Shown here: piece after piece, positions 1 to 64,000 of the stretch | How the letters are laid out: each line of letters begins with the position of its first letter | How positions within the stretch are numbered: position 1 is the first letter of the stretch | Assembly: GCA_012798695.1 (NCBI GenBank) | Contig: JAAZMR010000079.1 | Location: forward strand, 9,733 to 73,732 | Reading direction: 5' to 3' | From: Bacillota bacterium | Lineage (GTDB): Bacteria > Bacillota > Limnochordia > DTU087 | DNA: 64,000 bases | Notes under the pieces: generated by a model | Told to the model about the DNA's origin: nothing | The model's input: only the letters and a program-made list of their open reading frames with translations | Databases searched by the model: none | Made by a program: the position numbers and the translations under genes

Positions 1-75
1 AGGAGTCTCTTCCTAATACGTGAAGGGACTCCTAACACATAGGATACTAGAAAGACATACTAAGGGGGTCAGATT

Positions 76-198
76 ATGGGGCGAAAATGCAGACGCAGGG
101 AGCAGTATGGAGATTTCCTGCATATTTTCGAAGAACCAATAGTCCTGTGTCTACTGCTGCTGCTATTAGAGATTGTTCTGATCATTTTTCTGACCTGA
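76..198 (+). CDS. unannotated 40-aa mini-protein (MGRKCRRREQYGDFLHIFEEPIVLCLLLLLLEIVLIIFLT), basic N-terminus plus single C-terminal TM helix
   Basis: ATG at 76 preceded by AAGGGGG (62-68) with 7-nt spacing. Clean stop at 196-198. Below the 60-aa ORF-track cutoff. Hydrophobic C-terminal segment of about 20 residues. Confidence 0.35.
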   Translation: MGRKCRRREQYGDFLHIFEEPIVLCLLLLLLEIVLIIFLT

Positions 199-259
199 TC
201 GATTATCGGCTGAAATACGGGCCTGATAATGCTAAGGGGCGCTAAAGGAGGCGAGATGC

Positions 260-520
260 ATGTCCCATGATCAGGAATCACGGGATCTGGTTGCAGAGAA
301 TCTGCTCAAGAACATGGGCAGTATCCTTAGCGGGGTAGCCGACTTTATGGAGACTGCCGAACGCATCATTACGTCATTACATCTGCTCGCTAAGGCTGTC
401 GAGTCCATGGAAGAGGATGGGTCTCTTGTGCGATTGGCTGAGCTTCTGCAAGAAGCCGGCCAAAGTCGCGGCCAAATGGCAGAAGAATCGTCTCCAGTCC
501 CCATTTCCCCTGAGGACTAA
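260..520 (+). CDS. hypothetical 86-aa acidic helical protein
   Basis: ORF-track entry. AAGGAGG at 244-250, 9 nt before ATG 260. No recognisable family. Confidence 0.45.
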   Translation: MSHDQESRDLVAENLLKNMGSILSGVADFMETAERIITSLHLLAKAVESMEEDGSLVRLAELLQEAGQSRGQMAEESSPVPISPED

Positions 521-651
521 ATGGGATAGGAATCCGGTTTCCGCATTTGCAGCTGACCCGTATAGTGAAGCAGGTTACTACTGCTGTCAGCTATGCACCA
601 TGACCTAGTAAACGCTGATGGAGAAACATGGAACCTAAAGGGGGGCTGAAA

Positions 652-747
652 ATGTCCAGGGGTGGAGACTTAGATGAGTTGTTGGTGATTCTGCTATTGA
701 TCGCTTTGATCGTAGTTGTAGTCTTCGCGATCAGTGAGATAATTTGA
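652..747 (+). CDS. unannotated 31-aa mini-protein (MSRGGDLDELLVILLLIALIVVVVFAISEII), acidic N-terminus plus TM helix. In-frame alternative start at 628.
   Basis: ATG 652 after AAAGGGGGG. Stop TGA 745-747. Below the ORF-track cutoff. About 20 consecutive hydrophobic residues. Confidence 0.35.
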   Translation: MSRGGDLDELLVILLLIALIVVVVFAISEII

Positions 748-841
748 GCCGGCCCAAGGAACTAGCCTTTCAGATGCAACCACACTCATGTTGGGCCGAT
801 GCAGTTCATTGGTACAACGTGGTGCATCGACCCTTTAGCTA

Positions 842-877
842 GCCTCTGTCGCAAGACAGGGGCTTGTTTGCATTTTA
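842..877 (+). terminator. rho-independent terminator (stem CCTCTGTC / GACAGGGG, then TTGTTTGCATTTTATT)
   Basis: Hairpin followed by a T-rich tract downstream of the small-ORF cluster. Confidence 0.5.
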
Positions 878-1029
878 TTAACCCTATGTTAGCATGATAA
901 CAACATGGAATAGCAGGAATTGCACACCAGCGAATCTAAGTCTCCTGATGGGACATTATCAGGGTTAGCGGGACCGGGTTGGCCTACTGGGTCTCCTTGC
1001 CCGAATCATGGTGAGTAAAGAGTGGTTCT

Positions 1030-1824
1030 ATGCGTTTTGGGCGAATTCTTTTGAGGGGCAAAGCCGTATACTGCCTGATTGAGGGTGACCGGGTGCGGCC
1101 GCTTGCAGGGGATGTGTTCGGGAGCTGGCAGGCTCTGGAAGAGACTGTAGAGCTGAAGAGCGCACGCTTCCTCAGTCCTGTGTTACCGAGCAAAATCATA
1201 GCTGTGGGTCTGAACTATCGGGATCACGCTGCGGAAATGGGTGAAAGGCTGCCGCAGGAACCCCTGATGTTCTTGAAACCTTCCACCGCGGTGATCGGAC
1301 CAGGGGAGATGATTATCATACCTGCCGGAGCCGGGCGAGTCGATTATGAGGCCGAGCTGGCGATTGTGATCGGACGGCAGGGTAGACGGATCCCAGCAGC
1401 AGAGGCTCGGCGGTATATTATGGGCTATACTTGCCTAAATGATGTTACGGCTCGAGAGCTCCAAGCCCAAGATGGCCAGTGGACTAGGGCCAAATCTTTC
1501 GATACTTTCTGTCCCTTGGGGCCCTGGATCGCTACAGGTGTAGATCCAACCAGTTTGAAGATCCAGTTGCGCCTGAATGGTTTCACTCGACAGGAATCCA
1601 ATACCAATCAGCTGATTTTTGATACTGATCAGCTGGTCAGTCATATTTCGAGTGTCATGACTTTACTGCCCGGAGATGTGATTGCCACCGGGACACCGAG
1701 TGGTGTTGGACCCCTGGAAGCTGGTGATGTAGTGCAGGTTGTGATCGACGGTTTGGGAGTATTGGAGAATCAGGTGTGTTCGGAGGGGCACGGGCCGGGA
1801 AGCGATGCCTGTGGTAATGACTGA
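1030..1824 (+). CDS. fumarylacetoacetate hydrolase (FAH) family protein (2-keto-4-pentenoate hydratase-like)
   Basis: Full-length similarity to the FAH fold; motifs GLNYRDHAAE and DYEAELAIVIG. Confidence 0.85.
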   Translation: MRFGRILLRGKAVYCLIEGDRVRPLAGDVFGSWQALEETVELKSARFLSPVLPSKIIAVGLNYRDHAAEMGERLPQEPLMFLKPSTAVIGPGEMIIIPAGAGRVDYEAELAIVIGRQGRRIPAAEARRYIMGYTCLNDVTARELQAQDGQWTRAKSFDTFCPLGPWIATGVDPTSLKIQLRLNGFTRQESNTNQLIFDTDQLVSHISSVMTLLPGDVIATGTPSGVGPLEAGDVVQVVIDGLGVLENQVCSEGHGPGSDACGND

Positions 1825-1894
1825 CTGTGGACAGATCAGTAAGGATGCTAGTGCTCTGTGGGTTTGCTTGACCACGAACGAAGTGGCAGGTAAG

Positions 1895-1923
1895 TTGACG
1901 ATTACCTACCGCTGTGGTATAGT
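1895..1923 (+). promoter_or_regulatory. sigma-A type promoter TTGACG-17-TATAGT upstream of the atp operon
   Basis: Near-consensus -35 and -10 hexamers with a 17-nt spacer, about 185 nt upstream of atpZ. Confidence 0.5.
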
Positions 1924-2107
1924 ATCCCTAGATTTTTCCTCTGTCGGCGAAGCCAGAGAAAATCCAGCTAGAAGGCATTTCCCTTGGCATGATATCATCC
2001 CCTAGCGGTATAATTAGTAGGGGTTGTATTTATTGTTGGCCATGAGTGTTCTGAACGATTAGCCAAAGTGACGGACCTAGCAATATGGCAAACGAGAGGG
2101 ATCTGAA

Positions 2108-2362
2108 GTGGCAAACCAGAAGCCGCGAGACCCACAATGGCCGGCGGTGGCTAGGAACTTGTCATTACTGGGCCAGTTGGGGCTGCAAATTGCTGTCCCT
2201 ATCCTAACTGGGGTGCTCGGTGGGGGTTATCTGACCCGCCTTACCGGTAGTCTGATTTGGCAGCTGTTGGGTGTGCTTGTGGGCGTCTCCGCTGGTCTAT
2301 GGGGTGCCTTTCGTTTGCTCTGGAAGATCCTGCAGGAAACTAACAATAAGCCCCCAGACTGA
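2108..2362 (+). CDS. AtpZ-like small membrane protein (ATP synthase protein I family), GTG start
   Basis: 84 aa with two predicted TM helices, first gene of the atp operon. Confidence 0.6.
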   Translation: MANQKPRDPQWPAVARNLSLLGQLGLQIAVPILTGVLGGGYLTRLTGSLIWQLLGVLVGVSAGLWGAFRLLWKILQETNNKPPD

Positions 2363-2427
2363 TCGCTATGAGGGAGTGGGGGACATCACCTGGTGGCATA
2401 ATACTATGTTGTGCATATGGCTGATTT

Positions 2428-2814
2428 TTGCATACTTACAATGGGACGGGAGGCAGCGTGGACAAGGCGAAACCTAGGGTGGTAGACTGGAATCCGTGGA
2501 TAGCAACAGTTGTAATTATGGCTTTGTTTCTGGCTTTTCGAGACCAGCCGCTATGGGCTGGGTTTTGGCTGGGGTTACTTGTGGGCATGATCAACTGGTA
2601 TGGATTGGCCACGGCTGCACACAGAGCGGTATGGCTAACCAGAGAACAGGCTCAGCGATACATGGTTCGTAATTACATGGTTCGCTACGGGTTACGGTTC
2701 GTTGTTTTGGCCATTGCCCTTATTTCTTATGAGCTGAATCCTGTGACCCTTTTGCTGGGGCTAACGTTACCGACGATTGTTGTTGTATTGAAGCATCTGG
2801 TGAAGATGAGGTGA
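2428..2814 (+). CDS. atpI: ATP synthase subunit I (AtpI)
   Basis: 128-aa polytopic membrane protein directly upstream of atpB. Confidence 0.6.
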   Translation: MHTYNGTGGSVDKAKPRVVDWNPWIATVVIMALFLAFRDQPLWAGFWLGLLVGMINWYGLATAAHRAVWLTREQAQRYMVRNYMVRYGLRFVVLAIALISYELNPVTLLLGLTLPTIVVVLKHLVKMR

Positions 2815-2823
2815 GGTGGGCTT

Positions 2824-3772
<949 letters not shown>

Positions 3773-3830
3773 TAAATTAGTCAAGGATAAAAAGCAGCAG
3801 GGCAGCCGCAGGAATGAGGGGTGAGATTGG

Positions 3831-4322
3831 GTGATAGATTTTGGTTGGACCTATTTCTTCCAGATCATTAACATAATAGTCCTCTACCTATTATTGCGGC
3901 GCTATCTATTTAAGCCGGTAACTGGCTTTATCAATAAGCGTCGGGAATATACAGAGGGCTTGATTAATGAGGCTAATCACTCTTTTACTAGAGCACAAAA
4001 GCTGCAGGAAGAATCAGAGGCTGGACTAAATGAAGCTCGGCGCGAAGCCCAGGCTTTGGTCGAACAGGCTGTCGAACACGGTAAGGCTATGGCTGCAGAG
4101 ATTGCGGAACGGGCCAAAGCCGAAGAGGCGGCGAGGATGGAGCGGGCACAGAAAGAAATTGAGGAAGCAAAGGTCCGTGCTATCCAGGAAGTGCGGCAGG
4201 AAGTGGCGAGCTTGTCAGTCAAGATCGCTGAGACAATCTTAGAGCAGAATCTCAGTCGGGAAGCACATATGCATTTGATTGAGGATGCTCTGGACCGAAT
4301 GGATGATGCTCATGTCAACTAG
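3831..4322 (+). CDS. atpF: F0 ATP synthase subunit b
   Basis: N-terminal TM then long charged coiled-coil (AEEAARMERAQKEIEEAK). Confidence 0.85.
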   Translation: MIDFGWTYFFQIINIIVLYLLLRRYLFKPVTGFINKRREYTEGLINEANHSFTRAQKLQEESEAGLNEARREAQALVEQAVEHGKAMAAEIAERAKAEEAARMERAQKEIEEAKVRAIQEVRQEVASLSVKIAETILEQNLSREAHMHLIEDALDRMDDAHVN

Positions 4323-4857
4323 TATAGTGGCACAGCGATATGCCAATGCATTCTTTACCTGTGTCAAGGGGCAAGGGCGATTAGAAGAAGTATATGATGC
4401 TTTAGAGCAGCTGGGGGCGGAGTTATCCCGTGAGCCCGTGTTAGTTGAGTTCTTTAAGCATCCTGGCATTTCTCGCACGGACAAGAAAGCCTTTATTGGT
4501 CAGCAATTAGCAGAGTACGGCACTTGGGTTCAACGCCTTTTACAATATCTGGTAGACCAGGGGCGGGCAGAATCGCTCTCGGAGATTATTACATGGTTTA
4601 GCAAGAGATATCGGGAAGAATTGGGCATTGCCGAAGTTGAGTTGATCACTGCCATTGCTCTCGACGAGCCGGCCCTGAGAAGATTACTTGATGTCATAGA
4701 GAACAAGCTGGCAAAGCGCGTTGTGGCCAAGACTGTCGTCGATCCGGAGATCATAGGTGGATTGGTGATCCGCCATGAAGGCATGGTGTATGACGGCAGT
4801 GTGCGCACCATGCTCCAGCAGGTCAATAGATGTTTGGGCGGAGGCATCGGAGTATGA
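4312..4857 (+). CDS. atpH: F1 ATP synthase subunit delta (OSCP)
   Basis: Start at internal ATG ([15 protein letters not shown]) overlapping the atpF end. Delta-subunit length and position. Confidence 0.8.
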
Positions 4858-6368
4858 AACTACGAACGAAGGAAGTTGAGAAGATTCTGGCCATGGAGCT
4901 GGAAGCCTTTGAAAAAGAGCTGGAGGTAGCCGAGACCGGTATCGTTGTGCAGGTAGGGGACGGTATCGCTCAGGTCTATGGCCTCCATAATGCCATGTTT
5001 AATGAACTGATTGAGTTTGGAGAAGGTGTGACAGGACTAGCTCTCAACCTTGAGGAGGACAGTGTTGGCTGTGTTCTTTTTGGTGGAGACCAAGAGATTA
5101 GAGAAGGAGATATCGCCAAGCGCACCGGACGGGTAGCGGATGTGCCTGTGGGAGAAGCACTCTTAGGTCGAGTGGTAGATCCTTTGGGCGAGCCCTTAGA
5201 TGGTAGGGGCCCTGTTCATACGGAGAAACGTCGCCCCTTGGAAGTAATCGCCACCGGTGTTGTTCAGAGGCAGCCAGTCATAGAACCTTTGCAGACAGGC
5301 CTGAAGGCCATTGATTCCATGATCCCCATCGGCCGAGGTCAAAGAGAACTGATTATTGGGGACCGGCAAACAGGCAAGACTGCGATTGCCGTTGACACGA
5401 TTCTGAATCAGAAAGATACCGATGTACACTGTATTTATGTAGCGATTGGCCAGAAAAAGTCAACCGTAGCTCAGATCGTGCGCACGTTAGAAGAGCATGG
5501 GGCGATGAGCTATACGACAGTTGTAGCGGCTACTGCCAGTGACCCGGCTCCGTTACAGTATGTGGCGCCATATGCGGGAGCTGCCATGGGTGAAGAGTTC
5601 ATGTTCAATGGAAAGCATGCGTTAGTTATCTATGATGATCTCTCCAAGCATGCAGTTGCCTACCGCACGATGGCTTTGCTTTTACGACGGCCTCCCGGCC
5701 GAGAAGCATATCCCGGAGACGTATTTTATCTACATTCGCGTCTTTTGGAACGAGCTTCGAAGCTCAGTGATGAGCTAGGTGGCGGTTCACTAACAGCGCT
5801 GCCGATTGTTGAAACCCAAGCTGGAGATCTTTCGGCTTATATCCCGACTAACGTGATCAGTATTACCGATGGACAGATTTACCTCGAAAGTGATCTGTTT
5901 TTCGCCGGACAAAGGCCGGCGATTAACGCGGGTCTATCAGTATCTCGAGTAGGTGGAGCTGCACAGACAAAGGCCATGAAGAAAGTGGCAGGCAGATTGC
6001 GGCTTGATCTAGCCCAGTTCCGGGAATTAGAGGCTTTTGCTCAGTTTGGTTCAGAGCTGGACAAGAGCACTCAGGAACGCTTGCAGCGGGGCGAACGCTT
6101 ACTAGAAGTGCTCAAACAGCCTCAGTATAAGCCAATGCCTGTGGAAGAACAGGTGATTCAGCTTTATGCGGGTATCAATGGGTTTGTAGATAATGTGGAG
6201 ATCGACCAGGTCAATGACTTTATTGATGGGCTAGTTAGCTATATACGCTCAAACCACCCGGATGTTCTGGATACCATTAAGACAACAGCAGACCTCTCTG
6301 ATGAGGTAGAGAGCAAGCTTCGCACAGCAATAGAGACCTATCGCAGCTCTATCTGGGGAGGCAAGTAA
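4854..6368 (+). CDS. atpA: F1 ATP synthase subunit alpha
   Basis: Walker A GDRQTGKT and the alpha signature region. Confidence 0.95.
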
Positions 6369-6370
6369 TA

Positions 6371-8605
<2,235 letters not shown>

Positions 8606-8606
<1 letters not shown>

Positions 8607-8896
8607 TGGCTGGCTTGCGGTTGCGGATTGTGACACCCCACAATGAGTTGCTGGACGGTTCCGTGGAAATGGTAGTACTGCCGGGCAGTGAAGGGCAGCT
8701 GGCTGTATATCCAGGCCATATTCCCTTGGTTACCACTCTGCAGGATGGGGAGATTCAAGCCGGCAAGGGGGAAGATGAGCGGCGGTTTCGAGTGGCCGGT
8801 GGCTGGGTGAAGGTATCAAGCCAGCAAGTGATCGTCTTAGCCCGGGAAGCAGAGGCTGTTTCTGCAAGTAAAGATAGTGCAGCACTGCGATTATGA
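8606..8896 (+). CDS. atpC: F1 ATP synthase subunit epsilon
   Basis: Epsilon-like N-terminal beta-sandwich sequence, last gene of the operon. Confidence 0.85.
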
Positions 8897-8949
8897 GCGG
8901 TGATGAGTATGAGGGATGAAATGTCCTACCGTGAAGGTTGTGACTTGAA

Positions 8950-9375
8950 GTGAAAGAGGCTAGTGCCCGGAGGATTCTAAGAAGAGCGGGACTCAGATGC
9001 ACTACCGGCCGTCTGCGGATTTTGGAGATACTGCAAAAGGCCAAAGGGCCCATGACCCACCAGGAGATTCTGGCAGCAGCGGCACCAGTTGAGCTGAATC
9101 GGGTCAGTGTTTACCGGGCCCTTGACGCTTTTCAAGCGGCTGGCATTATCCACCGAGTGGATATGGGCGATCGGGTATGGCGATTCGCCCTTTGCCTCCG
9201 CTTGGGAGAGGACCACTGTCATCCTCATTTTGCCTGCCGAGCATGTGGACGAGTAGAGTGCCTCGATTCCATCCAATTGCCCAGAGTAAAGGAAACCCAA
9301 AACGGGTATAAGATAGAACAGCAGGAAGTATACTGGAAGGGCCTATGCTCAAAATGTGCTGATCGGCCTAGCTGA
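8950..9375 (+). CDS. zur: Fur-family metalloregulator, probably Zur
   Basis: Fur-family winged-helix plus HCHPHFxCxxCG...C zinc motifs. Immediately upstream of znuACB. Confidence 0.75.
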   Translation: MKEASARRILRRAGLRCTTGRLRILEILQKAKGPMTHQEILAAAAPVELNRVSVYRALDAFQAAGIIHRVDMGDRVWRFALCLRLGEDHCHPHFACRACGRVECLDSIQLPRVKETQNGYKIEQQEVYWKGLCSKCADRPS

Positions 9376-9449
9376 GCTCTCTTTTTTTTGAAGATAAAGC
9401 AACAGAGTTGCATGTGAGTTACCTTACTTGAGATGGGAAGAAGGCCTCT

Positions 9450-10343
9450 ATGAGAAAACTACGTGCATTGTGCCAGGGAATGATCATTTTCAGTCTTATG
9501 CTGGCTGGCAGCTTAGGTGTAGGGGCGGCTGGCAAGCCGCTATCAGTTTTTGTGAGTATTCTGCCCCAGAAGTACTTTGTCGAACGCATAGCGAGGAGTA
9601 ATGTCAAGGTATCTGTCATGGTACGCCCCGGGGCAGATCCAGTAACTTATGAGCCATCGCCCCGACAGATGGCCGAACTAGCTCACGCAAAAGCATATTT
9701 CCGGATTGGCGTGCCCTTTGAAGAGGCTTGGCTAGATAGAATGCAGAAAAACCACCCCCGCCTCTTGGTAGTGGACACTCGCAAAGGCATTCCCTTGAAG
9801 GCTCTTTCAGGCCACCATCATCATTCCGGATTAGATCAACCCGTGCTACCAGAAATGGTGATGGATCCTCACATCTGGCTCAGTCCTCGCTTGGCCAAGA
9901 GGCAGGCGGAGACTATATGTAAAACCCTCATAGCTCTGGATCCAGCCCATCAAGGGGATTATCAGCGCGATTGTGCGCAGTTTCTCCAAGAACTTGATGC
10001 TGTGGATCAGGAGATTCGCTGGATTTTGAAGGATGCCCAGGGCGGTAAATTCATGGTATTTCACCCAGCTTGGGGGTATTTTGCTGATGAGTACGGGCTA
10101 GAGCAGATCCCGATCGAAGTGGAGGGGAAAGAACCAAGCGCCAAGGAATTGGCTCGGACTATTGACCTAGCTCGTCAACAAGGCATCAGACTGATCTATG
10201 TCCAGAGCCAATTTAGTACCAAACCGGCTGAAACCATAGCCAAAGCCATCGGAGGTCAGATTGTCCAGTTGGATCCATTAGCAGAGGATTATCTGACTAA
10301 CCTGTTGGCTATGGCCAAAGCCATTGCGGCAGGAGCGCGGTGA
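9450..10343 (+). CDS. znuA: zinc ABC transporter substrate-binding protein (ZnuA/TroA family) with His-rich loop
   Basis: Signal peptide, SGHHHHSGLD loop, DPHIWLSP motif. Confidence 0.8.
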   Translation: MRKLRALCQGMIIFSLMLAGSLGVGAAGKPLSVFVSILPQKYFVERIARSNVKVSVMVRPGADPVTYEPSPRQMAELAHAKAYFRIGVPFEEAWLDRMQKNHPRLLVVDTRKGIPLKALSGHHHHSGLDQPVLPEMVMDPHIWLSPRLAKRQAETICKTLIALDPAHQGDYQRDCAQFLQELDAVDQEIRWILKDAQGGKFMVFHPAWGYFADEYGLEQIPIEVEGKEPSAKELARTIDLARQQGIRLIYVQSQFSTKPAETIAKAIGGQIVQLDPLAEDYLTNLLAMAKAIAAGAR

Positions 10344-10349
10344 TAGACT

Positions 10350-11048
10350 GTGAGTAATGCCATTCAGATGACGGGAGTGTCATTTAGCTACGGAAATACT
10401 CCCACTTTAGATGCAGTAGACTTGAGAGTCGAAACGGGTGAGTTCCTTGGCCTGGTTGGTCCAAATGGGGGAGGCAAGACGACCCTGCTGAAATTGATGC
10501 TGGGATTGCTGGTCCCTGGACAGGGTAAGATTAAAGTATACGGTCAACCGCCCGAGCGGGCCCGTAAGGTCATTGGCTATGTACCACAGTTCGCTGATGT
10601 TGATCGTAGTTTCCCGATCTCAGTAATGGATGTAGTCTTGATGGGGCGTCTTGGTCTGACTGGGTTTCTGGGAATGTACACTGAGGGTGACCGGCGAATA
10701 GCACGGCTGGCGATGCAGCGGGTGGGAGTATGGGGCCTGAGACATCGACGACTGGGCAGCCTTTCTGAAGGCCAAAGACAGCGGGTGCTCATAGCCAGGG
10801 CATTGGCTGTTGAACCGAGATTAATGGTGTTGGATGAGCCCACGGCTAGTATAGATCCGACAGCAGAACAAGCGATTTCCCAGCTGCTTAGAGAACTGTA
10901 CAGATCGACGACCATTGTCATGGTTTCCCATGATCTGGAGCTGCTCAACAGCCATGCAGACCGCTTGCTCTATGTAAATCGACAGTTGCTGCCTTTCGAG
11001 GATGGCCAAATGCTGTTTACTGGCAAGTTGCGGCCTCCTCGGGATTGA
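10350..11048 (+). CDS. znuC: zinc ABC transporter ATP-binding protein
   Basis: Walker A GPNGGGKTT, LSEGQRQR signature, Walker B LVLDEPT. Confidence 0.85.
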   Translation: MSNAIQMTGVSFSYGNTPTLDAVDLRVETGEFLGLVGPNGGGKTTLLKLMLGLLVPGQGKIKVYGQPPERARKVIGYVPQFADVDRSFPISVMDVVLMGRLGLTGFLGMYTEGDRRIARLAMQRVGVWGLRHRRLGSLSEGQRQRVLIARALAVEPRLMVLDEPTASIDPTAEQAISQLLRELYRSTTIVMVSHDLELLNSHADRLLYVNRQLLPFEDGQMLFTGKLRPPRD

Positions 11049-11083
11049 GGATTGAGAGGGCCCAAATCGTGAGGTGAAGCCAC

Positions 11084-11923
11084 ATGCAGGGTTTTCTTGA
11101 GGCCCTGATGAACTATAGTTTTCTGCAGCATGCTTTGCTGGCCGGCATCCTAGCGAGTATAGCTGCAGGTTTAGCCGGTACATTTGTCGTGGTGAAACGC
11201 ATCTCGCTTATTAGTGGCGGGATCGCCCACAGCATCTTAGGTGGTATGGGTATTGCCTACTATCTTGGACTTAGTCCCACAAAAGGAGCGGTTGTCTCGG
11301 CCCTGGTTGCCGCTGTGATTATTGGACTGGTGAGCCTAAGGGCAAGACAGCATGAAGATACGGTCATCGGGGCGCTCTGGGCTATAGGGATGGCTGTAGG
11401 GGTGCTCTTTATCTCCCGAACTCCTGGCTATAATGTTGATCTAATGACATTTCTGTTTGGGAATATCTTGATGGTATCAGCCGAAGATCTAGTTCTTATC
11501 GGTGTCCTGGATGGTGTAATCATACTGGTTATAGGGCTTTTCTATAAGCAATTCCAGGCAGTTGCCTTTGATGAACAGCATGCCCGGCTGAGGGGCATGC
11601 CTGTGGAGTTTTTGTATCTTTTGCTCCTGATCCTGGTCGCCCTGACTGTAGTCATTCTTATTAAGGTTGTAGGGCTTATCTTGGTGATCGCTCTGCTGAC
11701 ACTGCCCCCGGCCATAGCCAATCACTATGCCCATAATCTTGCCCAAATGATGGCTTTTGCAGTAGCTTTGAGTATGTTCTTTAATGCCACAGGGTTGGTT
11801 GTGTCATATCAGCTAGATCTCCCTGCCGGTGCTACGATTGTCATGATCGCGGGGCTCTTCTACCTCCTTTCTATCAGCCTCCGAGGCCTTAGCTCATCCC
11901 TCTTTCGCCAGGAGTCTCAATAA
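11084..11923 (+). CDS. znuB: zinc/manganese ABC transporter permease
   Basis: ABC-3 family polytopic permease. Confidence 0.85.
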   Translation: MQGFLEALMNYSFLQHALLAGILASIAAGLAGTFVVVKRISLISGGIAHSILGGMGIAYYLGLSPTKGAVVSALVAAVIIGLVSLRARQHEDTVIGALWAIGMAVGVLFISRTPGYNVDLMTFLFGNILMVSAEDLVLIGVLDGVIILVIGLFYKQFQAVAFDEQHARLRGMPVEFLYLLLLILVALTVVILIKVVGLILVIALLTLPPAIANHYAHNLAQMMAFAVALSMFFNATGLVVSYQLDLPAGATIVMIAGLFYLLSISLRGLSSSLFRQESQ

Positions 11924-11953
11924 GGCGGCTGTATCTTGCCCGGGCAACAAGGT

Positions 11954-11977
11954 TCTTTTCGTTTCTTGACGAAAAGA
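11954..11977 (+). terminator. weak hairpin (TCTTTTCG / CGAAAAGA) after znuB
   Basis: 8-bp stem, AT-rich, no clear T-run. Confidence 0.3.
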
Positions 11978-12038
11978 TGATTGAGGCAAGAACTTGAGCA
12001 AATGCTGCACAAATAGACCTCAATGGGGGGTAATAGCA

Positions 12039-12959
12039 ATGACGCAGTGTGGCAAGGAGCAGGCTGAGGAGCGGAAGCATCTATATGAGCTTCTGGGAGA
12101 TTTGCCCCCCCGGGACCGGGAAGTTAGCGGGCGCCTGCTAAAAGAAGAGGACCGGGGGACATATGTGCTGGAGAAACTGTTGCTCGACTTAAATGGTATG
12201 GAAATAGTGCCAGCCTACTTTACTCGTCCCGTGAAGGCCACTGGGCGGTTTCCTGTGGTCTTATTTAACCATTCCCATGGCGGTAATTACAGGCTCGGCA
12301 AAGATGAGCTGGTTCTGGGTAGGGAGTATCTACAGGATCCGCCATATGCTGAGGTTTTGGCACAGCATGGGTGGGGAGCTCTGGCGATCGATGCCTGGAA
12401 TTTCGGTGAGCGCCGGGGCCGTGCTGAATCAGAGCTGTTTAAGGAGCTGCTTTGGCAGGGCAAGGTGCTGTGGGGTCTTATGGTATATGATAGCCTGAAG
12501 GCCATAGACTATCTGCTCACTCGCACGGATGTGGATGGCGAGCGCCTAGGGACTTTGGGGATATCCATGGGCAGCACCATGGCCTGGTGGGTAGCAGCCT
12601 TGGATCTCCGGGTCAAGGTATGTATAGACATTTGCTGTTTGACTGACTTCCAGGCCTTGATCGAGACCAGGGGATTGGATGGCCACGGGTTGTATTACTA
12701 TGTTCCGGGACTGCTGAAGCATTTTACGACAGCCTCTATCAATGCCCTCATCGCGCCTAGGCCTCACCTAGGTCTAGCAGGTAATCATGACCCCCTTACA
12801 CCTCCCCATGGGTTAGAGCGGATTGACACTGCACTTAAACAGGTTTATGACGAGATGGGAGCTGCCGATGCTTGGCAGCTGATTAGACATAATACGGGAC
12901 ATTTTGAGACTGCCGCGATGCGTCAGGCCATCCTGGACTTCCTGAGGAAATGGCTGTAG
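12039..12959 (+). CDS. alpha/beta hydrolase (acetyl-esterase / dienelactone-hydrolase-like)
   Basis: GISMGS nucleophile elbow and a downstream His. Start chosen at ATG 12039 (GGGGGG RBS), not the TTG at 11994. Confidence 0.65.
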
Positions 12960-12965
12960 CGGGAT

Positions 12966-14096
12966 CTAATGATCATCCCGCAGCCAAGCCTCCAAGTGGG
13001 TGAGGATCTGTTTCGCTGTAGGAGGGCAGCCTGGTACGTGCTCTGGGCATGACCCGGAAGTACAGCTGCCGATACCGTAGTTAGCCTGCGCGTTGACATG
13101 TTGACTACTGCCATTTTGAACCTCTGATTTGAAGCTTTGGCCAATGGACAAGTCTAGACCGCGGGGCAGTGCTCCATGCAGTTGTTCATACCTGCGCAGT
13201 GCATAAATGAGGCTGGCATAGCAAGCAGAACACGCTTCCCGTTCATCTATGAATCGCTTATAGTGCTCAGCCACGGGATTAGCTGGTTGGGCGACAACCG
13301 GAGGGCGCTCTCCGTGAATGTGCTCTTTGATTTCTACTTTCGATAGATCAGTTGTGCCTACCCCTTGGGCTGCGGCCATAGATACATAAGGAACATCACT
13401 CAGTTCATAGCCGAGAAGCTGCAGGGCATAGGTATCAATAAGAACTGGGTCAGTGCCGATGATGAGCTTGCCCATATGAATGGGGGTACCACCTTCTTCA
13501 AAGGTGAGATCACCAATGATCCCATCGACAATAGTCCAGTGGCTCTTGACTACCGTATTCAATGCGGCGATGGGTCTATGGAGGCCCAGACTATGAAATC
13601 GCCTTTTTTCTCGGTCGGGGATGCAGCCCTTCAGATTCTTCAAAGCACAGGTAAGCCTGGTTTGGCAATGGGCCTTGAGGACTGGGACATTGATGAGAAA
13701 ATCACTCTCCAATACTTCCTGACAAACCTCTATATCGAGACCATGAGCGGGTTTCCTGATAGCGTGGTCTCGCTTGAGATCGATTAAGGGTACATCATAG
13801 GCGCGGCTAATCTGTTCGTATCCACAAATCTTAAAAGCTCGTTGAGTACTATCACCTACACCAGAACCTTCGACAATGCGAATGTCACTATGACCTTTCT
13901 CCTGTAAGTAGCCAATAATAGATGCCACTAACTTGGGGTCTGTAGTAGCACCGGAAGTCGAGGGCCTGGGTACCACAAGATTAGGCTTGACAGCTATACG
14001 GGCGTGTTTGGGGGGTTGTGGTAGTTGCTCGAGTATGGGTCTTAGAATATCTAGAGACACTTCGTCAGTATAAAGCACATGAAGCTGTGGCTTCAA
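12966..14096 (-). CDS. DUF362 domain protein with C-terminal Cys clusters, TTG start
   Basis: DUF362-like N-terminal region (ARIAVKPNLV). CxxCxxxxxxxL and CTSGSCPEHVPGC motifs. GGAGGT RBS 7 nt before TTG. Confidence 0.7.
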   Translation of the reverse strand: MKPQLHVLYTDEVSLDILRPILEQLPQPPKHARIAVKPNLVVPRPSTSGATTDPKLVASIIGYLQEKGHSDIRIVEGSGVGDSTQRAFKICGYEQISRAYDVPLIDLKRDHAIRKPAHGLDIEVCQEVLESDFLINVPVLKAHCQTRLTCALKNLKGCIPDREKRRFHSLGLHRPIAALNTVVKSHWTIVDGIIGDLTFEEGGTPIHMGKLIIGTDPVLIDTYALQLLGYELSDVPYVSMAAAQGVGTTDLSKVEIKEHIHGERPPVVAQPANPVAEHYKRFIDEREACSACYASLIYALRRYEQLHGALPRGLDLSIGQSFKSEVQNGSSQHVNAQANYGIGSCTSGSCPEHVPGCPPTAKQILTHLEAWLRDDH

Positions 14097-14305
14097 TTTT
14101 CTAACCTCCAGTAATAATCTCTCCGGCCATAGTTGGAAAAAGCCTCGCAGGATTCATTCGCCATAGAGTGGCAAAACCCTGTATGTTCAACAAGAGCATA
14201 GTACTTGTCAGCAGGGATCTGGGCTTGGTTTAGAAAAAATATAAGTAGCCGACGTGGTCCTCTAGTTAGAGAAATGGACATTGCCGCGGGTAGAGGAGGA
14301 GTTCA

Positions 14306-17300
14306 GTGCTGCGCATCATAGTCGGACGGGCAGGTGTTGGCAAAACCCACCACTGTCTAGAGGAAATAAGCCAAGAGCTTAAGCAGGAACCCAACGGGCC
14401 GCCACTGTTATTGGTAGTACCGGAGGAATCGACTTTCGCCATGGAGCGGGCAATACTGAAGCAGTCTGGTTTATCCGGTATCTGCCGAGCACAGGTGTTG
14501 AGTTTTCGACGCCTAAGATGGCGAATTTTGCAGAAAGCTGGCGGTGTTCCAGAACCGCCCCTCACTGATCTGGGGCAGAAGCTGCTTCTGGCAGGATTGC
14601 TGCAGACACATAGAGATGAGCTGACTATTTTTCAGGATGTCACTGATCATCCCGGTTTTGTCGATCAACTACATCGTACCATTAAGGAGCTTCAGCAAAC
14701 AGACTTAGGATTATCATGGTTGCCAACAGAGTCATTAACGTCCTCTAGCTACATAGCTAGTGCCCTTGACCTCATGGAGTGGGATGGGCGAGATGGCCAA
14801 GCTAGGGAGCAAGTGCTGGAAGCAAAAGCCCATGATCTAGCCCTGATCTGGAGGGAGTACCAAAAAGCATTGCGGCAGTTGGGTCTGGTTGATGACAGCC
14901 ACTCTTGGGTACAGGCGATCAAGGGTGTGGCCCGGGTGGCTCCTCTGGCAGAAACTAAAGTCTGGATTGACGGAATCAACCGGTTGCAGGCACCTGAGAT
15001 GGGTTTAATCGCTGCTCTGATGCAGAAGGTTAAGGGGATATCAATTACCCTACGACTGGATCCGGCCTCGAGCATCGATCAAGATGGCGGGGTATTTGCC
15101 TACAGCAAGGCAACATTTCAGAGTCTTATTGAACTAGCGGCCAGCCTCTCTGTGCCCTGCGCAGTGGATGAACTCCTCCATCAGAGTAAGGCAGTATCAT
15201 CTTCGGTGAGCTCTCAACCTCTAGTGTCCATCACTTCTAGGTTCGTTACTGAGGAACTTGCCCATATAGAAGGGCAGCTGCGCTATCCCAAGGGCTATCG
15301 CATCCCCTTCACAGATCCTCCTAGAAGCCTGAATATAGTATCAGCGGCCAATCAGCGGGACGAAGTCATACAAGCAGCTCGCTTTCTGATCGGACAAGCC
15401 CGAGACTCGGGGACGAGGTGGCGGGAGATGGCAGTGGCGGCTAGTGATCTAGAGCTATATGGAGGATTACTGACTCATATCTTCTCTGATTGCGGTATTC
15501 CCTTCTTCCTAGACCAGCCTCGTTCAGTCCATTGGCATCCCCTGATGGTCATGCTCAGTGGCGTCCTGGAGGTAATAACTTCAGATTATAAGACCGAGAC
15601 ACTCATGCAAGTCCTGAAGTCTGATCTAGCCCCAGGCAGCCGCTATCAGGTAGACTGCCTCGAAAACTACGCCTTAGCTAGTGGCATAGATGGCCGCCTC
15701 TGGCGGGAACCGGCAATCTTGAGCAAGATCCGCCACGAACTAGGAGAGGAGGCAGTGCCAGATGGTCTACTCATGCCGCTAATTAGCTTATATGAGAAAG
15801 TGGCCACAGCTAAAGATACACCGGTACCGGGGCGGCAATTGATGTCGGATCTTTGGTCTTTGCTGGAACAATGGGGCATACCGGCCAGGATTGATTATTG
15901 GGTTAACCAGGAGAAGGAGCTGGGAAGTGATGGAGAGCTAGGTTCAGAGAATGCAGCGGTAAGCACATCTGAGCATGCTACTATCTGGAATCTATGGGTT
16001 GATCTGGTTGATGACTTCATGCAAAGTTTGGGCGACACGCCACTACTCTGGGACCAATTTGCCAGTCTCCTACAATCAGGATTGGACAACCTGCGTCTGA
16101 CTCGCATTCCCCAAGGGCTCGATCAAGTCTTAATCAGCACCCCCAAGAGGGTGCTCAACAGTGAGGTAAAGGTTCTGGCCATCCTGGGAGCTGATGAACA
16201 ACATCTGCAGGTTACCAGAGGAGAAGACACCATTCTTAATGATGCTGAAAGGTTGGCATTACAAGCAAAGGGTTGGCATCTCGAGCCGCGGGGCCAGCTG
16301 CAGATGATCGAAGAACCCCTATTTTGGTATTCTCTGTTCACAAGGTCCAAGGAGACTTTGTATGTTAGCTATTCACTAGCTGATGGGGATGGAAAGGCAC
16401 TAGAACCTGCTGCCATAGTAAAAGAGCTGTACGAGCTTTTCCCAGGGCTTGATGCAGTGGATGCTTCGGTAATGGATAATCAAGCCGCTAATCATCATGA
16501 CATGACGGAGCTGCCCTGCACCATATCGGACGCGGCCAGTTTCGTGTCCAAAGTACTGCGGAAGTGCAAAGATGGCTCAAGCGAGATTGATGAGGCGAAG
16601 CAGAATATGGTTCTAGCTCTGTATGATTGGCTAGTAAGCCAAAAAGAGGGCAAAAGCGCCTTAGCTCGATGTTTGGCTGGGCTGAACTACACGAACCAAG
16701 CGGGACCCTTAAGTGATGGGGTGTTGCAGCGGCTATATGGAGGCAATCTAGTCACCAATGTACATCACTTGGAGGCCGCAGCACAATGCCCCTTCCAGTT
16801 TTTCGCCAGGGCTGTACTGAAATTGGAGGAAAGGCGTCAGCTCAGGTGGGACCCTCGAGTAGAAGGACAGCTTTGGCATGATGCGCTGGCCAGGCTGGCT
16901 CGTCGCTTAAAAGAAGATGAACTGGATTTGGCAAAGCTGCAAGAGGCAGAGCTTAGGGAGATAGCAGACGAGGTTTGGCAAGAGGTTGCCTATCGCTATG
17001 CACCGGCATATGCCGATATTGTAGAAAGCTATAAACATACGATCCGATGCTTAGGGCGTGGTTTTCAGCGAGTCGTGCTCGTCTTGTCTGAACATGCTCA
17101 GCGGGGGCAGTTCCGTCCCTTAGCAGTAGAAGTCTCTTTTGGAGCATCCCAGGGATTCCCGGCCTGGCGAATACCCCTATTAGGGCATGACTCTGTCTAT
17201 GTGAGAGGTAGAATTGATCGAGTCGAAACCGCCAGAGATGGTGACATCTTGTACATACGGGTAATGGATTTCAAACGGGGGGTAAAGAAGCTCAGGCTCC

Positions 17301-17935
17301 ACGATGTATATCAGGGGTTTTCTTTACAGCTTCTGGCTTACCTAGGTGCTCTTATGGATAACAGCCAAGCTTTGCTGAGAAATCAGTCAGACAGCACTAG
17401 CACTAACTTGCAGCTAGCACCCGCTGGTGCCTTGTATTTTCCTCTCAGTGAGCCCTTGGTTAAACTGGATGGCCCCCTTGATGAAGAGAGTCTAGCCGCG
17501 CAGCTGTTAGCGAAATACAGGACCAGTGGCATAGTAGTATCCGATCCCGATGTGATTGAGTTGATGGAGGCAGAGCTGGAAGGTCGTTCGGCACTACTGC
17601 CTATAGGTATCACCAAAAAGGGGGGGCTGTATAAGGGCTCCTCTGCCTATGCAATCGAGGAAGTGGATATACTGCTTGCTTATGCAAAACTCTGTATCCA
17701 GGCTCTGGCAACAGGTATACTGAATGGCAAGATCGATATTCAGCCCTATCGCAAAGCTCGGGATAGAGCCTGTAGGTATTGTCAGTATCTGTCTCTATGC
17801 CGGTTTGAACTGGGTGTACCGGGATGTGGATATCGATATATACCCGATATGGCGGATGCTGAAGCCTTGAAGCATATGGCTGCAGCTGTAGGTGAGTGGG
17901 AGTGTAACCAAGGGGAGGGTGAGCAGCATGGTTGA
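14306..17935 (+). CDS. addB: ATP-dependent helicase/nuclease subunit B
   Basis: N-terminal GRAGVGKT and the C-terminal CRYCQYLSLC Fe-S nuclease motif. 1209 aa. Confidence 0.9.
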   Translation: MLRIIVGRAGVGKTHHCLEEISQELKQEPNGPPLLLVVPEESTFAMERAILKQSGLSGICRAQVLSFRRLRWRILQKAGGVPEPPLTDLGQKLLLAGLLQTHRDELTIFQDVTDHPGFVDQLHRTIKELQQTDLGLSWLPTESLTSSSYIASALDLMEWDGRDGQAREQVLEAKAHDLALIWREYQKALRQLGLVDDSHSWVQAIKGVARVAPLAETKVWIDGINRLQAPEMGLIAALMQKVKGISITLRLDPASSIDQDGGVFAYSKATFQSLIELAASLSVPCAVDELLHQSKAVSSSVSSQPLVSITSRFVTEELAHIEGQLRYPKGYRIPFTDPPRSLNIVSAANQRDEVIQAARFLIGQARDSGTRWREMAVAASDLELYGGLLTHIFSDCGIPFFLDQPRSVHWHPLMVMLSGVLEVITSDYKTETLMQVLKSDLAPGSRYQVDCLENYALASGIDGRLWREPAILSKIRHELGEEAVPDGLLMPLISLYEKVATAKDTPVPGRQLMSDLWSLLEQWGIPARIDYWVNQEKELGSDGELGSENAAVSTSEHATIWNLWVDLVDDFMQSLGDTPLLWDQFASLLQSGLDNLRLTRIPQGLDQVLISTPKRVLNSEVKVLAILGADEQHLQVTRGEDTILNDAERLALQAKGWHLEPRGQLQMIEEPLFWYSLFTRSKETLYVSYSLADGDGKALEPAAIVKELYELFPGLDAVDASVMDNQAANHHDMTELPCTISDAASFVSKVLRKCKDGSSEIDEAKQNMVLALYDWLVSQKEGKSALARCLAGLNYTNQAGPLSDGVLQRLYGGNLVTNVHHLEAAAQCPFQFFARAVLKLEERRQLRWDPRVEGQLWHDALARLARRLKEDELDLAKLQEAELREIADEVWQEVAYRYAPAYADIVESYKHTIRCLGRGFQRVVLVLSEHAQRGQFRPLAVEVSFGASQGFPAWRIPLLGHDSVYVRGRIDRVETARDGDILYIRVMDFKRGVKKLRLHDVYQGFSLQLLAYLGALMDNSQALLRNQSDSTSTNLQLAPAGALYFPLSEPLVKLDGPLDEESLAAQLLAKYRTSGIVVSDPDVIELMEAELEGRSALLPIGITKKGGLYKGSSAYAIEEVDILLAYAKLCIQALATGILNGKIDIQPYRKARDRACRYCQYLSLCRFELGVPGCGYRYIPDMADAEALKHMAAAVGEWECNQGEGEQHG

Positions 17936-20900
17936 TCAGGCCCGAGGGGCTAGACAGAGCAGAGATGATGGCCGCACAGCGAAGCATGATATGCCATCAC
18001 CTAGTGTATCGGAGACTTCCACAGTTGAGCTCTCCTGGACGCCAGAACAGAGTGAAGCTATCCACACCCGAGGTTGTGAGATACTGGTGGCGGCTGGCGC
18101 AGGAGCGGGCAAGACTGCAGTCTTGGTTGAACGAGTGATTCAGGGCATATTGCGAGAAGATGTGGGCCTTGACATGGAACGCCTCTTGGTAGTTACCTTC
18201 ACAGAAGCTGCTGCGACCGAGATGCGTCAGCGCATCCGAGAAACACTAGAAGATGAGCTGCAGCAAGATCCGAGGAATATGCGGCTGCAGCAGCAGTTGG
18301 CCCGCTTACCATTGGCATCCATTTCTACTATTCATGCCTTTTGCTCCCAATTGCTCAGGCGGTATTTCTACTATCTAGGCTTAGATCCCGGGTTCCGGAT
18401 TATGGCTGAGGCTGAGGCCAGCCTACTTAGGTATGAAGTAGTTGACCAGATACTGGCCCAATACTACCTAAAAGGCGATCATGCAGTACTGGATTTCATC
18501 GATGCCTATGGTGGGGCCATGGGAGATGAGGGCATTAAGGAGCTGATCCTGCGCCTTTACGATTTTCAAATGAGCTTGCCGGAACCAGAAGCATGGCAAC
18601 AGGCTGTGTTGGGCGCCTTCTTGCCCGATTCGGTGGCAGCCTTTCACGCTTCAGCGTTCATGCAGGAGGCCGAAAGGCAGGTGGAGCTGGAACTGACACA
18701 GATAGTCAGTTTGTTGGCACACGCTCTGGACACATGCTTTCTGCCTGATGGGCCGGAGCGCTACGCGGAGCGCTTGCGAGAGGAAAAGGCAGCGGTGGTA
18801 AGGTTGTCGGAACTGGTGGAAAACCAACACTGGGATGCAGTCCATGATTGGTCAGACCCCTTTGCATCACTGCCCCGCATCTCCAAAACCATGCAAGTGG
18901 ATGATGAACTGAAGGAACGCTGTCAGAGTCTTCGCAATGCTGCCAAGGATAGCCTGAAGAAGCTATACGCAAACTTCTTCTCTCGCACAGAGGCGGAGAT
19001 AATTGGCGAAATGAGGCAGCTGGCACCTACCGTGGAGCTCATCTTTCAGCTGGTTGATGAGTTTGCCAATGCATACGGGAAAGCCAAGCAGAACCAAGGC
19101 ACTTTAGATTTTGCTGACCTGGAGCAATTGGCGTTGAGGCTGCTGACAGTACCGGCCAAAGGGGGAGGTCTAGCTCCGTCTGCGATCGCCTTAGAGCTGC
19201 AGCATCGTTTTGATGAGATTTTGATCGATGAATATCAGGATACCAATGGAGTGCAGGATTGTATATTGGCGATGGTTGCCGGTGCCCAAGAACAGGGCTT
19301 GGGCACTACACCTCGGTTCATGGTAGGAGATATCAAGCAGAGTATTTATGGATTTCGTCTGACCGATCCCACCTTATTCTTAACCAAATACCAAGAGTAC
19401 TCACCCCTCCAAGGAGCCCCACAGAGACGTATTGATCTGGCGACCAATTTTCGCTGTCGCAAAGAAGTCATCCATGGAATAAACTTCATTTTCCGACAGC
19501 TTATGACTAGTGATATAGCCGGGATATCCTACGATGATGAAGCGGAATTGAAATATGGGGCTACCTATGCCCAACTAGCGCCAGACATGGTAGAGGTAGC
19601 CGCAGCGGAGGAGACCCCAGGCCCCATTGTGGATAATGGGCGGGAATATCTGGAGTTCTATCTGCTAGATGCCGAGTCCCATAGGCAAGGCGGTGATCTT
19701 GCCCTTCATGATGATGTTAATGATACCGGCGAGAAGAGCGAAGACCTCGTCGGTAATGATGTTGAGGAACTAGAGCAACTGGAGAGAGAGGCTTGGTTGA
19801 TTGCTCGACGCATTCACCGGCTGGTAAGTGGTGGGATGGAATCGGGGAATGAGGAAAGCGGTGAAGTACAGGGAAGGCCTACAGTGATTTGGGACAAGTC
19901 CCTTAAGGCATATAGGCCGGTTGAGTACAGAGATATAGTTGTGCTAATGCGTTCAGTCAGGAACCGTGCCAATCAGGTGATGGAGATTTTTCGCCAAGCT
20001 GGAATCCCTGCCTATGCTGATCTAGGCTCAGGTTATTTCGCTGCCATTGAAGTCAAGTTGATGGTTGCTTTGCTGCAGGTCCTCGATAACCCACAACAAG
20101 ATATACCATTGGCAGCGGTTTTGCGGGCACCTTGGGTAGCTCTATCCGATCAGGAGCTAGCCTTGGTCCGGCTTAACGAGCCACGGGGGAGCTTCTATGA
20201 AGCTGTCAGAGCGGCGGCTCGGCAGCCAGATGGATTGGGGCAAAGACTCAGTCAAATTCTAGATTCCTTGGATAACTGGCGGACAGCGGCTCGACGTTTA
20301 CCCTTAAGTCAGTTGATTGGGTATTTGTACCAGGAGACCGGCTTTTACGACTATGCAGGTTCCATGCCCAAAGGGGAGCAAAGGCAGGCGAATTTGCGAG
20401 GTTTGCATGACCGAGCTCGGGAGTTTGATCAATTTGCCGGGCGAGGTCTATTCCGGTTTGTCCGGTTTTTGGAAAAGCTTCAGGAAGAAGACGATTTGGG
20501 GGAAGTCCGTCCACTAGGGGAAGGCGAGAATGTTGTACGGGTCATGAGTATGCACAAGAGTAAAGGACTGGAGTTCCCGGTGGTTTTTCTCGCTGATTTG
20601 GGGAAAGGTTTTAACCTACAGGATCTCAAGGGAGATGTTCTGATTCACAAGGACCTGGGCCTAGGGTTGAACGTCATAGATGCCAACCAGCGCTTTCGAT
20701 ATGGTTCTTTGTCTCATGAAGTGATCAGAGGGCGTCTACATCGAGATACTCTTGCAGAAGAAATGCGGGTGCTTTATGTAGCCATGACTCGTGCCAGAGA
20801 GAGGCTGATTTTAGTAGGCAGTACTCGAGAAGTGGCTCGCAATTGTGCTAGATGGACGTCCGGGGCAGAAATGGAGGGCTGGCAGCTGTCTAGTGATCTG

Positions 20901-21926
20901 CTGATCTCAGCTAAGCATTATCTAGATTGGTTGGGGCCGGCTCTTAGCCGCCACCAAGCTGGGCATATTCTCCGGCTCGCCGGTGGTATGCAAGACCGCT
21001 TACCAGCAGACGAGGAACTAACGTATGATCAGTCAAACTGGCATGTCTGGGTAGAAGGTCATTCTGAACCACTTAGTTGGCTGCAATTCCTGTTGGAAGG
21101 GGAAAAGCAGACAATCCCTTGGCAAGAGATCAGCAAGCTGCAGCCTATTCATACACCTCAGCTCACTGACGATGTGAGGGAGCGCTTTGCTGATCATTTG
21201 CTCTGGCAATATCCAGCTCAGCGAGTGGTGAATCTCCCTGCCAAAGTCTCGGTTACAGAACTGAAGCGGTGGATGACCGCTGAAGACGGCAGTGATGACC
21301 CCGATAGTGCCTGGCAGCCTTCTTTGGCAAATGGTCGCCGATCGAGGGGTACCCAGCATGTGGCTCGCAGGCCCAGATTCATCTTGGCCCAGAGAGATAG
21401 AATCAGTGCTGTAGAGAGGGGTATTTGGACACATGCTCTCTTACAGCATCTCGATCTTACCAAGGATTTGACTAACCTGGAAGTTCTGCGAGCAGAAGCC
21501 ATGCGGATTGTTCAACAGCAATTGCTTACCGAAAAACAGTTGGCAGCTGTAGACCTTGAGTCAATCGGATATTTCTTCCAAGGAGCCTTGGGCAAGCGGC
21601 TATTGCGTAATCCGGCGGGTGTGCGAAGAGAGGTTTCCTTCATGTTGGCTGTCCCTGTGGAGGAAATCTATGGACAAATGGAGGAGGATCGAGATCATGT
21701 GGTTATTCAGGGAGTGATTGACTGTCTTGTAGAGGAGCCCAATGGCTTTCTCTTGGTTGATTTCAAGACAGACAGAATAACTCCCCAAAATATCGCCGAG
21801 GTGGCTGCTGCTTACAGAGTGCAAGTTGAGCAGTATTGTCGAGCTGTGGAGGCGGTCTTTGGTCAGCAGGTATGGCAATCCTACCTATATTTTCTGCAGG
21901 GACGCTTGGCTATGAAGATGGGTTGA
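17928..21926 (+). CDS. addA: ATP-dependent helicase/nuclease subunit A (UvrD-like helicase plus nuclease)
   Basis: GAGAGKT Walker A, UvrD helicase motifs, C-terminal RecB-type nuclease region. ATG overlaps the addB stop (ATGGTTGA). Confidence 0.9.
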   Translation: MVDQARGARQSRDDGRTAKHDMPSPSVSETSTVELSWTPEQSEAIHTRGCEILVAAGAGAGKTAVLVERVIQGILREDVGLDMERLLVVTFTEAAATEMRQRIRETLEDELQQDPRNMRLQQQLARLPLASISTIHAFCSQLLRRYFYYLGLDPGFRIMAEAEASLLRYEVVDQILAQYYLKGDHAVLDFIDAYGGAMGDEGIKELILRLYDFQMSLPEPEAWQQAVLGAFLPDSVAAFHASAFMQEAERQVELELTQIVSLLAHALDTCFLPDGPERYAERLREEKAAVVRLSELVENQHWDAVHDWSDPFASLPRISKTMQVDDELKERCQSLRNAAKDSLKKLYANFFSRTEAEIIGEMRQLAPTVELIFQLVDEFANAYGKAKQNQGTLDFADLEQLALRLLTVPAKGGGLAPSAIALELQHRFDEILIDEYQDTNGVQDCILAMVAGAQEQGLGTTPRFMVGDIKQSIYGFRLTDPTLFLTKYQEYSPLQGAPQRRIDLATNFRCRKEVIHGINFIFRQLMTSDIAGISYDDEAELKYGATYAQLAPDMVEVAAAEETPGPIVDNGREYLEFYLLDAESHRQGGDLALHDDVNDTGEKSEDLVGNDVEELEQLEREAWLIARRIHRLVSGGMESGNEESGEVQGRPTVIWDKSLKAYRPVEYRDIVVLMRSVRNRANQVMEIFRQAGIPAYADLGSGYFAAIEVKLMVALLQVLDNPQQDIPLAAVLRAPWVALSDQELALVRLNEPRGSFYEAVRAAARQPDGLGQRLSQILDSLDNWRTAARRLPLSQLIGYLYQETGFYDYAGSMPKGEQRQANLRGLHDRAREFDQFAGRGLFRFVRFLEKLQEEDDLGEVRPLGEGENVVRVMSMHKSKGLEFPVVFLADLGKGFNLQDLKGDVLIHKDLGLGLNVIDANQRFRYGSLSHEVIRGRLHRDTLAEEMRVLYVAMTRARERLILVGSTREVARNCARWTSGAEMEGWQLSSDLLISAKHYLDWLGPALSRHQAGHILRLAGGMQDRLPADEELTYDQSNWHVWVEGHSEPLSWLQFLLEGEKQTIPWQEISKLQPIHTPQLTDDVRERFADHLLWQYPAQRVVNLPAKVSVTELKRWMTAEDGSDDPDSAWQPSLANGRRSRGTQHVARRPRFILAQRDRISAVERGIWTHALLQHLDLTKDLTNLEVLRAEAMRIVQQQLLTEKQLAAVDLESIGYFFQGALGKRLLRNPAGVRREVSFMLAVPVEEIYGQMEEDRDHVVIQGVIDCLVEEPNGFLLVDFKTDRITPQNIAEVAAAYRVQVEQYCRAVEAVFGQQVWQSYLYFLQGRLAMKMG

Positions 21927-22066
21927 AGCTAAGTTCGGCTGCTCAGATTATAGCTGACTGACATCTATTACTAATTGAAAAACAGACAACAATGATCTAC
22001 AATAACGGAGCGGTGCTCTCAGGGCATCGCTCTCGTTTGCTTATATCGAGTAAGGAGGGTTGTGCA

Positions 22067-22771
22067 ATGCTGTTATTTGAAGATAGATATGTAAAACTAC
22101 TTGGTTCGGCTTTGGCTCTCAGCCTAGTACTGATCAGCATAATCATGGCGGTATCAGCAGCCTTAATGCCGACAAATACGTTGAACATGGCCAGAAGCAT
22201 CGATGAAGGCAGGGCAAAAACAGATGCCGTTGACCAAGATGCTAACATAGTGCCAGTGATGCCCCAGGGCAGACCTGCAGCCCAGAATGAACAGAGCCAG
22301 GTACAGCAATCAGAGGTCCGAGCGAGATCGGCAGAGGCGGGCTCTGGCAATACACTGAGGGATAACGCCGATGGCAAAGCGACAACAACTTCACCACGGT
22401 CGCAGCCAAGCGGCCTTTCCGAGGGAGACATATGGTTGATGGCTCAGCTTATCCATGCAGAAGGTCGAGGTGAACCTCTGGAGGGCCAGGTAGCCATTGG
22501 TGCAGTCTTGCTCAACCGCGTAGGAGATAAACGTTTTCCAAATTCGTTGGCAGGAGTAATCTACCAGCAGGGAGCGTTCTGTACCGTACGGGATGGACAG
22601 ATCAACCTGTCTCCAGATGGCAATGCCCTCAAGGCAGCCAGACTAGCGGCAGCCGGTTGGGATCCTACCGGGGGGGCACTGTACTTCTATAACCCGGCCC
22701 GCAGCACCTCTCGCTGGATCTACAGTCGGCCAGTGATCACACGTATCGGCCGTCATGTCTTTGCCGCCTAG
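22067..22771 (+). CDS. cell-wall hydrolase, SleB/CwlJ family, with N-terminal TM anchor
   Basis: AQLIHAEGRGEPLEGQVAIGAVLLNRV ... GQF-type catalytic region. AGGAGG RBS at ATG 22067. Confidence 0.75.
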   Translation: MLLFEDRYVKLLGSALALSLVLISIIMAVSAALMPTNTLNMARSIDEGRAKTDAVDQDANIVPVMPQGRPAAQNEQSQVQQSEVRARSAEAGSGNTLRDNADGKATTTSPRSQPSGLSEGDIWLMAQLIHAEGRGEPLEGQVAIGAVLLNRVGDKRFPNSLAGVIYQQGAFCTVRDGQINLSPDGNALKAARLAAAGWDPTGGALYFYNPARSTSRWIYSRPVITRIGRHVFAA

Positions 22772-23002
22772 TGCTATGCGGAAGTTGCAGACAGGCTGAA
22801 TAGAGCATCAAACCTCACGTGGGGAGCCGTAGGTTACAGAGACCTGCGGCTTCTCTTGATCTCTGATAGATTGCGGGAAAGCTGGGGACCGGACGCAGGA
22901 AAAATCTCCACTGGGCTGGAAAGACTAGTATACGTGATCAGCGGTAGATAATCGCCGAGGTTGCTGGTTAAGAGCCACCTTGGCTAGAGGAGGGAGTATC
23001 AC

Positions 23003-24064
23003 GTGTCGAGCGAGATGACGCCCAGGGAGCGATGGTTGGCAGTATTGAGGCGCGAACAGACAGATCGGGTCCCCATGGACTACTGGGCCACGCCGGAAGC
23101 AACAGAGCGGTTGATGGCCCATCTGGGTTGTACTGAAGAGGAAGAGGTGTACCGGCGCCTGCACATCGACAAGGTCGTGACTGTGGGCCCCCGTTACATA
23201 GGCCCTGCCTTACCTAAAAACGAAAACATATTTGGTGTACGTTATCGAGATGTTGATTACGGGACTGGAACTTACCAAGAATGTATCTACCATCCTTTAG
23301 CCAAATATGAGACTGTAGAAGAGATCGTGGCCGAGTACCGCTGGCCCTGCCCGGATTGGTTTGACTATTCCCACATCCCTCAAGAGGTTGAGGGTTTTGC
23401 GGATTATTATCCCATCCGGGGTGGGGGTTCTGAGCCGTTTTTGACCTATTGTCAATTAAGGGGTCAACAGCAAGCCTTGATTGACTTGATTCTATGCCCC
23501 GAGATTGTCCACTATTGCTTGGATAAACTCTTTGAGCTTTGCTATATCGACACTATGCGGATATATGAGCAGATTCCGGGGAAGGTAATGTTGACCTATG
23601 TAGCTGAGGACATGGGGACACAGGAAAATCTGCTCTTTGCACCAAGCCAGATTCGGGAGTTTTTACTGCCCCGTATGCAAAGAATGATTGATTTGGCTCA
23701 CGAGGCCGGTGCCTATGTGTTTCATCACAGTGATGGAGCAATACGGGAAATCATTCCAGATATGATTGGGCTGGGTATTGATATCCTCAATCCGATCCAA
23801 TGGCGCTGTCGGGGGATGGAACGCAAAGCTTTGAAACGGGATTTTGGGCAACACCTGATTTTCCATGGAGGAGTTGACAACCAGCATACTTTGGTGTTCG
23901 GCTCACCAGATGATGTACGTCAAGAGGTGAAAGACAATATTCGGATCTTGGGAGCAGGAGGTGGCTACATACTAGCTCCTTGCCACAATATTCAAGCGGT
24001 TAGCCCTCCGGAGAATATCGTGGCTATGTATGAGGCTGGCTATGAATATGGCCAAAGTGGTTGA
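23003..24064 (+). CDS. uroporphyrinogen-decarboxylase (URO-D) family protein, MtaA-like methyltransferase paralog 1
   Basis: URO-D fold N-terminus (RVPMDYWATPE) and GGGYILAPCHNIQ near the C-terminus. GTG start. Confidence 0.75.
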   Translation: MSSEMTPRERWLAVLRREQTDRVPMDYWATPEATERLMAHLGCTEEEEVYRRLHIDKVVTVGPRYIGPALPKNENIFGVRYRDVDYGTGTYQECIYHPLAKYETVEEIVAEYRWPCPDWFDYSHIPQEVEGFADYYPIRGGGSEPFLTYCQLRGQQQALIDLILCPEIVHYCLDKLFELCYIDTMRIYEQIPGKVMLTYVAEDMGTQENLLFAPSQIREFLLPRMQRMIDLAHEAGAYVFHHSDGAIREIIPDMIGLGIDILNPIQWRCRGMERKALKRDFGQHLIFHGGVDNQHTLVFGSPDDVRQEVKDNIRILGAGGGYILAPCHNIQAVSPPENIVAMYEAGYEYGQSG

Positions 24065-24107
24065 GATTATTCCCAGCTATGGCGATTTCAAGTCTGCCTA
24101 GTGGTGT

Positions 24108-24713
24108 CTAGGGCCTAATCTCTACCAGTGTGCCCAATTCAACTAGTTCATAAAGCTCTTTTATGTCATGATCATGCATACGGATACAACCACCGGAAAT
24201 GTGTTTTCCTATAGAGGAGGGTTCATTGGTGCCGTGAATCCCGTATTTCAGGCCGACGGGTGCCCTGGGATCAGAGCCGGGCTCTCGTTTGTCTGCTTGT
24301 GGGGGAACACCTAGGCCTAGCCATCTGCTGCCTAACTGGGGATTTTGCTCATGTGCTTTCGCTGTGCGAGGACCCTGGAGCTCAGTGTCCAGCACAGCCT
24401 TTTGAGTGATTTCAAATTTGCCTTCGGGTGTAAAGGCAGGGTCCTGGCCAGTCGCTACGCGATAGCGCTTAACCAATTTCCCGTCAGTATAGAAATAGAG
24501 GATATTGGTACTCTTGGCGATGATCACATACTTGCCTTGGGAGGGAGCGGTGGGGTATGAACTTACCTGCAGTTTCCCATTCAGTAATCGCCATTCATAA
24601 ATCTGTTGGCCTCGCTCGTGGGAACCTGATATACCACTGTAAGGCAGATAAGCCAGAGCGAGAATGATGAATAAGAAGAGACTGTGAACAGCCTTTTTAC
24701 CAGGGGGTTTCAA
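24108..24713 (-). CDS. L,D-transpeptidase (YkuD domain)
   Basis: HGTNEPSSIGKHISGGCIRM catalytic motif; signal/TM N-terminus. Confidence 0.8.
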   Translation of the reverse strand: MKPPGKKAVHSLFLFIILALAYLPYSGISGSHERGQQIYEWRLLNGKLQVSSYPTAPSQGKYVIIAKSTNILYFYTDGKLVKRYRVATGQDPAFTPEGKFEITQKAVLDTELQGPRTAKAHEQNPQLGSRWLGLGVPPQADKREPGSDPRAPVGLKYGIHGTNEPSSIGKHISGGCIRMHDHDIKELYELVELGTLVEIRP

Positions 24714-24977
24714 GGATCAATAGGCCCCCTTTCCTCTTAGTCTTTAGTATCCTAGATGTACAATAGTATTACACACTTCTGGGGCGTATTATGAGAGTAT
24801 GAGGATCACACCTCCCCATTGCTGTAGCTACTTGGGCAAGCAGGATTGCATTGCATGCTAGCGAAAGCAGTAGAATGGAAGGATAACCCGGTCAGGTAAC
24901 AAGGTGGTTCGATAAGGTCTTCAGGATTAGACAAATGTACGGTCATCGCAACCCGTGCATTATAGGAGGGTGGAAGG

Positions 24978-26870
24978 ATGGCAGGTGGGAGTGGGAATCA
25001 ACTACAGGCCAAAACGTATGAGATGCTGCCCCTCGGCTCTATAAAACCACTGGGCTGGCTCAAGCAGCAATTACAGATTCAGGCAGACGGGCTATCCGGG
25101 CATATCGATGAGTTTTGGGAGGATCTAGGTCCGGATAATCAATGGTTTGGTGGCGAAAAAGAGGGCTGGGAGAGGGGCCCTTACTATGCTGATGGATTGG
25201 TGCCGCTAGCCTACTTGTTAGATGATGAAAGGCTTAAGGGGAAGGCACAAAAATGGGTGGAAGCCTTTTTGAATGGGCAAGAGGCGAATGGCTGGATCGG
25301 ACCTACCCAGGGTGTTTTGGGGGCTCGGACCTACCCCAGGTACGATCCGTGGCCAGTATTTGTTGTATTCAAGGTCTTGACCCAGTATCATGAAGCTACC
25401 GGTGATCAGCGGGTCATACCGGTGATGGTCAACTTCTGTCGCTATATGGAGAAGTATCTGGATGAACGGCCATTGGAATCATGGGCCAAGTTTCGCTGGG
25501 GCGATTTCATTATCAGTGTGCACTGGCTGTATGAGCGAACCGGTGAGGCTTGGTTGTTGGAATTGGCTGCGAAGGTGAAAGAACAGGGGTATGATTGGCA
25601 GGACCATTTCACCCATTTCCGCTATCGCAGAAAGCAATCAACCATTAACCTGGAAAGTCACGTTGTCAATAATGCTATGGGACTCAAAACTCCGGGAGTA
25701 TGGTATCGACAGTCGGGCACAGCCTCCGATCGGTCGGCAATCTATAGGGGACTGGAGAATCTGGACAAATTCCATGGCCAGGTTACCGGTATCTTTACAG
25801 GTGATGAGCACTTTTCGGGCAAGAACCCCTCCCAAGGGACAGAGCTCTGTGCAGTAGTGGAGTATATGTTCTCATTAGAGCATTTAGTCGCTATCCTCGG
25901 TGATCCGGTGCTTGCCGATCGGTTGGAGAGAATTGCCTTTAATGCTTTGCCCGCTGCCTTTTCTCCGGATATGTGGGCTCACCAGTATGATCAACAGGCT
26001 AATCAGGTTATCTGTAATGTAGCTGAGCGAGATTGGACGAATTCACCGGATGCTAATATATTCGGCCTGGAACCCAATTTTGGCTGCTGTACTGCTAACA
26101 TGCACCAAGGCTGGCCCAAGTTTGTCAATAGTCTTTGGATGAAGACACCGGATAATGGTCTGGCGGCGGTGGCCTATGGGCCATCTCAGGTTACTGCCCG
26201 GGTAAGTGATAGCGGTCAAGAAGTGAGTATTGTTGAGGAAACCAACTATCCCTTTGATGAGACCCTGGTCTTTACTATTCAAAGCGCCCGTGCCGTTACC
26301 TTTCCACTGACCCTCAGGGTGCCGGCTTGGGCTCAGGGTGCGACATTGACCTTGCCTGATGGGGAAACACTTAGTCTGTCGCCCCAATCATTTCATGTGA
26401 TTGATCGGGAGTGGCAGCCCGGTGATCAGCTGGAGCTAATGCTTCCCATGGAGATTGCAACAGAGCGACGCTATCAAGGTTCAGTAGCTGTGTTGCGGGG
26501 ACCTTTGGTATATTGTCTAAAGATTGGTGAGAGCTGGAAACATATCGGTGGGACTCAACCCCATGCTGATTGGGAAGTGTATCCCACCACACCGTGGAAT
26601 TACGGCTTGGTACTAGATGCAGTAAATCCGAGTAGGTCGATCAAAGTCACGAAGAAGCCTGTGGGGCATTTGCCGTTTTCTCCCGGAGGTGCACCCATAG
26701 AGCTAAGGGCTACCGGTCGTTTGGTGCCAGAATGGAGCCTAGAGGGCAATTGGGCAGGTACAATTCCGCAAAGCCCTGCCCGATCGAAGGAAAGAGCAGA
26801 GAAATTGATTCTGATTCCTTATGGTTGTACCAATCTGCGGGTGACCGAATTCCCATTACTGCTGGAGTGA
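24978..26870 (+). CDS. glycoside hydrolase family 127 (beta-L-arabinofuranosidase-like, DUF1680)
   Basis: 630 aa. E-L-C ... (about 77 residues) ... C-C arrangement matching the GH127 Zn/Cys nucleophile site. Confidence 0.7.
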   Translation: MAGGSGNQLQAKTYEMLPLGSIKPLGWLKQQLQIQADGLSGHIDEFWEDLGPDNQWFGGEKEGWERGPYYADGLVPLAYLLDDERLKGKAQKWVEAFLNGQEANGWIGPTQGVLGARTYPRYDPWPVFVVFKVLTQYHEATGDQRVIPVMVNFCRYMEKYLDERPLESWAKFRWGDFIISVHWLYERTGEAWLLELAAKVKEQGYDWQDHFTHFRYRRKQSTINLESHVVNNAMGLKTPGVWYRQSGTASDRSAIYRGLENLDKFHGQVTGIFTGDEHFSGKNPSQGTELCAVVEYMFSLEHLVAILGDPVLADRLERIAFNALPAAFSPDMWAHQYDQQANQVICNVAERDWTNSPDANIFGLEPNFGCCTANMHQGWPKFVNSLWMKTPDNGLAAVAYGPSQVTARVSDSGQEVSIVEETNYPFDETLVFTIQSARAVTFPLTLRVPAWAQGATLTLPDGETLSLSPQSFHVIDREWQPGDQLELMLPMEIATERRYQGSVAVLRGPLVYCLKIGESWKHIGGTQPHADWEVYPTTPWNYGLVLDAVNPSRSIKVTKKPVGHLPFSPGGAPIELRATGRLVPEWSLEGNWAGTIPQSPARSKERAEKLILIPYGCTNLRVTEFPLLLE

Positions 26871-26937
26871 ATCTGTCACGAGCAAGCGCAGCGTGGGTAG
26901 GAAGACCAGACGGGTTGGCGACATAGTATCAGCCCTG

Positions 26938-26980
26938 ACCCGCCGGGTAGGCCTTAAGGGCTTGTCGGCGGGTGTCTTTT
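26938..26980 (+). terminator. hairpin (ACCCGCCG ... CGGCGGGT) plus TCTTTT after GH127
   Basis: 8-bp GC stem with a long loop then a T-run. Overlaps the predicted csoR promoter. Confidence 0.4.
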
Positions 26981-27016
26981 CTAGTAAAATGGATACCGTG
27001 GATGGGTATGGTATAG
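26962..27016 (+). promoter_or_regulatory. candidate promoter TTGTCG-17-TAAAAT with downstream pseudo-palindrome ATACC-N7-GGTAT (possible CsoR operator)
   Basis: Hexamers with a 17-nt spacer. Inverted repeat 26993-27009 placed at the expected +1 region, 60 nt upstream of csoR. Confidence 0.35.
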
Positions 27017-27073
27017 TTGGATCGCTGTGGGGTGGGTGGACAGATTCAACGTATGGAGAGAGGGGTTGCCAAG

Positions 27074-27349
27074 ATGCCGCATTCCAATCCCCGTCGGAAA
27101 AAGAATCTGTTGCTGCGGTTGAGCCGGATTGAAGGCCAGATCCGGGGAATTAGCAGAATGGTCGAAGAAGAACAATACTGTGTGGATATTCTTAATCAGA
27201 TCTCAGCCGTCCGATCGGCCCTCAGTAGTGTGGGACAGATTCTGCTGGAGGGGCATATCCGGGGATGTGTCACAGATGCGATCAAAAGCGATCATGGCGA
27301 TGAGTCGATTGATGAGCTGATGCAGATCATCAAGAAATATACGCTCTAG
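27074..27349 (+). CDS. csoR: CsoR/RcnR-family metal/thiol-sensing repressor, Cys-His-Cys type
   Basis: DUF156 helical-bundle sequence. Cys in QYC and a GHIRGC H-x3-C arrangement typical of Cu-sensing CsoR. Confidence 0.8.
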   Translation: MPHSNPRRKKNLLLRLSRIEGQIRGISRMVEEEQYCVDILNQISAVRSALSSVGQILLEGHIRGCVTDAIKSDHGDESIDELMQIIKKYTL

Positions 27350-27458
27350 ACAGATGATTTCCAGGTAGATCTTGCAGTCCTAGATAGTCAGTACAACACG
27401 ACACTGGCTCTTTGGGGGTTCAAGCAGAACTGGCAAAAGCGCAGGAGGAGGGTAACCT

Positions 27459-27866
27459 ATGCAGGTGAATATATCTTGGACAGATGGGATGGAGTTTGTC
27501 GCAGATGCGGGTGGCCATTCCTGGAACATGGATGCATCGCTAGAGGCCGGCGGCAGCGACCAGGGCCCCCGGCCAACGGAGTTATTGCTTTCAGCTATTG
27601 GAGGCTGCACAGGTATTGATATAGTCAGCATATTGCAGAAGATGCAGCAGCCATTGACCGGTCTGCGAGTAGAGGTGTCGGGTGAAAGAGCTGCAGAGCA
27701 TCCCCGGCGTTTCACGCACATTACACTGCGTTATATTGTTACTGGCAAAGGATTGGCTCGGGATAGGGTGACACGAGCAGTACAGCTCTCGATCGAGAAG
27801 TATTGCTCGGTACTGCATTCGATGAACGCTGAAGTAGATTATAGTTTTGAAATCATTGAAGACTAG
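27459..27866 (+). CDS. OsmC-family protein (peroxiredoxin-like)
   Basis: OsmC fold motif GGCTGIDIVSIL with the paired-Cys arrangement. Confidence 0.8.
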   Translation: MQVNISWTDGMEFVADAGGHSWNMDASLEAGGSDQGPRPTELLLSAIGGCTGIDIVSILQKMQQPLTGLRVEVSGERAAEHPRRFTHITLRYIVTGKGLARDRVTRAVQLSIEKYCSVLHSMNAEVDYSFEIIED

Positions 27867-27872
27867 GCAAGT

Positions 27873-27909
27873 AGGAGACTCGAGCTTCGCTAGAGGCCTC
27901 GAGTCTCCT
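27873..27909. terminator. bidirectional terminator, 12-bp stem AGGAGACTCGAG / CTCGAGTCTCCT
   Basis: Perfect inverted repeat between convergent OsmC (+) and Gfo/Idh/MocA (-) genes. Confidence 0.6.
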
Positions 27910-27928
27910 GTACTATTCCTTAAGAGGG

Positions 27929-28879
27929 CTATAGGGCTACTGGTTGGCCGGTCTCGGCTGATGCTAGGATGGCCAAGCTAAGTGCCAAGGTCTTCTTTGC
28001 CTCCTCCGGATCTAGTGGGTAGGCGGTTCCGGTGCGAACAGCCTCAATGAAAAGGCGATCCTCTTCTCGATACATGTCTAGGTCTTTGGGTTGGTAGACT
28101 TCGGGTTCGGCGCCCTGCCGGTATACCATGATCGCTCCACCCTGGCCAGTACGCAGTACGCCTTTGGTGCCGACGAGACCAGACTCGAGCCAGCTGGTGG
28201 CTGAAGACCAGGAAGCCATGATCTGGCCGATACCACCTTGAGCGAATTCAAGCAGTCCCACCACATTGTCCTTAATGTCTACATCAGGCAGGGCTGTCTT
28301 GGCGAGGCCCTGGACTCTTACCACGTCTCCGACCACGTAACGCAACCAGTCCAAGTTGTGGGTAGTCTGTTCGGTGAGCATGCCTCCACCAATCGCCTGG
28401 CTCTTGAGCCAAGGGGCAGGAGGAATGGGGCTCATGCGGGTAATCCAAGCAAGCGTGATTTCTCCTATTTTACCACTGGTAACGATCTCTTTGCACATTT
28501 GTGCCCATGGCAGGAAGCGGAGACAGTAACCTATACCCAGCAGCCGTTCATTCTCTTGGGCAGTCTCGATCATCTCATCGGCTTCCTCGAGAGATAAAGC
28601 CATTGGTTTTTCACAGAAAACGTGCTTACCGGCTCTTAAAGAAGTAACAGTTATGTCTCTGTGGCTATCTGGGGGAGTACACACCCATACTGCATCCACT
28701 TGCTCGAGGGCATCATGGTAATCGGTGAAAGCTTGACATCCCACCATTTCAGCTAGTTCCTCGGCCCGCTCAGGGATAATGTCCACTGCTGCATGGATCT
28801 TGGCGCCGCCTATCTGCTGGAGCTGTTGGGTGTGACGGTTTCCGATTCCTCCACAGCCAACCATAGCGATTCGCACCAC
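27929..28879 (-). CDS. Gfo/Idh/MocA family NAD(P)-dependent oxidoreductase
   Basis: N-terminal Rossmann MVGCGGIGNRH. GTG start with AAGGAG 8 nt upstream. Confidence 0.85.
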   Translation of the reverse strand: MVRIAMVGCGGIGNRHTQQLQQIGGAKIHAAVDIIPERAEELAEMVGCQAFTDYHDALEQVDAVWVCTPPDSHRDITVTSLRAGKHVFCEKPMALSLEEADEMIETAQENERLLGIGYCLRFLPWAQMCKEIVTSGKIGEITLAWITRMSPIPPAPWLKSQAIGGGMLTEQTTHNLDWLRYVVGDVVRVQGLAKTALPDVDIKDNVVGLLEFAQGGIGQIMASWSSATSWLESGLVGTKGVLRTGQGGAIMVYRQGAEPEVYQPKDLDMYREEDRLFIEAVRTGTAYPLDPEEAKKTLALSLAILASAETGQPVAL

Positions 28880-29028
28880 AATTACCACTCCTTGAATAAA
28901 TGATGTAATCAAATGCCATGGTATGAATTCCTGCTATTGGCGAAGTATCCTGCTCTTGATTAGTCAGGCCTGTACAATAACCCGGTATTCGGGAAAGGGA
29001 TACGGGCAGTATAAGTGGAACCTTCCAT

Positions 29029-30042
29029 TTGGATATTAAGAGAAAGGGAGGAGTTTGTGTGTCGAGATTCCAAGTCGATAACTGTAAGTTTCACGGTCTA
29101 GAGGCCATAAGCTTGAAAGATACCAAGAGCGGTTGGGAGGGAATGGTGGTTACAGAGGTGGGCAGCAACTTGATTAGCCTGACCTCTCCTAACCAAGGAC
29201 TTGATGTGCTGCGGACTCCCGATCACCTTGATGCATTCATGGCAAAGGCAACAGGCTGGGGATTTCCAGTATTGATGCCCCCTAATCGCATAAGTAATGG
29301 CCGATTTACTTTTGACGGGCGGGAGTATGTATTTGAGATCAATGAAGCAGGTAAGAACCATATCCACGGATTGGTGCACAGCCTGCCTTGGCGAGTAATG
29401 GCTACTAATACCGATCACTCAGCATCGGTTACTACTGCTATCCGTTCGGATGATCATCCCAGCATCAAGCGTTCTTATCCTCATTCTTTTGAGTTGAGAA
29501 TGACTTTTTCTCTTCAGGAGGCCAGGATCGATATTACGGTGGAAGCAGAGAATTTCGGTAGTGAAGCTATGCCCTTCGGTATCGGGTTCCATCCGTATTT
29601 TAATGTGCCTTTGTCGCCAGATAGCTCCAAGGGCCAATGTACTGTTAGGATCCCAGCAAGGCAAATGTGGGAGCTGGAGGAGTGCCTGCCCACCGGCCGA
29701 CGTCTGCCGGTTAGTGGCAAGCGAGATTTGAGTCGACCGACTACTCTGACGACAATTATGCTGGATGATGTATATACTGATTTGGCATTCACTGACGGTG
29801 CATCGATAGCAGAATACAAGGATAATGGTGCAGGGCTCACTGTCCGGTATGGTGCTACTCAGGAATTCAAGCATTGGGTAGTGTGGACCGGCAAGAGCCC
29901 ACAAGATCCATTTGTGTGCCTGGAACCTTACACATGGGTAACGAATGCACCGAATTTATCACTACCACCGGAAGAGACTGGCCTCATCGTCCTACAAGGA
30001 GGAGAGACGTTTACCAGCAGAATGTGGTTGGAGATTGACTGA
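29029..30042 (+). CDS. aldose 1-epimerase family protein (galactose-mutarotase-like)
   Basis: Mutarotase-like beta-sandwich length, conserved His/Glu positions. Weak by-eye call. Confidence 0.6.
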   Translation: MDIKRKGGVCVSRFQVDNCKFHGLEAISLKDTKSGWEGMVVTEVGSNLISLTSPNQGLDVLRTPDHLDAFMAKATGWGFPVLMPPNRISNGRFTFDGREYVFEINEAGKNHIHGLVHSLPWRVMATNTDHSASVTTAIRSDDHPSIKRSYPHSFELRMTFSLQEARIDITVEAENFGSEAMPFGIGFHPYFNVPLSPDSSKGQCTVRIPARQMWELEECLPTGRRLPVSGKRDLSRPTTLTTIMLDDVYTDLAFTDGASIAEYKDNGAGLTVRYGATQEFKHWVVWTGKSPQDPFVCLEPYTWVTNAPNLSLPPEETGLIVLQGGETFTSRMWLEID

Positions 30043-30080
30043 CTTGCAGCGGTTCTGACATAAGAAGAAATCGGCGAGTT

Positions 30081-30111
30081 AGGGCTGGAGGAGAGGGCTT
30101 CCCCAGCCCCT
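30081..30111. terminator. bidirectional hairpin GGGCTGG ... CCAGCCC between convergent genes
   Basis: 7-bp GC stem at 30081-30111. Confidence 0.5.
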
Positions 30112-30192
30112 ATCTTGCATGAGAGTAACTGAATAGCACGGTGATCGCCAGAATGATATCATGCCCAGCTTAATTCTGCAGAGGGACTCCAT

Positions 30193-31383
30193 CTAGGGGT
30201 GATCAGGAGTGTCGCTAGACGAAGCCAGATCAGGATGGGCTATACACCCCATGATCAATGGTACGTGGGCAATGTACAGATCGTTGAATAGTACATGGAC
30301 CCAGAAGGAAATCATCATGGCAAAGGCAATACGGCGGTAAGCTGTATTGTCTTGTATGAGAGGTTTGATTATAGAAACGGCCATCCAACCGAAGAAGAGC
30401 GTAAACCCCACTAGCCCCCAACCGGTCAGTACAAAGAAGTAAAGGCTGTGTGGGCTCCTAGCCTTGATGTAGCCATCGGGTCGGTACAGTGCATATGTTC
30501 TGCCATAATGTCCTGGACCGATACCGAATAGGACATGGTCCTTGAACATATTCCAACTAACTTCCCAGATCTGCAGACGTCCAACATTGCTCGAGTTAGT
30601 AGTCACATTCGCGATCGACATTATGCGTCTGGAGAGCCCCGGCCACTGAGATATGCAAATGACGACAATCATGCCGAGAACCACGATCACTTTCCAGTGC
30701 TTCCTGACCATCTGGCTATTCATGGCTATCAAGATGATGATAGCCGCTAATGAGCCAACAATGGACCCTCGGGAGTAAGTAGTAAAAACGCCCAGAAGCG
30801 CACTAAGGCTGGCCGCGAGATATAGCCAGCGATGCTGTGATTTATATAGAAAGAAGCCCAAACCTCCCGCTATTCCTGCCTCCAGCATGGCGGCTAGACC
30901 GTTATCAGCCATACCGAGGACATTGCCCCGACCTCTATGAAACGAGGCCAATATGGGGAATGAACCATGCCAGATGTTCAAACGCAACAAGTGGCTCGCA
31001 AAAACCACTAAGCCTAAGAGCCCACATCCCAGAGTTATGGCTTTGAGGAAGTCACGCGCATTAACAATACCCCAGCGTCCCAAAGCATAGATAAAGATGA
31101 ATACTAATGGGATAGGCATATTGATCAAGGCTTGTCCCTTGTCGGGAGCTAAAGCAGCACTGATCATACCGCTGATCAGTAAACCGATCAGTGCCCCATA
31201 GGTAACCCGGTCAGAACGGATATTTTTGATGACCTCCTTGCACTTAGTGAGTAGGGTGCAATAATAGACTAGCCCCAGTGCGGGGCTGATGGGAACAAGC
31301 AGTCCCCATCGTGTATCTCGGTCACGAATATCCATAGTCAGCATTCCCTTCGGCCATGGTTGAAGTACGAGCAGACGTGTCAA
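30193..31383 (-). CDS. O-antigen ligase / Wzy_C-like polytopic membrane protein
   Basis: At least 10 TM helices with a large periplasmic loop in O-antigen-ligase-like arrangement. Start codon uncertain. Confidence 0.5.
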   Translation of the reverse strand: MTRLLVLQPWPKGMLTMDIRDRDTRWGLLVPISPALGLVYYCTLLTKCKEVIKNIRSDRVTYGALIGLLISGMISAALAPDKGQALINMPIPLVFIFIYALGRWGIVNARDFLKAITLGCGLLGLVVFASHLLRLNIWHGSFPILASFHRGRGNVLGMADNGLAAMLEAGIAGGLGFFLYKSQHRWLYLAASLSALLGVFTTYSRGSIVGSLAAIIILIAMNSQMVRKHWKVIVVLGMIVVICISQWPGLSRRIMSIANVTTNSSNVGRLQIWEVSWNMFKDHVLFGIGPGHYGRTYALYRPDGYIKARSPHSLYFFVLTGWGLVGFTLFFGWMAVSIIKPLIQDNTAYRRIAFAMMISFWVHVLFNDLYIAHVPLIMGCIAHPDLASSSDTPDHP

Positions 31384-31584
31384 CCCTGAAAATATTCTCC
31401 AAAGCCCTTGGTGTCGCCTGCTTCCTAACCGGTATTCACAATGTTCAGGAAGTAATGATCAACACATCCATACACGGGGACTCCATCTTTTCCGGGGTTC
31501 GCAGGGTTTTGCTCTAGCTGGCAAGAATTAAGTTTTTGGATACAAATAGCAGGAACATGCAAAACAACAGAAAGGTGATACGAT

Positions 31585-32166
31585 ATGTCGAATGCTTGGT
31601 CGTCAGCTGCCTGGTCGCACATCACGGGGATAATGAGCAAATTGCCAGCGACCTTACTCACATTGGCTGTGGGAGCCGCAATCGTCAAACTGCTGAAGTT
31701 AATCGTGGGCCGTGCTATGTCAGTTACCCGCATAGATCCCACTTTAGGTACATTGCTGCAATCGGTCGTGGGTTTCGCGGGTTGGGTTTTTGTTTTGGCT
31801 GCTGCCACAGCCTCCTTAGGAATGCAGCAGGTATCTCTGGCCCTGGGAGGCTCTATTGCCCTGGTGGCCATGGCCTTGACTTCGAGTATCAATTCAGTCA
31901 CCCAAGACCTTTTGGCTGGAGTTTTTCTCATAGCTGATCAGGATTTTAAAGTAGGGTATACGGTGCAGACTGGGTCCCTGCAGGGAATAGTAGAATCTGT
32001 CACCATACGCAAGACCAAGATTCGAGATGCGGAGGGTGTGTTGCATACGGTTCCTAACCGATTGATTGACAATGCCACCTACACACTACTAGATGACGGC
32101 ACCGCGTCAAAAGAGGAGTCAGAGGCTGATGGGAAACAGCCTCAAGACTCAGATAAGACGGCCTAG
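31585..32166 (+). CDS. small-conductance mechanosensitive channel (MscS family)
   Basis: TM region followed by the MscS beta-domain motif (GVLHTVPNRLI). Confidence 0.8.
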   Translation: MSNAWSSAAWSHITGIMSKLPATLLTLAVGAAIVKLLKLIVGRAMSVTRIDPTLGTLLQSVVGFAGWVFVLAAATASLGMQQVSLALGGSIALVAMALTSSINSVTQDLLAGVFLIADQDFKVGYTVQTGSLQGIVESVTIRKTKIRDAEGVLHTVPNRLIDNATYTLLDDGTASKEESEADGKQPQDSDKTA

Positions 32167-32221
32167 AGTGAGGGGTGAAGAGACGGCAGTGACCGAGCAG
32201 CGGTCTGTAAAAGCCCGCGAG

Positions 32222-32803
32222 CTAAGGAAGGAGTGCCGGTCCGGCCTGGTTGACGGTGGTGACTGCCGCTAAACGAGTAGACTTTACCTGATTGGGTCCG
32301 CTATACTCCACTCTGTAAAGGGAGACACCGGCACCAGCCAATTCCAGTAGGATCAAGTCATGCTTTCCGTCTGCTTTTTTCTCGCTGATCAGGGCTTTTA
32401 GTTGACCTATTTGCACCCAGCGCGAGTAAACGGGAGTCCTTTCGCCTTTAGAGGATTCTACAAACACCTGCCATGGCTGGCCATCATCCCAGAGATATTC
32501 ATGGGGGTTGTTGGGTGAACGCTGCACTCTGGCTATGATAGTCACTGTGTCTTCGAGCCCATCTCCATCTAGATCGGCTGTCACAGTCTGGCGGTAGTCC
32601 CACCCCGGCTCATCCTCAGCTACCGGGGAATAGGTTTTGTCAACTAGATCTACGGTAGTAGTTTGGTCTGCGGGTGTGCTGAGCTCCGTCTGTGGCGGAC
32701 CGGGTTGTATGGGAGCCTTCGGGGAACTGCCCCATAGCAGGAAACCGAGGACCACGGCCAAGATCCAACCAGATAGTGTCCAAAACCATTGCTGAGGTTT
32801 CAA
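32222..32803 (-). CDS. hypothetical membrane-anchored exported protein with DxDGDG motif
   Basis: N-terminal TM helix, Pro/Thr linker, ADLDGDGLEDTV Ca-binding-like motif. Confidence 0.5.
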   Translation of the reverse strand: MKPQQWFWTLSGWILAVVLGFLLWGSSPKAPIQPGPPQTELSTPADQTTTVDLVDKTYSPVAEDEPGWDYRQTVTADLDGDGLEDTVTIIARVQRSPNNPHEYLWDDGQPWQVFVESSKGERTPVYSRWVQIGQLKALISEKKADGKHDLILLELAGAGVSLYRVEYSGPNQVKSTRLAAVTTVNQAGPALLP

Positions 32804-32971
32804 TAGATCGAGCCTCCTTTTGACATTTCAAGTTGTAATACCCTGGATTATCCGATAGACAGCAAAAATCTTCTAGGATTCGCAAGAGAATCCCTGGTTT
32901 GATCGGGCAAATCTATTTATAGTATCAATAGGAGTCATAGAATAAGCGAAATTCTTTAGGAGGTAGCAGTA

Positions 32972-34012
32972 GTGACAGCTTTAGAGCGAGTCAGCAAAAC
33001 TCTGCGATTAGAAGAGCCCGATCGAGTACCAGTATATCCAATACTTAGCGGTGTCACCCGTCACCTAGTGAATGCGAGTTATCGGGAGTGGGCCACTAAC
33101 GCGGAAATTTGTGCCGCAGCTTACATCAAAGCGGCTGAACAGTATCGGCTGGATGTCATCTGCACTTTGACAGATCTATCAGTGGAGGCCGCTGATTTTG
33201 GTGCCCAAATAGTTTACCCGGAAAATGAGGCAGCCCACCCTGAATTCGGCACACGGCGTCTTGCTGCTGTAGAGGACTACCGCACCGTGCAACCCGTAGA
33301 TCCACATACGGGCCCTCGGATGAGCGAGCATATCAAGCTGTGCCAGAGGTTGGTAGAAGCTAAGGGGAAGGAAATACCGATAGTTGCCTTTACCTTTGGC
33401 CCGTTAGGAATCACCAGCATGCTAAGAGGTCAGGAAGAGTTCTTTATGGATCTGATCTTGGAACCAGAGGCGGTCAAGTATGCTATTGCAGCAGTAACGG
33501 AAACCTTGATGGACTATTATGATGCCTTGATGGATACAGGGGTGCATGCTATCATGATGGATACCCTATTTGCCTCTGAATCGATTATGAGCAAATCTAT
33601 GTGGCTGGAGTTTGAAGGGGAATATGTAAGACGTTTGGCAGAGCGAGTCCACGAGCGGGGTTGCATGATGATGGTTCACAATTGCGGTAATGGCATCTAT
33701 TTTGATGCCCAGATTGAGACTATGCAACCAGAAGCGATTTCCTTTCTCCATCTTCCAGACGATGTGACAACTCCGGCTGAGTTGAAAAAGAAGTATGGGC
33801 ACCAGACTACCCTCATCGGACATGTTGATCCTACCTGGATCGTTCAGGCCAGCGAAGATGAGGTAAGAGATGAGTGCAAAAAGCAAATCGATCTATATAA
33901 ACAGGGTGGCGGATACATCCTGGCCACGGGATGTGAGTACCCCGCCAATGCTGATCTGCGTAATGCAGAGGTGATGGTGGAAACCGCCGAGACCTATGGG
34001 CGATATGCGTGA
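32972..34012 (+). CDS. URO-D family methyltransferase, MtaA/CmuA-like (Zn-binding H-x-C-G type), paralog 2
   Basis: MMVHNCGNG (H-x-C-G) and C-terminal GGGYILATGCE Cys, characteristic of corrinoid:substrate methyltransferases. GTG start after AGGAGG. Confidence 0.75.
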   Translation: MTALERVSKTLRLEEPDRVPVYPILSGVTRHLVNASYREWATNAEICAAAYIKAAEQYRLDVICTLTDLSVEAADFGAQIVYPENEAAHPEFGTRRLAAVEDYRTVQPVDPHTGPRMSEHIKLCQRLVEAKGKEIPIVAFTFGPLGITSMLRGQEEFFMDLILEPEAVKYAIAAVTETLMDYYDALMDTGVHAIMMDTLFASESIMSKSMWLEFEGEYVRRLAERVHERGCMMMVHNCGNGIYFDAQIETMQPEAISFLHLPDDVTTPAELKKKYGHQTTLIGHVDPTWIVQASEDEVRDECKKQIDLYKQGGGYILATGCEYPANADLRNAEVMVETAETYGRYA

Positions 34013-34154
34013 TTCTGCAATCTAGACTATCCAGATGAGGGGATGTCACTTTGCGGCAGCCGTGAGGATGGCCTCCCTCCTATTCAACTGGGAGAAGCGG
34101 TTAACGGGAAGGCTATTGGGCTAGGATAAGCCATGTCTAGTCAGGTGTCAGTTA

Positions 34155-34183
34155 TTGACGTATGCTCATAAAGGGGATATATT
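34155..34183 (+). promoter_or_regulatory. promoter TTGACG-17-TATATT upstream of mrp
   Basis: Hexamers with a 17-nt spacer, about 60 nt upstream of the mrp start. Confidence 0.45.
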
Positions 34184-34245
34184 GGGGATAAGCAGGACTT
34201 AAGTGAGCCATACTCTTTGGTAGTTTTGGCAGATAGGGAGGCTTT

Positions 34246-35046
34246 TTGATGGAAACTCAGAGTCAGCACGGGACTAGTGATTCCCACAGTATTGGCAAGG
34301 TACCACCCCATGAATTGAGCAATATTAAGCACGCAATCGCGATCATGAGTGGTAAGGGAGGGGTTGGGAAATCGTCTGTGACGGCTTTACTGGCCACCGC
34401 CCTTCGCCGTCAAGGTTTGCAGGTTGGGGTTCTGGATGCTGATATCACCGGCCCCAGCATTCCTAGGTTGTTTGGGGTCCATCGCCGGCCCGAAATAGCT
34501 GAGGTAGGGATGTTCCCTCCCCGGAGTGCAACAGGCATTGAAATCATGTCTCTTAATTTATTACTTGAGAATGAAGATGACCCGGTTATCTGGAGAGGGC
34601 CACTGATCGGTGGTGCTGTAAAGCAGTTTTGGACCGATGTAATCTGGGGGGACCTAGATTATCTTTTGATCGATTTGCCGCCAGGAACTGGTGATTCGCC
34701 TCTAACTGTCATGCAGATTTTCCCCTTGGATGGCCTGGTGATCGTTACTTCACCACAGGAATTGGCCAATATGGTCGTCAGAAAGGCGATTAATATGGCC
34801 GACAAAATGCAAGTTCCTATTATCGGCCTGGTAGAGAATATGAGCTATGCCATTTGTCCCCATTGTCAGGAAAGATGGGAGCTGTTTGGGCCCAGTCGAG
34901 GGGCTGCCGAGGCAGAGAATAGCGGTATTCCCTTCTTGGGAGCGATACCTTTAGATCCGAAACTGACCGCCTTGTGTGATTCGGGGGCCATAGAGCAGTA
35001 TGATGGCAAGGTTGTTTCTGAAATGCACGCATGGCTGCAAAGCTAG
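34246..35046 (+). CDS. mrp: Mrp/NBP35 (ApbC) family Fe-S cluster carrier ATPase
   Basis: Deviant Walker A SGKGGVGKSS, CxxC motif (CPHC). Confidence 0.9.
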   Translation: MMETQSQHGTSDSHSIGKVPPHELSNIKHAIAIMSGKGGVGKSSVTALLATALRRQGLQVGVLDADITGPSIPRLFGVHRRPEIAEVGMFPPRSATGIEIMSLNLLLENEDDPVIWRGPLIGGAVKQFWTDVIWGDLDYLLIDLPPGTGDSPLTVMQIFPLDGLVIVTSPQELANMVVRKAINMADKMQVPIIGLVENMSYAICPHCQERWELFGPSRGAAEAENSGIPFLGAIPLDPKLTALCDSGAIEQYDGKVVSEMHAWLQS

Positions 35047-35119
35047 TCGATAGTGGTGGGCCATGAAAGAGAAACAGGCAGGTATTCTGCCTGTTTTGCC
35101 GTATTAGAAGGGCAGAGTA
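34914..35119 (+). repeat. direct repeat copy 1 (206 bp): mrp 3' end plus terminator hairpin AAACAGGCAG-GTATT-CTGCCTGTTT
   Basis: About 89% identical to 36278..36483 by manual alignment. Confidence 0.85.
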
Positions 35120-35148
35120 GATAGATATTCTGCTTAGGAGCCGATACT

Positions 35149-35940
35149 ATGCCACATACGACTAGCCCCACCAAAGCACCTAGTACGCTTCGGTTCTCTG
35201 AGCCATACCCGGCTGGGCATTTCAGGCAAGGTTTGCGTATGGGCTTACCCATTGCTTTTGGGTATTTCCCTACCGCACTGGCTTTTGGAGTGGTGGCTCT
35301 AGAGGCTGGGCTGTCAGCGAAACAAGCAATGCTGATATCCGCACTAGTTTTTTCTGGTGCAGGACAGTTCATGGCGGCGAATTTGGTAGCTGCGGGGGCG
35401 GCTCCCATGGCTATTATCGTGAGCAACTTGGTCGTCAATCTGAGGTATTTTGTAATGTCAGCTAGCCTGTCCCGGCGTTTGCATCTCAGTTGGTTGCAGG
35501 CAGGTATTATCGGCTTCGGAATCACTGATGAGACATTTGTCATGAATTACTTCGCCCATCCAGACAAACCTGCCGACAGTGTCACCGGTACATTAGTGGA
35601 GTCCGAGCAATCTCCCTTGCCTGCCAGCCTGATCTTAGGTGTGAATATTATGGCCTATGTTGGCTGGGTTGCCGGTACCTATGTAGGCACCATATTTGCC
35701 GGCGTTTTACCTGCGGAGTTTGCTACTGGTATGGGGGTTGTACTATACGCCATGTTTATAGCTCTGCTCATTCCTGCAGTGGCCCGCTCGTTAGGAGTCG
35801 GAGCTATCGCGGCAGCTGGTGGAGGATGCTGCTGGCTCCTTAACCGATATTTGCCCTTTGGTTGGGCGATGATCTTGGCAACCACCATGGTGGCAGGTCT
35901 GGGGGCTTGGTGTTGGGGTAAGGGGGTAGATGAGCTATGA
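35149..35940 (+). CDS. azlC: branched-chain amino acid exporter AzlC
   Basis: AzlC family polytopic membrane protein. Confidence 0.85.
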   Translation: MPHTTSPTKAPSTLRFSEPYPAGHFRQGLRMGLPIAFGYFPTALAFGVVALEAGLSAKQAMLISALVFSGAGQFMAANLVAAGAAPMAIIVSNLVVNLRYFVMSASLSRRLHLSWLQAGIIGFGITDETFVMNYFAHPDKPADSVTGTLVESEQSPLPASLILGVNIMAYVGWVAGTYVGTIFAGVLPAEFATGMGVVLYAMFIALLIPAVARSLGVGAIAAAGGGCCWLLNRYLPFGWAMILATTMVAGLGAWCWGKGVDEL

Positions 35941-36239
35941 ACGTACAAACCTTCACCGTGATGCTGTTGGGAATGGTGTTAGTAACCTATCTACCTCGTA
36001 CGCTTCCCCTTTTTCTCTCTAATGACCGCCCGCTGCCGACTTGGTTGGAGCGATGGTTGAAGTTGGTACCATATACAGCCTTGGGAGCCTTGATCTTCCC
36101 CGGCATCCTAACAGTGGATCCCAACAGGCCTTGGGTAGGGGTGTTAGGTGGCATCGCGGCGATTCTGGTTAGTTGGAAATGGAACAACCTTGTCGCCACG
36201 GTGATCGTCGCTTTTCTAGTCGTATATGGTCTTAGCTAG
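35937..36239 (+). CDS. azlD: branched-chain amino acid exporter AzlD
   Basis: 100-aa 3-TM protein overlapping azlC by 4 nt. Confidence 0.8.
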   Translation: MNVQTFTVMLLGMVLVTYLPRTLPLFLSNDRPLPTWLERWLKLVPYTALGALIFPGILTVDPNRPWVGVLGGIAAILVSWKWNNLVATVIVAFLVVYGLS

Positions 36240-36277
36240 CTTGAAGGGTAGGAAACCATCTTCGAGTTCAGTAGAAT

Positions 36278-36483
36278 AGAGAATAGCGGTATTCCCTTCT
36301 TGGGAGCGATACCTCTAGAGCCAAAACTGACTGCTGTGTGTGATTCGGGGGCCATAGAGCAGCATCATGGCAAGGTTGTTTCTGAAATGTACGCATGGCT
36401 GCGAAGCTAGTCAATAGTAGTGGGTCACAATGGAGAAACAGGCAGGTATTCTGCCTGTTTTACCGTAATAGAAGGGCAAAGTA
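36278..36483 (+). repeat. direct repeat copy 2 (206 bp), diverged duplicate of the mrp 3' end plus hairpin
   Basis: See copy 1. Retains the same 10-bp-stem hairpin. Confidence 0.85.
36279..36410 (+). pseudogene. relic 3' fragment of an mrp/apbC paralog (43 codons in frame, no start codon)
   Basis: Translates as ENSGIPFLGAIPLEPKLTAVCDSGAIEQHHGKVVSEMYAWLRS, against the mrp C-terminus ENSGIPFLGAIPLDPKLTALCDSGAIEQYDGKVVSEMHAWLQS. An upstream in-frame stop lies at 36249-36251. Confidence 0.7.
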
Positions 36484-36562
36484 TCGCATATCGTAATTGG
36501 TTGGTAGGGATTGGCTCTGATAGTGCTGTTAGTTCTTCCTAGAGTCTATGAGGGGGGAAATC

Positions 36563-37822
36563 ATGGCTCGGAGTGTTACGCCTTTTGGTGTGATGGTCAA
36601 ACCTGCGGGTCCGGCATGTAACTTGGCCTGTCAGTATTGTTTCTATCTTGACAAATCAGCTCTCTTTCCTGAGTCGCGGACTTTCCGGATGGATGAGAAC
36701 TTGTTAGAGGAGTTTATCCGTCAGTATTTTGAGCTTCAGCCGGGTCCGATGGTGCCGTTCGTTTGGCAAGGGGGTGAACCGAGTTTGATGGGTCTGGAGT
36801 TCTTTGAAAAGGTGGTAGAACTCCAAGACCGCTACTTGCCGTCTGGTTGGCGAGTGACGAACGCTTTCCAGACTAATGGCACGCTGCTCACCGAAGAGTG
36901 GTGCGATTTCTTTCACGAGCATGATTTTCTAGTGGGGATTAGTCTAGACGGGCCACCAGAGCTACATGATGTTTACCGGCAGAATAAACAAGGTGGCCCC
37001 ACGGCCACTGTAGTCTTGCAGGCTTTACACCTGCTGCAAGAAAAGAATGTGGAATATAATATTCTGTGTGTAGTCAATGATGTGAATGCCCAGCATCCTC
37101 TTTCAGTCTACGAATTCTTCCGGGCTCAAGGTGTGCAGCATGTTCAGTTTATTCCATTGGTTGAGCATTTAGGCAATGGCAGAACCACTACTAGATCGGT
37201 ATCAGGTTTGGCGTATGGCCGGTTTCTTACCGCGATTTTCAACGAGTGGGTAGCTCATGATCTGGGGCAGATGTTTGTTCAGCTGTTTGAAGAATGCCTA
37301 TCGGTATGGGCTGGCTATGGTTCCCATCTCTGCGTTCTCGCACCGACTTGCGGGCAGCAGCTGATCCTGGAACATAATGGAGATTTATACGTATGTGATC
37401 ATTTCGTATTTCCCAGATTCAAGCTCGGGAATCTGCGGCAGAAGCCTCTTCATGAGTTAATCGAATCTCCACAGTTAAGGGATTTTGGTTTAGATAAGCG
37501 TCGTAGGTTGCCTGACTATTGCCGGCAATGCGAAGTGCTATTCATGTGCAACGGGGGATGCCCCAAGGACCGTTTTCTTTCCACTCCTTCAGGGGAGGAG
37601 GGCCTCAACTATCTTTGCGCGGGATATAAGCAATTCCTCAACTATGTTACTCCATTCATGGAGGATATGGCCGACTTGTTTCATCAGCGAGCACCACTGG
37701 CAGTGATGCAAGAGGGGGCAGTCACACGTATTCATGATTTGTGGAGACATGTCGGCCGCAATGAGCCGTGTCCGTGTGGAAGTGGACTAAAATACAAGAA
37801 GTGTTGTCAGGGGCTACAATGA
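36563..37822 (+). CDS. radical SAM/SPASM enzyme, anaerobic sulfatase-maturating-enzyme (anSME)-like, with C-terminal SEC-C zinc motif
   Basis: CNLACQYC (Cx3Cx2C) near the N-terminus; FQTNGTLLTEEW; Cys-rich SPASM region; C-terminal EPCPCGSGLKYKKCC. GAGGGGGG RBS at ATG 36563. Confidence 0.8.
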   Translation: MARSVTPFGVMVKPAGPACNLACQYCFYLDKSALFPESRTFRMDENLLEEFIRQYFELQPGPMVPFVWQGGEPSLMGLEFFEKVVELQDRYLPSGWRVTNAFQTNGTLLTEEWCDFFHEHDFLVGISLDGPPELHDVYRQNKQGGPTATVVLQALHLLQEKNVEYNILCVVNDVNAQHPLSVYEFFRAQGVQHVQFIPLVEHLGNGRTTTRSVSGLAYGRFLTAIFNEWVAHDLGQMFVQLFEECLSVWAGYGSHLCVLAPTCGQQLILEHNGDLYVCDHFVFPRFKLGNLRQKPLHELIESPQLRDFGLDKRRRLPDYCRQCEVLFMCNGGCPKDRFLSTPSGEEGLNYLCAGYKQFLNYVTPFMEDMADLFHQRAPLAVMQEGAVTRIHDLWRHVGRNEPCPCGSGLKYKKCCQGLQ

Positions 37823-38017
37823 GGTAGGATCTATGGCCCCGGCCTTGGGGCCGGGCTCCACCCGTAACGAGTAAGCTCTTGCCTATCTGACTTGCTGCAG
37901 GTCAGGCGACTGACTTGCTTTCAGTCCTCCGAAAGGCAGATATGGCGGTAGATAAGTAAGGTAAGCAAAGAAGGGGTCGCCGGAATCGGCAACCCCTTAT
38001 CTACAGCAGCCTAAATG

Positions 38018-38988
38018 CTAGAAGATCGATTCTGGTACGTAATAGTCTTCTGCATTTTCAGCAGTAATCAACTCTGCTGCCAGAATGATCTTGGATGGAA
38101 TCTGGTTCTGGTAGAAGCCGCAAAGCTTCTGGCCCCGCAGGCCCATGACCGCACAGCTGATACCGGTGGCAATCATGGAAGGTGGGTAGGTGACGTCAGC
38201 TCTTACTAGTGGGTCGCCGTCCATAATCTTCTTGATAATATCTTTGGAGCCGGCGCCACCTAGGAATAGTTTGACATCGTTTCGTCCAGACTCTTTATAT
38301 GCCTGTAGGACCCCTTTTAGTACGTCATCATCCTGAGCCCAGACGGCATCGATCTCCTTGTATTTCTGGAGGTAGTTTTCCATGATCTCTAGGCCCTTTT
38401 GGGTAGACCAGTATGCAGGCTGAGAATCGAGAATCTCCATACCGGGATAGTCTTCGATGACAGCATTGAAAGCATCTACCCGCTCGCTGTTAATCACACA
38501 GGGGATGCCTTCCAAGACAACGACTTTGCCCTTGCCATTTAGTTCTTCGACAATCCACTCGGCAGCTACTCGGCCCATACCCGGATTATCTCCAGCTACA
38601 TAGACATGCTCCACCGGCTTGGTCAGGCCTCTATCGACTGAGACGACAAAGATGCCCTCCTTATATACTCTCTCCACTATAGGAGTGAGAGGGGCGGAAT
38701 CATGGGCTAGTATGACTAGGCCATCAATCCCTTTGACCATTAGGTCTTCGACCTGGTCAACCTGCTGAGTAGCAGAATCCGCGGTGACGAGGAAGAATGT
38801 TACATCTGGATCCTTGGCTTTCCAGTCGTTGATCGCCTGGTTAGCCCACCAGACGATGCCACCAGTCCATCCATGGTCAGCAGTGGGGATAGAGACTCCG
38901 ATGCGCAGTGGCTCTGCCGCAAAGCTGGGTAGAGAGAAAAACATGGCTGCAGCCAGTGCCACAGCTATAATGAAAGCTGATCGTTTCA
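38018..38988 (-). CDS. sugar ABC transporter substrate-binding protein (periplasmic-binding-protein type I, ribose/AI-2-like)
   Basis: Signal peptide, PBP fold. GGAGG RBS 7 nt before ATG 38988. Confidence 0.8.
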
Positions 38989-39211
38989 TCCATAATCCTC
39001 CTAGTAGTTTGATTTTTGGCCTCAATTTACTGTCGGCTAACACAATCGCTGCTCTCCGGTAACCTAGGTTTCTAATTCGGTTTGGTCTATAGAACCACCT
39101 CCTAAACGCCCAAATGCCTTAGGGTTCTGCAAGGCTAATAGTTCAGACCAAAGTATGAAACTCTGTTTGGGCTTCTTGCCCAGTTTCCGAAAAACTAAGA
39201 CCAGCTCGGCT

Positions 39212-40165
39212 CTAAGCTTTCTTGCGTTGAATCAGGACCGCGCCAATGATGACCAACCCTTTCACAGTACCTTGTAGGTAGGGTGACACTCCTAACATGT
39301 TCAACATGTTATTGATAATACCGAGGATAATGGCTCCGATGACAGTACCAGACATGCTGCCGACGCCACCGGTCATGGCAGTGCCTCCAATAATAACGGC
39401 GGCGATGGCGTCTAGTTCGAAATTGACACCGGCATTAGATGAGCTGACTGAGTTGAGTCGAGATGACATGAGGATGGCAGAAACAGCCACCGTAAATCCG
39501 ATAATGACATAGGCAATCAGCCGCACCTTGTCCACATCGATAGCTGAGTATCTAGCAACACGCTCATTGGAGCCCACTGCACATACATAGCGTCCATAGC
39601 GAGTGTTGTTCAAAATGATGCCAAACAGGGCAGCGAGTCCAAAAAACAGCCAGACGGGAATGGGGATACCGAGAAAATAGCCCATACCCAGTTGGGGATA
39701 GAGGTTGCTGGTGGAGCGAAATTCGCCGGCATTACTGATATAAAGGGTGAAAGAACGATAGACAGCCATAGTACCTAGGGTAACGATAAAGGGTGCTACT
39801 TTACCTTTGGTGACGATCAGGCCATTGATTGCACCTAGGAGCATGCCTAGCAAGATCCCGAAAACAATGGCAAGCACAATAGCTATGAGACCGCCACCAA
39901 AATAGTTAAGCACCATTATGACTAGTCCGCCGACTAAGGCGGTCATCGAGCCGACTGATAGATCAATTCCACCGGAAATGATTACGAAAGTCATACCTAG
40001 CCCGATGATGCCCGTATAGGAAACCTGGCGCAAGATATTGAGAATGTTGCGGGTCTGGAGAAAGTACGGGCTGGCTATGGAAGACAAGACAAACAGAACG
40101 ACCAGCGCAAATAAGGGACCGTGTTTCTCTAGATCAAGCTTGCCTTTGAGTAGATTCGTTTGCAC
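39212..40165 (-). CDS. sugar ABC transporter permease (RbsC/BPD-2 family)
   Basis: Polytopic membrane protein with an RbsC-like conserved loop. Confidence 0.85.
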   Translation of the reverse strand: MQTNLLKGKLDLEKHGPLFALVVLFVLSSIASPYFLQTRNILNILRQVSYTGIIGLGMTFVIISGGIDLSVGSMTALVGGLVIMVLNYFGGGLIAIVLAIVFGILLGMLLGAINGLIVTKGKVAPFIVTLGTMAVYRSFTLYISNAGEFRSTSNLYPQLGMGYFLGIPIPVWLFFGLAALFGIILNNTRYGRYVCAVGSNERVARYSAIDVDKVRLIAYVIIGFTVAVSAILMSSRLNSVSSSNAGVNFELDAIAAVIIGGTAMTGGVGSMSGTVIGAIILGIINNMLNMLGVSPYLQGTVKGLVIIGAVLIQRKKA

Positions 40166-40167
40166 AA

Positions 40168-41670
40168 TTAAGCACCCTCTTTCAAACCTGTTGCATAGAA
40201 CATGATCTCTGCTTCACTCAGCTCGCCGGCCTCTAGGATGCCGGTAATGCGTCCCTCCCGCATTACTACTACTCGATTGCATAAACCCAGAATCTCTTCC
40301 ATTTCCGAGGAGATGAGGATACAGGAAATGCCGGACTTGACTAGGTCATGAATAAAATAGTAGACTTCTTTCTTGGCATTCACATCAATACCGCGGGTGG
40401 GTTCATCGATGATGAAGATCTCAGGGTGAGGATCTAGGCTCTTGGCCAGAGATACCTTTTGCTGGTTTCCGCCGCTTAAGTATTCAAGTAGTGTTCTAGT
40501 CGATGGTGTACGGATATTGAAGGCCTTTATGTAGTCTTCTGTTCGGTGCTTCTCTTTCCTACGATCAATGAGAGGTTTGCAGTATTCATCCAAAGAAACC
40601 AGGGTGATATTACTGGCAACATCAAAACCGGTCAGGACGCCGGTCCCCTGCCGATCTTCAGAAAGGTAAGCAATCCCGTTTCTTACGGCATCGATGGGGG
40701 ATGAAATCATCTGTTTCGTGCCATTGATCACGATTTGACCGGAACTAATCTGGCGAATACCGATCAGGGCTTCAGCTAACTCTGTCCGTCCGGCTCCGAT
40801 CAGGCCAGAAAAGCCTAGGATTTCCCCTTTATGGAGATCGAAGTTAATATCATGTAAGAGCCCCGGAATGGAGAGGCTGTGGACCTGTAAAACCGTAGTG
40901 GCTTGGGGTGTTGTTTTGGGTGGGAAGATCTGGTTTAGCTCCCGGCCAACCATACGGCGGGCCATCTCCTGTTCATCTAGAGAGTCTGTCGGGTCAAGAC
41001 TAATAAACTCTCCATCTCGCAAGATCATCACCCGATCACAGATGCGTTTCACTTCACGCAGCTTATGTGATATGTAGATGATGGTCACACCTATTTCTTT
41101 CAATCTCTGCATGAGGCGGAAAAGAATATCGATCTCATGTTGTGTGAGAACAGTGGTTGGTTCATCCATGATCAACAGCCGAGAGTCATAAGCAACAGCT
41201 TTGGCGATCTCGACCATCTGTTTTTGGGCCACACTGAGATCTTGAATCTTGGCATCGGGGGGAATGTCGGTATCGAGTTCTTGCAGGAGCTCATTGGTTT
41301 TTTCTTTCATCTGCTGCTTATCTAATAGGTATTTGCCTTTGGTCAGCTCTTTACCGAGGAAGATATTCTCATATACATTGAGGTCATTGATTAGGTTGAA
41401 TTCCTGAGGAATTGTGCTGATGCCCAGTCGCTTGGCCACACTGGTATCACGAATATAGACTGGGTTCTTGTCAAAGAAGACTTGGCCTTCAGACGGGGTA
41501 TAGGTACCGTTGAGGATCTTGATGAATGTTGATTTCCCGGCCCCGTTTTCACCAATAATACCTAGGATTTCTCCCTCAAATATCTCGACATTAATCTTGT
41601 TTAGGACTGTCACACCGGAAAAACTCTTGGAAATATCTACGGTCTTTACGAGAACCTGATTAGGCTTCAT
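40168..41670 (-). CDS. sugar ABC transporter ATP-binding protein with duplicated ABC domains (RbsA/MglA-like)
   Basis: Two Walker A/signature/Walker B sets in 500 aa. Confidence 0.9.
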   Translation of the reverse strand: MKPNQVLVKTVDISKSFSGVTVLNKINVEIFEGEILGIIGENGAGKSTFIKILNGTYTPSEGQVFFDKNPVYIRDTSVAKRLGISTIPQEFNLINDLNVYENIFLGKELTKGKYLLDKQQMKEKTNELLQELDTDIPPDAKIQDLSVAQKQMVEIAKAVAYDSRLLIMDEPTTVLTQHEIDILFRLMQRLKEIGVTIIYISHKLREVKRICDRVMILRDGEFISLDPTDSLDEQEMARRMVGRELNQIFPPKTTPQATTVLQVHSLSIPGLLHDINFDLHKGEILGFSGLIGAGRTELAEALIGIRQISSGQIVINGTKQMISSPIDAVRNGIAYLSEDRQGTGVLTGFDVASNITLVSLDEYCKPLIDRRKEKHRTEDYIKAFNIRTPSTRTLLEYLSGGNQQKVSLAKSLDPHPEIFIIDEPTRGIDVNAKKEVYYFIHDLVKSGISCILISSEMEEILGLCNRVVVMREGRITGILEAGELSEAEIMFYATGLKEGA

Positions 41671-41980
41671 CGAAACTCACCTCGGCCAGTATGATTGCCG
41701 CGAAAACTCCCTTCAATTTGCCATTACTCTTTAGAATTCACCTTGTTGGCAGCAACTCCTTTTTCCTTTTAGAGGCCGGCCTACTCACCAACTCTCCCTT
41801 GTCAGGGGTCCTAGCCAAGTGCCAAGCAGATCTCTTTCGCCTGGCATTTGGCCATATCTGATGGCCGCCAATGTATTCTTCCCTATGGATTGGCATAGTC
41901 CTTCTCCTTTGATAGATTGAGAACCTGTTGCCACATGCAAGGTGAGGGCACCTTAACAAGGGAGCCTTGCCGGGGCCAGA

Positions 41981-42010
41981 TTGCATCAACTTGACATCCA
42001 TGCGTATAAT
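41981..42010 (+). promoter_or_regulatory. promoter TTGCAT-18-TATAAT upstream of the DUF3298 gene
   Basis: Consensus -10. About 120-nt leader to ATG 42131. Confidence 0.4.
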
Positions 42011-42130
42011 GGTAGACAAAGAGCTTCAAGCTAGGCCTTCTAGTTAGAAATTCCGAGGATAAAAGTGTGGGGGTCTAGCCTAGCCGCATCATGATATTCT
42101 TTGTCACACAGCGATTTGAGGAGGGGTTCT

Positions 42131-42892
42131 ATGAGATACTATAGATCAAGAATCTATCATCTAGGAGTCATATTAGCCCTATTGTTCTGTTTTGCTGCTA
42201 TGAGCTCGGTGGGGTGGGGCAGGGAACTGCAGGCCAAACCCACATTAGAGCTAAAGGCAAGAACAGTTTCCCATGAGACGGAGCTAGTTTCCGGAGAGAC
42301 CAAAATACCGGTGATCAAGGGTTTAGAAGACTCTGACTTAGAGAAACAGCTAAATGAGCGGTGGGCAAGGGACATCTCCGATTTCGTGGATAAAGTGGTG
42401 GTGGAAGCTCAGGCTTTTGCCGACGAGTTTGGCGAAGAGCTTAGCCATTGGCTGCCCTTCGAGGTGGCAGTTGATTTTCAAACAGGGTATCTCGGTGAAA
42501 GATATGTCAGCATACCAATCGTATATTACTCTTTTACCGGGGGAGCCCATGGATTCCATTATCAACTGGCTACAAATGTAGACCTGCATACCGGCAAAGA
42601 CCTTACTCTCCAGGATCTGTTTACCGCAGGATATGATTATCGCCAGGCTATTCGGGATGAGGTACTCCGCCAAATGCAAGCCAATCCCTCTATCTACTTT
42701 GATGAGGCCATGGCAGATTCAGAGATTGCCCCTGATCATCCCTTCTATTTGTCAGCAGCAGGCATAGTGGTTTATTACGGACTTTATGAGGTAGCCCCCT
42801 ACTGCACTGGGATCCCCGAGTTCACTATTCCTTTTGCTTATCTTTGGGAGGGGTTGCAGCCAGCCATTCAAGCCATAGTTACGGGAAGGTAG
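42131..42892 (+). CDS. DUF3298/DUF4163 domain protein (RsiV-ectodomain-like) with N-terminal TM anchor
   Basis: YYSFTGGAHGFHY motif typical of DUF3298. AGGAGG RBS 8 nt before ATG 42131. Confidence 0.6.
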   Translation: MRYYRSRIYHLGVILALLFCFAAMSSVGWGRELQAKPTLELKARTVSHETELVSGETKIPVIKGLEDSDLEKQLNERWARDISDFVDKVVVEAQAFADEFGEELSHWLPFEVAVDFQTGYLGERYVSIPIVYYSFTGGAHGFHYQLATNVDLHTGKDLTLQDLFTAGYDYRQAIRDEVLRQMQANPSIYFDEAMADSEIAPDHPFYLSAAGIVVYYGLYEVAPYCTGIPEFTIPFAYLWEGLQPAIQAIVTGR

Positions 42893-42941
42893 GTTAGCGT
42901 ATGGCGGTTGTTGTCACTTGCTCGTCCTACTAGAGAACAGG

Positions 42942-42969
42942 AAAGGCGGGCTCGGCCCGCCCTTCCATT
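42942..42969. terminator. bidirectional terminator GGCGGGC-TCG-GCCCGCC
   Basis: 7-bp GC stem between convergent genes. Confidence 0.55.
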
Positions 42970-43002
42970 TAGAGCACCAGTTTGAATTGCCAACGGCAAA
43001 TG

Positions 43003-43488
43003 TCAGAGCTTGATCTTGATAGCTTTGTCTAGTTCTACCACATAGCAATCATTCGTATAGGTATGAGGTGGCAGAACTACCATACCAATGGTTGTCTCTT
43101 CTCCCATTACGAAAGGCCCGTGATGCCAGACACCTCTCTTCATTCTGGCCCACCAGCCCGCGGGTAGGCGAAATACCCGAAATGCATCCATGGGTGGTTT
43201 ATTGCTGCCAGCGGGACCCACATGGAAGCAGACATCCTTGGTAAAGCCACCGAAGACCTCTTCTGTCCGCTCATGTATCTCAGCTAGGGTGATAACAAAG
43301 GGGCGTGGTTTGACAACTAGTGGATTGAAGGCTGCATAATTGGAGGCACAGAACTGCTGCAATATCCGATCAGGAAAAAACTGAACGGGATCATCTTTGC
43401 TGCCAACTGGATCTCCACAGTCTGCAGGGTTCAAAAAGCGTCCAAAAGGTTCAAACGCCTCAACTGTTAGTTCCTCTACCTTGAGCAT
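43003..43488 (-). CDS. ureidoglycolate-lyase-like cupin (AllA family)
   Basis: 161 aa. GVWHHGPF resembles the AllA NVWHHPLF motif. By-eye call only. Confidence 0.5.
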   Translation of the reverse strand: MLKVEELTVEAFEPFGRFLNPADCGDPVGSKDDPVQFFPDRILQQFCASNYAAFNPLVVKPRPFVITLAEIHERTEEVFGGFTKDVCFHVGPAGSNKPPMDAFRVFRLPAGWWARMKRGVWHHGPFVMGEETTIGMVVLPPHTYTNDCYVVELDKAIKIKL

Positions 43489-43585
43489 ATGTTGGATTCC
43501 TCCCTTTCAAACTGCCAAGCTTAGTAAGGCGATATGACAGACTATGGTTATAAGTTTCCCCACTATCTGGTAGATTCCTGCCCAG

Positions 43586-44251
43586 CTAGCTGTTGTCGGC
43601 ATGGCGCAACTCCGATGTCCACTGACTGGTGGACTGGAGCCAAGTAGAAGCAATCAGACCATGACCGGCTAATGTAGGGTGGACTCCGTCTTCTGCCCAG
43701 AAAGAGGGCGTCACCTTAGTACAAGCTGCTGCTAAGATCCCATCCAAGGGAACATATATAGCGGAAAACTCGGCAGCTAGCTCCCGAACAGCCTGAATGC
43801 GCGGGTTTAGGTCTTCTCTCCAGGCCAGGCGATCGGCTGGCTGGTTTAGCACAAAGGGTTCACATATGATGAGGCGGGCATTGGTATGCTGAGTGGTTTG
43901 CTCCAGCAATTGGCGGTAGGCTGCCTTGAATTCGCCTATCGGTGAGATCATATCCTGGTCGTAGCGGCGCCATGTGTCATTAATTCCGACCAAAATGCTG
44001 ACCCAGTTCGGCTTGAGCTCGATGCAATCTGTCTGCCATCGGTCGACTAGATCATATACCCGGTCTCCACTGACTCCTCTATTGAAGATGGTTAATTGTA
44101 ATTGAGGATAATGGGCCCAAAGATAGGCAGCGATCAGGGCAGGATAGCCACTTCCTAATGCATAATCATCGGTGCGTTCTCGTCCACAATCAGTTACACT
44201 GTCTCCTTGAAATAGTATCCGATCTCCTTTCTGAAAAGGCATGTTCACCAT
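43586..44251 (-). CDS. SGNH/GDSL hydrolase family protein
   Basis: N-terminal GDSVTD block, DTWRRYD, C-terminal DGVHPT. Confidence 0.75.
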   Translation of the reverse strand: MVNMPFQKGDRILFQGDSVTDCGRERTDDYALGSGYPALIAAYLWAHYPQLQLTIFNRGVSGDRVYDLVDRWQTDCIELKPNWVSILVGINDTWRRYDQDMISPIGEFKAAYRQLLEQTTQHTNARLIICEPFVLNQPADRLAWREDLNPRIQAVRELAAEFSAIYVPLDGILAAACTKVTPSFWAEDGVHPTLAGHGLIASTWLQSTSQWTSELRHADNS

Positions 44252-44459
44252 AGATTAATCCCCCTTTTTTGACACAACCTACTAGATTTAGCATCTCTAT
44301 CCTTGCTTTATCCAATTGTAACACAAGTCTTTGAGTTGGCATACCTACATCCTCCTTGGGTTCAACGCAGGAAACTGCTGATCCTAACAAGAATTACCGG
44401 TTGGAGAGATAAAGGCAGGGCAGAGCTGCCTTTTGGCCCAGGGAGGGTGATTTTTGAAC

Positions 44460-45989
44460 ATGTCTAAGAATGTTCTGCTGGGAATAGATATCGGTACATC
44501 CAGCTGCAAAGTAGCGGCCTTTTCTCTAGTAGGAGAAACGCTAGGCACAGCTGCTTGGCCATATGAGATCATGCGCAATACGGCCTATGAGGCTGAGCAA
44601 GATGCGGAAGAGTGGTGGCAGGCTGTCTGCTTCTGCCTTCAGGACCTCTTGGGTAAGGGTGCCTTTCAGCCCCAGGATGTAGCTGCTATTGGAGTTGTCG
44701 GGCATAGTTGGGCCACACTACCGGTAGATGAGCAAGGCAATCCTCTTCGCAATGCTATGTTGTGGTTGGATAGGCGTTCACTTCCCGAGTGCCGATACCT
44801 AGCACAGGCGGTGGGAGAAGAATACATGCTTGAGCTCAGTGGCAATAGGATCGATCCCGCGTATTGTGTGCCAAAGATGCATTGGATCAGAAACAATGAG
44901 CCTCATGTATATGCCCAAGCCCACAAGTTTCTGCAATCCAACAGTTTTATAGTACACAAACTAACCGGTGTATTCACTCAGGATGCTTCCCAAGGCTATG
45001 GTTATTATGTCTTCGATACAGATCGGCGCAACTGGTCTGAGGCAGCCTGTGAACGCATGGCCATTGCTCATGAGCTGCTTCCGGAGGTCTACGAATCGGT
45101 GGAAGTGGTGGGAGAAGTGACCTCACGGGCTGCTTCTGTCACCGGGCTGGCTGCAGGTACCCCGGTTGTAGCTGGGGGAGTGGATTGCGCAGGTGCTTGT
45201 TTGGGTGCTGGTTTGATCGAGCATGGTGCAACACAGGAACAGGCGGGTCAAGCTGGAGGCATGACGATTGTCACAGATCGTCCTTACAAAGATTCACGCT
45301 TAATCAGCGGCTGTCACGTAATTGACCAGTGTTGGCATCTATCAGGGGGTACAGTCAGTGGCGGAGTCCTTAATTGGTTCCATGGGAGCATTCTGGCCGC
45401 TGGCAGTGATCTCTCTCCCTTAGGGGATGGGGAGCAACAACCCTTTGAAAGACTCAGCCTAGAGGCAGAGATGTCCTCAGCCGGTGCTGGTGGGTTGCTA
45501 TTTCTTCCTTATATGGCCGGTGAGAGAACGCCTATTTGGGATCCCCAGGCGAGGGGAGTGTTCATGGGGCTCTCTTATGAGAAGACTCGCGGGGATGTGG
45601 TTCGTTCCATGATGGAAGGCGCGGCCTTTGCCCTCAAGCATAATCTGACAGTGGCCGGTGAAGCAGGAATCATGCCAGCAGGTTTGATCAGTGTGGGGGG
45701 TGGCGCCAAGAGCCGGGTTTGGTGCCAGATCAAGGCCGATGTGACTCAATTGCCTCTAGGTATTCCCAGCATAGAGGATGGTACCGTATTCGGTGCAGCG
45801 GTTCTAGGCGGTATTGGGGTCAATGCATTTAGCGATTGGCAGAAAGCATTGAAAGAGATGGTGGCAGTGAAGCAGTGGTATCAACCTAGTGGCACCAATA
45901 CAGAGGTATATGATGAGTTATACCAGATTTACCTAAAGAGCTATGCAGTTCTCAAAGACCGGCTTCACCAATTGGCAAGCATGGGCTGA
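44460..45989 (+). CDS. FGGY-family carbohydrate kinase (xylulokinase-like)
   Basis: GIDIGTSSCK N-terminal motif and FGGY C-terminal domain. AGGGAGG RBS before ATG 44460. Confidence 0.85.
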   Translation: MSKNVLLGIDIGTSSCKVAAFSLVGETLGTAAWPYEIMRNTAYEAEQDAEEWWQAVCFCLQDLLGKGAFQPQDVAAIGVVGHSWATLPVDEQGNPLRNAMLWLDRRSLPECRYLAQAVGEEYMLELSGNRIDPAYCVPKMHWIRNNEPHVYAQAHKFLQSNSFIVHKLTGVFTQDASQGYGYYVFDTDRRNWSEAACERMAIAHELLPEVYESVEVVGEVTSRAASVTGLAAGTPVVAGGVDCAGACLGAGLIEHGATQEQAGQAGGMTIVTDRPYKDSRLISGCHVIDQCWHLSGGTVSGGVLNWFHGSILAAGSDLSPLGDGEQQPFERLSLEAEMSSAGAGGLLFLPYMAGERTPIWDPQARGVFMGLSYEKTRGDVVRSMMEGAAFALKHNLTVAGEAGIMPAGLISVGGGAKSRVWCQIKADVTQLPLGIPSIEDGTVFGAAVLGGIGVNAFSDWQKALKEMVAVKQWYQPSGTNTEVYDELYQIYLKSYAVLKDRLHQLASMG

Positions 45990-46103
45990 TGGCCGGCAAG
46001 TTTTCTATAGATGGCATGTCAAACCTACTTATGGGTTTTCACAATGGCTTCTCAGAAGAAAGGGGGTGGGGCGCACTGCTCCCTGTTGCTGGGTGATAGT
46101 AGT

Positions 46104-47168
46104 GTGCTCAAATTAGTGAGAGTTGTAGCAATTCACGGTCCCGGAGATATTCGTATTGACAATGTAGAGACACCTAATCCAGGGTCTAATGAAGTAATTG
46201 TTAGGGTCAAGGCCTGTGGAATCTGTGGTTCTGATCTGCCTCGGGCTTTTGGTGATGGGGCCCATTTTTACCCGGTTGTTGTCGGCCACGAGGCCGCTGG
46301 AGAGGTTGCGGTTATCGGCAGTCAGGTCCAGCATCTGCACGTGGGGGATCGGGTAGTTGTGGCACCATTGGTTCCGTGCATGAGCTGTCAGTTTTGCCAG
46401 CAGGGGGTATACTCCCTTTGCCGGTCATATAGTTTTATCGGATCCCGTCAACAAGGATGCATGGCAGAATATGTGCGTGTTCCCAGTAGGTGTCTTGTGA
46501 AAATGCCTCCAGAGCTTTCCTATGAGGAAGCGGCTATGGTAGAACCGGCTACCGTTTCTTTGCATGTCCTACTGCGGGTAGGGGTGGCTGGTTCCCGGGT
46601 GGTAGTTCTCGGTACAGGCACCATTGGGCTCTTAGCGGTGCAATGGGCTCGATTTCTGGGAGCATCTCAAGTCATAGCAGTGGATATTGATGACTTCAAA
46701 TTGGAGATTGCCACTAAGATAGGTGCTGATGTAGCAATTAATAGCGCGAGAGAGCCTGATCAAGGCTTGGCTCAGTTGAGAGAGGCTACTGATGGGCATC
46801 TGGCTGACATAGTGGTAGAGACCGCCGGCAACCCGGCAACCCAGGTACAGGCGGTTGAGGTTGCCGCCAGCAATGGTCATGTACTTTATGTTGGTACAGC
46901 CGATAAAGATGTTCATTTCCCTGCTCCGACCTTTGAAATGATTCTGCGTAAGGAGCTCAACATATTGGGATCATGGATGTCTTACTCACCACCTTTTCCT
47001 GGGAAAGAATGGAGCATGGCTATCTCGGCTTTGGCGCAGGGTAGGATTAGGGTTGAGGATCTAATTACTCATCGGTTTGAGCTCGATCATGCAAACCTGG
47101 CCCTAGAGACGATGCGTGATGGGATTAATACTGTGAAAGTCATGCTGCTTTGCGCAAAAGAAAGCTAG
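46104..47168 (+). CDS. Zn-dependent medium-chain dehydrogenase, sorbitol/L-iditol dehydrogenase-like
   Basis: CGICGSD structural Zn site, GHEAAG catalytic Zn site, GxGxxG. Start codon uncertain (GTG 46104). Confidence 0.8.
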   Translation: MLKLVRVVAIHGPGDIRIDNVETPNPGSNEVIVRVKACGICGSDLPRAFGDGAHFYPVVVGHEAAGEVAVIGSQVQHLHVGDRVVVAPLVPCMSCQFCQQGVYSLCRSYSFIGSRQQGCMAEYVRVPSRCLVKMPPELSYEEAAMVEPATVSLHVLLRVGVAGSRVVVLGTGTIGLLAVQWARFLGASQVIAVDIDDFKLEIATKIGADVAINSAREPDQGLAQLREATDGHLADIVVETAGNPATQVQAVEVAASNGHVLYVGTADKDVHFPAPTFEMILRKELNILGSWMSYSPPFPGKEWSMAISALAQGRIRVEDLITHRFELDHANLALETMRDGINTVKVMLLCAKES

Positions 47169-47213
47169 ATATATCGGACTTTATGGCAAAACTAGTCCCA
47201 GAGGTGGTGCAGA

Positions 47214-48623
47214 ATGGTCAGAAAAGCCGATATCGGCGTAGTTGGATTGGGAGTAATGGGTCAAAGTCTTTCCTTGAATTTGGCGGGACATGGCTACCGA
47301 GTAGCAGTCTACAACCGCAGACAGGAAAGAATCGATGAGTTTATCCAGGGCCCGGCTCAGGGTAAAGAGATTGTGGGCACTTATTCGTGGCAGGATCTCG
47401 CTGCTTCGTTGAGTCGACCTCGAAAGGTCTTTCTAATGGTCAAGGCGGGTCCACCGGTAGATGCTGTCATCAAAGAGTTATTAACCGTTCTTGCTCCCGG
47501 TGATGTAATCATGGATGGTGGCAATTCGCATTTCAAGGATACTATCAACAGGCATACTCTGCTCAGAGAAAAAGGCATCTTGTATCTTGGTATTGGCATC
47601 TCGGGAGGCGAAGAAGGGGCCTTAAGGGGACCGAGCATTATGCCTGGAGGGGATAAGGAAGCCTGGGAGCTTGTCTCCGAGCCTTTGCTGGCTATAGCCG
47701 CCAAGGCGGGTGATGAACCATGTTGCGCGTATCTGGGGTCAGGAGGAGTAGGTCATTTCGTTAAGATGGTGCATAATGGTATCGAATATGGAGATATGCA
47801 GCTGATCAGTGAAGCTTATTTTCTCATGCAGGAGCTGCTGGGTATGTCAGCTGCCGAGATCGGCCAAGTCTTCCAGGCCTGGAATCAGGGAGAGTTGGAG
47901 TCCTATCTAATCGAAATTACCGCTGATATCCTCTCCCGAGTTGATGAGCAAACCGGACAGCCGTTAGTCGATGTGATTCTCGATGAAGCTCAACAAAAAG
48001 GCACAGGCAAATGGACTGCACAAGAGGCGATGGAATTGGGAGTGCCGACACCCACGATCGCTGAAGCAGTTTTTGCGCGGGCCCTTTCTGCCCTAAAAGA
48101 GGAACGAGTTACAGCATCTGGATCACTGGCTGGACCAAAGGTGCGATTTGATGGTGGAGAGCGCCAGCTGCTAGAGGATATCGAGCATGCTTTGTATGCA
48201 TCGAAGATCTGTTCCTATGCTCAGGGGTTTTCCCTTTTGAAAGAAGCTAGTCGGCATTATGCATGGGATCTGGATCTGGGCCAGGTAGCTCTGATTTGGC
48301 GTGGAGGTTGTATCATTCGAGCCAGGTTTTTGGATGAAATCACCTCTGCTTTTCGCCGTGACGCCCAACTGAGCAATCTTCTGCTAGATCCGTATTTTCG
48401 AGAAGTGGTCAATGCAGGCCAGGCAGGCTGGCGGCGAGTAGTATCGGCAGCGGTCAGCAGCGGAATACCTGTTCCGGGTTTTGGCTCTGCACTATCTTAC
48501 TATGACTCCTATCGGAGAGGTCGTCTACCGGCTAATTTGGTCCAGGCCCAGCGAGATTACTTTGGTGCCCATACCTATAAGCGGGTAGACATGCCCGGTA
48601 GTTTTCACACCCAATGGTTGTAG
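47214..48623 (+). CDS. gnd: 6-phosphogluconate dehydrogenase (decarboxylating)
   Basis: GLGVMGQSLSLN N-terminus and conserved gnd C-terminal domain. Confidence 0.9.
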   Translation: MVRKADIGVVGLGVMGQSLSLNLAGHGYRVAVYNRRQERIDEFIQGPAQGKEIVGTYSWQDLAASLSRPRKVFLMVKAGPPVDAVIKELLTVLAPGDVIMDGGNSHFKDTINRHTLLREKGILYLGIGISGGEEGALRGPSIMPGGDKEAWELVSEPLLAIAAKAGDEPCCAYLGSGGVGHFVKMVHNGIEYGDMQLISEAYFLMQELLGMSAAEIGQVFQAWNQGELESYLIEITADILSRVDEQTGQPLVDVILDEAQQKGTGKWTAQEAMELGVPTPTIAEAVFARALSALKEERVTASGSLAGPKVRFDGGERQLLEDIEHALYASKICSYAQGFSLLKEASRHYAWDLDLGQVALIWRGGCIIRARFLDEITSAFRRDAQLSNLLLDPYFREVVNAGQAGWRRVVSAAVSSGIPVPGFGSALSYYDSYRRGRLPANLVQAQRDYFGAHTYKRVDMPGSFHTQWL

Positions 48624-48737
48624 AAGAAAGCACGAAAGTTGTGATTCCCGCTGGGGTGGGGCTCTGGATTTTGGCTATCAGTGGGGTATTAGTGTGGAAC
48701 TGGGCTTTGGTGGCCGCTGCTGAGGAGGTAAGCTTGC

Positions 48738-50282
48738 TTGTCTATGACACCAAGTTCTGAGCTTGATCCTTGTATTCTGGTCATCTTCGGTGCTACTGGG
48801 GATTTGACTCAAAGAAAGCTGTATCCCGCATTGGCAAGCCTGGCATCCGCAGGGCGTCTGCCGGATAGCTTCGCCGTAGTAGCGGTGGGCAGGAGAGACA
48901 AGACTGATGGAATGGTGCGCCAAGAGGCGAACAGGGCCGCAGGGGTGGATGCGGGTAAGGTGAATGTTGATCGGGCTGGCAAGCTCTTTCAACGACTTCA
49001 CTACTTCAAAATGGATTTCGACGATACGGCTGCCTATCCGCGGCTGAGGGGTCTCTTGGAGAGGTTGGATGAGGAATATCACACGGGAGGAAACCGCATA
49101 TATTTCCTGGCTGTGGCACCTCATTATTTCGGCACTATTGCCGCCCATCTGCATAGCCAGGGCATGGCAGCCAATACGGGACCCTGGCAGCGAGTGGTGG
49201 TAGAAAAACCTTTTGGGCGCAATTTAGTTTCGGCCCGTCAGTTGAATCAGCGACTCACCCAGGCCTTTAGTGAAAAACAAGTATATCGCATTGATCACTA
49301 TTTGGGTAAGGAAATGCTCCAGAATCTCATGGTGATCAGGTTTGCTAACACTCTATTTGAACCTCTTTGGAACAGTCGCTATATCGAAGAGGTGCAGATC
49401 AGTGTCAGTGAAACAGTAGGGGTAGAGGGTAGAGGTGCTTACTATGAGGAAGCCGGGGCACTCAGGGATATGGTCCAAAACCATATGCTGCAACTGCTAA
49501 CCTTGACTGCCATGGAGCCACCGGCAGCCTTAGATGCTGATTCTATTCGTGATGAGAAGGTAAAGGTACTGCGCTCTATACGCCCTAGTAGCCTGGAGGA
49601 GCTTGCCTCTTCAGCCATACGAGGGCAATATGGGCGTGGCATGATTGATGGCCGGCCGGTAGTTGGGTATAGACAGGAGGAGCGAGTAGATGCGGCTTCC
49701 CAAACAGAGACTTATGTGGCTTTGAAGGTTCATATCGATAGCTTCCGGTGGAGTGGAGTGCCCTTCTATTTGCGGACCGGCAAGCGACTGCCGGTTCGAT
49801 CGGCAGAAATTATCATCAGATTTCGAGAGCAGCCTGGTGTACTGTACTTTAGGCAAAAACATGATATGCTCGGACCCAATTTGCTGGTGATCAAGATCCA
49901 ACCAGAGGAAGGTGTTTTCCTGCAGTTCAATGCCAAACAGCCTGGAACTCAAAGCACGATCGTACCGGTCAAAATGGACTACTGCCAGAACTGCCATGCG
50001 GGGCTTAACTCTCCCGAGGCCTATGAAAGATTGTTAGCTGATGTAATGCGGGGCGATTCGACCCTTTTCACTCGTTGGGATGAGGTAGAGTATGCCTGGA
50101 ATTTCATTGATCAGATCGCCCTGATGTGGGAGAAATCGGAGGCAAAACTTGAGCTCTATCCAGCTGGCAGCTGGGGCCCGTTAGGGGCAGATAGATTGCT
50201 GCACGCAAATGGACATAAATGGCTCTTACCCTTTCAGTGTTTGCTGAGTGAGCGGCCCAGTTACAGCTCTCCCGATGGCTGA
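48738..50282 (+). CDS. zwf: glucose-6-phosphate 1-dehydrogenase
   Basis: GATGDLTQRKL, RIDHYLGKE and EKPFG motifs. TTG start 8 nt after GAGGAGG. Confidence 0.9.
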   Translation: MSMTPSSELDPCILVIFGATGDLTQRKLYPALASLASAGRLPDSFAVVAVGRRDKTDGMVRQEANRAAGVDAGKVNVDRAGKLFQRLHYFKMDFDDTAAYPRLRGLLERLDEEYHTGGNRIYFLAVAPHYFGTIAAHLHSQGMAANTGPWQRVVVEKPFGRNLVSARQLNQRLTQAFSEKQVYRIDHYLGKEMLQNLMVIRFANTLFEPLWNSRYIEEVQISVSETVGVEGRGAYYEEAGALRDMVQNHMLQLLTLTAMEPPAALDADSIRDEKVKVLRSIRPSSLEELASSAIRGQYGRGMIDGRPVVGYRQEERVDAASQTETYVALKVHIDSFRWSGVPFYLRTGKRLPVRSAEIIIRFREQPGVLYFRQKHDMLGPNLLVIKIQPEEGVFLQFNAKQPGTQSTIVPVKMDYCQNCHAGLNSPEAYERLLADVMRGDSTLFTRWDEVEYAWNFIDQIALMWEKSEAKLELYPAGSWGPLGADRLLHANGHKWLLPFQCLLSERPSYSSPDG

Positions 50283-50301
50283 ACCCTAAGGAGGTGTACA
50301 T

Positions 50302-50934
50302 GTGGTACAGTTTTACGATGTCTCAATGCCGATTGATGAGAAAATGGCGGTATACAAGAACCGAGAGGAGAACCGGCCCCGGCTCGAAATCAAACGGGAT
50401 TTCAATGCCGGTGCCCGAGAAACAAGCCTGACTCTATATATGCACGCAGGCACTCATGTGGATGCACCCTTTCATTTTCTGCCAGAAGGTGATAGGATTC
50501 ATACTCTCCCAGTTGAGGAAGTGATCAGGCCCTGTAGAGTGTTGGATATGACTAGTGCTGCAGAAAAGATAGTACCAGCCGATTTGCAGGGCAAAGATAT
50601 TCGAGCTGGCGAGTTCGTTTTGTTCAAGACGAAAAATTCGTATGTCGATGAATTTGACCCCAAGTACGTTTTTCTCGATACTGCCGCAGCAGAGTACCTT
50701 GTGGCACAGGGAGTGCGGGGGGTGGGGATCGATGCTTTCAGCATTGAGCGGGATCAGCCAAAACACCCGACTCACCGGTTACTGCTCAGGGAAAAGATCG
50801 TGATTATTGAGGGGTTGCGGCTGGCGGAGGTATCAGAAGGGGAGTACCTACTGATTGCGCTCCCGTTAGCTATAGTGGGTGCTGAGGCGTCGCCTTCCCG
50901 GGTAGTACTAGTTAAGGGCAGCCTGGAACCCTAA
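50302..50934 (+). CDS. cyclase family protein (kynurenine-formamidase-like)
   Basis: HAGTHVDAPFHF motif. GTG start after AAGGAGGTG. Confidence 0.75.
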   Translation: MVQFYDVSMPIDEKMAVYKNREENRPRLEIKRDFNAGARETSLTLYMHAGTHVDAPFHFLPEGDRIHTLPVEEVIRPCRVLDMTSAAEKIVPADLQGKDIRAGEFVLFKTKNSYVDEFDPKYVFLDTAAAEYLVAQGVRGVGIDAFSIERDQPKHPTHRLLLREKIVIIEGLRLAEVSEGEYLLIALPLAIVGAEASPSRVVLVKGSLEP

Positions 50935-51028
50935 GGGCGGCTTGCCCATTGATGCAGGAGGAATTAGCATAGAGGGCGAAAGAGAAGGCGAAGCATAGCA
51001 AATTTCAGAAAAAGAGGTGTATACTGAC

Positions 51029-52351
51029 ATGGCGAAAATCGCCTTTATAGGCGCCGGAAGTCTCGGCTTTACTCGCTCTTTGGTTAGAGACCTGTTGACT
51101 TTTCCGTTACTAGCCGATTCCACTATTGCACTCATGGATATTGACGAAGAACGTCTGGATTTCGCTAAACGAGCAGTGGAGAGGATTGTCAGAGCGGGTA
51201 ATTATCCGGCTAGGGTAGTGGCGACCCTGGATCGTAAGGAAGCTTTAGAGGGTGCTGACGCAGTCTTATGTACAATCTTAGCTGGAGACGTATCAGTCTG
51301 GCGACATGATATCGAAATCCCCAAACAGTTCAATGTTGATACCAATGTGGGTGATACGCGAGGCCCTTCCGGAGTGTTTAGAGCTCTAAGGACCATTCCG
51401 GTTATGCTGGATATCTGCCATGATATGGAGCAGCTCTGTCCAGATGCCATCTTGCTAAATTACACCAATCCCATGTCTATGCTTTGTCGGGCCATGCAGC
51501 GTGAGACAGCGGTGAAGGTGACCGGTTTGTGTCATAGTGTGCAGGGGACCGCGGCCATGTTGGCTCGCTGGATCGGGGCCTCCATGAAAGACATCGATTA
51601 TGTTTGTGCAGGGATTAACCATCAGGCTTGGTACCTAGAATACAAATGGGACAAGAAAGACGCCTATCCTTTGCTCCGGGAAGCTGTTGCTCGGCCTGAG
51701 ATCTACAATGAGGAAATTGTTCGCAACGAGATGTTCCTGCACCTCGATTATTATGTAACTGAATCTAGTGGACACAACTCTGAGTACAATTGGTGGTTCA
51801 GAAAGCGGCCGGAGCTGATCGAGCAGTACTGTATTCACGGCACCGGTTGGAACCCTGGGGAGTATGCCTACATCCTCAAGGAATATCTCCGCAGGGAGGA
51901 TAGTTGGATGCAGGATGTAGAGGAATGGTTTCAACAAGAGGAGCTCGATCTTAATCGGGGCGAAGAATATGCTGCCCATATCATTAATGCCTATCTCGGT
52001 GGTGCGCCCTATGAGTTCAATGGCAATGTCCCCAATACCGGTCTAATCCCGAACCTGCCAAACGAGGCGTGTGTAGAGGTTCCAGTACTGGCTGACCGCA
52101 AAGGGTTTAACCCCATATATGTGGGTGAATTGCCGCCACAGCTAGCTGCCTTGAACAATATCAGTATTGCGGTAGAGGAAATGGCAGTCGAAGGAGCTTT
52201 AACAGGAGATCCACGATTAGTGTTTCACGCTATTTGCTATGATCCGCTGACAGCAGCCGTATGTTCATTGGCTGAGATCAAGGAAATGGTCAAAGCTATG
52301 TTTATCCAAAACCAGGATTATTTACCACAATTTAAGACCACAAAGTTTTAG
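51029..52351 (+). CDS. glycoside hydrolase family 4 (NAD/Mn-dependent alpha-glucosidase/alpha-galactosidase)
   Basis: N-terminal Rossmann KIAFIGAGS and GH4 Cys/His catalytic region. Confidence 0.85.
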
Positions 52352-52399
52352 AGTAGGTCTCACGCAAAAGTGGGTGCCTAGTAGATTGAGGAAAAGCTG

Positions 52400-52436
52400 C
52401 CCGTTGGCTTGTGCAGTTCAGCCGACGGGTATCTTA
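52400..52436 (+). terminator. terminator CCCGTTGGC ... GCCGACGGG plus T-rich tail, end of the + strand sugar cluster
   Basis: 9-bp stem followed by TATCTTATT. Confidence 0.6.
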
Positions 52437-52509
52437 TTGGTTGGGAGGGCCGTTCTGTCTCGCAAGGTCTGTAATTTCGCAATTTGTGGTCTTAGGCATT
52501 TTCCCCAGT

Positions 52510-53208
52510 TCAGTCCTTAGGTACTTGCTTGAAAAGCACTAGATATCTTTCGATGAGGTTCATGATCCAGTTCTCTATGGCGTCACCTTTGACCCAACCG
52601 AGATAGAGCAGTGCGAGAGCTACGCCAGCGACAATGGTCCATCCTTGGATGGTCAAGTTGATTAAGCCTGCACCGGCGATTGTCGATACTAGAATCCCGG
52701 GTGTGCGAAAAAGCAGGAGCAAAATGACAAAGGTCTGTATAGGCATTGGAGTTAGCCCGACGATGAAGCAAAGAGCATCATCAGGCAGAAAAGGCAAAAG
52801 GAAGATCAGGGCGATGCCGCGACGCCCTCTTTTGGTTGTCAGTTTCTCCAAAAAGGCCCTAGTCCTGTGGCCCACAAACCGGTCGACTAGGGGCTTGCCA
52901 AACCATTTGGATAGCTGAAAAACTAGGAGAGAACCAATGAGCATGCTAATCAGGTTGAGTAAGAATCCTAAACCAAGCCCGAAGACATAGCCGCCTGCCA
53001 TTCCTATAACATTGCCCGGCAGAGGGGCAATCAGAATCTGTAAGACATTGAGCAATACAAAGCCAGCCGGTGCCCCAGGGCCGGCCTGATTAAGAAAGGC
53101 TTCCAGTGTATTTCTATCACGAAATAACTGATATAGCTGGGGGCCTGAAAGAAATGGTATGGCTGCAATTATTCCTGCTAAGAGAATCTTTGGCCAACGC
53201 TGCAGCAT
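52510..53208 (-). CDS. TVP38/TMEM64 (DedA-like) family membrane protein
   Basis: Start at internal ATG (MLQRWPKILL) with AAGGGA RBS. Multi-TM. Confidence 0.7.
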   Translation of the reverse strand: MLQRWPKILLAGIIAAIPFLSGPQLYQLFRDRNTLEAFLNQAGPGAPAGFVLLNVLQILIAPLPGNVIGMAGGYVFGLGLGFLLNLISMLIGSLLVFQLSKWFGKPLVDRFVGHRTRAFLEKLTTKRGRRGIALIFLLPFLPDDALCFIVGLTPMPIQTFVILLLLFRTPGILVSTIAGAGLINLTIQGWTIVAGVALALLYLGWVKGDAIENWIMNLIERYLVLFKQVPKD

Positions 53209-53362
53209 CGAATCGTCCCTTTCTTTGTCTAGCAAGATTATATAGCTATGAAAGCGGAAACGCAACTATCGACCCTGCGTATCGGCAGGCATTTGTGTCT
53301 GCTGCGGCGAACTTTCTCGCATGTGAATTTGTCAGGGAAATGTTGAGTGGAGGTGGATAGGA

Positions 53363-54271
53363 ATGCAAAAATGGGCTATTGCTGCCACCTGGCCCTTTGG
53401 ACGTAGGGCCGTCGAGGTTGGTAGTAGATTACTGGATGAGGAACGGAATGGTATCGATGTGGTGGAACAAGCCATACGTGCTGTCGAGCTCGATCCGACC
53501 GTTGATTCGGTGGGGGTAGGGGGAATCCCGAATTATGAGGGGGAAGTGGAGCTGGATGCCGCATTGATGCGTGGAAAGGATCTCGCCATAGGTGCTGTGG
53601 CCGGTGTCAAGAGCTTTCCCAACCCCATCAGCATTGCGCGGTTGGTTTTGGAGAAGACCCCTCATCACCTGATGGTAGGTGATGGGGCAGAGCGGTATGC
53701 TGATGCCCATGGGCTGAAGAGAGATTCGCTGCTCACCTCTAGTTCTCTGGAAAAGTGGAAGAAACGCCGGCAAAGGCAGGTCCAGATCACGGATGAACGG
53801 TGGGGTACGGGTCATGACACCGTGGGGGTTGTGGTTTTAGACAAGGCGGGAGGCATAACCGCAGGTACCTCTACTAGTGGCCTTGCGCTTAAGCTGCCGG
53901 GGCGGGTGGGGGATTCGCCCTTACCGGGCTCGGGCTTGTATGCAGATGATACAGCCGGGGCTGCCGTAGCCACCGGTTGTGGAGAGCTGATCATGCGAGG
54001 CTGTCTTAGTTATGCCATTGTGGAGCTAATGAGGAGCGGCGCTACACCCCAACAGGCCTGTGCAGATGCCCTGGGCCGCCTTGTGGCTAGGCTAGAAAAA
54101 GAGATACCTGTCCGCAATGCCCACCAGGACATGACGAAAATGGCTGTTTTGGCTATGGACCGAGATGGCAACATCGGAGCTGCCGCCAATCACGCAGATT
54201 TTGACTTTGCTTATTGTCTTGCCGAAGATCGGGAAGTGCGTTTGGAACGAGCTAAGATGATCGGTGTATAG
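53363..54271 (+). CDS. isoaspartyl peptidase / L-asparaginase (Ntn-hydrolase, Asparaginase_2)
   Basis: Autoproteolytic site GHDTVGVVVLD (Thr nucleophile) and GAGG motifs. Confidence 0.85.
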   Translation: MQKWAIAATWPFGRRAVEVGSRLLDEERNGIDVVEQAIRAVELDPTVDSVGVGGIPNYEGEVELDAALMRGKDLAIGAVAGVKSFPNPISIARLVLEKTPHHLMVGDGAERYADAHGLKRDSLLTSSSLEKWKKRRQRQVQITDERWGTGHDTVGVVVLDKAGGITAGTSTSGLALKLPGRVGDSPLPGSGLYADDTAGAAVATGCGELIMRGCLSYAIVELMRSGATPQQACADALGRLVARLEKEIPVRNAHQDMTKMAVLAMDRDGNIGAAANHADFDFAYCLAEDREVRLERAKMIGV

Positions 54272-54369
54272 TAGGGCAATACCGGCCTTAGTCAGCCGGG
54301 CTCTGCCTGACACTCTATGCCAGCTCGGGTGTATGGGATTGGTGGTGTACTGGCAATTGAAAATGCCTC

Positions 54370-54398
54370 TTGGCTATCAATAAATAATGTGGTAAAAT
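54370..54398 (+). promoter_or_regulatory. promoter TTGGCT-17-TAAAAT inside an AT-rich island
   Basis: Hexamers with a 17-nt spacer, about 110 nt upstream of the TTG start at 54511. Confidence 0.45.
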
Positions 54399-54510
54399 AA
54401 AAACTTGGTTGGTCAGTATATAAAAGGAGAGGGCGAAGATTAGTTCTGGTGGGAAGCGTTGTTGGCAAAAACACAAAAAAATTTCTAGGTATAGGAAAGG
54501 AAGATAATGG

Positions 54511-55548
54511 TTGAAAAGAACAACGGTTATCATTCTAGTATGCGCAGCATTGTTTGCTCTGGCGATTGGGACTTCGGCCATGGCAGCAGGAGCTCCGGTT
54601 AAACTCGGACTTGGTCATATTACATCGATTGCCAAATCAAAGGATCTAGGTGTTGATGGCAAAGGTAACGTCATCCCGCCAATGGCTCAAGTGGATAGCG
54701 TCATTGCAGCTGTGGCTTTTGATGCTCAGGGTAGAGTGGTAAAGGTCACTCTCGATAGCGCCCAAAGCAAGATCAATTTCAACAAAGATTTTACAGTCTC
54801 CACAGATCTGACCACCAAAGGGTTGACCAAAGTAGAGTTAGGCAATGATTATGGCATGCGCAAAGCCTCGTCCATTGGTAAAGAGTGGAACGAGCAGATA
54901 GCTGAGTTGGAAGAGTGGATGATCGGCAAGACAGTGGCAGAGATCAGGAATCTCAAAGTCAAACAGCGAGATGCTGGGCATCCAGCAGTGCCAGATGTGC
55001 CAGAACTTACATCCTTGGTTACGATCACTGTCCAGGATTATATTGCCGCAGTGGAAGAAGCTTGGGAAAATGCCGTGCCCGTAGCTGCAGGTGGTCGCCA
55101 CTTAGGACTAGGTCATGAAATCTCTCTGGCCAAGTCGAAGCCTGCTAATGCACAGGTTAATACTACTATCGCTGCTTCACTGTTCGATAAGGATGGTAAA
55201 GTGGTAGGTGTCATCCTTGATGTCATACAGACACATGTGCCTTTTGATGCGAAGACAGCCAAGGTAACAGCTGATCGAGATGCAGACGTCAAGAGCAAGA
55301 AAGAACTTGGTGATGCCTATGGCATGGTTCGGGCTTCCGCAATCAAGAAGGAATGGCATGAGCAGGTCGCAGAGTTAGAGCAATGGATGATGGGCAAGAC
55401 CGCCAAGGAGATCCAAGCTCTTAAGGTGAAGCAAAAGGACGCCAACCATGTAGCAGTGCCGGATGTTTCCGAACTCACTTCTCGGGTGACTATGACAGTA
55501 GAGAGCTTTCTCTTTGCAGTGGGCGAGTCCTACACCAGTGCGAAATAA
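54511..55548 (+). CDS. secreted protein with internal tandem duplication (two ~160-aa homologous domains), unknown family. TTG start.
   Basis: Sec signal peptide (…AMA-AG). Domain 2 repeats domain 1, for example LGNDYGMRKASSIGKEWNEQIAELEEWMIGKT against LGDAYGMVRASAIKKEWHEQVAELEQWMMGKT. Confidence 0.7.
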   Translation: MKRTTVIILVCAALFALAIGTSAMAAGAPVKLGLGHITSIAKSKDLGVDGKGNVIPPMAQVDSVIAAVAFDAQGRVVKVTLDSAQSKINFNKDFTVSTDLTTKGLTKVELGNDYGMRKASSIGKEWNEQIAELEEWMIGKTVAEIRNLKVKQRDAGHPAVPDVPELTSLVTITVQDYIAAVEEAWENAVPVAAGGRHLGLGHEISLAKSKPANAQVNTTIAASLFDKDGKVVGVILDVIQTHVPFDAKTAKVTADRDADVKSKKELGDAYGMVRASAIKKEWHEQVAELEQWMMGKTAKEIQALKVKQKDANHVAVPDVSELTSRVTMTVESFLFAVGESYTSAK

Positions 55549-55601
55549 GAGCTAGGGTGTGACCACAGTGGTCAGCATAGGTGTAGTGCTAGCGAACATG
55601 G

Positions 55602-55641
55602 CCAATCCAGCCTCCTCTACTAGTAGGGGAGGCTGGATTGG
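55602..55641 (+). terminator. perfect 14-bp-stem hairpin CCAATCCAGCCTCC-N12-GGAGGCTGGATTGG
   Basis: Located between the tandem-domain gene and apbE. No T-run follows. Confidence 0.55.
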
Positions 55642-55705
55642 TAAGAGGGTCTATGCGAATAAGCACATAGACCATTAGGGTAAGTAGAGTGGACTGGTGG
55701 TGCGG

Positions 55706-56806
55706 ATGAGCAAATCAAGTGTCAGGCTTCTCATAGGTCTTATGCTGATCGCGCTCTTGGGGGGAGCTTTTGCTATCTATCAAGCTGCGGCGCATCGATA
55801 TGAGAAATATACCAATAGCTTTCTCGATACCTTCAATACTGTCACTGTTGTTGTGGCATATGCACGGAGCCAAGAGGAATTTGACTCCTATTATGAGAGG
55901 ATCCACAAGCGGTTTCAGGAGTTGCATCAGCTCTACGATATTTATCATGACTATCCGGGTATCCATAACATCAAGACCATCAATGACAATGCCGGTATCC
56001 AGCCAGTGAAGGTAGATGCGGAGATCATTGACCTGATCCTATTTGCTAAAGAATGGCATCGGCGGACTCATGGCCAGACCAACATAGCTATGGGATCAGT
56101 GCTTGACATATGGCACAAATACCGGGAAGCAGGGCGCAATGATCCTGAGTTAGCCGTACTGCCGCCACTTGAGGAGTTAAAGGCTGCACTGCAGCATACA
56201 GACATCGATCGTATTGTGGTGGATCAGCATGAGGGTACGGTATATCTAACCGACAGTAAGATGTGTCTGGATGTCGGGGCAGTCGCTAAGGGTTATGCTG
56301 CGGAGCTGGTCATCAAGGAGATGGAGGCAGAGGGCCTTGAGTCGGTCATGATCAGTGCCGGTGGGAATATCCGGGCTGTCGGCAAGCCCTTGGATGGTCT
56401 ACGGGAGAGATGGGGAGTAGGCATTCAAGATCCCAGTAGATCGATTTTCTCTGATGATGGGTTGCTTGATGTTGTGTTCATCAATGATGCGGCAGTGGTG
56501 AGTAGTGGTGATTACCAGAGATACTACATTGTTGATGGGAAACCGTTTCACCATCTAATCGACCTGGTTACACTCATGCCGGCAGATTATTACCGGGCAG
56601 TAACAGTGGTGGCGAACGACTCGGGTGTGGCTGATTTTCTCTCAACAGAGCTGTTTTTGCTTCCGTTTGCAGAGAGCAAGGCATTGGCCGAAGGGTTAGA
56701 AGATGTGGAGGCTCTTTGGGTCATGCCTGATGGCCGAGTAGAAGCGACCTCTGGCATGCACAGAATCATGCGCAGCCATGGTGCCTCAGGTGCAGACCCT
56801 GATTGA
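55706..56806 (+). CDS. apbE: FAD:protein FMN transferase (ApbE family), N-terminal membrane anchor
   Basis: ApbE fold motifs (GAVAKGYA, SAGGNI). N-terminal TM helix without lipobox Cys. Confidence 0.85.
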   Translation: MSKSSVRLLIGLMLIALLGGAFAIYQAAAHRYEKYTNSFLDTFNTVTVVVAYARSQEEFDSYYERIHKRFQELHQLYDIYHDYPGIHNIKTINDNAGIQPVKVDAEIIDLILFAKEWHRRTHGQTNIAMGSVLDIWHKYREAGRNDPELAVLPPLEELKAALQHTDIDRIVVDQHEGTVYLTDSKMCLDVGAVAKGYAAELVIKEMEAEGLESVMISAGGNIRAVGKPLDGLRERWGVGIQDPSRSIFSDDGLLDVVFINDAAVVSSGDYQRYYIVDGKPFHHLIDLVTLMPADYYRAVTVVANDSGVADFLSTELFLLPFAESKALAEGLEDVEALWVMPDGRVEATSGMHRIMRSHGASGADPD

Positions 56807-56837
56807 TGGCTGCGAGCTCCTCCATTGCAGGCGTTGC

Positions 56838-57866
56838 TCATACGGGATGACATACCAGATAGACAGTGGGTAGAGAGCCGTGTAGGCTGATTTTCAGCAG
56901 GGGTCGGCATATGAGCTGGGCTAGGTTACAGGCGTGGTCTATGGCCTCTTCCCTATCGGTCAGCATGATAGCTCTTCCAGTGGGTGCTAATACCCGCTTA
57001 GTTTCCAATAGGAATTGCCGATATAGGGTCTCGATCTCTTGGGGGGCAGCAATCTGCTTGCCCCAAGGCAAATTGGTAACGATGGCGTTCACTGATGCGG
57101 ACGGTGTGTCCCACAGATCACAGGCATCCAGACAACGCAGGGTGACCTCGGCTGGGGCATTTTCCCTTGCGGCCTCGATTGCTGTAGGTGAGATATCCCC
57201 ACCGGTAATCGAAACCGCCTCATAGGTTGCTCGTTCGATGGGAATGGTACCTGAACCACAAAATGGGTCAAGGAACACATCACTGGACCGGGGTTCAGAT
57301 AGCCAGACCAAAGCATGGGCGATAGGAGGCCGCAGTGCAGCCCGGGAGAACGTGCGCTGCCCTCGAAACCGGAAGGCTGCACTAGTCAGCTTCAGTGAAA
57401 TGAGGGCATCATGGTCAACTATATCTAATCGAAATTCGCAGTCATACGCCTCGGTTGTACCGGGAACAAACCCATGGGCAGCGGTGAGTCCTTCCAACAC
57501 AGCCCAGCCAGCATCAAATCGATTGAAGGTATGGTGTCCACTACGGCTGGCATTGACAATTGCCCTGGCCTTAGTTTTCGGTAACAGATAGGGGATGTCC
57601 GGGAAATGCATGTTCTCGATGTCCTTAGTCAGGTGTTCCAGATCAGCCTTATGGGGTCCGACTTTCAGCCAACCTATATGAACGTAGATATTGTCCACAC
57701 ATCGCAGCTGCTGCAGGTCTTCCCAAGGGGAATTGGCAACGAAGAGGACTCGTCCCCGCAGTTGGGCTTGAATCCAGGCTCCTGGCAGTTTAGTGGTGAG
57801 TTCTGAGATGGCAACATCCTCTAGACCCGGTGCGACCGTGACCATATATGTGGGAACGGTTGACAT
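56838..57866 (-). CDS. THUMP-domain class I SAM-dependent RNA methyltransferase (UPF0020, RlmL N-terminal-half-like)
   Basis: DPFCGSGT (motif I) and NLPWG (motif IV) after an N-terminal THUMP-like region. Confidence 0.75.
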   Translation of the reverse strand: MSTVPTYMVTVAPGLEDVAISELTTKLPGAWIQAQLRGRVLFVANSPWEDLQQLRCVDNIYVHIGWLKVGPHKADLEHLTKDIENMHFPDIPYLLPKTKARAIVNASRSGHHTFNRFDAGWAVLEGLTAAHGFVPGTTEAYDCEFRLDIVDHDALISLKLTSAAFRFRGQRTFSRAALRPPIAHALVWLSEPRSSDVFLDPFCGSGTIPIERATYEAVSITGGDISPTAIEAARENAPAEVTLRCLDACDLWDTPSASVNAIVTNLPWGKQIAAPQEIETLYRQFLLETKRVLAPTGRAIMLTDREEAIDHACNLAQLICRPLLKISLHGSLPTVYLVCHPV

Positions 57867-57938
57867 GAATGCCCTCCTAGATATCAGTGGGAGCGGGCCA
57901 GCCCCTGCCCAGGAGGGCAGGAGCTCGCCTTTGCAAGA

Positions 57939-59924
57939 CTAGGCTTCCCGCAACACCTTCACTTCATAAGGCTCTAGTTCGATCTTGCCAGTCATAGGCG
58001 TTTCTGTCAACACATCGACATAATCATTGGGTAGAACAGCGGTCTGCGTGTTTGGTTCATGGTTGAGCAGGAAAAGCAATCGCATGCCGTCTTTTTCCCG
58101 AATTGCGGTCTCAATGCCAGTCTCGGCTAGGGCACCATGGGCCACACCGGCTTTAACTAACACGTAATCGATCAGTCTGGAAGTGAGATCAGCATCCAGC
58201 CGAGTACCTACATAGATGGCCTCACCCTTGTCGAAGGCATTTTGGGTGACAGCTGCTTTGCCAGCGTAATATTCTGTGCTGTATTTGGCTAAGACCTGAG
58301 CGGTACGAGGGACGATCACATCAGACCAGGTACAGGCATTGCCCTCTAGCTCTTGGCCCTCCAGCTCCATGGTGATTCCAATCGGGGCATCTCCATAAAT
58401 TGAATCATATTCCTCTATCTCGATTCCCATGAGTTCTGACAGTTCACCAGGTAGGGTTTTCTCGGTTACAGCGTTATTCCAGTCCTTAACACCGGAGCGG
58501 AAAGTTGTAATCAATATGCCTCCGGCTTGCACAAACTGGGTCAGTTTGCCGACAAGTTCTGGTGTCATCAGGTACAGCAGTGGCGCGATCAGGATCTTGT
58601 ACTCAGAGAAATCATCAGCATGGTTAATCAGATCGACACCGATATTGAGCTCATGGAAGCGTGTGTAGTATTCCTTTGCTATCGCAATGTAGTTTAGGTT
58701 GGGGTTATTGGGCTGAATCTGCAAAGCCCAGAGCTGGTCATAAGAGTATAACATAGCCACTTCGTTTTTTACCTGGGTTCCCTGAAGTAAAGGCCACAGC
58801 TGCTTCAGCTCCTCACCAGTCTGCTGGACCTCCTGGTAGCGACGGCGGGGTCTGCCGTCATGGTCGAGGATGCCATGCCAGTATTCCTCGGTGCCAAACC
58901 GACAAGTGCGCCATCGGAAATATACTATGCCATCGGCTCCGCGGGATACGGCCTGGTATGTCCAAAGGCGAATCTCGCCGGGGCGAGGCATAGAACCAAC
59001 CAGTTCCCAACCGCTGGGTCCACTTTGTTCTTCCATCACCCAGAAGTTTTGTTTGCGGATTCCCCGCATCAGATCATGGCTCAGTGCTAGACGTGTACTA
59101 TCTGGTGCTCCGCCACCCCTAGGATAATTATCCCAGGAAATGAAGTCTAGGTCAGCACAGAGCTTGTAATAATCAATTTCCGGGAACAGCCCCATGAGGT
59201 TATGAGTGATAAACTGGTTTTCGGCATGCTGGCGAAGTATGCGGATCTGGCGTGCTTGATACTCCACTTTCATGTCTGAGGAAAAGCGATAAAAATCCAG
59301 TAGTAAACCGGGGTTGTGTGAGGCCACAGTCTTTCTGGGTATGATCACTTGATCCCACGAGGTATATATCTGGCTCCAGAAAACCGTTCCCCAGGCTTGG
59401 TTTAGTGCCTCCAAAGTCCCGTATTTCCGCTGGAGCCATTGGTGAAATGCCTTCTGGCAAGAATCGCAATAGCATCTTGTGGTGGAGTGGCAACCAAACT
59501 CATTGTCTGTCTGCCAACCAATGACTCCTGGGTGGTGACCATAGTGCTCGGCCAATTGGCCCACGATCAGATCACTATACCAGTGATAGGTCTTGTTAGT
59601 GGAACAATAATGACAACGAGAACCAAAACCACGCACGTGACCGTCGGCATCAACTGGCAAAATATCCGGGTGCTTGTCGATCAGCCATTTGGGCGGGGTA
59701 GCTGTAGGGGTGCCTATGATCACTTGAATATTATGCCTGTTGAGAATCTCGATAGCCTTGTCTAGCCAGGCGAAATCATAGCATCCCTCGGCCGGCTCCA
59801 ATTTGGACCAGGCAAACTCGGCCACCCTCACCACGTTCAGGTTCGCCGCTTGCATCAGTTGTGCATCTGTCTCCCAGCGCTCTTCTGGCCAGTGTTCGGG
59901 GTAGTAATCTGCTCCGTAATGCAT
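57939..59924 (-). CDS. beta-galactosidase, glycoside hydrolase family 42
   Basis: N-terminal HYGADYYPEHWPEE and NVVRVAEFAWSKLEP motifs, GH42 trimerisation domain. 661 aa. Confidence 0.9.
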   Translation of the reverse strand: MHYGADYYPEHWPEERWETDAQLMQAANLNVVRVAEFAWSKLEPAEGCYDFAWLDKAIEILNRHNIQVIIGTPTATPPKWLIDKHPDILPVDADGHVRGFGSRCHYCSTNKTYHWYSDLIVGQLAEHYGHHPGVIGWQTDNEFGCHSTTRCYCDSCQKAFHQWLQRKYGTLEALNQAWGTVFWSQIYTSWDQVIIPRKTVASHNPGLLLDFYRFSSDMKVEYQARQIRILRQHAENQFITHNLMGLFPEIDYYKLCADLDFISWDNYPRGGGAPDSTRLALSHDLMRGIRKQNFWVMEEQSGPSGWELVGSMPRPGEIRLWTYQAVSRGADGIVYFRWRTCRFGTEEYWHGILDHDGRPRRRYQEVQQTGEELKQLWPLLQGTQVKNEVAMLYSYDQLWALQIQPNNPNLNYIAIAKEYYTRFHELNIGVDLINHADDFSEYKILIAPLLYLMTPELVGKLTQFVQAGGILITTFRSGVKDWNNAVTEKTLPGELSELMGIEIEEYDSIYGDAPIGITMELEGQELEGNACTWSDVIVPRTAQVLAKYSTEYYAGKAAVTQNAFDKGEAIYVGTRLDADLTSRLIDYVLVKAGVAHGALAETGIETAIREKDGMRLLFLLNHEPNTQTAVLPNDYVDVLTETPMTGKIELEPYEVKVLREA

Positions 59925-60147
59925 TGTTACCCTCCTCTGGTAAAGTTCCCATTTCCGTAGAATATTTTCGCTATACTGCCGGCCTTTCCTTCTCGTGACA
60001 TGTCAGAAAGAGGGGACTAGCAGAGGAAAGCTTGGGTTGGGGAATTGTCTGAAATAACAGGCGGTGGCAGGATAAGGCTCCAAAAAGGTGGAAAGCGGAC
60101 ATGACAAGCTAAATGCCATCAGCATGGGGATGAGAGGGGACATAGGC

Positions 60148-61098
60148 ATGGCTCGTTTGGCGATCGGGATAGATATTGGCGGGACTAAGATGGCGGGTGG
60201 ATTAGTCGATCCGGAGGGCAGAATTCATTATGCTCAAACGGTGGCGACCCCGCCTCAATTTGATTTGCTGGAACGGGATCTTTTTCACCTGGTGGAAAGG
60301 TTATTGCAGGCCGCCCCCAGCGGTGCAGATGTTTTGGGCATTGGAGTTGCTGTACCGGGTGTGGTTGATCGCCACCATGGTGTTGCAGTCTCTGCCTGCA
60401 ATCTGCCCTGGCGTGATTTTGGCATTAGGGAGCTGTTGGAGAGTCGGTATGATATCCCAACTCGGATTGAGAATGACGCTGATGCCGCTGCCCTCGGGAT
60501 TTACAGATATGCGTCAGAAGCTCAAGGCCTTGAAAACTTTGTCTTGATGACCATAGGTACAGGGGTAGGTGGTGGCATTATTCTGAATGGGAAGCTGCAT
60601 GGGGGTGAATGGCCCTTGGCAGGAGAAGTGGGCCACATGATCATCTTGCCCGATGGCCCCCAGTGCAACTGTGGTTCCAAAGGGTGTCTGGAAACCTTGG
60701 CTTCGGGCACGGCTATTGGCCGGTATGCCTTGGAGAAGTTGCGAACAGAGCCGAGGGGCCATCTTCGTTCAATCTTACAGGAGACCGGCAAGGTCACAGC
60801 CTTCGATGTTATCGTTGCCGCTGAAAAAGGTGATGCTCTTGCTCAGGAAGTATTGAGGGAAGTGGCATGGTTTCTAGCTATTGGTATGCTCAATGTACAC
60901 AGAATGCTTTCACCAGAGGCAATTGTGGTTGGGGGTGGGGTGGTCAAGGAAAGTGAGATTCTACTGAATTACGTTAAGGCAGCCTTGACAGATTTCGCTC
61001 CTGATATGTGCATCCGGATAGTGCAAATCAAGGGGGGGTCCATCAGTGGGCTCAGAGGGGCTGCCGCCATTGTCTGGGAAGAAATCGCAAAACAATAA
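60148..61098 (+). CDS. ROK-family sugar kinase (glucokinase-like, no HTH)
   Basis: IGIDIGGTK. Zn motif CNCGSKGCLE. No N-terminal DNA-binding domain. GAGAGGGG RBS before ATG 60148. Confidence 0.85.
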   Translation: MARLAIGIDIGGTKMAGGLVDPEGRIHYAQTVATPPQFDLLERDLFHLVERLLQAAPSGADVLGIGVAVPGVVDRHHGVAVSACNLPWRDFGIRELLESRYDIPTRIENDADAAALGIYRYASEAQGLENFVLMTIGTGVGGGIILNGKLHGGEWPLAGEVGHMIILPDGPQCNCGSKGCLETLASGTAIGRYALEKLRTEPRGHLRSILQETGKVTAFDVIVAAEKGDALAQEVLREVAWFLAIGMLNVHRMLSPEAIVVGGGVVKESEILLNYVKAALTDFAPDMCIRIVQIKGGSISGLRGAAAIVWEEIAKQ

Positions 61099-61154
61099 AG
61101 CCCCTGCCTTGCCGAGAGAGATACATGGTCTTTGGGAATGGAGCAACAGGGCTC

Positions 61155-61535
61155 TTATTCACCGGAACCTTCATCAGAGTGTGATTGCTGCTGCCCTTTC
61201 TTGGAGAACCGTTTCGTTACTTCCCGAGTTAAGACTTCCAGCAACTCGGCGCCTTCCGGTGTCAAGTCTTCTGCAACAGTCCAACCGCGATCGGGTGGAA
61301 GTGTGGCTGTGTCATCGCCTTTTCTGGTGGGATCCGCTACACGGCCCAGTAGGTAATCTACAGATACATCGAATACATCGGCCAGTCTCACCAGCATAGT
61401 GGTATCCGGGGAACGCTGGCCTCCCTCATACAAGGAGACGGTACTGCTAGAGCAGCCCAACAGCTCGCCGAGCTGTACCTGCGTTAGGTTAGCTTGTTGG
61501 CGTAGATGGCGGACACGCTTGCCCAATACCGTCAT
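61155..61535 (-). CDS. XRE-family HTH regulator, SinR-like (HTH plus C-terminal helical tail)
   Basis: MTVLGKRVRHLRQQANLTQVQLGELLG…LVRLADVFDVSVDYLLG closely resembles the SinR HTH region. The upstream part of the track ORF is intergenic read-through. Confidence 0.7.
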   Translation of the reverse strand: MTVLGKRVRHLRQQANLTQVQLGELLGCSSSTVSLYEGGQRSPDTTMLVRLADVFDVSVDYLLGRVADPTRKGDDTATLPPDRGWTVAEDLTPEGAELLEVLTREVTKRFSKKGQQQSHSDEGSGE

Positions 61536-61590
61536 TAGAGTCTCCCTCCTTAGAGAGAGTTTATCACGTTCTGCAATATTCTGGAAGCGA

Positions 61591-61643
61591 TCATTGCAAA
61601 ACGTAGAGATGTACTTGACTTTTGCGTATTGCAAAGTTAAACT
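61591..61643. promoter_or_regulatory. divergent promoter/operator region: inverted repeat GCAAAA-N18-TTTTGC flanked by TTGCAA repeats; TTGACT-17-TAAACT promoter for the + gene
   Basis: Seen directly between the two XRE genes. Confidence 0.35.
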
Positions 61644-61693
61644 GTAGACAAAGGTTATCTGTTTGGAGATAAACTCTTTAGGAGGTACCAAGG

Positions 61694-61920
61694 TGGGTGA
61701 ATCTCTGTTGCGGCGAGTACGTGTTTCCAGGGGAATGACACAAAAGGAAGTTGCTTTAGCCATTGGCATGCCGCAGAGTACATATTGTCTAATCGAGCAT
61801 GGCAAACGCCCTGCCGATTGGTCTACTGTACAGAAAATATGTGACCTCTTCGAGATTGCGCATGATGACTTATTTGTACCGAAGCGCTTTGCAGTTCGCA
61901 AAAACTGTGTCAGGTTGTGA
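61694..61920 (+). CDS. small XRE-family HTH protein (75 aa), GTG start
   Basis: GMTQKEVALAIGMPQSTYCLIEHGKR HTH. AGGAGG 7 nt before GTG 61694. Confidence 0.6.
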
Positions 61921-61998
61921 ACGTCAAGAACAAGCTAGGACATGTTGGACAAGCAATAGGTAGGCTGGGCCCCCATAGAGTTGCCCAGCCCAGTAGCC

Positions 61999-63312
61999 TC
62001 ATAGTGTTTGGGAAAAAATCGTGTCATCCCGTTTGAGTTGCCGCGGATCCTCCACGAAGTAGAAAATGGCTGCCAGAGCCACTACATTGATCAGCAGCGT
62101 AGCTTTGAAGACAGTGCTATACCCGAAAACTTCTACCAACCAGCCACCAACCACTGGTGTAAAGAAGACGATGGGTGCTAGTAGTGTATTGACTATCCCC
62201 GCATAAACCGAACGCAGCCCTTCAGGAGCGAACTCCATCACAATTGGTAATCGGGATACGCCGTATGTTGTATTGGCAATTCCCAAGAGCACAAAGCTTA
62301 GTACGGTTAGAATCATCTTCGGTGGTAACAGAGTTAACAGGGCCGCTATTCCCATAGCGATACAGGATAGCTGTAGGTTGATTTTATGACCCTGGGCATC
62401 ACCTAAGCGGCCAGCAAACAACGCGGCCAACATTTGTCCGGCGATCATACTAATGGTGAAGTATCCCACAAAAGATGTAGGCAACTGCATTCGATCCAAT
62501 CCATATACCGAGAAAAAAGCAAGCCCCATCTGACCCAGCAGCAACAGCATCATACCGATCACGAATCTGCGGAAAGGGTGATCATGGGCTAGGATGCTGG
62601 GTATCCGGCGTAGATAATCAATCAGGCTGGAAGGGGGCTCTTTTGGCTCCTCATTGGGCTCTTCCCAGGTCAAACGGTAGAAAATAGTCCATCCTATGGC
62701 GAAGAGCAAAAAGGCCCAGAGGAAGAGATACCCAAAATTTTGGGGAAAAGCAAACCGCTCTAACGTGAGGCTGGTCAGATAGCCTGCACCCAAGCCGCAG
62801 ATACAACTGACAAATGTGCGGGCAGCAAAAAGAGAACCTCGTCTTCTTTCCGGAATTGAACTAGCGACAAACTCCAACCAAGCAGGAGTGCCGATCCCGT
62901 CAAGAACGCTGGCCAGTAGATAAAAACTCAAGAAGGTGGTCAAGAGCATTTGGGGCCTATCCCAAGGAAGCAGCCAGGTAAGTAGGGCAATTATCAAGTA
63001 ACAGATCCGCTGAGAGGCCATCATGGTAAGTATATAGGGCTTCCTCTTGGTGAGCTGCTGGACATATCTAGCACTAAACAGCTGGGGCAACATCCAGCCT
63101 ATACTGTAAAGGGTAGGTGCCAGACCGATAATCAAAGCCGAGGCTCCCAACTCTCTTGCGAAAGCCGGTACTACTGTGGCGGGAGCAACGAAGGTTGAGG
63201 CTGTGAAATAGAAGGCACCATCGATCAGAACTCCATAGTAATTGCCATTGCGAGACTGGGATTGTGAGCGTCTAGTTACAGGTTGCTGTGCCAATGACAT
63301 ACCCTCCGTCAT
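61999..63312 (-). CDS. MFS transporter
   Basis: 12 predicted TM helices. 437 aa. Confidence 0.8.
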   Translation of the reverse strand: MTEGMSLAQQPVTRRSQSQSRNGNYYGVLIDGAFYFTASTFVAPATVVPAFARELGASALIIGLAPTLYSIGWMLPQLFSARYVQQLTKRKPYILTMMASQRICYLIIALLTWLLPWDRPQMLLTTFLSFYLLASVLDGIGTPAWLEFVASSIPERRRGSLFAARTFVSCICGLGAGYLTSLTLERFAFPQNFGYLFLWAFLLFAIGWTIFYRLTWEEPNEEPKEPPSSLIDYLRRIPSILAHDHPFRRFVIGMMLLLLGQMGLAFFSVYGLDRMQLPTSFVGYFTISMIAGQMLAALFAGRLGDAQGHKINLQLSCIAMGIAALLTLLPPKMILTVLSFVLLGIANTTYGVSRLPIVMEFAPEGLRSVYAGIVNTLLAPIVFFTPVVGGWLVEVFGYSTVFKATLLINVVALAAIFYFVEDPRQLKRDDTIFSQTL

Positions 63313-63508
63313 CTAGTCATTTGTCTTAGTCCGTTTTGGGTCTTTTCTCAGCGGCCCATAGAGTGTATTCGCTTTATGAACCTTCTAACCTGCTTTACCC
63401 ATTTGGACCCATGTTTTTGTTATACATGTCTGAACTGGCAGGGAATTTCTGCGGTAATCCCTAATCATATATATGTTTGGGAGGGTAACTCAAAGGAGGG
63501 ATAGTGGC

Positions 63509-64000
63509 GTGAAAAAAGGTATTAACCGCTGGTCACTGCCGGCAGACTGGTCAATTCGGCAGTGTATGGAAAGAGCAAAAGAAGCCGGTTTTGAAGGAAT
63601 TGAACTGGCATTGGATGAGACGGGAGAACTCTCTCTGGAAAGTGATGAACAGCAGGTCAAGGCAGTTCGAAAGATGGCTGCCGACATTGGCTTGGAGCTA
63701 AAAAGTTTGGCTACGGGGCTGTTTTGGAAGTATTCTTTGACAGCTAATGATCCAGATGTACGAGAGAAAGCCAGATCCGTCGTAGTAAAAGCCTTGGATG
63801 TGGCTCAGTGGCTGGGTGCCGATACCGTTCTGGTAGTACCTGGCGTTGTATCCGCTCCCTTTGCCACCTCGGAGAGAACATCATATGCGGACGCCTGGGA
63901 TAGAGCTATAGAGGCCCTACAAGAATTGGCCCTGGAAGCTGAACAGCGGCAAGTGAGTATCGGGATTGAGAACGTATGGAATAAGTTTCTTCTCAGTCCA
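63509..64000 (+). CDS. sugar phosphate isomerase/epimerase (xylose-isomerase-like TIM barrel), 5' partial: runs off the window end
   Basis: Open frame from GTG 63509 to the window end. GFEGIELA and IENVWNKF motifs. GGAGGG RBS. Confidence 0.7.
   Translation, partial: MKKGINRWSLPADWSIRQCMERAKEAGFEGIELALDETGELSLESDEQQVKAVRKMAADIGLELKSLATGLFWKYSLTANDPDVREKARSVVVKALDVAQWLGADTVLVVPGVVSAPFATSERTSYADAWDRAIEALQELALEAEQRQVSIGIENVWNKFLLSP

Follow-up and report, generated by a model that had tools for sequence, protein, structure and literature searches.

Small genes at the left end of the window

The left end of the window (the whole 64-kb stretch of DNA that was analysed) carries three small open reading frames (ORFs) in the same orientation, whose positions and Shine-Dalgarno (SD) sequences are as follows:

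62 to 68, forward strand: SD of gene B, AAGGGGG, 7 nt 5' of the ATG
76 to 198, forward strand: gene B, 40 aa: N-terminus basic, acidic segment of the FLxIFEEP type, and a transmembrane (TM) helix up to the C-terminus
245 to 251, forward strand: SD of the 86-aa gene, AAGGAGG, 8 nt 5' of the ATG
260 to 520, forward strand: the 86-aa gene ("89-type"), encoding an acidic (net charge -11), helical protein with the conserved core ETAERIITSLHLIAKSVQSMEEDGSL
575 to 651, forward strand: leader of gene A2, containing the conserved block CTGRTGGNGAAACATGGAAC and the SD AAAGGGGGG (637 to 645)
652 to 747, forward strand: gene A2, 31 aa, a single-pass peptide of the layout MSRGG-DLDELL-TM-SEII, in which acidic residues flank the TM at both ends

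An earlier note on this DNA had proposed these three ORFs together with their SD sequences, and all three are present and conserved in frame; only the SD spacing of the 86-aa gene, which had been given as 9 nt, needs correction. The same note allowed A2 an alternative start at the ATG at 628, but this codon is not conserved, being ACG in one lineage (L007) and out of frame in another (L015), and the true start is therefore taken to be 652. The mini-ORFs had also been described as unannotated, which holds for the NCBI record of the metagenome-assembled genome (MAG), where consecutive locus tags (GX998_08440/08445/08450) cover the 94-, 77- and 86-aa genes only, but not for other public gene callers, which have called the 40- and 39-aa products.

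When frames and gene order were compared among relatives, the three frames were found to be kept at syntenic loci in up to 12 related lineages, in which the neighbouring proteins are merely 35–65% identical. Overall, pS is about 0.6–0.8 and pN about 0.05–0.3 (gene B: pN 0.18–0.35 vs. pS 0.52–0.86; A2: pN 0.05–0.20 vs. pS 0.34–0.75), which indicates strong purifying selection, with synonymous sites near saturation and non-synonymous change low. Lengths, start sites and SDs are kept as well, and gene B is exactly 40 aa long in 8/8 lineages possessing it. Judged by this pattern of substitution, the three ORFs are protein-coding genes.

That the region is instead the 5' leader of the FAH gene or another non-coding RNA, or that the ORFs arose by chance, has a negligible probability. 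Such ORFs are indeed short enough to occur by chance in a single sequence, and conserved non-coding blocks are present between them; against this stand the conserved frames, lengths, starts and SDs with pN far below pS, and the absence of FAH, whose leader or non-coding RNA the note had named as the refuting case, from 7 of the 11 lineages with contigs long enough to show it, all 11 of which keep the cluster described below. Moreover, the region gave no Rfam match at the gathering score, and only noise at E ≤ 5.

The mini-proteins are predicted, as had been claimed, to be single-pass, C-terminally anchored peptides: the 40- and 31-aa products and a 26-aa relative encoded left of the window are each shorter than 60 aa, hydrophobic and provided with one TM helix (maximum KD(15) 3.4–3.9, with 3.4 for the gene B product). 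The gene B product terminates inside its own TM, while the A peptides carry just 4–5 acidic or aliphatic residues past theirs and have no positive-inside signal. The description of the 86-aa protein as all-helical is borne out by its AF2 model (pLDDT 78.7), with helices at residues 2–53 and 55–74 and a kink at an invariant DG.

A six-gene, tandemly duplicated cluster

An almost identical contig (L001, with 2/4000 bases different from the window) reveals the rest of the locus leftward, and the full order is: 94 aa, 77 aa, A1 (26 aa, TM), B (40 aa, TM), 86–90 aa, A2 (31 aa, TM). By sequence comparison, a tandemly duplicated cluster of six genes crosses the left window edge, with the three ORFs of the window as its right half and the 77-aa gene sitting just left of the edge. 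The three-gene module of the earlier note was thus too small, whereas the terminator that was said to close it is real (see below).

The 77-aa and 86-aa families are paralogous (hhalign probability 96.8%, E 2.5e-10), A1 and A2 are paralogues by alignment, and comparison of the 94-aa family with the 77/86-aa families showed no relation. In residues 1–22 the gene B product is similar to the N-terminal end of the 77-aa family (probability 63%, E 7e-5), and its TM resembles that of the A peptides (probability 35%), so gene B may be a chimera of the soluble-helical and the A-type kinds. The cluster grew as a unit was duplicated in tandem, the unit combining a soluble protein with a kinked helix and a single-pass mini-protein capped by acidic residues.

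Within the cluster, conservation is highest in the A peptides, whose between-clade identity is 76–84%, compared with 67% for the 94-aa protein and 40–46% for the 77-, 89- and B-type products, and this conservation fits a sequence-specific contact inside the membrane. Two lineages (L025 and L028) keep all three soluble genes and have no TM mini-ORF on either strand, and in several others two helical paralogues are accompanied by a single A peptide; hence the soluble proteins have no strict need of the peptides.

Promoter-like elements, terminators and leader RNA

In most lineages the cluster is divided into four transcription units (94-77, A1, B-89 and A2). A two-part motif, TTCCYRTWTSC, a spacer of fixed length and variable sequence, and CRTAnnnTAWAGCAG, stands once ahead of each unit, every copy lying upstream of an SD and an ORF. 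The elements that fall within the window are:

1 to 33, forward strand: near-perfect inverted repeat, AGGAGTCTCTTCC, loop TAATACGT, GAAGGGACTCCT, between A1 (outside the window) and gene B, conserved in 6 lineages
10 to 20, forward strand: -35-like box of the gene B element, TTCCTAATACG, within the 5' arm and loop of the inverted repeat
37 to 52, forward strand: -10-like box ahead of gene B, ACATAGGATACTAG, on which the elements upstream of gene B and of the 94-aa gene were aligned
532 to 574, forward strand: promoter-like two-part element c2, ATCCGGTTTCCGC, a 14-nt spacer (length fixed, sequence variable) and CGTATAGTGAAGCAGG
841 to 877, forward strand: intrinsic terminator of the A2 unit, a GC-rich hairpin (841 to 864) followed by a T-rich tail
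865 to 960, no strand assigned: conserved block past the terminator, in clade I only, with sigma-70-like hexamers on both strands

The -10-like box of gene B reads ACATAGGATATAGCAG in relatives and is nearly identical to that of the 94-aa gene. The gap from GTTTC to GTATAGT is 18 nt in 10/10 c2 copies and 17 nt in 7/7 c1 copies; no further copy of the c2 motif is present within the window, and the two-part motif was found inside the clusters only. Terminator-like hairpins lie 3' of the 77-, 89- and A2 genes, with another 5' of the 94-aa gene, so that the 94-77, B-89 and A2 units close at intrinsic terminators, while the inverted repeat, lacking a T-run, closes A1. The terminator of A2, placed by the earlier note at 842 to 877, keeps its position in 9 lineages, where 96.3% of cells are paired and 2 pairs have changed in a compensatory way. 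The block that follows it may not be part of the cluster.

We regard the two-part motif as a candidate promoter, in preference to a structured RNA, because its spacer is fixed in length and variable in sequence, because terminators precede it and because there are four copies. One point that tells against a promoter is the complementarity between its -35-like box and the A2 SD. The A2 leader was also considered as a structured RNA or riboswitch and rejected, since single-sequence folds share no common architecture; its stability is not unusual (fold z-score -1.47, not significant), and the alifold consensus (-12 kcal/mol) has a covariation term of +0.45, which gives no support. As for the factor that reads the motif, the known consensus sequences of sigma-A, B, H, W and ECF do not fit.

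The -10 consensus of sigma-E and sigma-K is CATAnnnTA; the -10-like boxes of gene B and the 94-aa gene match it perfectly, and those of A1 and A2 deviate at one position each. It is possible, albeit unlikely, that the cluster is a regulon of the mother cell in a spore former, of sigma-E or sigma-K type, whose tiny products are associated with membrane and coat. Like SpoVM, CmpA and YjcZ/tiny_TM_bacill, the mini-proteins are tiny hydrophobic or amphipathic peptides of a probable spore former with a -10-like box of this type, and the window encodes a cortex hydrolase of the SleB/CwlJ type, the only sporulation gene that a Pfam survey of 20 other genes of the window turned up. However, models of SpoVM, CmpA, YjcZ/tiny_TM and other sporulation small proteins gave no match, and no other spore former has the family, which is restricted to one narrow clade. 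Sigma-E and sigma-K share one common -10 sequence, and sigma-K has a 5-nt -35 element (..AT./..AC.) at a gap of 14–16 nt (PMC517825), neither of which the TTCCYRTWTSC box and its spacing fit; the motif thus agrees with sigma-E/sigma-K in its -10 part only and was not assigned to them. The likeness to sporulation mini-proteins drawn by the earlier note is a weak one.

Type I toxin-antitoxin-like loci, in which membrane-damaging mini-proteins would be restrained by a structured leader or an antisense RNA, are very unlikely here. The peptides do resemble those of Fst/Ldr, TxpA, BsrG/BsrE and YonT in their size (below 45 aa), single TM, tandem multiplicity and long leaders; the -35-like box ahead of A2 and the A2 SD are complementary, and in clade I the minus strand carries a sigma-70-like promoter shortly past the A2 terminator, directed back at A2 and possibly convergent. 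This promoter is, however, missing in clade II, so there is no conserved antisense signal, and the leader fold and covariation values given above lend no support. Since the synonymous sites are saturated, no overlapping functional RNA appears to constrain the ORFs. Type I toxins are fast-evolving and patchy, with basic or aromatic ends, whereas the cluster peptides have acidic ends, are near-invariant at a fixed syntenic position in the core genome and have soluble paralogues alongside; Pfam and NCBIfam searches gave nothing above noise to known toxin families.

Homology and distribution

No family match to the cluster proteins was obtained in Pfam, NCBIfam, PHROGs, PADLOC or PDB, in agreement with the earlier statement that no described family is matched, and a fold search with the 86-aa model returned generic coiled coils only. 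Among 1.84 billion protein representatives searched, no more than 17 matched, and the cluster is confined to one uncultured group of biogas-reactor bacteria. A metagenome scan with the A-peptide alignment produced 600 pattern matches, 0 of which were confirmed by tblastn. The broad 24-sequence alignment was too diverse to locate loci. The DNA-pattern scan of JGI metagenomes for the c2 element gave one match, by chance, in an unrelated high-GC contig, and so did not enlarge the set for covariation. A literature search on the MAG names and on comparable atp-linked small membrane proteins found nothing relevant.

Upstream of the cluster the neighbours differ between lineages (lrgAB, ROK/SIS, polyprenyl synthase, response regulator). 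At least 7 lineages have lrgA/lrgB, of a holin-like family, directly upstream, and the peptides are small and hydrophobic, as would suit a holin/antiholin-like system or a bacteriocin with its immunity protein, where the mini-proteins lesion membranes or are exported and the helical proteins protect the producer. We nevertheless consider this highly improbable, as lrgAB are missing from the neighbourhood in 5 lineages, the charged C-terminal tail typical of holins is absent from the peptides, and the neighbours (lrgAB, FAH, atp genes) include no endolysin and no transporter or leader-peptidase gene, nor is there a double-glycine or signal leader. Searches for phage, plasmid and defence relatives (PHROG and PADLOC included) gave no match to the cluster, so the toxin/immunity or holin module suggested earlier finds no backing.

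The neighbouring ATP synthase operon

In 11/11 lineages whose contigs reach it, the F1Fo ATP synthase operon (atpZ/atpI-atpB) lies directly downstream of the cluster; the twelfth lineage (L009) was left out of this count, as its contig ends within the cluster. A terminator and a separate sigma-A-type atp promoter intervene, and the cluster is therefore probably transcribed apart from atp. It is conceivable, if unlikely, that the cluster is an accessory or regulatory module of the ATP synthase, with peptides docking on Fo and the 77/86-aa proteins acting like the F1 inhibitors IF1, zeta and AtpTheta. This adjacency is constant although the upstream neighbours vary, and conservation of the TM peptides is extreme. 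IF1 has in general the shape of a single long helix, and the soluble proteins are likewise single long helices of 75–90 aa; mitochondrial IF1, alpha-proteobacterial zeta and cyanobacterial AtpTheta are, like them, proteins of ~50–100 aa made mostly of one long charged helix, and bacterial F1 inhibitors are encoded near the ATP synthase or functionally tied to it, as the cluster abuts the atp operon. On the other hand, the cluster lies outside the atp transcription unit, FAH intervenes in 4 lineages, and common descent of the gene order may by itself account for synteny within so narrow a clade. The proteins share with F1 inhibitors a generic coiled coil only, and no sequence or fold similarity to ATP synthase components or inhibitors (AtpI, AtpZ, IF1, zeta, AtpTheta) was found.

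In its most specific form, this reading would make the cluster a set of novel F1Fo accessory or regulatory parts in an uncultured clade of anaerobic Bacillota: two IF1-like kinked-helix proteins and near-invariant, Fo-docking single-pass peptides, induced as a block through a promoter class (TTCCYRTWTSC, fixed spacer, CRTAnnnTAWAGCAG) that fits no described sigma factor or regulator. We consider that form quite unlikely.

Proposed role of the cluster

Our preferred explanation, to which we give a probability of about one half, is a co-regulated complex in which single-pass membrane peptides would work together with charge-complementary coiled-coil partners, encoded by a lineage-specific six-gene cluster. 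All four units would be turned on jointly by one dedicated factor, other than a standard reader of the sigma-A -35. The mini-proteins would then insert as single-pass membrane peptides, the gene B product with its basic N-terminus in the cytoplasm, and serve as membrane partners or anchors of the soluble coiled-coil proteins. In this arrangement the acidic ends of the A peptides would lie opposite the polybasic N-terminus of the 77-aa protein, and the acidic N-terminus of the 86-aa protein opposite the basic N-terminus of the gene B product, the outcome being a small membrane-associated complex. We infer the pairing of peptides with soluble proteins solely from gene order, duplication history and charge.

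The genes of KdpF, AcrZ, MgtS and Prli42, and of sarcolipin and phospholamban in animals, lie beside or close to those of a larger membrane machine, and these proteins act through specific contacts between helices. Like them, the cluster peptides are of 25–40 aa, with a single TM helix and hardly any soluble domain, and the conservation of the A-peptide TM fits such a mode of contact. Unlike these partners, to which they have no sequence relation, the cluster sets three peptides, paralogous or chimeric, beside three soluble proteins that are small and helical, and has a dedicated promoter-like element for each unit.

Conclusions

Five protein families are defined here, none with curated relatives, together with a dedicated regulatory motif in four copies. 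The locus illustrates that ORFs below 50 aa, which the NCBI annotation of the MAG missed, can rank among the most constrained genes of a locus. If the atp-adjacent position is functional, the cluster would hint at unrecognised regulators of how energy is conserved in the fermenting bacteria behind anaerobic digestion. As a clean and self-contained system, it may serve for the study of cooperation between tiny peptides of the membrane and small soluble partners.

Small genes and their conservation

The three small open reading frames and the terminator that an earlier note had placed at the left end of the window are found in the sequence at the coordinates claimed, although the Shine-Dalgarno spacer of the 86-aa ORF is 8 nt rather than 9:

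76-198, plus strand: mini-gene B, 40 aa, AAGGGGG 7 nt before the start
260-520, plus strand: gene of the 86-aa protein, AAGGAGG 8 nt before the start
652-747, plus strand: mini-gene A2, 31 aa, AAAGGGGGG 6 nt before the start, in-frame ATG at 628
841-877, plus strand: intrinsic terminator, stem 841-864 and then a T-rich tail to 877; the sole terminator-like plus-strand site noted with the three ORFs

The ATG at 628, proposed as an alternative start of A2, is ACG in lineage L007 and out of frame in L015, so the true start is 652. The description of the mini-ORFs as unannotated is correct for the NCBI MAG record, since the 94-, 77- and 86-aa genes are consecutive locus tags there, but not for the ENA/Logan gene calls, where 40- and 39-aa products are present.

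Searching for exact copies of the 86-aa protein sequence led to biogas-fermenter metagenome contigs. Contig L001, which differs from the window at 2/4000 bases, reaches 8.5 kb further left and carries three more genes:

Left of window position 1, in L001: gene of a 94-aa protein
Left of window position 1, in L001: gene of a 77-aa protein
Left of window position 1, in L001: A1, an uncalled 26-aa ORF, MLDELLIVLIVIALAVVVGFAIKEIA

The complete gene order is thus 94, 77, A1, B, 86-90, A2, and what had been taken for a three-gene module, though made of real genes of an undescribed system, is only the right half of a six-gene cluster. Syntenic loci, reached by way of proteins homologous to the 86- and 77-aa ones, represent 12 distinct lineages, and the mini-ORFs are in frame across them.

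Mini-genes by lineage (the three soluble genes are present in 12/12)
L001, L007, L012, L024, L026, L029: A1, B and A2
L009: A1 and B; the contig stops before A2, within its leader
L015: B and A2
L018, L023: A2 alone
L025, L028: none, both strands checked

B is exactly 40 aa long in each of its 8 lineages, while A2 (31-aa type) occurs in 9 and A1 (26-aa type) in 7. Nei-Gojobori counts between lineages gave pN 0.05-0.20 against pS 0.34-0.75 for A2, 0.05-0.13 against 0.58-0.67 for A1, and 0.18-0.35 against 0.52-0.86 for B; judged by these counts, the mini-proteins are under purifying selection and the small ORFs are genuine genes.

The cluster lies immediately upstream of the atpZ/atpI-atpB... 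operon in 11/11 lineages whose contig reaches there, and its upstream neighbours differ (lrgAB, ROK/SIS, polyprenyl synthase or a single-domain response regulator). The FAH-family hydrolase gene (window 1030-1824) stands between cluster and atp operon in only 4 of these 11, and looks like a lineage-specific insertion, not a partner of the small genes. That the region is a 5' leader or ncRNA of FAH, or that its ORFs arose by chance, is contradicted by the conservation data, and the absence of FAH from most lineages also speaks against it.

Transcription units and promoter-like elements

In most lineages the 77- and 89-aa genes (89-type being another name for the 86-90-aa family) are each followed by an intrinsic terminator. 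In the window's lineage the one after the 86-aa gene is deleted, and the stretch from the 77-aa gene to A1 has likewise lost its terminator and element. A single unit of B, the 86-aa gene and A2, closed at 841-877, can therefore be read in that lineage, as in the earlier note, but not in most others. Across 9 lineages the terminator hairpin at 841-864 keeps its structure, with 96% pairing and compensatory change at two pairs.

DNA alignment of the loci revealed strongly conserved non-coding blocks, which resolve into a single two-part element that occurs four times, once ahead of each transcription unit.

Copies of the element (-35-like box, spacer, -10-like box)
Before the 94-aa gene: TTCCTATTTGC, N15, ACATAGCATATAGCAGG; 11 lineages, whatever the upstream gene
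Before B, window 10-52: TTCCTATATGC, N15-16, ACATAGGATATAGCAG; 6 lineages
Before A1: TCCCGTTTC, N17, GTATAGT; 7/7 copies
Before A2, window 532-574: TCCSGTTTC, N18, GTATAGTRRANCAGG; 10/10 copies

We favour these copies as putative promoters over a structured leader, because the spacers are constant in length and variable in sequence, because neither the rest of the 64-kb window nor the sequence flanking the fetched loci has a further copy, and because the terminators leave the A1 and A2 genes in need of promoters of their own. For the A2 copy as a structured leader, alifold was weak (-12.25 kcal/mol, covariation term +0.45), the leader z-score was -1.47, and single-sequence folds had no common architecture. 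The A2 -35-like box is complementary to the A2 Shine-Dalgarno sequence, and one leader helix has a compensatory change in the window sequence.

The -10 consensus of sigma-E and sigma-K is CATAnnnTA. The -10-like box resembles the -10 common to the two factors (PMC517825); the -35-like box, however, departs from what that paper describes, as does its distance, so no factor was assigned to the element.

In L025 (4646-5545) and L028 (3677-4518) the 94-, 77- and 89-type genes apparently form a single operon behind the same element; neither strand encodes a TM mini-ORF there, and A-type elements are absent. Directly 5' of the -35-like box of the 94-aa gene is a hairpin (L001 7590-7625, same position in 10 other lineages), whose stem is wholly different between the two clades of cluster-bearing lineages (CAGGGGGCC..GGCCCCCTG versus GGAGTAGAGGGC..GTCCTCTACTCC), with loop (AAAAT) and tail kept whatever the upstream gene.

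Relations to known families

The earlier note recognised no family, and none of the six proteins had a match above noise in Pfam, NCBIfam, PHROGs or PADLOC. No match was found among PDB sequences or by tblastn in phage and plasmid collections; Rfam gave none at gathering score and only noise at E <= 5. Modelled from a single sequence, the 94-aa protein comes out as a small helical bundle that matches nothing convincingly. The family is very small: word-indexed searches covering 5.8 billion proteins yielded 5, 7 and 20 of them; among 1.84 billion representatives, a full HMM search found 17 at E <= 1e-3, none carrying annotation; and the GTDB species set contains 3 loci, every one from a MAG labelled Bacillota bacterium.

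Within the cluster, the 77-aa and 86-90-aa families are paralogous (hhalign probability 96.8%, E 2.5e-10; common core TAExIxxSLHxL...M.xDGSL), the 94-aa family is related to neither, and A1 is a clear paralogue of A2. B residues 1-22 resemble the 77-aa N-terminus (probability 63%, E 7e-5), while the A peptides provide the resemblance for the TM of B (35%). On this weak evidence, from short low-complexity sequence, B may be a chimera of the two types.

Possible function

That the mini-proteins are type I toxins would fit their size, TM helix and tandem copies, as well as a minus-strand promoter past the A2 terminator in clade I; but this promoter is missing in clade II, and near-invariant peptides with saturated synonymous sites, fixed synteny and the lack of a family match argue against it. 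The sequence concerned is a block at 865-960, directly 3' of the terminator, conserved in clade I irrespective of which gene comes next, FAH or atpZ, and not present in clade II. It contains the segments GCATTTTATTAACCCTATSTTAGCATGATAAC, TAGCAGGAATTGC and GCTAAGTCT and sigma-70-like hexamers on both strands, including a minus-strand pair directed back at A2 (TTATCA-17-TAAAAT, 900..872); an antisense promoter, the next gene's promoter and a small RNA are candidates. A holin-like or bacteriocin role is likewise disfavoured, as no lysis, export or phage context was found and lrgAB adjoins the cluster in only some lineages.

A sporulation module is suggested by the -10-like box and by a SleB/CwlJ-type cell-wall hydrolase (Pfam Hydrolase_2) at 21992-22771, a gene which suggests that the organism forms endospores; no model matches, though, and the -35 does not fit. 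Elsewhere in the window are a radical SAM + SPASM domain protein with a C-terminal SEC-C motif (36548-37822), an unusual combination, and two URO-D family (uroporphyrinogen decarboxylase-like) paralogues less than 10 kb apart (23003-24064 and 32972-34012).

The most interesting candidate target, at low probability, is the ATP synthase, beside whose operon the cluster constantly lies; yet the two are transcribed separately and the gene order may simply be inherited. The atp promoter (TTGACG-17-TATAGT, TG extension, 1895-1923) is followed by a leader of ~185 nt, conserved across lineages by eye (1895-2107), in which CCCCTAGCGGTATAATTAGTAGGGG then TTGTATTTATTG, seen by eye at about 2000-2040, could form an attenuator hairpin.

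The mini-peptides are strongly hydrophobic (maximum KD 3.4-3.9). B, with a basic N-terminus (+2 to +4 across the first 12 residues) and a TM extending to the last residue, would be a classic tail anchor inserted with its N-terminus inside. In A1 and A2 acidic residues flank the TM on both ends, while the 77-aa proteins begin with a polybasic run (+4 to +7) and the 86-90-aa proteins with a neutral to acidic segment (0 to -3). Gene order and charge together suggest that the 77-aa protein, through its basic N-terminus, partners the A peptides, and that the acidic 86-aa protein partners basic B. Identity between the two clades is 76-84% for the A peptides, against 46% for the 77- and 89-type proteins and 40% for B, a difference that points to a sequence-specific contact within the membrane and not to a generic hydrophobic segment. 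The cluster makes up a previously undescribed small-protein system that is lineage-restricted and has a regulatory motif of its own in four copies, and as the best reading we infer that its membrane peptides and coiled-coil partners would form a co-regulated small complex.

Follow-up and report, generated by a model that had tools for sequence, protein, structure and literature searches.

A Cu(I)-type CsoR repressor adjoins a YhfA-type OsmC-like gene in uncultured Bacillota: a candidate copper-responsive operon

The window, meaning the whole 64-kb stretch of DNA that was analysed, carries a two-gene unit on the + strand in which csoR is followed by a YhfA-type gene of the OsmC family (Table 1). 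Around csoR, the window has GH127, OsmC-like, GFO/IDH/MocA, and aldose epimerase genes. One clade of uncultured Bacillota from anaerobic digesters conserves the csoR-osmC pair; at each of its loci, the two genes adjoin on one strand, 24-109 nt apart. The flanks of the clade loci are rearranged, and URO-D, GFO/IDH/MocA, and Wzy neighbours come and go. No paper that pairs CsoR with OsmC in the relevant sense was found in the literature search.

Table 1. Features of the csoR-osmC unit (positions in the window)
Feature	Position	Strand	Details
-35 hexamer, csoR promoter	26962..26967	+	TTGTCG; consensus scan
-10 hexamer, csoR promoter	26985..26990	+	TAAAAT; 17-nt spacer; consensus scan
Alternative overlapping promoter candidate	26990..27017	+	TGGATA-16-TGgTATAGT (extended -10); promoter scan
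Predicted operator	26993..27009		ATACCgtggatgGGTAT; ATACC-gtggatg-GGTAT; core TAC-N9-GTA 26994-27008; G-tract in 3' half
csoR ribosome-binding site	27055..27065	+	GGAGAGAGGGG; read from sequence
csoR	27074..27349	+	91 aa; ATG 27074, stop 27347-27349; PF02583
Tyr35 of CsoR	27176-27178	+
Cys36 of CsoR	27179-27181	+	QYC
His61 of CsoR	27254-27256	+	GHIRGC
Cys65 of CsoR	27266-27268	+	GHIRGC
Glu81 of CsoR	27314-27316	+
csoR-osmC spacer	27350..27458	+	109 nt
osmC ribosome-binding site	27443-27452	+	AGGAGGAGGG; within csoR-osmC spacer
YhfA-subfamily OsmC-like gene	27459..27866	+	135 aa; PF02566
Cys50 of OsmC-like protein	27606-27608	+	GGCTG
Cys116 of OsmC-like protein	27804-27806	+	EKYCSV
Hairpin	27872..27910		between convergent osmC (+) and GFO/IDH/MocA oxidoreductase gene (27929-28912, -); fold and shuffles

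The csoR product is a member of PF02583 (DUF156; E=2e-33, 115 bits against a cutoff of 22.8), and its 91 aa are also the length of most csoR homologues. Its ribosome-binding site is kept in relatives as GGAGAAAGGGG. Residues 15-18 form the DNA-binding motif RLSR, which conforms to the RLxR motif described for DNA binding (PMC3902906). The initial annotation had read a Cys-His-Cys ligand set in this gene; Cys36, His61, and Cys65 are indeed present, within the full Cu(I)-CsoR signature Y35-C36-H61-C65-E81 (YCHCE). In a column check of 116 sequences (M. tuberculosis numbering), Y-C-H-C-E is common to the window protein, all clade members, and all 77 nearest GTDB relatives outside the clade. The ligand residues align with those of PDB entries 4M1P, 4ADZ, and 2HH7. 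Among solved structures, the Cu(I)-CsoR of G. thermodenitrificans (4M1P, E=1e-23) matches best, ahead of the CsoR proteins of S. lividans and M. tuberculosis, and FrmR and CstR come last. The combination of Cys-His-Cys and Glu is strong, not absolute, evidence for copper because it is also found in the nickel sensor InrS, whose signature is P-C-H-C-E.

The region upstream of csoR contains a promoter and a predicted operator. The promoter TTGTCG-17-TAAAAT, proposed from the outset, was recovered with 9 of 12 matches in the promoter scan (26962-26990) and is conserved in relatives with the 17-nt spacing. Its -35 hexamer is kept as TTGTCG or TTGTCC in clade loci L001 and L007. The -10 hexamer at the same place in relatives is TAGAAT, TACAAT, or TAACCT and directly abuts the operator, which in the window is separated from the -10 by a 2-bp GG insertion. 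An alternative promoter candidate overlaps this region; its TATAGT or TATGGT is kept in relatives, and the operator would fill its -35/-10 spacer.

The inverted repeat at 26993-27009 had been likened to CsoR operators, and the likeness is confirmed by the operator rule, by conservation in the clade, and by occurrence in relatives. The repeat conforms to the type-2 CsoR operator rule, 5'-TAC-N9-GTA-3' (PMC3902906). It is the sole invariant block upstream of csoR in seven distinct clade loci, where the surrounding non-coding DNA has diverged, and takes the form ATAC(C/T)-N2-GG-N2-GGGTAT. Each clade locus has one operator. The exact ATACC-N7-GGTAT is found once in the window, where by arithmetic roughly 0.06 copies are expected by chance; with one mismatch, there are 5 matches against 1.6 expected. 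The bare TAC-N9-GTA core is found 11 times in the window, near the ~16 expected by arithmetic. The only other intergenic core, at 28973, was considered as a second operator and is treated as a chance match because its palindrome stops at the core and it is absent from L007.

The 77 nearest csoR relatives in GTDB served as the comparison set outside the clade. The same operator motif lies upstream of csoR in 66 of the 77, against 0.07 expected per region, and in 46 the csoR/cop operon is preceded by a site of exactly the ATACC-N7-GGTAT format. CopA or CopZ is encoded within 3.5 kb in 61 of these relatives. The remaining 16 are orphans, with an operator upstream and no cop gene nearby. None of the 77 has osmC next to csoR.

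The OsmC-like product belongs to PF02566 (OsmC; E=1.6e-22), and its best PDB matches are E. coli YhfA (1ML8, E=8e-28) and T. maritima TM0919 (1VLA, E=6e-27). NCBIfam PRK10738 (YhfA) aligns end to end at 112.6 bits against a cutoff of 138, so YhfA is the closest subfamily, below equivalog level. Cys50 and Cys116, which correspond to the peroxidatic/resolving pair of the Ohr/OsmC family, are invariant in the clade, and an H-x3-M-D motif is conserved. Residues 24-30 (MDASLEA), the presumed place of the Arg strand, contain no Arg or Lys. The YhfA subfamily is reported to be without the catalytic Arg and Glu of Ohr/OsmC (PMC8945050). The gene had been described as thiol peroxidase-like and as a peroxiredoxin partner of csoR. 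Membership of the OsmC family stands, but the first label is overstated because the best matches are 1ML8 and 1VLA, and the second goes too far for a subfamily whose biochemistry is uncharacterised (PMC8945050, PMC4069020) and in which peroxidase activity has never been demonstrated. In D. radiodurans, yhfA expression rises on Cd exposure (PMC8945050), which is physiologically in keeping with a copper-responsive operon. As a counter-point to copper, the OsmC/YhfA family is otherwise tied to thiol and redox stress.

YhfA-like genes outside the clade are mostly found without a regulator of this kind, and 72 of 78 such loci have no CsoR-family neighbour. Loci that do have one include L014/L015, L103/L104, and L112. 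Their regulators are His-less and CstR-like, with the signatures S-C-Y-C-R and D-C-G-C-K, and are without Tyr35, His61, and Glu81; the signature of SpCstR is D-C-N-C-K. In a neighbour-joining (NJ) tree of ~80 columns, which carries no support values and is read for coarse grouping only, these regulators group with CstR, apart from the window clade. Their operons add Trx-like or cysteine desulfurase/MnmA genes. Judged from these sequences, the pairing in L014/L015, L103/L104, and L112 appears to be of independent origin. Locus L114, where 1.3 kb separates copZ-csoR from a YhfA-like gene, was considered as a missing link and rejected. There, the OsmC gene belongs to a divergent unit, in which it follows an MFS gene, and the operator is of another, G-tract type with no TAC-N9-GTA.

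The spacer between csoR and osmC is consistent with a single transcript. The consensus scan of its + strand gave neither a terminator nor a promoter, its fold is unremarkable (z = -0.40), and it contains no TAC-N9-GTA. In Rfam, neither the leader nor the spacer matched a riboswitch or sRNA above noise. The adjoining gene does begin at 27459, as annotated initially; the distance given as 110 nt is counted here as 109 nt, the longest spacer in the clade. Relatives have 24-67 nt, with 24-32 nt in L007 and L010.

A hairpin follows osmC. It has a perfect 12-bp stem, extended internally, and on the + strand a dG of -32.4 kcal/mol (z = -3.45), with none of 200 shuffles as stable; the - strand values are -25.9 and z = -2.61. 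L007 and L010 also have a hairpin after osmC, at the same position and with different sequences. Of the bidirectional terminator first proposed, the stem and a strong hairpin are confirmed, but the consensus terminator scan made no call. The hairpin is probably the end of both convergent transcripts, and the word terminator is used here in a putative sense because neither strand has a U-run.

The first reading of the locus had noted no copA or copZ nearby, and this extends to the whole window. Pfam searches of 36 window ORFs yielded no copper genes, and a motif search over all 64 kb (-27 to +37 kb) yielded no P1B-ATPase or CopZ motif in a plausible gene. The sole motif-search match, MSCQFC, was rejected as CopZ, as it sits inside a zinc-type alcohol dehydrogenase (46011-47168). 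No copA, copZ, or other copper-handling gene is present in any clade locus. Because the window and the clade loci have no copper-handling gene, the copper role is argued from the sequence of the regulator.

We modestly favour, at slightly better than even, an operon of csoR and yhfA that responds to Cu(I) and is autoregulated. By analogy with studied CsoR proteins, apo-CsoR would bind the single TAC-N9-GTA operator as a tetramer, probably with two tetramers per site. The operator abuts the -10 and would cover the transcription start, so that RNA polymerase would be blocked. Were the alternative promoter used, the operator would lie in the -35/-10 spacer, and RNA polymerase would likewise be blocked. 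Cu(I), the presumed inducer, would be bound by Cys36, His61, and Cys65' and would release the repressor through a relay via the Tyr35/Glu81 second shell. We infer that csoR and osmC are co-transcribed, in which case release would allow two proteins to be made, the repressor and the YhfA-like protein with its two cysteines. Strong thiol-reactive stress would probably also derepress the operon, as in other Cu-CsoRs. The YhfA-like protein would provide thiol-based protection under copper or thiophilic stress, and if cop genes with this type of operator exist elsewhere in the genome, they are probably under the same repressor.

The initial annotation took the unusual partner as a sign of a redox-, persulfide-, or aldehyde-responsive, CstR-like circuit. 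A related alternative, which we consider unlikely, is a regulator that senses thiol/redox signals (persulfide, peroxide, or electrophile) while retaining its His, and that controls a thiol-redox protein. In its favour, the target has two cysteines and belongs to the OsmC family, cop genes are absent from the vicinity, and in L014/L015, L103/L104, and L112 YhfA-like genes share operons with Trx-like genes and with dithiol regulators of the CsoR family. Cu-CsoR regulons are derepressed in vivo by allicin, polysulfanes, and HOCl (PMC6943732). The sensor residues leave a non-copper reading unsupported: the clade conserves the complete Cu(I) set, the best structure is a Cu(I) sensor, and the 61 cop-linked relatives have the same signature. 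A CstR-like circuit is disfavoured by the YhfA-adjacent regulators elsewhere, which are the ones that have lost His61, Tyr35, and Glu81 and that the NJ tree places with CstR, away from the clade. CsoR also has this dithiol pair and yet, in cells, is insensitive to reactive sulfur species (PMC8643695). Neither sulfurtransferase nor CoA-persulfide reductase genes are present at the window locus.

Also improbable is an orphan role for csoR, as an autoregulated copper sensor with copA/copZ targets elsewhere, with osmC a mere neighbour that has its own expression. The 16 orphan relatives are a precedent, the 109-nt spacer of the window speaks for it, and the OsmC homologue is widespread as a stand-alone gene, as the 72 loci without a CsoR-family neighbour indicate. 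Against this, the two genes stay adjacent and in the same orientation at every clade locus even though the flanks are rearranged, spacers shrink to 24-32 nt in L007 and L010, the window spacer has no promoter or terminator signal, and the hairpin follows osmC, not csoR. A sensor of another metal (Ni/Co, InrS/RcnR-like) or of formaldehyde (FrmR-like) is very improbable. The 91 aa of the window CsoR is an FrmR/RcnR-like length, and both NCBIfam models align end to end, but at scores far below their cutoffs (FrmR, 61.7 bits against 133; RcnR, 47.3 bits against 138). The window CsoR begins with MPHS, as does Salmonella FrmR. However, residues 2 (P/A/S/V/L) and 3 (H/Q/S), on which FrmR and RcnR depend, are variable in the clade, which also argues against an aldehyde sensor, and His3 of the window protein is not a conserved N-terminal "W" ligand. 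Position Z is Cys65, compared with Thr or Glu in FrmR and His in RcnR. The window protein has IEGQ where nickel sensors have IEGH, and no rcnA, nrsD, or frmA is found near csoR.

In the copper-responsive operon favoured here, the regulator and the operator are of a known kind, and the new element is the YhfA-type cargo. A bolder and rather unlikely reading is that the YhfA branch protects against thiophilic stress (such as Cu(I) or persulfide/polysulfide) and has been captured independently by CsoR-family repressors at least two times. The two captures would differ in the sensor, which is of the Cu(I)-type C-H-C kind in the clade and a CstR-like dithiol protein with Trx-like genes elsewhere. 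On that reading, the clade would give copper-inducible access to the YhfA family, whose structures were solved without a function, and the cargo could be a Cu(I)-buffering or a Cu-thiolate/persulfide-resolving protein that replaces CopZ/CopA beside the sensor. The clade pairing and the CstR-like/YhfA-like operons elsewhere together provide a concrete functional lead for the subfamily. The residue signature is a safer predictor of the signal of a CsoR-family protein than its gene neighbourhood. Should the clade be without copA altogether, its cytoplasmic response to copper would depend mainly on the csoR-osmC locus, and the locus would gain in interest.

The closest known systems are the Firmicutes Cu(I)-CsoR proteins of B. 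subtilis and G. thermodenitrificans (4M1P; SSN cluster 1, PMC8643695), which share the fold family, the x-C-H-C ligands, the Tyr/Glu second shell, and RLxR with the window protein. They also share the ATACC-N7-GGTAT / TAC-N9-GTA operator over the promoter, and autoregulation is suggested by its position. Unlike in these systems, the partner in the window is a YhfA-type OsmC-like gene and not copZ/copA. RicR of M. tuberculosis is a Cu-type CsoR paralogue that controls non-exporter targets (metallothionein, multicopper oxidase) through a TACC-type palindrome. RicR (NF052430) is the best NCBIfam match of the window CsoR, yet a score of 84.6 bits against a cutoff of 175 indicates that it is not an orthologue. 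To our knowledge, the RicR targets are scattered single genes, and none belongs to the OsmC family.

CstR of S. aureus, E. faecalis, and S. pneumoniae (7MQ1) is of the same family and has targets in thiol/sulfur chemistry. The S. mitis cst operator, ATACC-N7-GGTAT, has nearly the format of the window operator (PMC8643695). CstRs have x-C-x-C without the His, Tyr, and Glu and rank among the weakest PDB matches of the window CsoR, which has His61. In L014/L015, L103/L104, and L112, the same two families stand side by side on one strand, but with other sensor residues (S-C-Y-C, D-C-G-C) and from another family branch. FrmR uses a Pro2 and Cys35 cross-link and a non-Cys Z, whereas the window clade has Pro2 in some members and Cys65 at Z. 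RcnR and InrS have H-C-H-H or H-C-H-C with His3 or the IEGH His; in the window clade, His3 is unconserved and Gln is at the IEGH place. On the cargo side, E. coli YhfA and T. maritima TM0919 share both family cysteines and H-x3-M-D with the window OsmC-like protein.

The regulator encoded by csoR is a metal-sensitive transcriptional repressor (PF02583, E=2e-33). Its homologues are mostly 91 aa long with N-termini that line up with the window ATG; some gene callers give upstream-extended forms of 98-113 aa. The top solved-structure match is the Geobacillus thermodenitrificans Cu(I) sensor CsoR (GtCsoR; 4M1P, E=1e-23), followed by S. lividans CsoR (SlCsoR), M. tuberculosis CsoR (MtCsoR), InrS, Thermus CsoR, FrmR, and CstR structures. 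The top NCBIfam models are RicR, FrmR, and RcnR, each far under its cutoff.

The five Cu(I)-sensing positions, Tyr35, Cys36, His61, Cys65, and Glu81 in M. tuberculosis numbering (coincidentally identical to that of the window protein), were read from a profile alignment of 116 family members. Y-C-H-C-E is found in the window protein, all members of its clade of close csoR-osmC orthologues, all 77 of the nearest relatives from GTDB genomes, GtCsoR, and MtCsoR. SlCsoR reads Y-C-H-C, the fragment used stopping short of Glu81, while InrS has P-C-H-C-E and SpCstR has D-C-N-C-K. The His of IEGH, an extra Ni ligand, is replaced by Gln. The N-terminus, MPHS, resembles FrmR and RcnR; residues 2 (P/A/S/V/L) and 3 (H/Q/S) vary across the clade, so the clade conserves neither FrmR Pro2 nor RcnR His3. 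The protein has, as RLSR, the RLxR motif on which DNA binding by S. lividans CsoR depends (PMC3902906). The signature is strong evidence for a Cu(I)-type sensor but not proof, as the C-H-C-E of InrS serves another metal when other features differ. The initial annotation's C-H-C CsoR-type repressor is thus borne out, and its proposal of a redox, persulfide, or aldehyde sensor is unsupported by these Cu(I)-type residues.

Features of the csoR-osmC locus (window coordinates)
Feature	Position	Strand	Description
Operator	26993-27009		ATACCgtggatgGGTAT; sole exact ATACC-N7-GGTAT within 64 kb
csoR	27074 (ATG)-27349 (stop)	+	91-aa ORF; ribosome-binding site GGAGAGAGGGG
csoR-osmC spacer	27350-27458	+	109 nt, longest, versus 24-67 nt in orthologues
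osmC-family gene	27459-27866	+	135 aa, PF02566; strong ribosome-binding site AGGAGGAGGG
Hairpin between convergent genes	27872-27910		12-bp perfect stem, dG -32.4 kcal/mol
GFO/IDH/MocA oxidoreductase gene	27929-28912	-	next after osmC, convergent

As first proposed, the gene following csoR is of the OsmC family. No copper gene, copA and copZ included, occurs in the 64-kb window or the clade loci. The clade is tight: its regulators form 17 clusters sharing 75-100% identity, and the next sequences are at 68% or less. All come from uncultured Bacillota MAGs or contigs, and the recorded sources are anaerobic digesters or bioreactors. An OsmC-like gene lies 3' of csoR on the same strand in every sufficiently long clade locus. 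The flanks vary: URO-D occurs upstream in some loci only, as do GFO/IDH/MocA and Wzy downstream.

Co-transcription of csoR and osmC is likely, because the spacer holds no terminator-like fold (z = -0.40), promoter hit, operator, or Rfam match. The hairpin after osmC folds better than expected (z = -3.45; 0/200 shuffles fold equally well), and the clade loci L007 and L010 have a hairpin of different sequence at the same position, which supports a transcript end after osmC. Of the closing terminator originally described, the 12-bp stem is present; lacking a U-run, the hairpin received no terminator call in the consensus scan.

The locus lies between two genes of the URO-D (uroporphyrinogen decarboxylase-like) family (23003-24064 and 32972-34012), which probably encode methyltransferase-type paralogues and not haem enzymes; only some orthologous loci have the upstream one. 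A ZnuA-type metal-binding lipoprotein gene (9450-10343), 17 kb from csoR, is the sole metal-homeostasis gene seen in the window, the following two ORFs (10350-11923) lying outside the scan. No CsoR-type operator lies 5' of it; a 1-mismatch hit (9293-9309) falls inside an ORF (8950-9375).

The inverted repeat upstream of csoR, initially likened to known CsoR operators, fits the 5'-TAC-N9-GTA-3' rule, shared by type-2 CsoR operators and essential for binding by S. lividans CsoR (PMC3902906). Across seven distinct upstream regions of orthologues, ATAC(C/T)-N2-GG-N2-GGGTAT-N-GT is an invariant block; otherwise only the ribosome-binding site and start codon are invariant, and the surrounding DNA aligns poorly. 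TAC-N9-GTA also lies 5' of csoR or a cop operon in 66/77 nearest non-clade relatives, 46 of which have the full ATACC-N7-GGTAT, against a background expectation of 0.07 per region in the same loci. Another TAC-N9-GTA core, GTACAATAACCCGGTAT (28973-28987), in the divergent GFO/IDH/MocA-aldose-1-epimerase intergenic region, is probably due to chance; its arms are non-complementary past the core, and the site is missing from L007.

The consensus scan recovered the proposed promoter, TTGTCG-17-TAAAAT, which is conserved in relatives. There the operator immediately follows the -10 hexamer, whereas in the window a 2-bp GG insertion (26991-26992) separates the two and the leader is longer than in the orthologues. 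With a second candidate, TGGATA-16-TGgTATAGT, the operator would fall within the spacer.

Rarity of the pairing was assessed from both sides. Among the 77 non-clade relatives of the regulator (46-60% identity), 61 have CopA and/or CopZ within 3.5 kb, 16 are Y-C-H-C-E orphans with no cop gene nearby, and none adjoins an OsmC gene. Orphan csoRs occur in Bacillaceae (L056, L062, L070, L071, L073, L074, and L093), several with Cys/His-rich N-terminal extensions, e.g., CEDQCCSSGRKSHHS. In B. methanolicus PB1, two csoR copies lie 8 kb apart (L079:536-904 and 8505-8843), and only one is accompanied by copZA.

A CsoR-family ORF is present in 6 of 78 non-clade YhfA-like loci from metagenomes, and three of the six are not true pairs. 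In L119 and L135 the link is simply a neighbouring CopA gene. In L114:2048-6281, a copZ-csoR unit is divergent from a string of MFS, YhfA-like OsmC, thiolase, and DsbA-like genes; its operator is of the M. tuberculosis-like G-tract type (CCACCCCACGGGGGGTGGGG), with no TAC-N9-GTA site in that region. The true pairs are L103:3297-5365 (also L104), encoding Trx-like, OsmC, OsmC, and a D-C-G-C-type regulator, and L112:160-2198, encoding a Trx-like::OsmC fusion (one 388-aa protein), a D-C-G-C regulator, and DUF302. These operons, joining Trx/Grx-like and OsmC-like proteins to a D-C-G-C regulator, look like an undescribed thiol-redox module. Recovered from the regulator side, L014:1-2988 (also L015) has an S-C-Y-C regulator directly upstream of YhfA-like OsmC, cysteine desulfurase, and mnmA, and a canonical Y-C-H-C-E csoR-copA-copZ lies 4 kb away on the same contig (L014:5001-7878). 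The regulators of all these pairs are His-less and, in a rough NJ tree, group with SpCstR, apart from the window clade. Judged by residues and grouping, the CsoR family and YhfA-like OsmC proteins have come together on at least two occasions, and the sensor chemistry differs between them; the copper-type case is the window clade. A literature search found no paper mentioning a CsoR-OsmC pairing.

The top matches of the osmC product are E. coli YhfA (1ML8, E=8e-28), T. maritima TM0919 (1VLA), and Aquifex Aq_1549. It aligns end to end with the NCBIfam YhfA equivalog model (112.6 versus a cutoff of 138), and both family cysteines are invariant. The YhfA subfamily is described as keeping the two cysteines, missing the Arg and Glu of Ohr/OsmC active sites, and being uninvestigated in biochemistry and physiology (PMC8945050); in a family of peroxidases it is the exception (PMC4069020). 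The original peroxiredoxin label is therefore premature. Cadmium increases yhfA expression in D. radiodurans (PMC8945050), which is a relevant hint.

In the proposed mechanism, apo-CsoR would repress csoR-yhfA by binding its single operator, at the -10/+1 region, and occluding RNA polymerase under either promoter reading. Cu(I) binding at Cys36/His61/Cys65' would release the repressor and raise both products, giving negative autoregulation. We infer Cu(I) as the inducer, csoR-yhfA co-transcription, and YhfA-like protein function. Allicin, polysulfanes, and HOCl are strong inducers of the Cu-type CsoR regulons in B. subtilis and S. aureus (PMC6943732), so by analogy the operon probably also responds to severe thiol stress, which would fit its thiol-protein cargo.

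The operator has the general cop format; a cop operon elsewhere in the clade genomes with a site of this kind would be part of one regulon with csoR-yhfA. Absence of cop genes from these genomes, or Cu(I) or persulfide handling by the YhfA-like protein, would make the locus more interesting. As a variation on a known system, a small uncultured clade conserves a Cu-type CsoR that has a YhfA-like protein as its cargo.

Follow-up and report, generated by a model that had tools for sequence, protein, structure and literature searches.

Direct repeats of an mrp 3′ end around azlCD: a probable duplication relic beside a native gene pair

In the window examined here (the whole stretch of DNA that was analysed, 64 kb in length) two genes of the azlC and azlD families lie between two copies of the 3′ end of a third gene, mrp. 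This gives the locus the appearance of an inserted cassette and raises the question of whether azlCD entered the site between mrp and the downstream radical SAM gene (rSAM), or whether the genes are native and the second gene end is the newcomer. The features of the locus are as follows.

34249..35046, + strand: mrp, intact, encoding an Mrp/NBP35 family P-loop ATPase of the Fe-S cluster carrier type (open reading frame; PF10609/PF01656 on an identical protein).
34914..35119, + strand: repeat copy 1, the functional parent copy (repeat search, self-BLASTN).
35072..35096, + strand: stem-loop 1, AAACAGGCAG-GTATT-CTGCCTGTTT (repeat search, folding, alignment).
35149..35940, + strand: azlC, encoding an AzlC family membrane protein (PF03591; orthologues at the same position in L012, L103 and L109/L110).
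35937..36239, + strand: azlD, encoding an AzlD family small membrane protein (PF05437).
36240..36277, + strand: spacer of 38 nt from azlD to copy 2 (no significant similarity found).
36278..36483, + strand: repeat copy 2, probable mrp 3′-end relic with stem-loop and tail (repeat search, self-BLASTN, translation, tblastn).
36436..36460, + strand: stem-loop 2, AAACAGGCAG-GTATT-CTGCCTGTTT, within an identical 29-nt block at 36433-36461 (repeat search, folding).
36484..36562, + strand: spacer of 79 nt from copy 2 to rSAM (by-eye comparison, blastn-short).
36563..37822, + strand: rSAM, encoding a radical SAM/SPASM anaerobic sulfatase maturase homologue with a C-terminal SEC-C motif (TIGR03942, PF04055, PF13186, PF02810).

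A previous reading of the DNA made from the sequence alone, referred to here as the sequence-only reading, had placed azlC and azlD exactly between 206-bp direct repeats of the same gene end, and a repeat search together with self-BLASTN of the whole window bears this out. The copies at 34914-35119 and 36278-36483 are the sole direct repeat in the 64 kb to reach significance, aligning over 206 nt with 0 gaps and 20 mismatches (90.3% identity, E=1.3e-72); the diverged repeat itself is thus real, but the hand count of about 22 mismatches and about 89% identity was slightly off. The only other self-match is a 40-nt palindrome at 55602-55641. The two copies are in direct orientation with a start-to-start distance of 1,364 nt, and the perfectly identical runs between them are 37, 29, 26 and 23 nt long. 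Copy 1 comprises the final 133 nt of mrp, stop codon included, and 73 nt of the mrp-azlC spacer, in agreement with its earlier description as the last 130 nt or so of the gene plus a hairpin (35072-35096). Public contigs from other samples, at least 99.9% identical to the window, cover both junctions: L001 (27889-36183) runs through copy 1 into azlCD, L006 (36164-47822) and L007 (36285-38171) run through copy 2 into rSAM, and L002 covers mrp up to the copy 2 hairpin. Both repeat junctions are thus present in independent metagenome assemblies, which excludes faulty assembly of the window as the source of the structure.

The bracketed genes are predicted, from their adjacent PF03591 and PF05437 domains, to encode a pair of the AzlCD exporter family. 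The stop end of azlC and the start of azlD share 4 nt, and the azlC product scores 66 bits with NCBIfam TIGR00346 against a cut-off of 332, which is below equivalog level. Upstream, the mrp product scores 337 bits with NCBIfam MrpORP and 207 bits with ApbC, both under the equivalog cut-offs; downstream, the rSAM product scores 474 bits with TIGR03942 against a cut-off of 349. The same gene order, mrp-azlC-azlD-rSAM, occurs in three related species (L012/L013/L014, L103 and L109/L110), in all of which the azlD-rSAM spacer contains no mrp fragment and is short (25 nt in L012, 46 nt in L103 and 37 nt in L110, vs 323 nt in the window). Identities to the window in L012, L103 and L110 are 84%, 80% and 78% for Mrp, 74%, 68% and 63% for AzlC, and 79%, 75% and 70% for AzlD, with the rank L012 > L103 > L110 common to all three proteins; rSAM identity is 75% in L012 and 72% in L110. 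GC content is flat over azlCD (0.50-0.54), and none of the genes called on L001 and L006 (27889-47822) has a recorded recombinase or transposase family.

The synteny of the relatives, the congruent divergence and the flat GC content all point to azlCD being native and copy 2 being the lineage-specific novelty. The order mrp-azlCD-rSAM evidently goes back to the ancestor of a group of four or more species, and the additional ~300 nt between azlD and rSAM appear, among the four species compared, only in the lineage of the window. The sequence-only reading had offered two histories, and neither agrees with these data. That azlCD largely replaced a second mrp is contradicted by the three species in which the order is kept with spacers of 25-46 nt and no mrp fragment, and that azlCD was inserted by recombination is contradicted by the occupation of the same site in these relatives, by divergence congruent with the flanks, by the flat GC content and by the absence of a recombinase among the called genes. 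With azlCD between mrp and rSAM in three related species, the interpretation of the pair as an inserted cassette fails.

Copy 2 begins 38 nt past the azlD stop (36239), close to the 40 nt or so first given. Its coding remnant spans 43 codons (36279-36407, with a stop at 36408-36410) and, read in the Mrp frame, gives 43 residues, 6 of them replaced (86% amino acid identity to the window Mrp, E=6e-20 by tblastn). An in-frame TAG lies upstream at 36249-36251, with no start codon between it and the fragment, and the hairpin is retained at 36436-36460. Three of the replacements, D236E, L242V and Y251H, fall at near-invariant Mrp residues: among the 120 homologues listed, from a search returning 8000 at E<=1e-30, D236 is present in 118, L242 in 97 (V in 0) and Y251 in 119 (H in 0). 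The earlier description of a truncated 3′ fragment that still reads as an Mrp C-terminus with altered residues, lacks a start codon, follows an in-frame stop and keeps its hairpin is therefore confirmed in each respect. Polarising the differences against the outgroups L012 and L103 assigns D236E, L242V and Y251H, together with 2 of 3 tail sites, to change in copy 2, and 3 sites, all of them synonymous, to change in copy 1. Between the two copies pS is 0.136 and pN is 0.060, giving a pN/pS of 0.44 vs 0.12 for whole mrp between species, in which the underlying split of 6 non-synonymous and 4 synonymous coding differences is not enough, taken alone, to tell neutral decay from weak constraint. These comparisons indicate that copy 1 has kept its protein-level constraint since the duplication and that copy 2 is a non-coding, dead and decaying fragment of the mrp 3′ end.

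The source of the fragment had been taken to be an mrp/apbC paralog, a view that we do not share, since copy 2 has 90% nucleotide identity to the lineage's own mrp and tblastn finds no second Mrp-like gene elsewhere in the window. Copy 2 is nearer to the window's own mrp than to any C-terminus among the 40 best-scoring database Mrp proteins inspected by eye, and the next-best Mrp proteins (84% overall identity) have C-termini far more unlike it. A head2-type C-terminus (LEPKLTAVCDSGAIEQHHGKVVSEMYAWLRS) is likewise absent from the 40 best-scoring of the 8000 homologues (120 listed; read by eye).

We consider it probable that copy 2 is a non-functional relic of a segmental duplication of the lineage's own DNA, lying downstream of a native and vertically inherited azlCD. 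It shows the features of such a relic: similarity to a parent, truncation, relaxed constraint (from small numbers) and absence in related species. The duplicated piece would consist of the 3′ end of the resident mrp and the conserved stem-loop that precedes azlC, now placed in the azlD-rSAM spacer. The simplest route would be a tandem duplication of a 1,364-bp unit (34914-36277) with subsequent loss of the second azlCD, and a one-step ectopic copy would be an equally good one. The 38-nt spacer has no significant match to the rSAM upstream region, the relatives' spacers or the rest of the window, and the ~55 nt after copy 2 match nothing by blastn-short, such that tandem duplication followed by deletion has left no direct trace on either side of copy 2; the last ~20 nt before rSAM, the ribosome-binding region, resemble the spacers of the relatives, by eye only and with no statistics. 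Two candidate traces were discarded. The 38 nt after azlD were considered as a decayed rSAM ribosome-binding site and start, and 48 of 300 shuffles do at least as well; the 79 nt before rSAM were considered as containing azlC or azlD remnants, and 119-239 of 300 shuffles do at least as well, with blastn-short finding nothing in either case. No closer relative at 85-95% nucleotide identity was found, leaving the duplication undated and with no intermediate. The closest Mrp relatives among the matches listed are at 84% identity, and a scan of GTDB genomes with Mrp (best 66% identity, none with azlCD synteny) is uninformative on close relatives.

A part of copy 2 that departs from this pattern of decay is the stem-loop. 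The 29-nt block that contains it has 0 mismatches vs 10 in the remaining 44 non-coding nt of the repeat (hypergeometric P=0.004, post hoc), an identity that may reflect selection, on a terminator or cis element now situated between azlD and rSAM, or gene conversion. The predicted stem is 10 bp long. Across the four azlCD-bearing species a 19-nt core including the loop shows at most one base difference, near-invariance to be set against ~75% identity in their coding DNA, and in the alignment the covariation is restricted to pairs at the base of the stem. The motif is absent 3′ of mrp in three relatives that lack azlCD. Rfam gives no family match, only two chance-level hits, and a scan of JGI metagenomes with the 19-nt core yields 8 matches, all unrelated to the locus. 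The sequence-only reading had named this element a terminator; the hairpin following mrp is indeed present, but the label is unproven, as on the + strand it fails the simple terminator rule (>=5 T in 8), being followed by TTTT in the window and by ATT/TTT in the relatives. An outer helix sequestering the azlC ribosome-binding site is seen in single-sequence folds and is lost in the alignment fold, and was rejected.

It is possible, if rather doubtful, that copy 2 has been retained for this stem-loop, which would then constitute a second azlCD-linked cis element, between azlD and rSAM, that alters rSAM expression relative to azlCD. The element would act as a terminator or insulator, or as a hairpin recognised by a protein or an RNA, with the mrp coding part as a passenger; this proposal is compatible with the explanation of copy 2 as a duplication relic, and adds a function to it. 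The intact block, the near-invariant and covarying stem-loop of the four species and its absence from relatives without azlCD all speak in its favour, as does the lack of any hairpin in the 25-46 nt between azlD and rSAM in the relatives, from which it follows that the insertion alters the layout of the operon. The P value is post hoc, however, the identity is explicable by gene conversion or by chance in so short a block, the U-tract rule fails and Rfam offers no family; moreover, 2-3 sites of the conserved tail behind the hairpin show decay in copy 2, and contigs L002 and L003 carry a loop variant of copy 2, if it is real.

The repeats might also matter for the stability of azlCD. In one public contig, L005, mrp is followed directly by rSAM, without azlCD: the sequence is that of copy 1 through the stem-loop and thereafter that of copy 2 and the downstream flank, which puts the point of crossover within the 29-nt block, and on either side ~1.1 kb of flank matches the window at 100% identity. 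The L005 assembly is fragmentary and of low coverage, and the same sample gives a contig with azlD, L008, whose end falls within the hairpin. Contigs L002, L003 and L004 all end at the hairpin (repeat offset 183), L004 and L003 share an overlap of exactly 55 nt, and L002 and L003 share a miscall-like T-to-G change at 36447, in the loop and 14 nt from the contig ends. Illumina sequence-specific errors are known at inverted repeats and GGC motifs (PMC3141275), a pattern that the loop change and the contig ends at the hairpin fit. L005 is possibly chimeric. The ends of L002, L003 and L004 were also considered as branches of recombinants, an idea dropped in view of the loop change near those ends and of L008 ending in the loop. 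Look-ups with the URO-D and sugar-binding proteins for further junction-spanning contigs provided nothing new. Two readings of L005 are thus left: azlCD was recently deleted through the repeats, or the contig was mis-assembled at the hairpin under low coverage.

Homologous recombination between the two copies would delete azlCD, leave mrp and rSAM intact and bring rSAM next to mrp, and the repeat pair is, to judge from its sequence, a possible deletion substrate. The earlier proposal that the repeats could mediate excision of azlCD therefore stands in so far as recombination would remove the genes, with a junction such as that in L005, but is weakened by the possible mis-assembly of that contig. 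An extension of these ideas that we regard as improbable is that the duplicated stem-loop is a functional azlCD-linked cis element before the sulfatase-maturase gene, and/or that the repeats drive recurrent and clean loss, possibly amplification, of azlCD, generating an on/off exporter polymorphism in the population. The host of such a polymorphism would be an uncultured biogas Firmicute.

Single-crossover (Campbell-type) integration leaves the homologous segment as direct repeats, and the arrangement could in principle have arisen from a circular DNA carrying azlCD and the mrp 3′ end of a ~10%-diverged relative, with a crossover into an empty mrp-rSAM site that made both of the repeats hybrid. 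L005 would then be a surviving empty site, and its mosaic is exactly that expected of one with a crossover in the 29-nt block. Such an acquisition is nevertheless very unlikely. With three related species carrying azlCD at this position and no relic, it needs a loss followed by a regain, and AzlC and AzlD show a divergence congruent with the genes on either side, with flat composition. The V242 and H251 of the supposed donor occur in 0 of 120 homologues and would require a long decay after integration, for which the L005 flanks, 100% identical over 2.2 kb, leave no time, and the head2-type C-terminus is found in none of the 40 best-scoring homologues inspected.

Islands integrated into gene 3′ ends are flanked by direct repeats of the gene's 3′ end, and gene-end repeats round an insert are the classic signature of these elements, but it is scarcely credible that a small integrative element (a genomic islet, integron cassette or transposon) targeted the mrp 3′ end, supplied a replacement gene end and left the repeats as att scars: no called gene in 27889-47822 has an integrase, recombinase or transposase family and the bracketed segment contains azlC and azlD only, the repeat search found no terminal inverted repeats, the sister species carry the insert without the repeats, base composition gives no signal, and identical att cores have little in common with repeats of this length and 10% divergence.

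The main value of this analysis, with copy 2 read as a duplication relic, is as a correction: the locus has cassette-like bracketing, yet it is the downstream repeat that is new here, azlC and azlD being native to the site. Should the deletion allele in L005 be genuine, it would offer a natural example of strain-level variation in gene content arising from a duplication relic, in which an amino-acid exporter is removed with both neighbours undamaged. The cross-species conservation of the stem-loop before azlC also provides a small lead on the control of AzlCD-type exporters outside Bacillus.

Among known systems, the gene pair resembles Bacillus subtilis AzlCD in having an AzlC-family gene followed by an overlapping AzlD-family gene, and differs in the lack of an adjacent azlB-type regulator and in an azlC score far below the equivalog cut-off. 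The B. subtilis bipartite AzlCD complex is described as exporting histidine and other amino acids (bioRxiv 10.1101/2022.07.07.499250; PMC10882977). The order of gene end, insert and second gene end is that of Campbell-type integration or of att duplication by islands; unlike those systems, azlCD is ancestral at its site and accompanied by no recombinase, the repeats are both long and diverged, it is the copy joined to the body of mrp that is conserved, and the L005 flanks are identical to the window. In its direct copies 1,364 nt apart and its identical blocks of 37, 29 and 26 nt, the repeat pair is similar to substrates of RecA-dependent deletion between short diverged repeats. Blocks of these lengths are near the minimum usually quoted for efficient recombination, and the L005 junction falls within one of them, but here the deletion is represented by one short contig from a low-coverage assembly. 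A further parallel is with gene-fragment relics of segmental or tandem duplication in bacterial genomes, in that copy 2 is truncated, has its intact parent 1.2 kb away, has no start codon, is under relaxed constraint and is absent in the sister species. It differs from them in that parent and relic bracket two unrelated intact genes, in the undecayed and conserved non-coding stem-loop that copy 2 bears and in that nothing is left of the presumed second azlCD. Copy 2 is in this light an ordinary duplication relic, a common kind of genome scar.

The azlC and azlD genes lie between two diverged copies of a direct repeat of 206 nt (90% identity in a repeat search of the window), the first of which includes the end of mrp, in the following arrangement:

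32972-34012, + strand, URO-D-like methyltransferase gene
34249-35046, + strand, mrp, product with PF10609/PF01656
34914-35119, + strand, repeat copy 1: final 133 nt of mrp including the stop, plus 73 nt of spacer
35149-35940, + strand, azlC, PF03591
35937-36239, + strand, azlD, PF05437
36278-36483, + strand, repeat copy 2: starts 38 nt past the azlD stop, with 79 nt from its end to the start of rSAM
36563-37822, + strand, radical SAM/SPASM gene (rSAM): anaerobic sulfatase maturase model plus SEC-C motif

BLASTN of the window against itself, the check proposed in the sequence-only reading, recovers this pair as a gap-free match with 20 mismatches (90.3% identity, E=1.3e-72) and no further direct repeat in the 64 kb; the structure is as that reading described it, and its figures of 89% and 22 mismatches are replaced by these. 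The sole other self-match is a 40-nt near-perfect palindrome, CCAATCCAGCCTCCTCTACTAGTAGGGGAGGCTGGATTGG, at 55602-55641 between ORFs 54511-55548 and 55697-56806, with no T-run after it. Both repeat copies hold the hairpin AAACAGGCAG-GTATT-CTGCCTGTTT. Read in the Mrp frame, copy 2 gives ENSGIPFLGAIPLEPKLTAVCDSGAIEQHHGKVVSEMYAWLRS followed by a stop, with 6 of 43 residues unlike Mrp (tblastn, 86% identity, E=6e-20), and an in-frame TAG at 36249 lies ahead of this reading frame, all in agreement with the initial description; tblastn shows no further Mrp-like gene across the window. Because contigs of other metagenomes cross both junctions, from copy 1 into azlCD (L001, L002) and from azlD across copy 2 to rSAM (L006, L007), all with identities to the window of 99.9% or more, the repeat structure is not an error of the window's assembly.

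On its sequence the mrp product is an Mrp/NBP35-family protein; it scores 337 bits against the NCBIfam MrpORP model and 207 bits against ApbC, both under the equivalog cut-offs. NCBI labels an identical Mrp as that of a 'Firmicutes bacterium' MAG, and the contigs with identical proteins come from biogas or fermenter metagenomes where their record names give a source. AzlC reaches 66 bits against the NCBIfam azlC model (cut-off 332), and the rSAM product 474 bits against the anaerobic sulfatase maturase model, above the cut-off of 349, with a C-terminal SEC-C metal-binding motif, CPCGSGLKYKKCC. In two or more full-length relatives (L012 4022-5281; L109 7008-8270) this maturase homologue directly follows mrp-azlCD, and no sulfatase gene is seen among its called neighbours. 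A second URO-D/MtaA-like methyltransferase paralog, 27% identical, lies at 23387-24055, about 9 kb upstream of the mrp-adjacent one.

The 20 differences between the copies, 10 at coding and 10 at non-coding sites, were polarised with the relatives' contigs L012 and L103 as outgroups. Copy 1 has the derived state at offsets 37, 54 and 57, all three synonymous; copy 2 has it at D236E, L242V, Y251H and two of the three post-hairpin tail sites. When aligned, the 120 best of 8000 Mrp homologues have D at position 236 in 118 cases, L at 242 in 97, with no V, and Y at 251 in 119, with no H. By the Nei-Gojobori method the copies differ with pS=0.136 and pN=0.060, which gives a pN/pS of 0.44 on small counts. 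Whole mrp compared between L012 and the window gives 0.12, and functional comparisons of these 43 codons give 0.21-0.29; a ratio near 0.5 would be expected of one constrained and one free copy. The changes at near-invariant residues and the relaxed pN/pS bear out the proposal that copy 2 is a relic of an mrp end, evidently a decaying one and derived from this lineage's own gene. It has all four of the tested defining features of a duplication-derived gene relic, and adds one more case to an ordinary type of genome scar. Since copy 2 retains ancestral synonymous states that are gone from copy 1, the duplication is old relative to strain-level variation among the contigs (0.02-0.14%); it postdates the split from L012.

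The sequence-only reading had also considered the locus consistent with azlCD as an inserted cassette, or as the replacement of a second mrp. Among the matches listed, Mrp identity of the nearest relatives is 84-75%; their gene orders are these (identities are to the window):

L012/L013/L014 (L012: Mrp 84%, AzlC 74%, AzlD 79%, rSAM 75%): mrp-azlC-azlD-rSAM-sugar-binding protein
L103 (Mrp 80%, AzlC 68%, AzlD 75%; rSAM not comparable, 54 residues on the contig): URO-D-mrp-azlC-azlD, then the rSAM start
L109/L110 (L110: Mrp 78%, AzlC 63%, AzlD 70%, rSAM 72%): mrp-azlC-azlD-rSAM-sugar-binding protein
L009 (Mrp 84%): URO-D-mrp, then a sugar-binding protein gene directly
L105 and L107: mrp in other contexts

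azlCD lies between mrp and rSAM in three relatives and is absent from this place in L009. The azlD-rSAM spacers of the three (25, 46 and 37 nt in L012, L103 and L110, versus 323 nt in the window) are too short to hold an mrp fragment, and no such fragment aligns in them. Species rank identically by protein identity for every gene compared, GC content is level across azlCD, and none of the called genes within 27889-47822 has a recorded recombinase or transposase family. From this shared order, congruent divergence, flat GC and lack of a recorded recombinase, mrp-azlCD-rSAM is the ancestral order of this small clade; azlCD is native to its position, neither an inserted cassette nor the successor of a second mrp. 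The novelty of the window's lineage is the roughly 300 nt between azlD and rSAM, 206 nt of which are copy 2; the 38 nt before and 79 nt after it have no significant likeness to the rSAM start region, azlC/azlD, the relatives' spacers or the rest of the window. Tandem duplication of the 1,364-nt unit 34914-36277, with later loss of the second azlCD, could have produced the present structure, as could one-step ectopic copying of 206 nt. In L009 (6798-6939 versus window 35046-38018) the sugar-binding protein gene is convergent with URO-D-mrp and directly follows mrp, an order that makes the stem-loop-azlCD-rSAM block (about 2.9 kb) an older insertion/deletion difference inside the clade.

The 29-nt block with the hairpin (repeat offsets 155-183) has no mismatches between the copies, and the remaining 44 of the 73 non-coding nt have 10 (P=0.004, for a block picked post hoc). 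A core, CAGGCAGGTATTCTGCC(T/C)G and then TTGCCGTAT (TTATCGTAT in L109/L110), shows little or no variation, including in its loop, among the mrp-azlC spacers of the four species with azlCD, the coding DNA of which is only about 75% identical; covariation is restricted to the stem base. The stem-loop lies at 35072-35107 in the window, 2835-2870 in L012, 4527-4560 in L103 and 5817-5850 in L109. The three relatives without azlCD lack the motif downstream of mrp; it matches no Rfam family, and fails a simple U-tract terminator rule on the + strand. The hairpin itself is as first described, but for these reasons its label as the mrp terminator is only one possibility, and a cis element linked to azlCD is no less likely. 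Its retention in copy 2 could reflect either selection or gene conversion, and a strongly conserved stem-loop before azlC, copied by duplication to the front of a sulfatase-maturase gene, is a modest lead.

The suggestion that the repeats could mediate azlCD excision stands as a possibility. With identical blocks of 37, 29 and 26 nt, the pair is a plausible substrate for homologous deletion, with a candidate product in L005, a 2,463-nt contig (sample ERZ27280802) in which identical mrp leads directly to rSAM. In the one 206-nt segment of this contig, 17 of 17 diagnostic sites through the stem-loop agree with copy 1 and 3 of 3 past it with copy 2; the contig then continues into the copy 2 downstream flank, and outside the repeat it matches the window at 100% identity for about 1.1 kb per side. 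An old ancestral empty site entered by a diverged donor circle is ruled out, since the copy 2 changes at invariant residues need a long time and the identical flanks allow none. L005 is either a recent deletion via recombination in the 29-nt identical block or an assembler mis-join there, and we give a real deletion a roughly even chance.

Caution over L005 is warranted: its sample also gives a 534-nt azlD contig (L008) ending within the hairpin loop, and three further contigs (L002, L003, L004) all end exactly where the 29-nt block ends. L002 and L003, independent assemblies (MEGAHIT and SPAdes) of different samples, have in common a T-to-G at 36447 in the copy 2 hairpin loop, 14 nt from the contig ends; L002 also has an A-to-G at 36436. 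Inverted repeats and GGC motifs are the two documented triggers of sequence-specific Illumina errors, which yield false SNPs and assembly gaps (PMC3141275), and the T-to-G is either a real copy 2 strain variant or a miscall at an inverted repeat with GGC. Because such errors cause gaps, and with the breaks at the hairpin and the shared loop change, we leave the contig ends out of the evidence for recombinants. A clean azlCD deletion polymorphism, possibly real, is a second modest lead.

The bracketed genes share the AzlC and AzlD Pfam families with the AzlCD complex of B. subtilis, which exports histidine along with other amino acids (bioRxiv 10.1101/2022.07.07.499250; PMC10882977). The geometry of the locus is the same as that of the att-site duplications of gene ends at genomic islands and of Campbell-type integration; unlike in those systems, there is no recombinase here, the bracketed genes are native, and their composition is not foreign.

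Follow-up and report, generated by a model that had tools for sequence, protein, structure and literature searches.

A secreted protein with two divergent FMN_bind-type domains, encoded next to ApbE in a Bacillota bacterium, is a candidate flavoprotein with an off-consensus attachment site

Results

The 64-kb stretch of Bacillota DNA analysed here (the window) contains a gene at 54511..55548 for a secreted protein of 345 aa that, judged from its sequence, is very probably an extracellular flavoprotein, because two divergent domains of the FMN-binding fold are combined with a strongly conserved two-gene unit with ApbE. The flavin would be bound covalently at a site that deviates from the textbook motif. 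All features described below are on the forward strand. The TTG codon taken as start in the original prediction is the earliest possible start of the open reading frame, and the coordinates and content proposed for the gene were correct.

Inspection of the translation confirmed the proposed Sec signal peptide, which comprises residues 1-25 (54511..54585) with predicted cleavage after A-M-A and without a lipobox. A lipobox regular expression was likewise negative for this protein and positive in 298 of 445 relatives. The remainder consists of an internal repeat, with domain 1 spanning residues 28-190 (54592..55080) and domain 2 residues 194-345 (55090..55545). The repeats of approximately 155 aa (domains of 152-163 aa) are 51% identical overall (E 4e-50), in agreement with the claim of two homologous domains; the approximately 70% identity claimed for their C-terminal halves was too high, as we measured 62% (51/82). 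Both repeats contain the segment W-M-x-GKT...AVPDV-x-ELTS-x-VT-x-TV and both lack the canonical SGAT, as had been stated. In domain 1, β-strands comprise residues 31-39, 58-70 and 75-90 and helices residues 107-146 and 175-186.

Searches of Pfam and NCBIfam gave no match to the protein, and the Pfam FMN_bind model (PF04205, gathering threshold 22 bits) did not match it even at E values up to 1. Among relatives, only two distant ones gave sub-threshold matches to this model (13.8 and 16.4 bits). Comparison of the whole structural model with the PDB by Foldseek returned only noise. The predicted structure nevertheless has the fold of the FMN_bind superfamily, and the original prediction is not refuted by a lack of similarity to flavin-binding folds. 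Three comparisons, each weak, agree on the alignment register: the family HMM retrieved 2KZX from the PDB (E 0.57) with S-L-V-T aligned to S-G-A-T, hhalign against a small FMN_bind alignment gave a probability of 55% (P 1.2e-4) in the same register, and tblastn of 2KZX against the window matched 55315..55512 in domain 2 (E 0.003), again in this register. In some relatives, a canonical FMN_bind domain bearing D-V-x-A-G-A-T is part of the same protein. The family is a divergent, Pfam-invisible subtype of FMN_bind and not the new domain family that had been considered as an option.

The accepted motif for flavinylation by ApbE is D-x-x-[S/T]-G-A-[S/T] (PMC12052999). The corresponding segments of the window protein, E165-L-T-S-L-V-T171 (55003..55023, T171 codon 55021..55023) and E321-L-T-S-R-V-T327 (55471..55491, T327 codon 55489..55491), retain an acidic first residue and the terminal threonine and have lost the G-A core. 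T171, placed by the alignment of the HMM with 2KZX and by hhalign, and T327, which falls into the same alignment column, are the candidate sites because the HMM, hhalign and SGAT-bearing relatives all put them at the flavinylated position. The same evidence led us to reject S168 and S324, which follow from the register of the original prediction. Of 1,098 family domains without gaps, 99.5% have T or S at the site and 98% have D or E at position -6; position -5 is L in 96% and position -1 is V, C or A. D82, K107, Y114, W126 and Q129 are further conserved residues. A canonical SGAT occupies the site column in 15 family domains. In P0245 and P0285, one domain has D-L-A-S-G-A-T at this column and the partner domain of the same protein D-L-A-S-S-V-T. 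We know of no family member that has been experimentally demonstrated to carry a flavin.

The gene adjoining downstream, at 55697..56806, encodes an ApbE-family FAD:protein FMN transferase (PF02424, 9e-63) with a hydrophobic N-terminal membrane anchor, just as proposed. Its homologues in the PDB include Ftp from T. pallidum (2e-34) and FmnB from Listeria (7ESA, 3e-29). Comparison of start-site conservation suggests that the ATG at 55706 is more likely to be the true start than the GTG at 55697.

ApbE is the only conserved neighbour of the family gene. Of 76 informative loci, 70 have it as the next gene downstream in the same orientation and one has it on the upstream side (71/76 adjacent), contrary to the reservation in the original prediction that the neighbourhood might be coincidental. 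The median apparent gap between the two genes is about 200 bp, and the ApbE orthologues following the family gene are 43-66% identical. Association with apbE (71/76) accompanies an extracytoplasmic location, the latter deduced from the signal peptide by inspection. In approximately 19 of 80 loci, the gene order is Ndh2-DmkB-DmkA-EetA(NusG_II)-EetB(PF07456)-family-ApbE, with the family gene in the slot of PplA. The FAD used by ApbE is exported by EetB (PMC9973259). The suggested link to extracellular electron transfer is supported by these relatives but not by the window itself, where a tblastn search over all 64 kb for the five other genes of the electron-transfer locus was negative and ApbE was the only partner present. 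The immediate neighbours in the window are carbohydrate and housekeeping genes, which are syntenic in the closest relative. The Ndh2 partners in the electron-transfer loci contain loops with repeated D-A-V-S-S-A-T, suggesting that these ApbEs tolerate serine at the 'G' position. Because such loops, in which D-G-T-S-G-A-T also occurs, offer a more canonical motif, the family protein is not the sole candidate substrate of ApbE in these loci, and we dropped the assumption that it was.

At 50% identity, the family falls into 1,870 clusters. Lipoproteins or secreted proteins that stand alone and have ApbE as their only partner make up the majority. Two domain copies per protein are by far the most common arrangement (318 proteins), followed by four (71), one (40), six (10), three (4) and eight (2). 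P0371 consists of a Ser/Thr protein kinase domain (Pkinase), a transmembrane helix and two family domains as the extracellular part, and P0452 joins the tandem unit to a domain of the periplasmic binding protein type.

The family is probably identical with the published 'FMN-bind2' subtype, which was defined from structural models as a unit of two domains paired via their β-sheets (Huang, Meheust, Barquera and Light, mSystems 2024, PMC11334425); this identification relies on shared properties. Both have domains of about 160 aa in mostly even copy numbers, are extracytoplasmic and occur in Firmicutes. FMN-bind2 has extra segments relative to 3O6U between β1 and β2 and between β3 and α1, and at these places the model of the window protein (pTM 0.87, confident packing of the domains) shows segments of 18 and 16 aa. 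The FMN-bind2 domains were located by BLAST instead of Pfam, and their flavinylation was assumed from models only (PMC11334425). Neither of the published examples, NTW96865.1 (two domains) and WP_312031774.1 (six domains), was among the results of our single-domain profile (proteins of at most 288 aa), an exhaustive search of representatives with look-ups of clusters or a six-domain profile. The non-canonical S-x-V-T site, ApbE operon statistics and the occurrence at the PplA position are not part of the FMN-bind2 paper (PMC11334425).

The intergenic spacer at 54272..54510, which presumably contains the promoter region and a leader of about 110 nt for the flavin-domain gene, is AT-rich as claimed. 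It is 239 nt long, one less than originally given, and its GC content of 43.1% lies at the 1.7th percentile of the window (mean 50.6%). The 239-nt stretch with the lowest GC content of the entire window starts at 54331 (38.5%), and the spacer core at 54340..54510 has 36.8% GC. The sequence TTGGCT-17-TAAAAT is present at 54370..54398 as reported, and it additionally has a TG extended -10 element, making it a candidate sigma-70-type promoter (9/12 matches in a scan). As a match, it is not statistically special, with four promoter-like sites in the region against 4.2 in shuffled sequences, and we dropped this line of support. Better evidence for promoter function comes from a relative with 81% identity (L081), in which both hexamers and the TG (TGgTA[AG]AAT) are kept in the spacer while the flanks have diverged. 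An Rfam search of 54272..54510 revealed no family match and no riboswitch for FMN or any other ligand. A putative ribosome-binding site, AGGAAAGGAAG (54493..54503), can be read from the sequence 7 nt 5' of the TTG start.

Between the flavin-domain gene and apbE, a perfect 19-bp hairpin without a U tract is located at 55601..55642 (intergenic fold z -4.75). The missing T run rules out a canonical terminator, and the hairpin is not a repeated element, since no second copy was found in the window. L081 has a hairpin at the equivalent place with different, compensating arm sequences. It may act as a partial terminator or mRNA stabiliser.

Discussion

We consider it fairly probable that 54511..55548 and apbE make up a substrate-enzyme unit in which flavin is attached to an exported protein. 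This protein of 345 aa would pass through Sec and be cleaved free by signal peptidase I, and its two domains of about 155 aa, which are predicted to adopt an enlarged, FMN-bind2-like version of the FMN_bind-type fold, would pack together. The membrane-anchored ApbE, with its catalytic domain outside, would use FAD as source of the FMN that it couples to T171 and T327 in phosphoester linkage, where the motif [E/D]-L-T-S-x-V-T would take the place of D-x-x-[S/T]-G-A-[S/T]. The resulting two-flavin protein may carry electrons outside the cytoplasm, comparable to PplA in flavin-based extracellular electron transfer of Listeria.

Less likely is that the protein represents a degenerate FMN_bind relative without covalent flavin, acting as a non-covalent binder, scaffold or chaperone, while ApbE mainly serves other substrates such as RnfG/RnfD, Ndh2 loops or canonical FMN_bind proteins encoded elsewhere in the genome. 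The replacement of S-G-A-T by S-L-V-T and S-R-V-T, which eliminates the G-A core in both domains and places an arginine at the 'G' position in domain 2, argues against modification, and so does the missing match to Pfam FMN_bind. In addition, Ndh2 carries better motifs in the electron-transfer loci, and the alternation of SGAT and SSVT in some four-domain relatives could mean that only one domain per pair is modified. However, the almost invariant T/S at the site and acidic residue at -6 are difficult to account for unless the site is under selection, although T, D/E and L could also be retained for a structural reason such as helix capping. Linkage to ApbE (93%) extends to loci that lack other substrate genes in the vicinity, and in an assayed model substrate a single G-to-A or A-to-V change merely halved flavinylation, with approximately 50% retained (PMC12052999). 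The fold, the corresponding position and conservation of the site residue, the linkage to ApbE and the electron-transfer context of relatives are observed, whereas covalent flavin at T171 and T327, a role in electron transfer and the donors and acceptors in the window organism are inferred.

It is improbable that the domains constitute an extracytoplasmic sensing or ligand-binding module, responding to redox or flavin status or to a small molecule, instead of an electron conduit. The fusions to a kinase in P0371 and to a periplasmic binding protein in P0452 would fit such a function, as would the missing electron-transfer partners in the window locus. In contrast, the predominance of stand-alone members paired with ApbE only, the placement of about a quarter of the family at the PplA position in electron-transfer loci and the lack of a signalling output domain in the window protein argue against it. 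Sensing would not conflict with flavinylation and shares features with the substrate-enzyme unit outlined above. An unrelated new domain family that lies next to apbE by chance, which the fruitless Pfam, NCBIfam and Foldseek searches might suggest, has a negligible probability, since our results already refute it.

Returning to flavinylation of the window protein by ApbE, surveys of extracytoplasmic flavinylation identify substrates by the FMN_bind model of Pfam and by the [S/T]GA[S/T] motif, and both miss this family, which is abundant in anaerobic Bacillota and nearly always encoded with ApbE. We lean slightly towards the view that a clade of Bacillota ApbE/FmnB enzymes flavinylates the off-consensus motif [D/E]-L-x-[S/A]-x-V-[T/S]. 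If this were true, secreted or lipid-anchored proteins that Pfam does not recognise, in approximately 1,900 clusters (50% identity), would be covalent flavoproteins, and part of the genomes with 'orphan apbE' would be explained by gaining a substrate. Flavin-based extracellular electron transfer, and possibly redox sensing by kinase fusions, would then be more widespread in Clostridia than reported by surveys based on motifs or Pfam. FMN at T171 and T327 would widen the recognition rule of ApbE, which is relevant to its use in protein labelling, and would identify the PplA equivalent of clostridial extracellular electron transfer loci. If FMN is absent from these residues, the family would clearly exemplify how a flavinylation domain dispensed with the covalent cofactor and retained the enzyme partner.

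Among known systems, PplA/FmnB of Listeria monocytogenes is similar in combining a secreted or lipid-anchored protein containing two FMN_bind-type domains with an adjoining gene for an ApbE-type transferase, and among 80 related loci there are about 19 with the family gene instead of PplA beside Ndh2, DmkA, DmkB, EetA and EetB. The flavinylated residues of PplA are T143 and T265 (PMC8906456). This spacing of 122 residues fits the compact FMN-bind1 type, whereas the candidate sites of the window protein are 156 residues apart and lie in a non-canonical motif. Also unlike PplA, the window protein lacks a lipobox, and the window lacks the other genes of the PplA locus. Canonical FMN_bind proteins (PF04205: C. 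thermocellum A3DHT5/2KZX, C. perfringens CPE2226/3O6U and NqrC/RnfG) contain S/T-G-A-T and exceed the Pfam threshold. In contrast to single-domain FMN_bind proteins, the window protein is a fused pair in which six inserted residues, V-P-D-V-P-E, precede the site. SaFMN3 and CbFMN4 (8P2A, 8P2B) have domains of 80-90 aa with canonical motifs arranged like beads on a string, whereas the domains of the window protein are paired and comprise about 155 aa.

Gene pair and putative expression signals

The original prediction of an extracytoplasmic flavinylation pair, made up of a secreted tandem protein and ApbE, describes a real finding and reads it largely correctly. The pair belongs, in divergent form, to a known kind of system, ApbE with an extracytoplasmic FMN_bind substrate; neither a new system nor, as had alternatively been proposed, a new domain family is involved. 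Two features make it interesting: a site that breaks the accepted ApbE motif, and a large family that standard annotation misses.

The spacer behind the asparaginase-type gene (PF01112, 53363..54271) comprises 239 nt and is as AT-rich as predicted, with 43% GC versus a window mean of 50.6%; it overlaps the lowest-GC 239-nt stretch in the entire 64 kb, which starts at 54331. The promoter candidate TTGGCT-17-TAAAAT is present at 54370..54398 and has a TG ahead of the -10 hexamer (extended -10). Promoter-like matches in the region were not more frequent than in shuffled sequence. Both hexamers and the TG are kept in the equivalent spacer of L081, the locus of the closest relative (81% identical; anaerobic-digester genome GCA_012518315.1), while the rest of that spacer diverged, and the element may act as promoter. 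The flavin-domain ORF (54511..55548) begins with TTG, the first possible start, preceded at a distance of 7 nt by AGGAAAGGAAG. As anticipated, its product has two homologous repeats (51% identical, E 4e-50) behind a classical signal peptide that terminates with A-M-A; there is no lipobox. The C-terminal halves of the repeats are indeed strongly alike, but their identity is 62% instead of the previously estimated 70% or so. In some homologues, e.g. P0089 from Fonticella tunisiensis, these halves are identical, which points to gene conversion between repeats in some lineages.

The next gene encodes, as described, a membrane-anchored ApbE-family FMN transferase (PF02424, 9e-63; N-terminal hydrophobic anchor), with T. 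pallidum Ftp and Listeria FmnB among its homologues in the PDB. The ORF was listed from GTG 55697, but the real start is probably ATG 55706 (366 aa), because GGTGGTG followed by ATG is conserved in L081. A 19-bp perfect hairpin without U tract separates the two genes (55601-55642; intergenic fold z -4.75). In L081, a hairpin at the equivalent place (about 7090-7135) has different but mutually complementary arms, so that structure and not sequence is conserved. Such a hairpin would fit expression of the substrate above the enzyme.

Candidate flavin sites

The family of homologous domains has the FMN_bind fold. In a search of the family HMM against the PDB, S-L-V-T-I-T-V-Q-D-Y was aligned with S-G-A-T-I-K-V-K-K-F of 2KZX, a canonical FMN_bind structure, and the segments Y-G-M...E-W-x-E-Q and K-V-K-x-x-D-x-G-H were paired as well. 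With hhalign, 247 family domains compared with a small FMN_bind alignment matched E-L-T-S-x-V-T to D-x-I-S-G-A-T (P 1.2e-4). In the homologues P0245 and P0285, one domain reads D-L-A-S-G-A-T at the site column and its partner D-L-A-S-S-V-T. All three comparisons, independent of one another, give the same register, so the candidate flavinylation sites are T171 and T327 and not the serines three residues before them. Among 1,098 ungapped distinct family domains, the site is T or S in 99.5%, position -6 is D or E in 98% and position -5 is L in 96%, whereas position -1 is V in 871, C in 108 and A in 98 domains, and position -2 varies (S, L, T, G, K, R). The accepted ApbE motif is therefore preserved at either end, and its G-A core is lost. 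The canonical SGAT is absent from the window protein, as originally noted, and domain 2 has Arg at -2. In a model ApbE substrate, G-to-A and A-to-V exchanges each keep about 50% flavinylation, and removing the Asp matters little (PMC12052999).

Linkage to ApbE and electron-transfer genes

Synteny was analyzed in 80 genome loci with relatives 38-67% identical, 76 of which had enough sequence to judge. An orthologue of the window's ApbE (43-66% identity) directly follows the family gene in the same orientation in 70 of these 76 and directly precedes it in one further locus. When all neighbouring ORFs were clustered, ApbE alone stood out as conserved throughout; a coincidental apbE neighbour, considered in the original prediction, can be dismissed. 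In about 19 loci, the family gene and ApbE close a longer conserved string encoding an Ndh2-like NADH dehydrogenase with C-terminal membrane domain (Ndh2), a polyprenyl synthase (DmkB), a UbiA prenyltransferase (DmkA), a NusG_II protein (EetA) and a PF07456 protein (EetB). These correspond to the flavin-based extracellular electron transfer locus of Listeria (PMC8906456), and the family gene occupies the position of pplA; EetB is the FAD exporter supplying ApbE (PMC9973259). The proposed link to extracellular electron transfer is thereby supported in relatives. Within the 64-kb window, no other electron-transfer genes were found, and in the window and the closest relative the pair is surrounded by unrelated carbohydrate and housekeeping genes. 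L081 shares the complete gene order of window 51017-59924 (GH4 glycosidase, DedA/VTT, asparaginase-type peptidase, flavin-domain gene, ApbE, THUMP-type methyltransferase, GH42 beta-galactosidase), which assigns the window to the lineage of this digester Bacillota genome.

The Ndh2-like proteins of clostridial electron-transfer loci (L068, L071, L073, L074, L076-L080; also L056, L057, L065-L067, L075, L005, L006; e.g. genes L077:2616-4760, L078:2876-4924, L079:2934-4907) contain an Ala/Gly/Thr-rich loop, predicted to face outside because it directly follows the first C-terminal membrane helix. The loop carries 1-4 tandem ApbE-type motifs (DGTSGAT, DGASGAT, DAAAGAT, DAASGAS, repeated DAVSSAT/DAVSAAT), which suggests that Ndh2 itself receives flavin, possibly at several sites. 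No mention of this turned up in a text search of PMC8238504.

In the most likely mechanism, the window protein is secreted and folds as a pair of FMN_bind-type domains, the neighbouring membrane-anchored ApbE would load FMN onto T171 and T327, and the loaded protein would carry electrons outside the membrane. We infer its covalent flavin modification, and likewise where the electrons flow and with which partners. In the main rival explanation, a decayed site leaves the protein unmodified and ApbE serves other targets. Such decay is favoured by loss of the G-A core, by the Arg at -2 of domain 2 and by the Ndh2 loops of the electron-transfer loci, whose motifs are better; however, the site Thr/Ser is conserved almost absolutely and the linkage to ApbE reaches 93%, even without another substrate gene nearby.

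Family size and architectures

Listeria PplA is a functional analogue of the window protein, but its flavinylated residues T143 and T265 are 122 residues apart (PMC8906456), indicating a compact domain type, whereas the candidate sites of the window protein are 156 apart. Using AlphaFold models and BLAST searches, Huang et al. (2024) recognised an 'FMN-bind2' subtype, about 160 aa long, whose domains come as two or four copies (six in one example) and pair through beta-sheets (PMC11334425). Domain length, copy numbers and invisibility to Pfam are alike, and predicted secondary structure places extra segments at the corresponding positions; judged by this description, our family is probably FMN-bind2. 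The non-canonical site, the operon statistics and the PplA-position context are absent from that paper, nor does it cite any experiment with such domains.

A Pfam and NCBIfam search of the window protein gave no match. A word-indexed search yielded >900 homologues, almost exclusively from Bacillota (Clostridia, Tissierellia, Paenibacillus, Brevibacillus and numerous metagenome genomes from digesters). An exhaustive search gave 1,870 clusters (50% identity), including 761 below 1e-30. The domains measure 152-163 aa and occur once (40 proteins), twice (318), three (4), four (71), six (10) or eight times (2). Some relatives carry a canonical N-terminal FMN_bind domain (D-V-x-A-G-A-T) fused to family domains. 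In Sedimentibacter-like genomes (L034:7086-9422, L044:7092-9452, L038:7581-8957, L039:7575-8960; D-V-[VI]-A-G-A-T), this domain precedes two or four family domains, with a 741-aa exported protein upstream and a ZIP transporter downstream; in L031 it is a separate ORF upstream. P0452 combines the tandem unit with a Peripla_BP_4 solute-binding domain, as does P0453 according to precomputed Pfam only (both about 680 aa); in P0100 (482 aa), the unit is joined to the cell-wall-binding domain PG_binding_1. P0371 (719 aa, metagenome) combines Pkinase (6-232), one membrane helix and two outside family domains (421-716) with the motifs SSAT and SSVT, and may be a flavin- or redox-sensing receptor Ser/Thr kinase. 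Outside Bacillota, the six-domain spirochaete member P0249 (983 aa, MCQ2411964.1, Sphaerochaetaceae), whose site reads A-S-C-S, suggests horizontal spread of the family and further motif drift.
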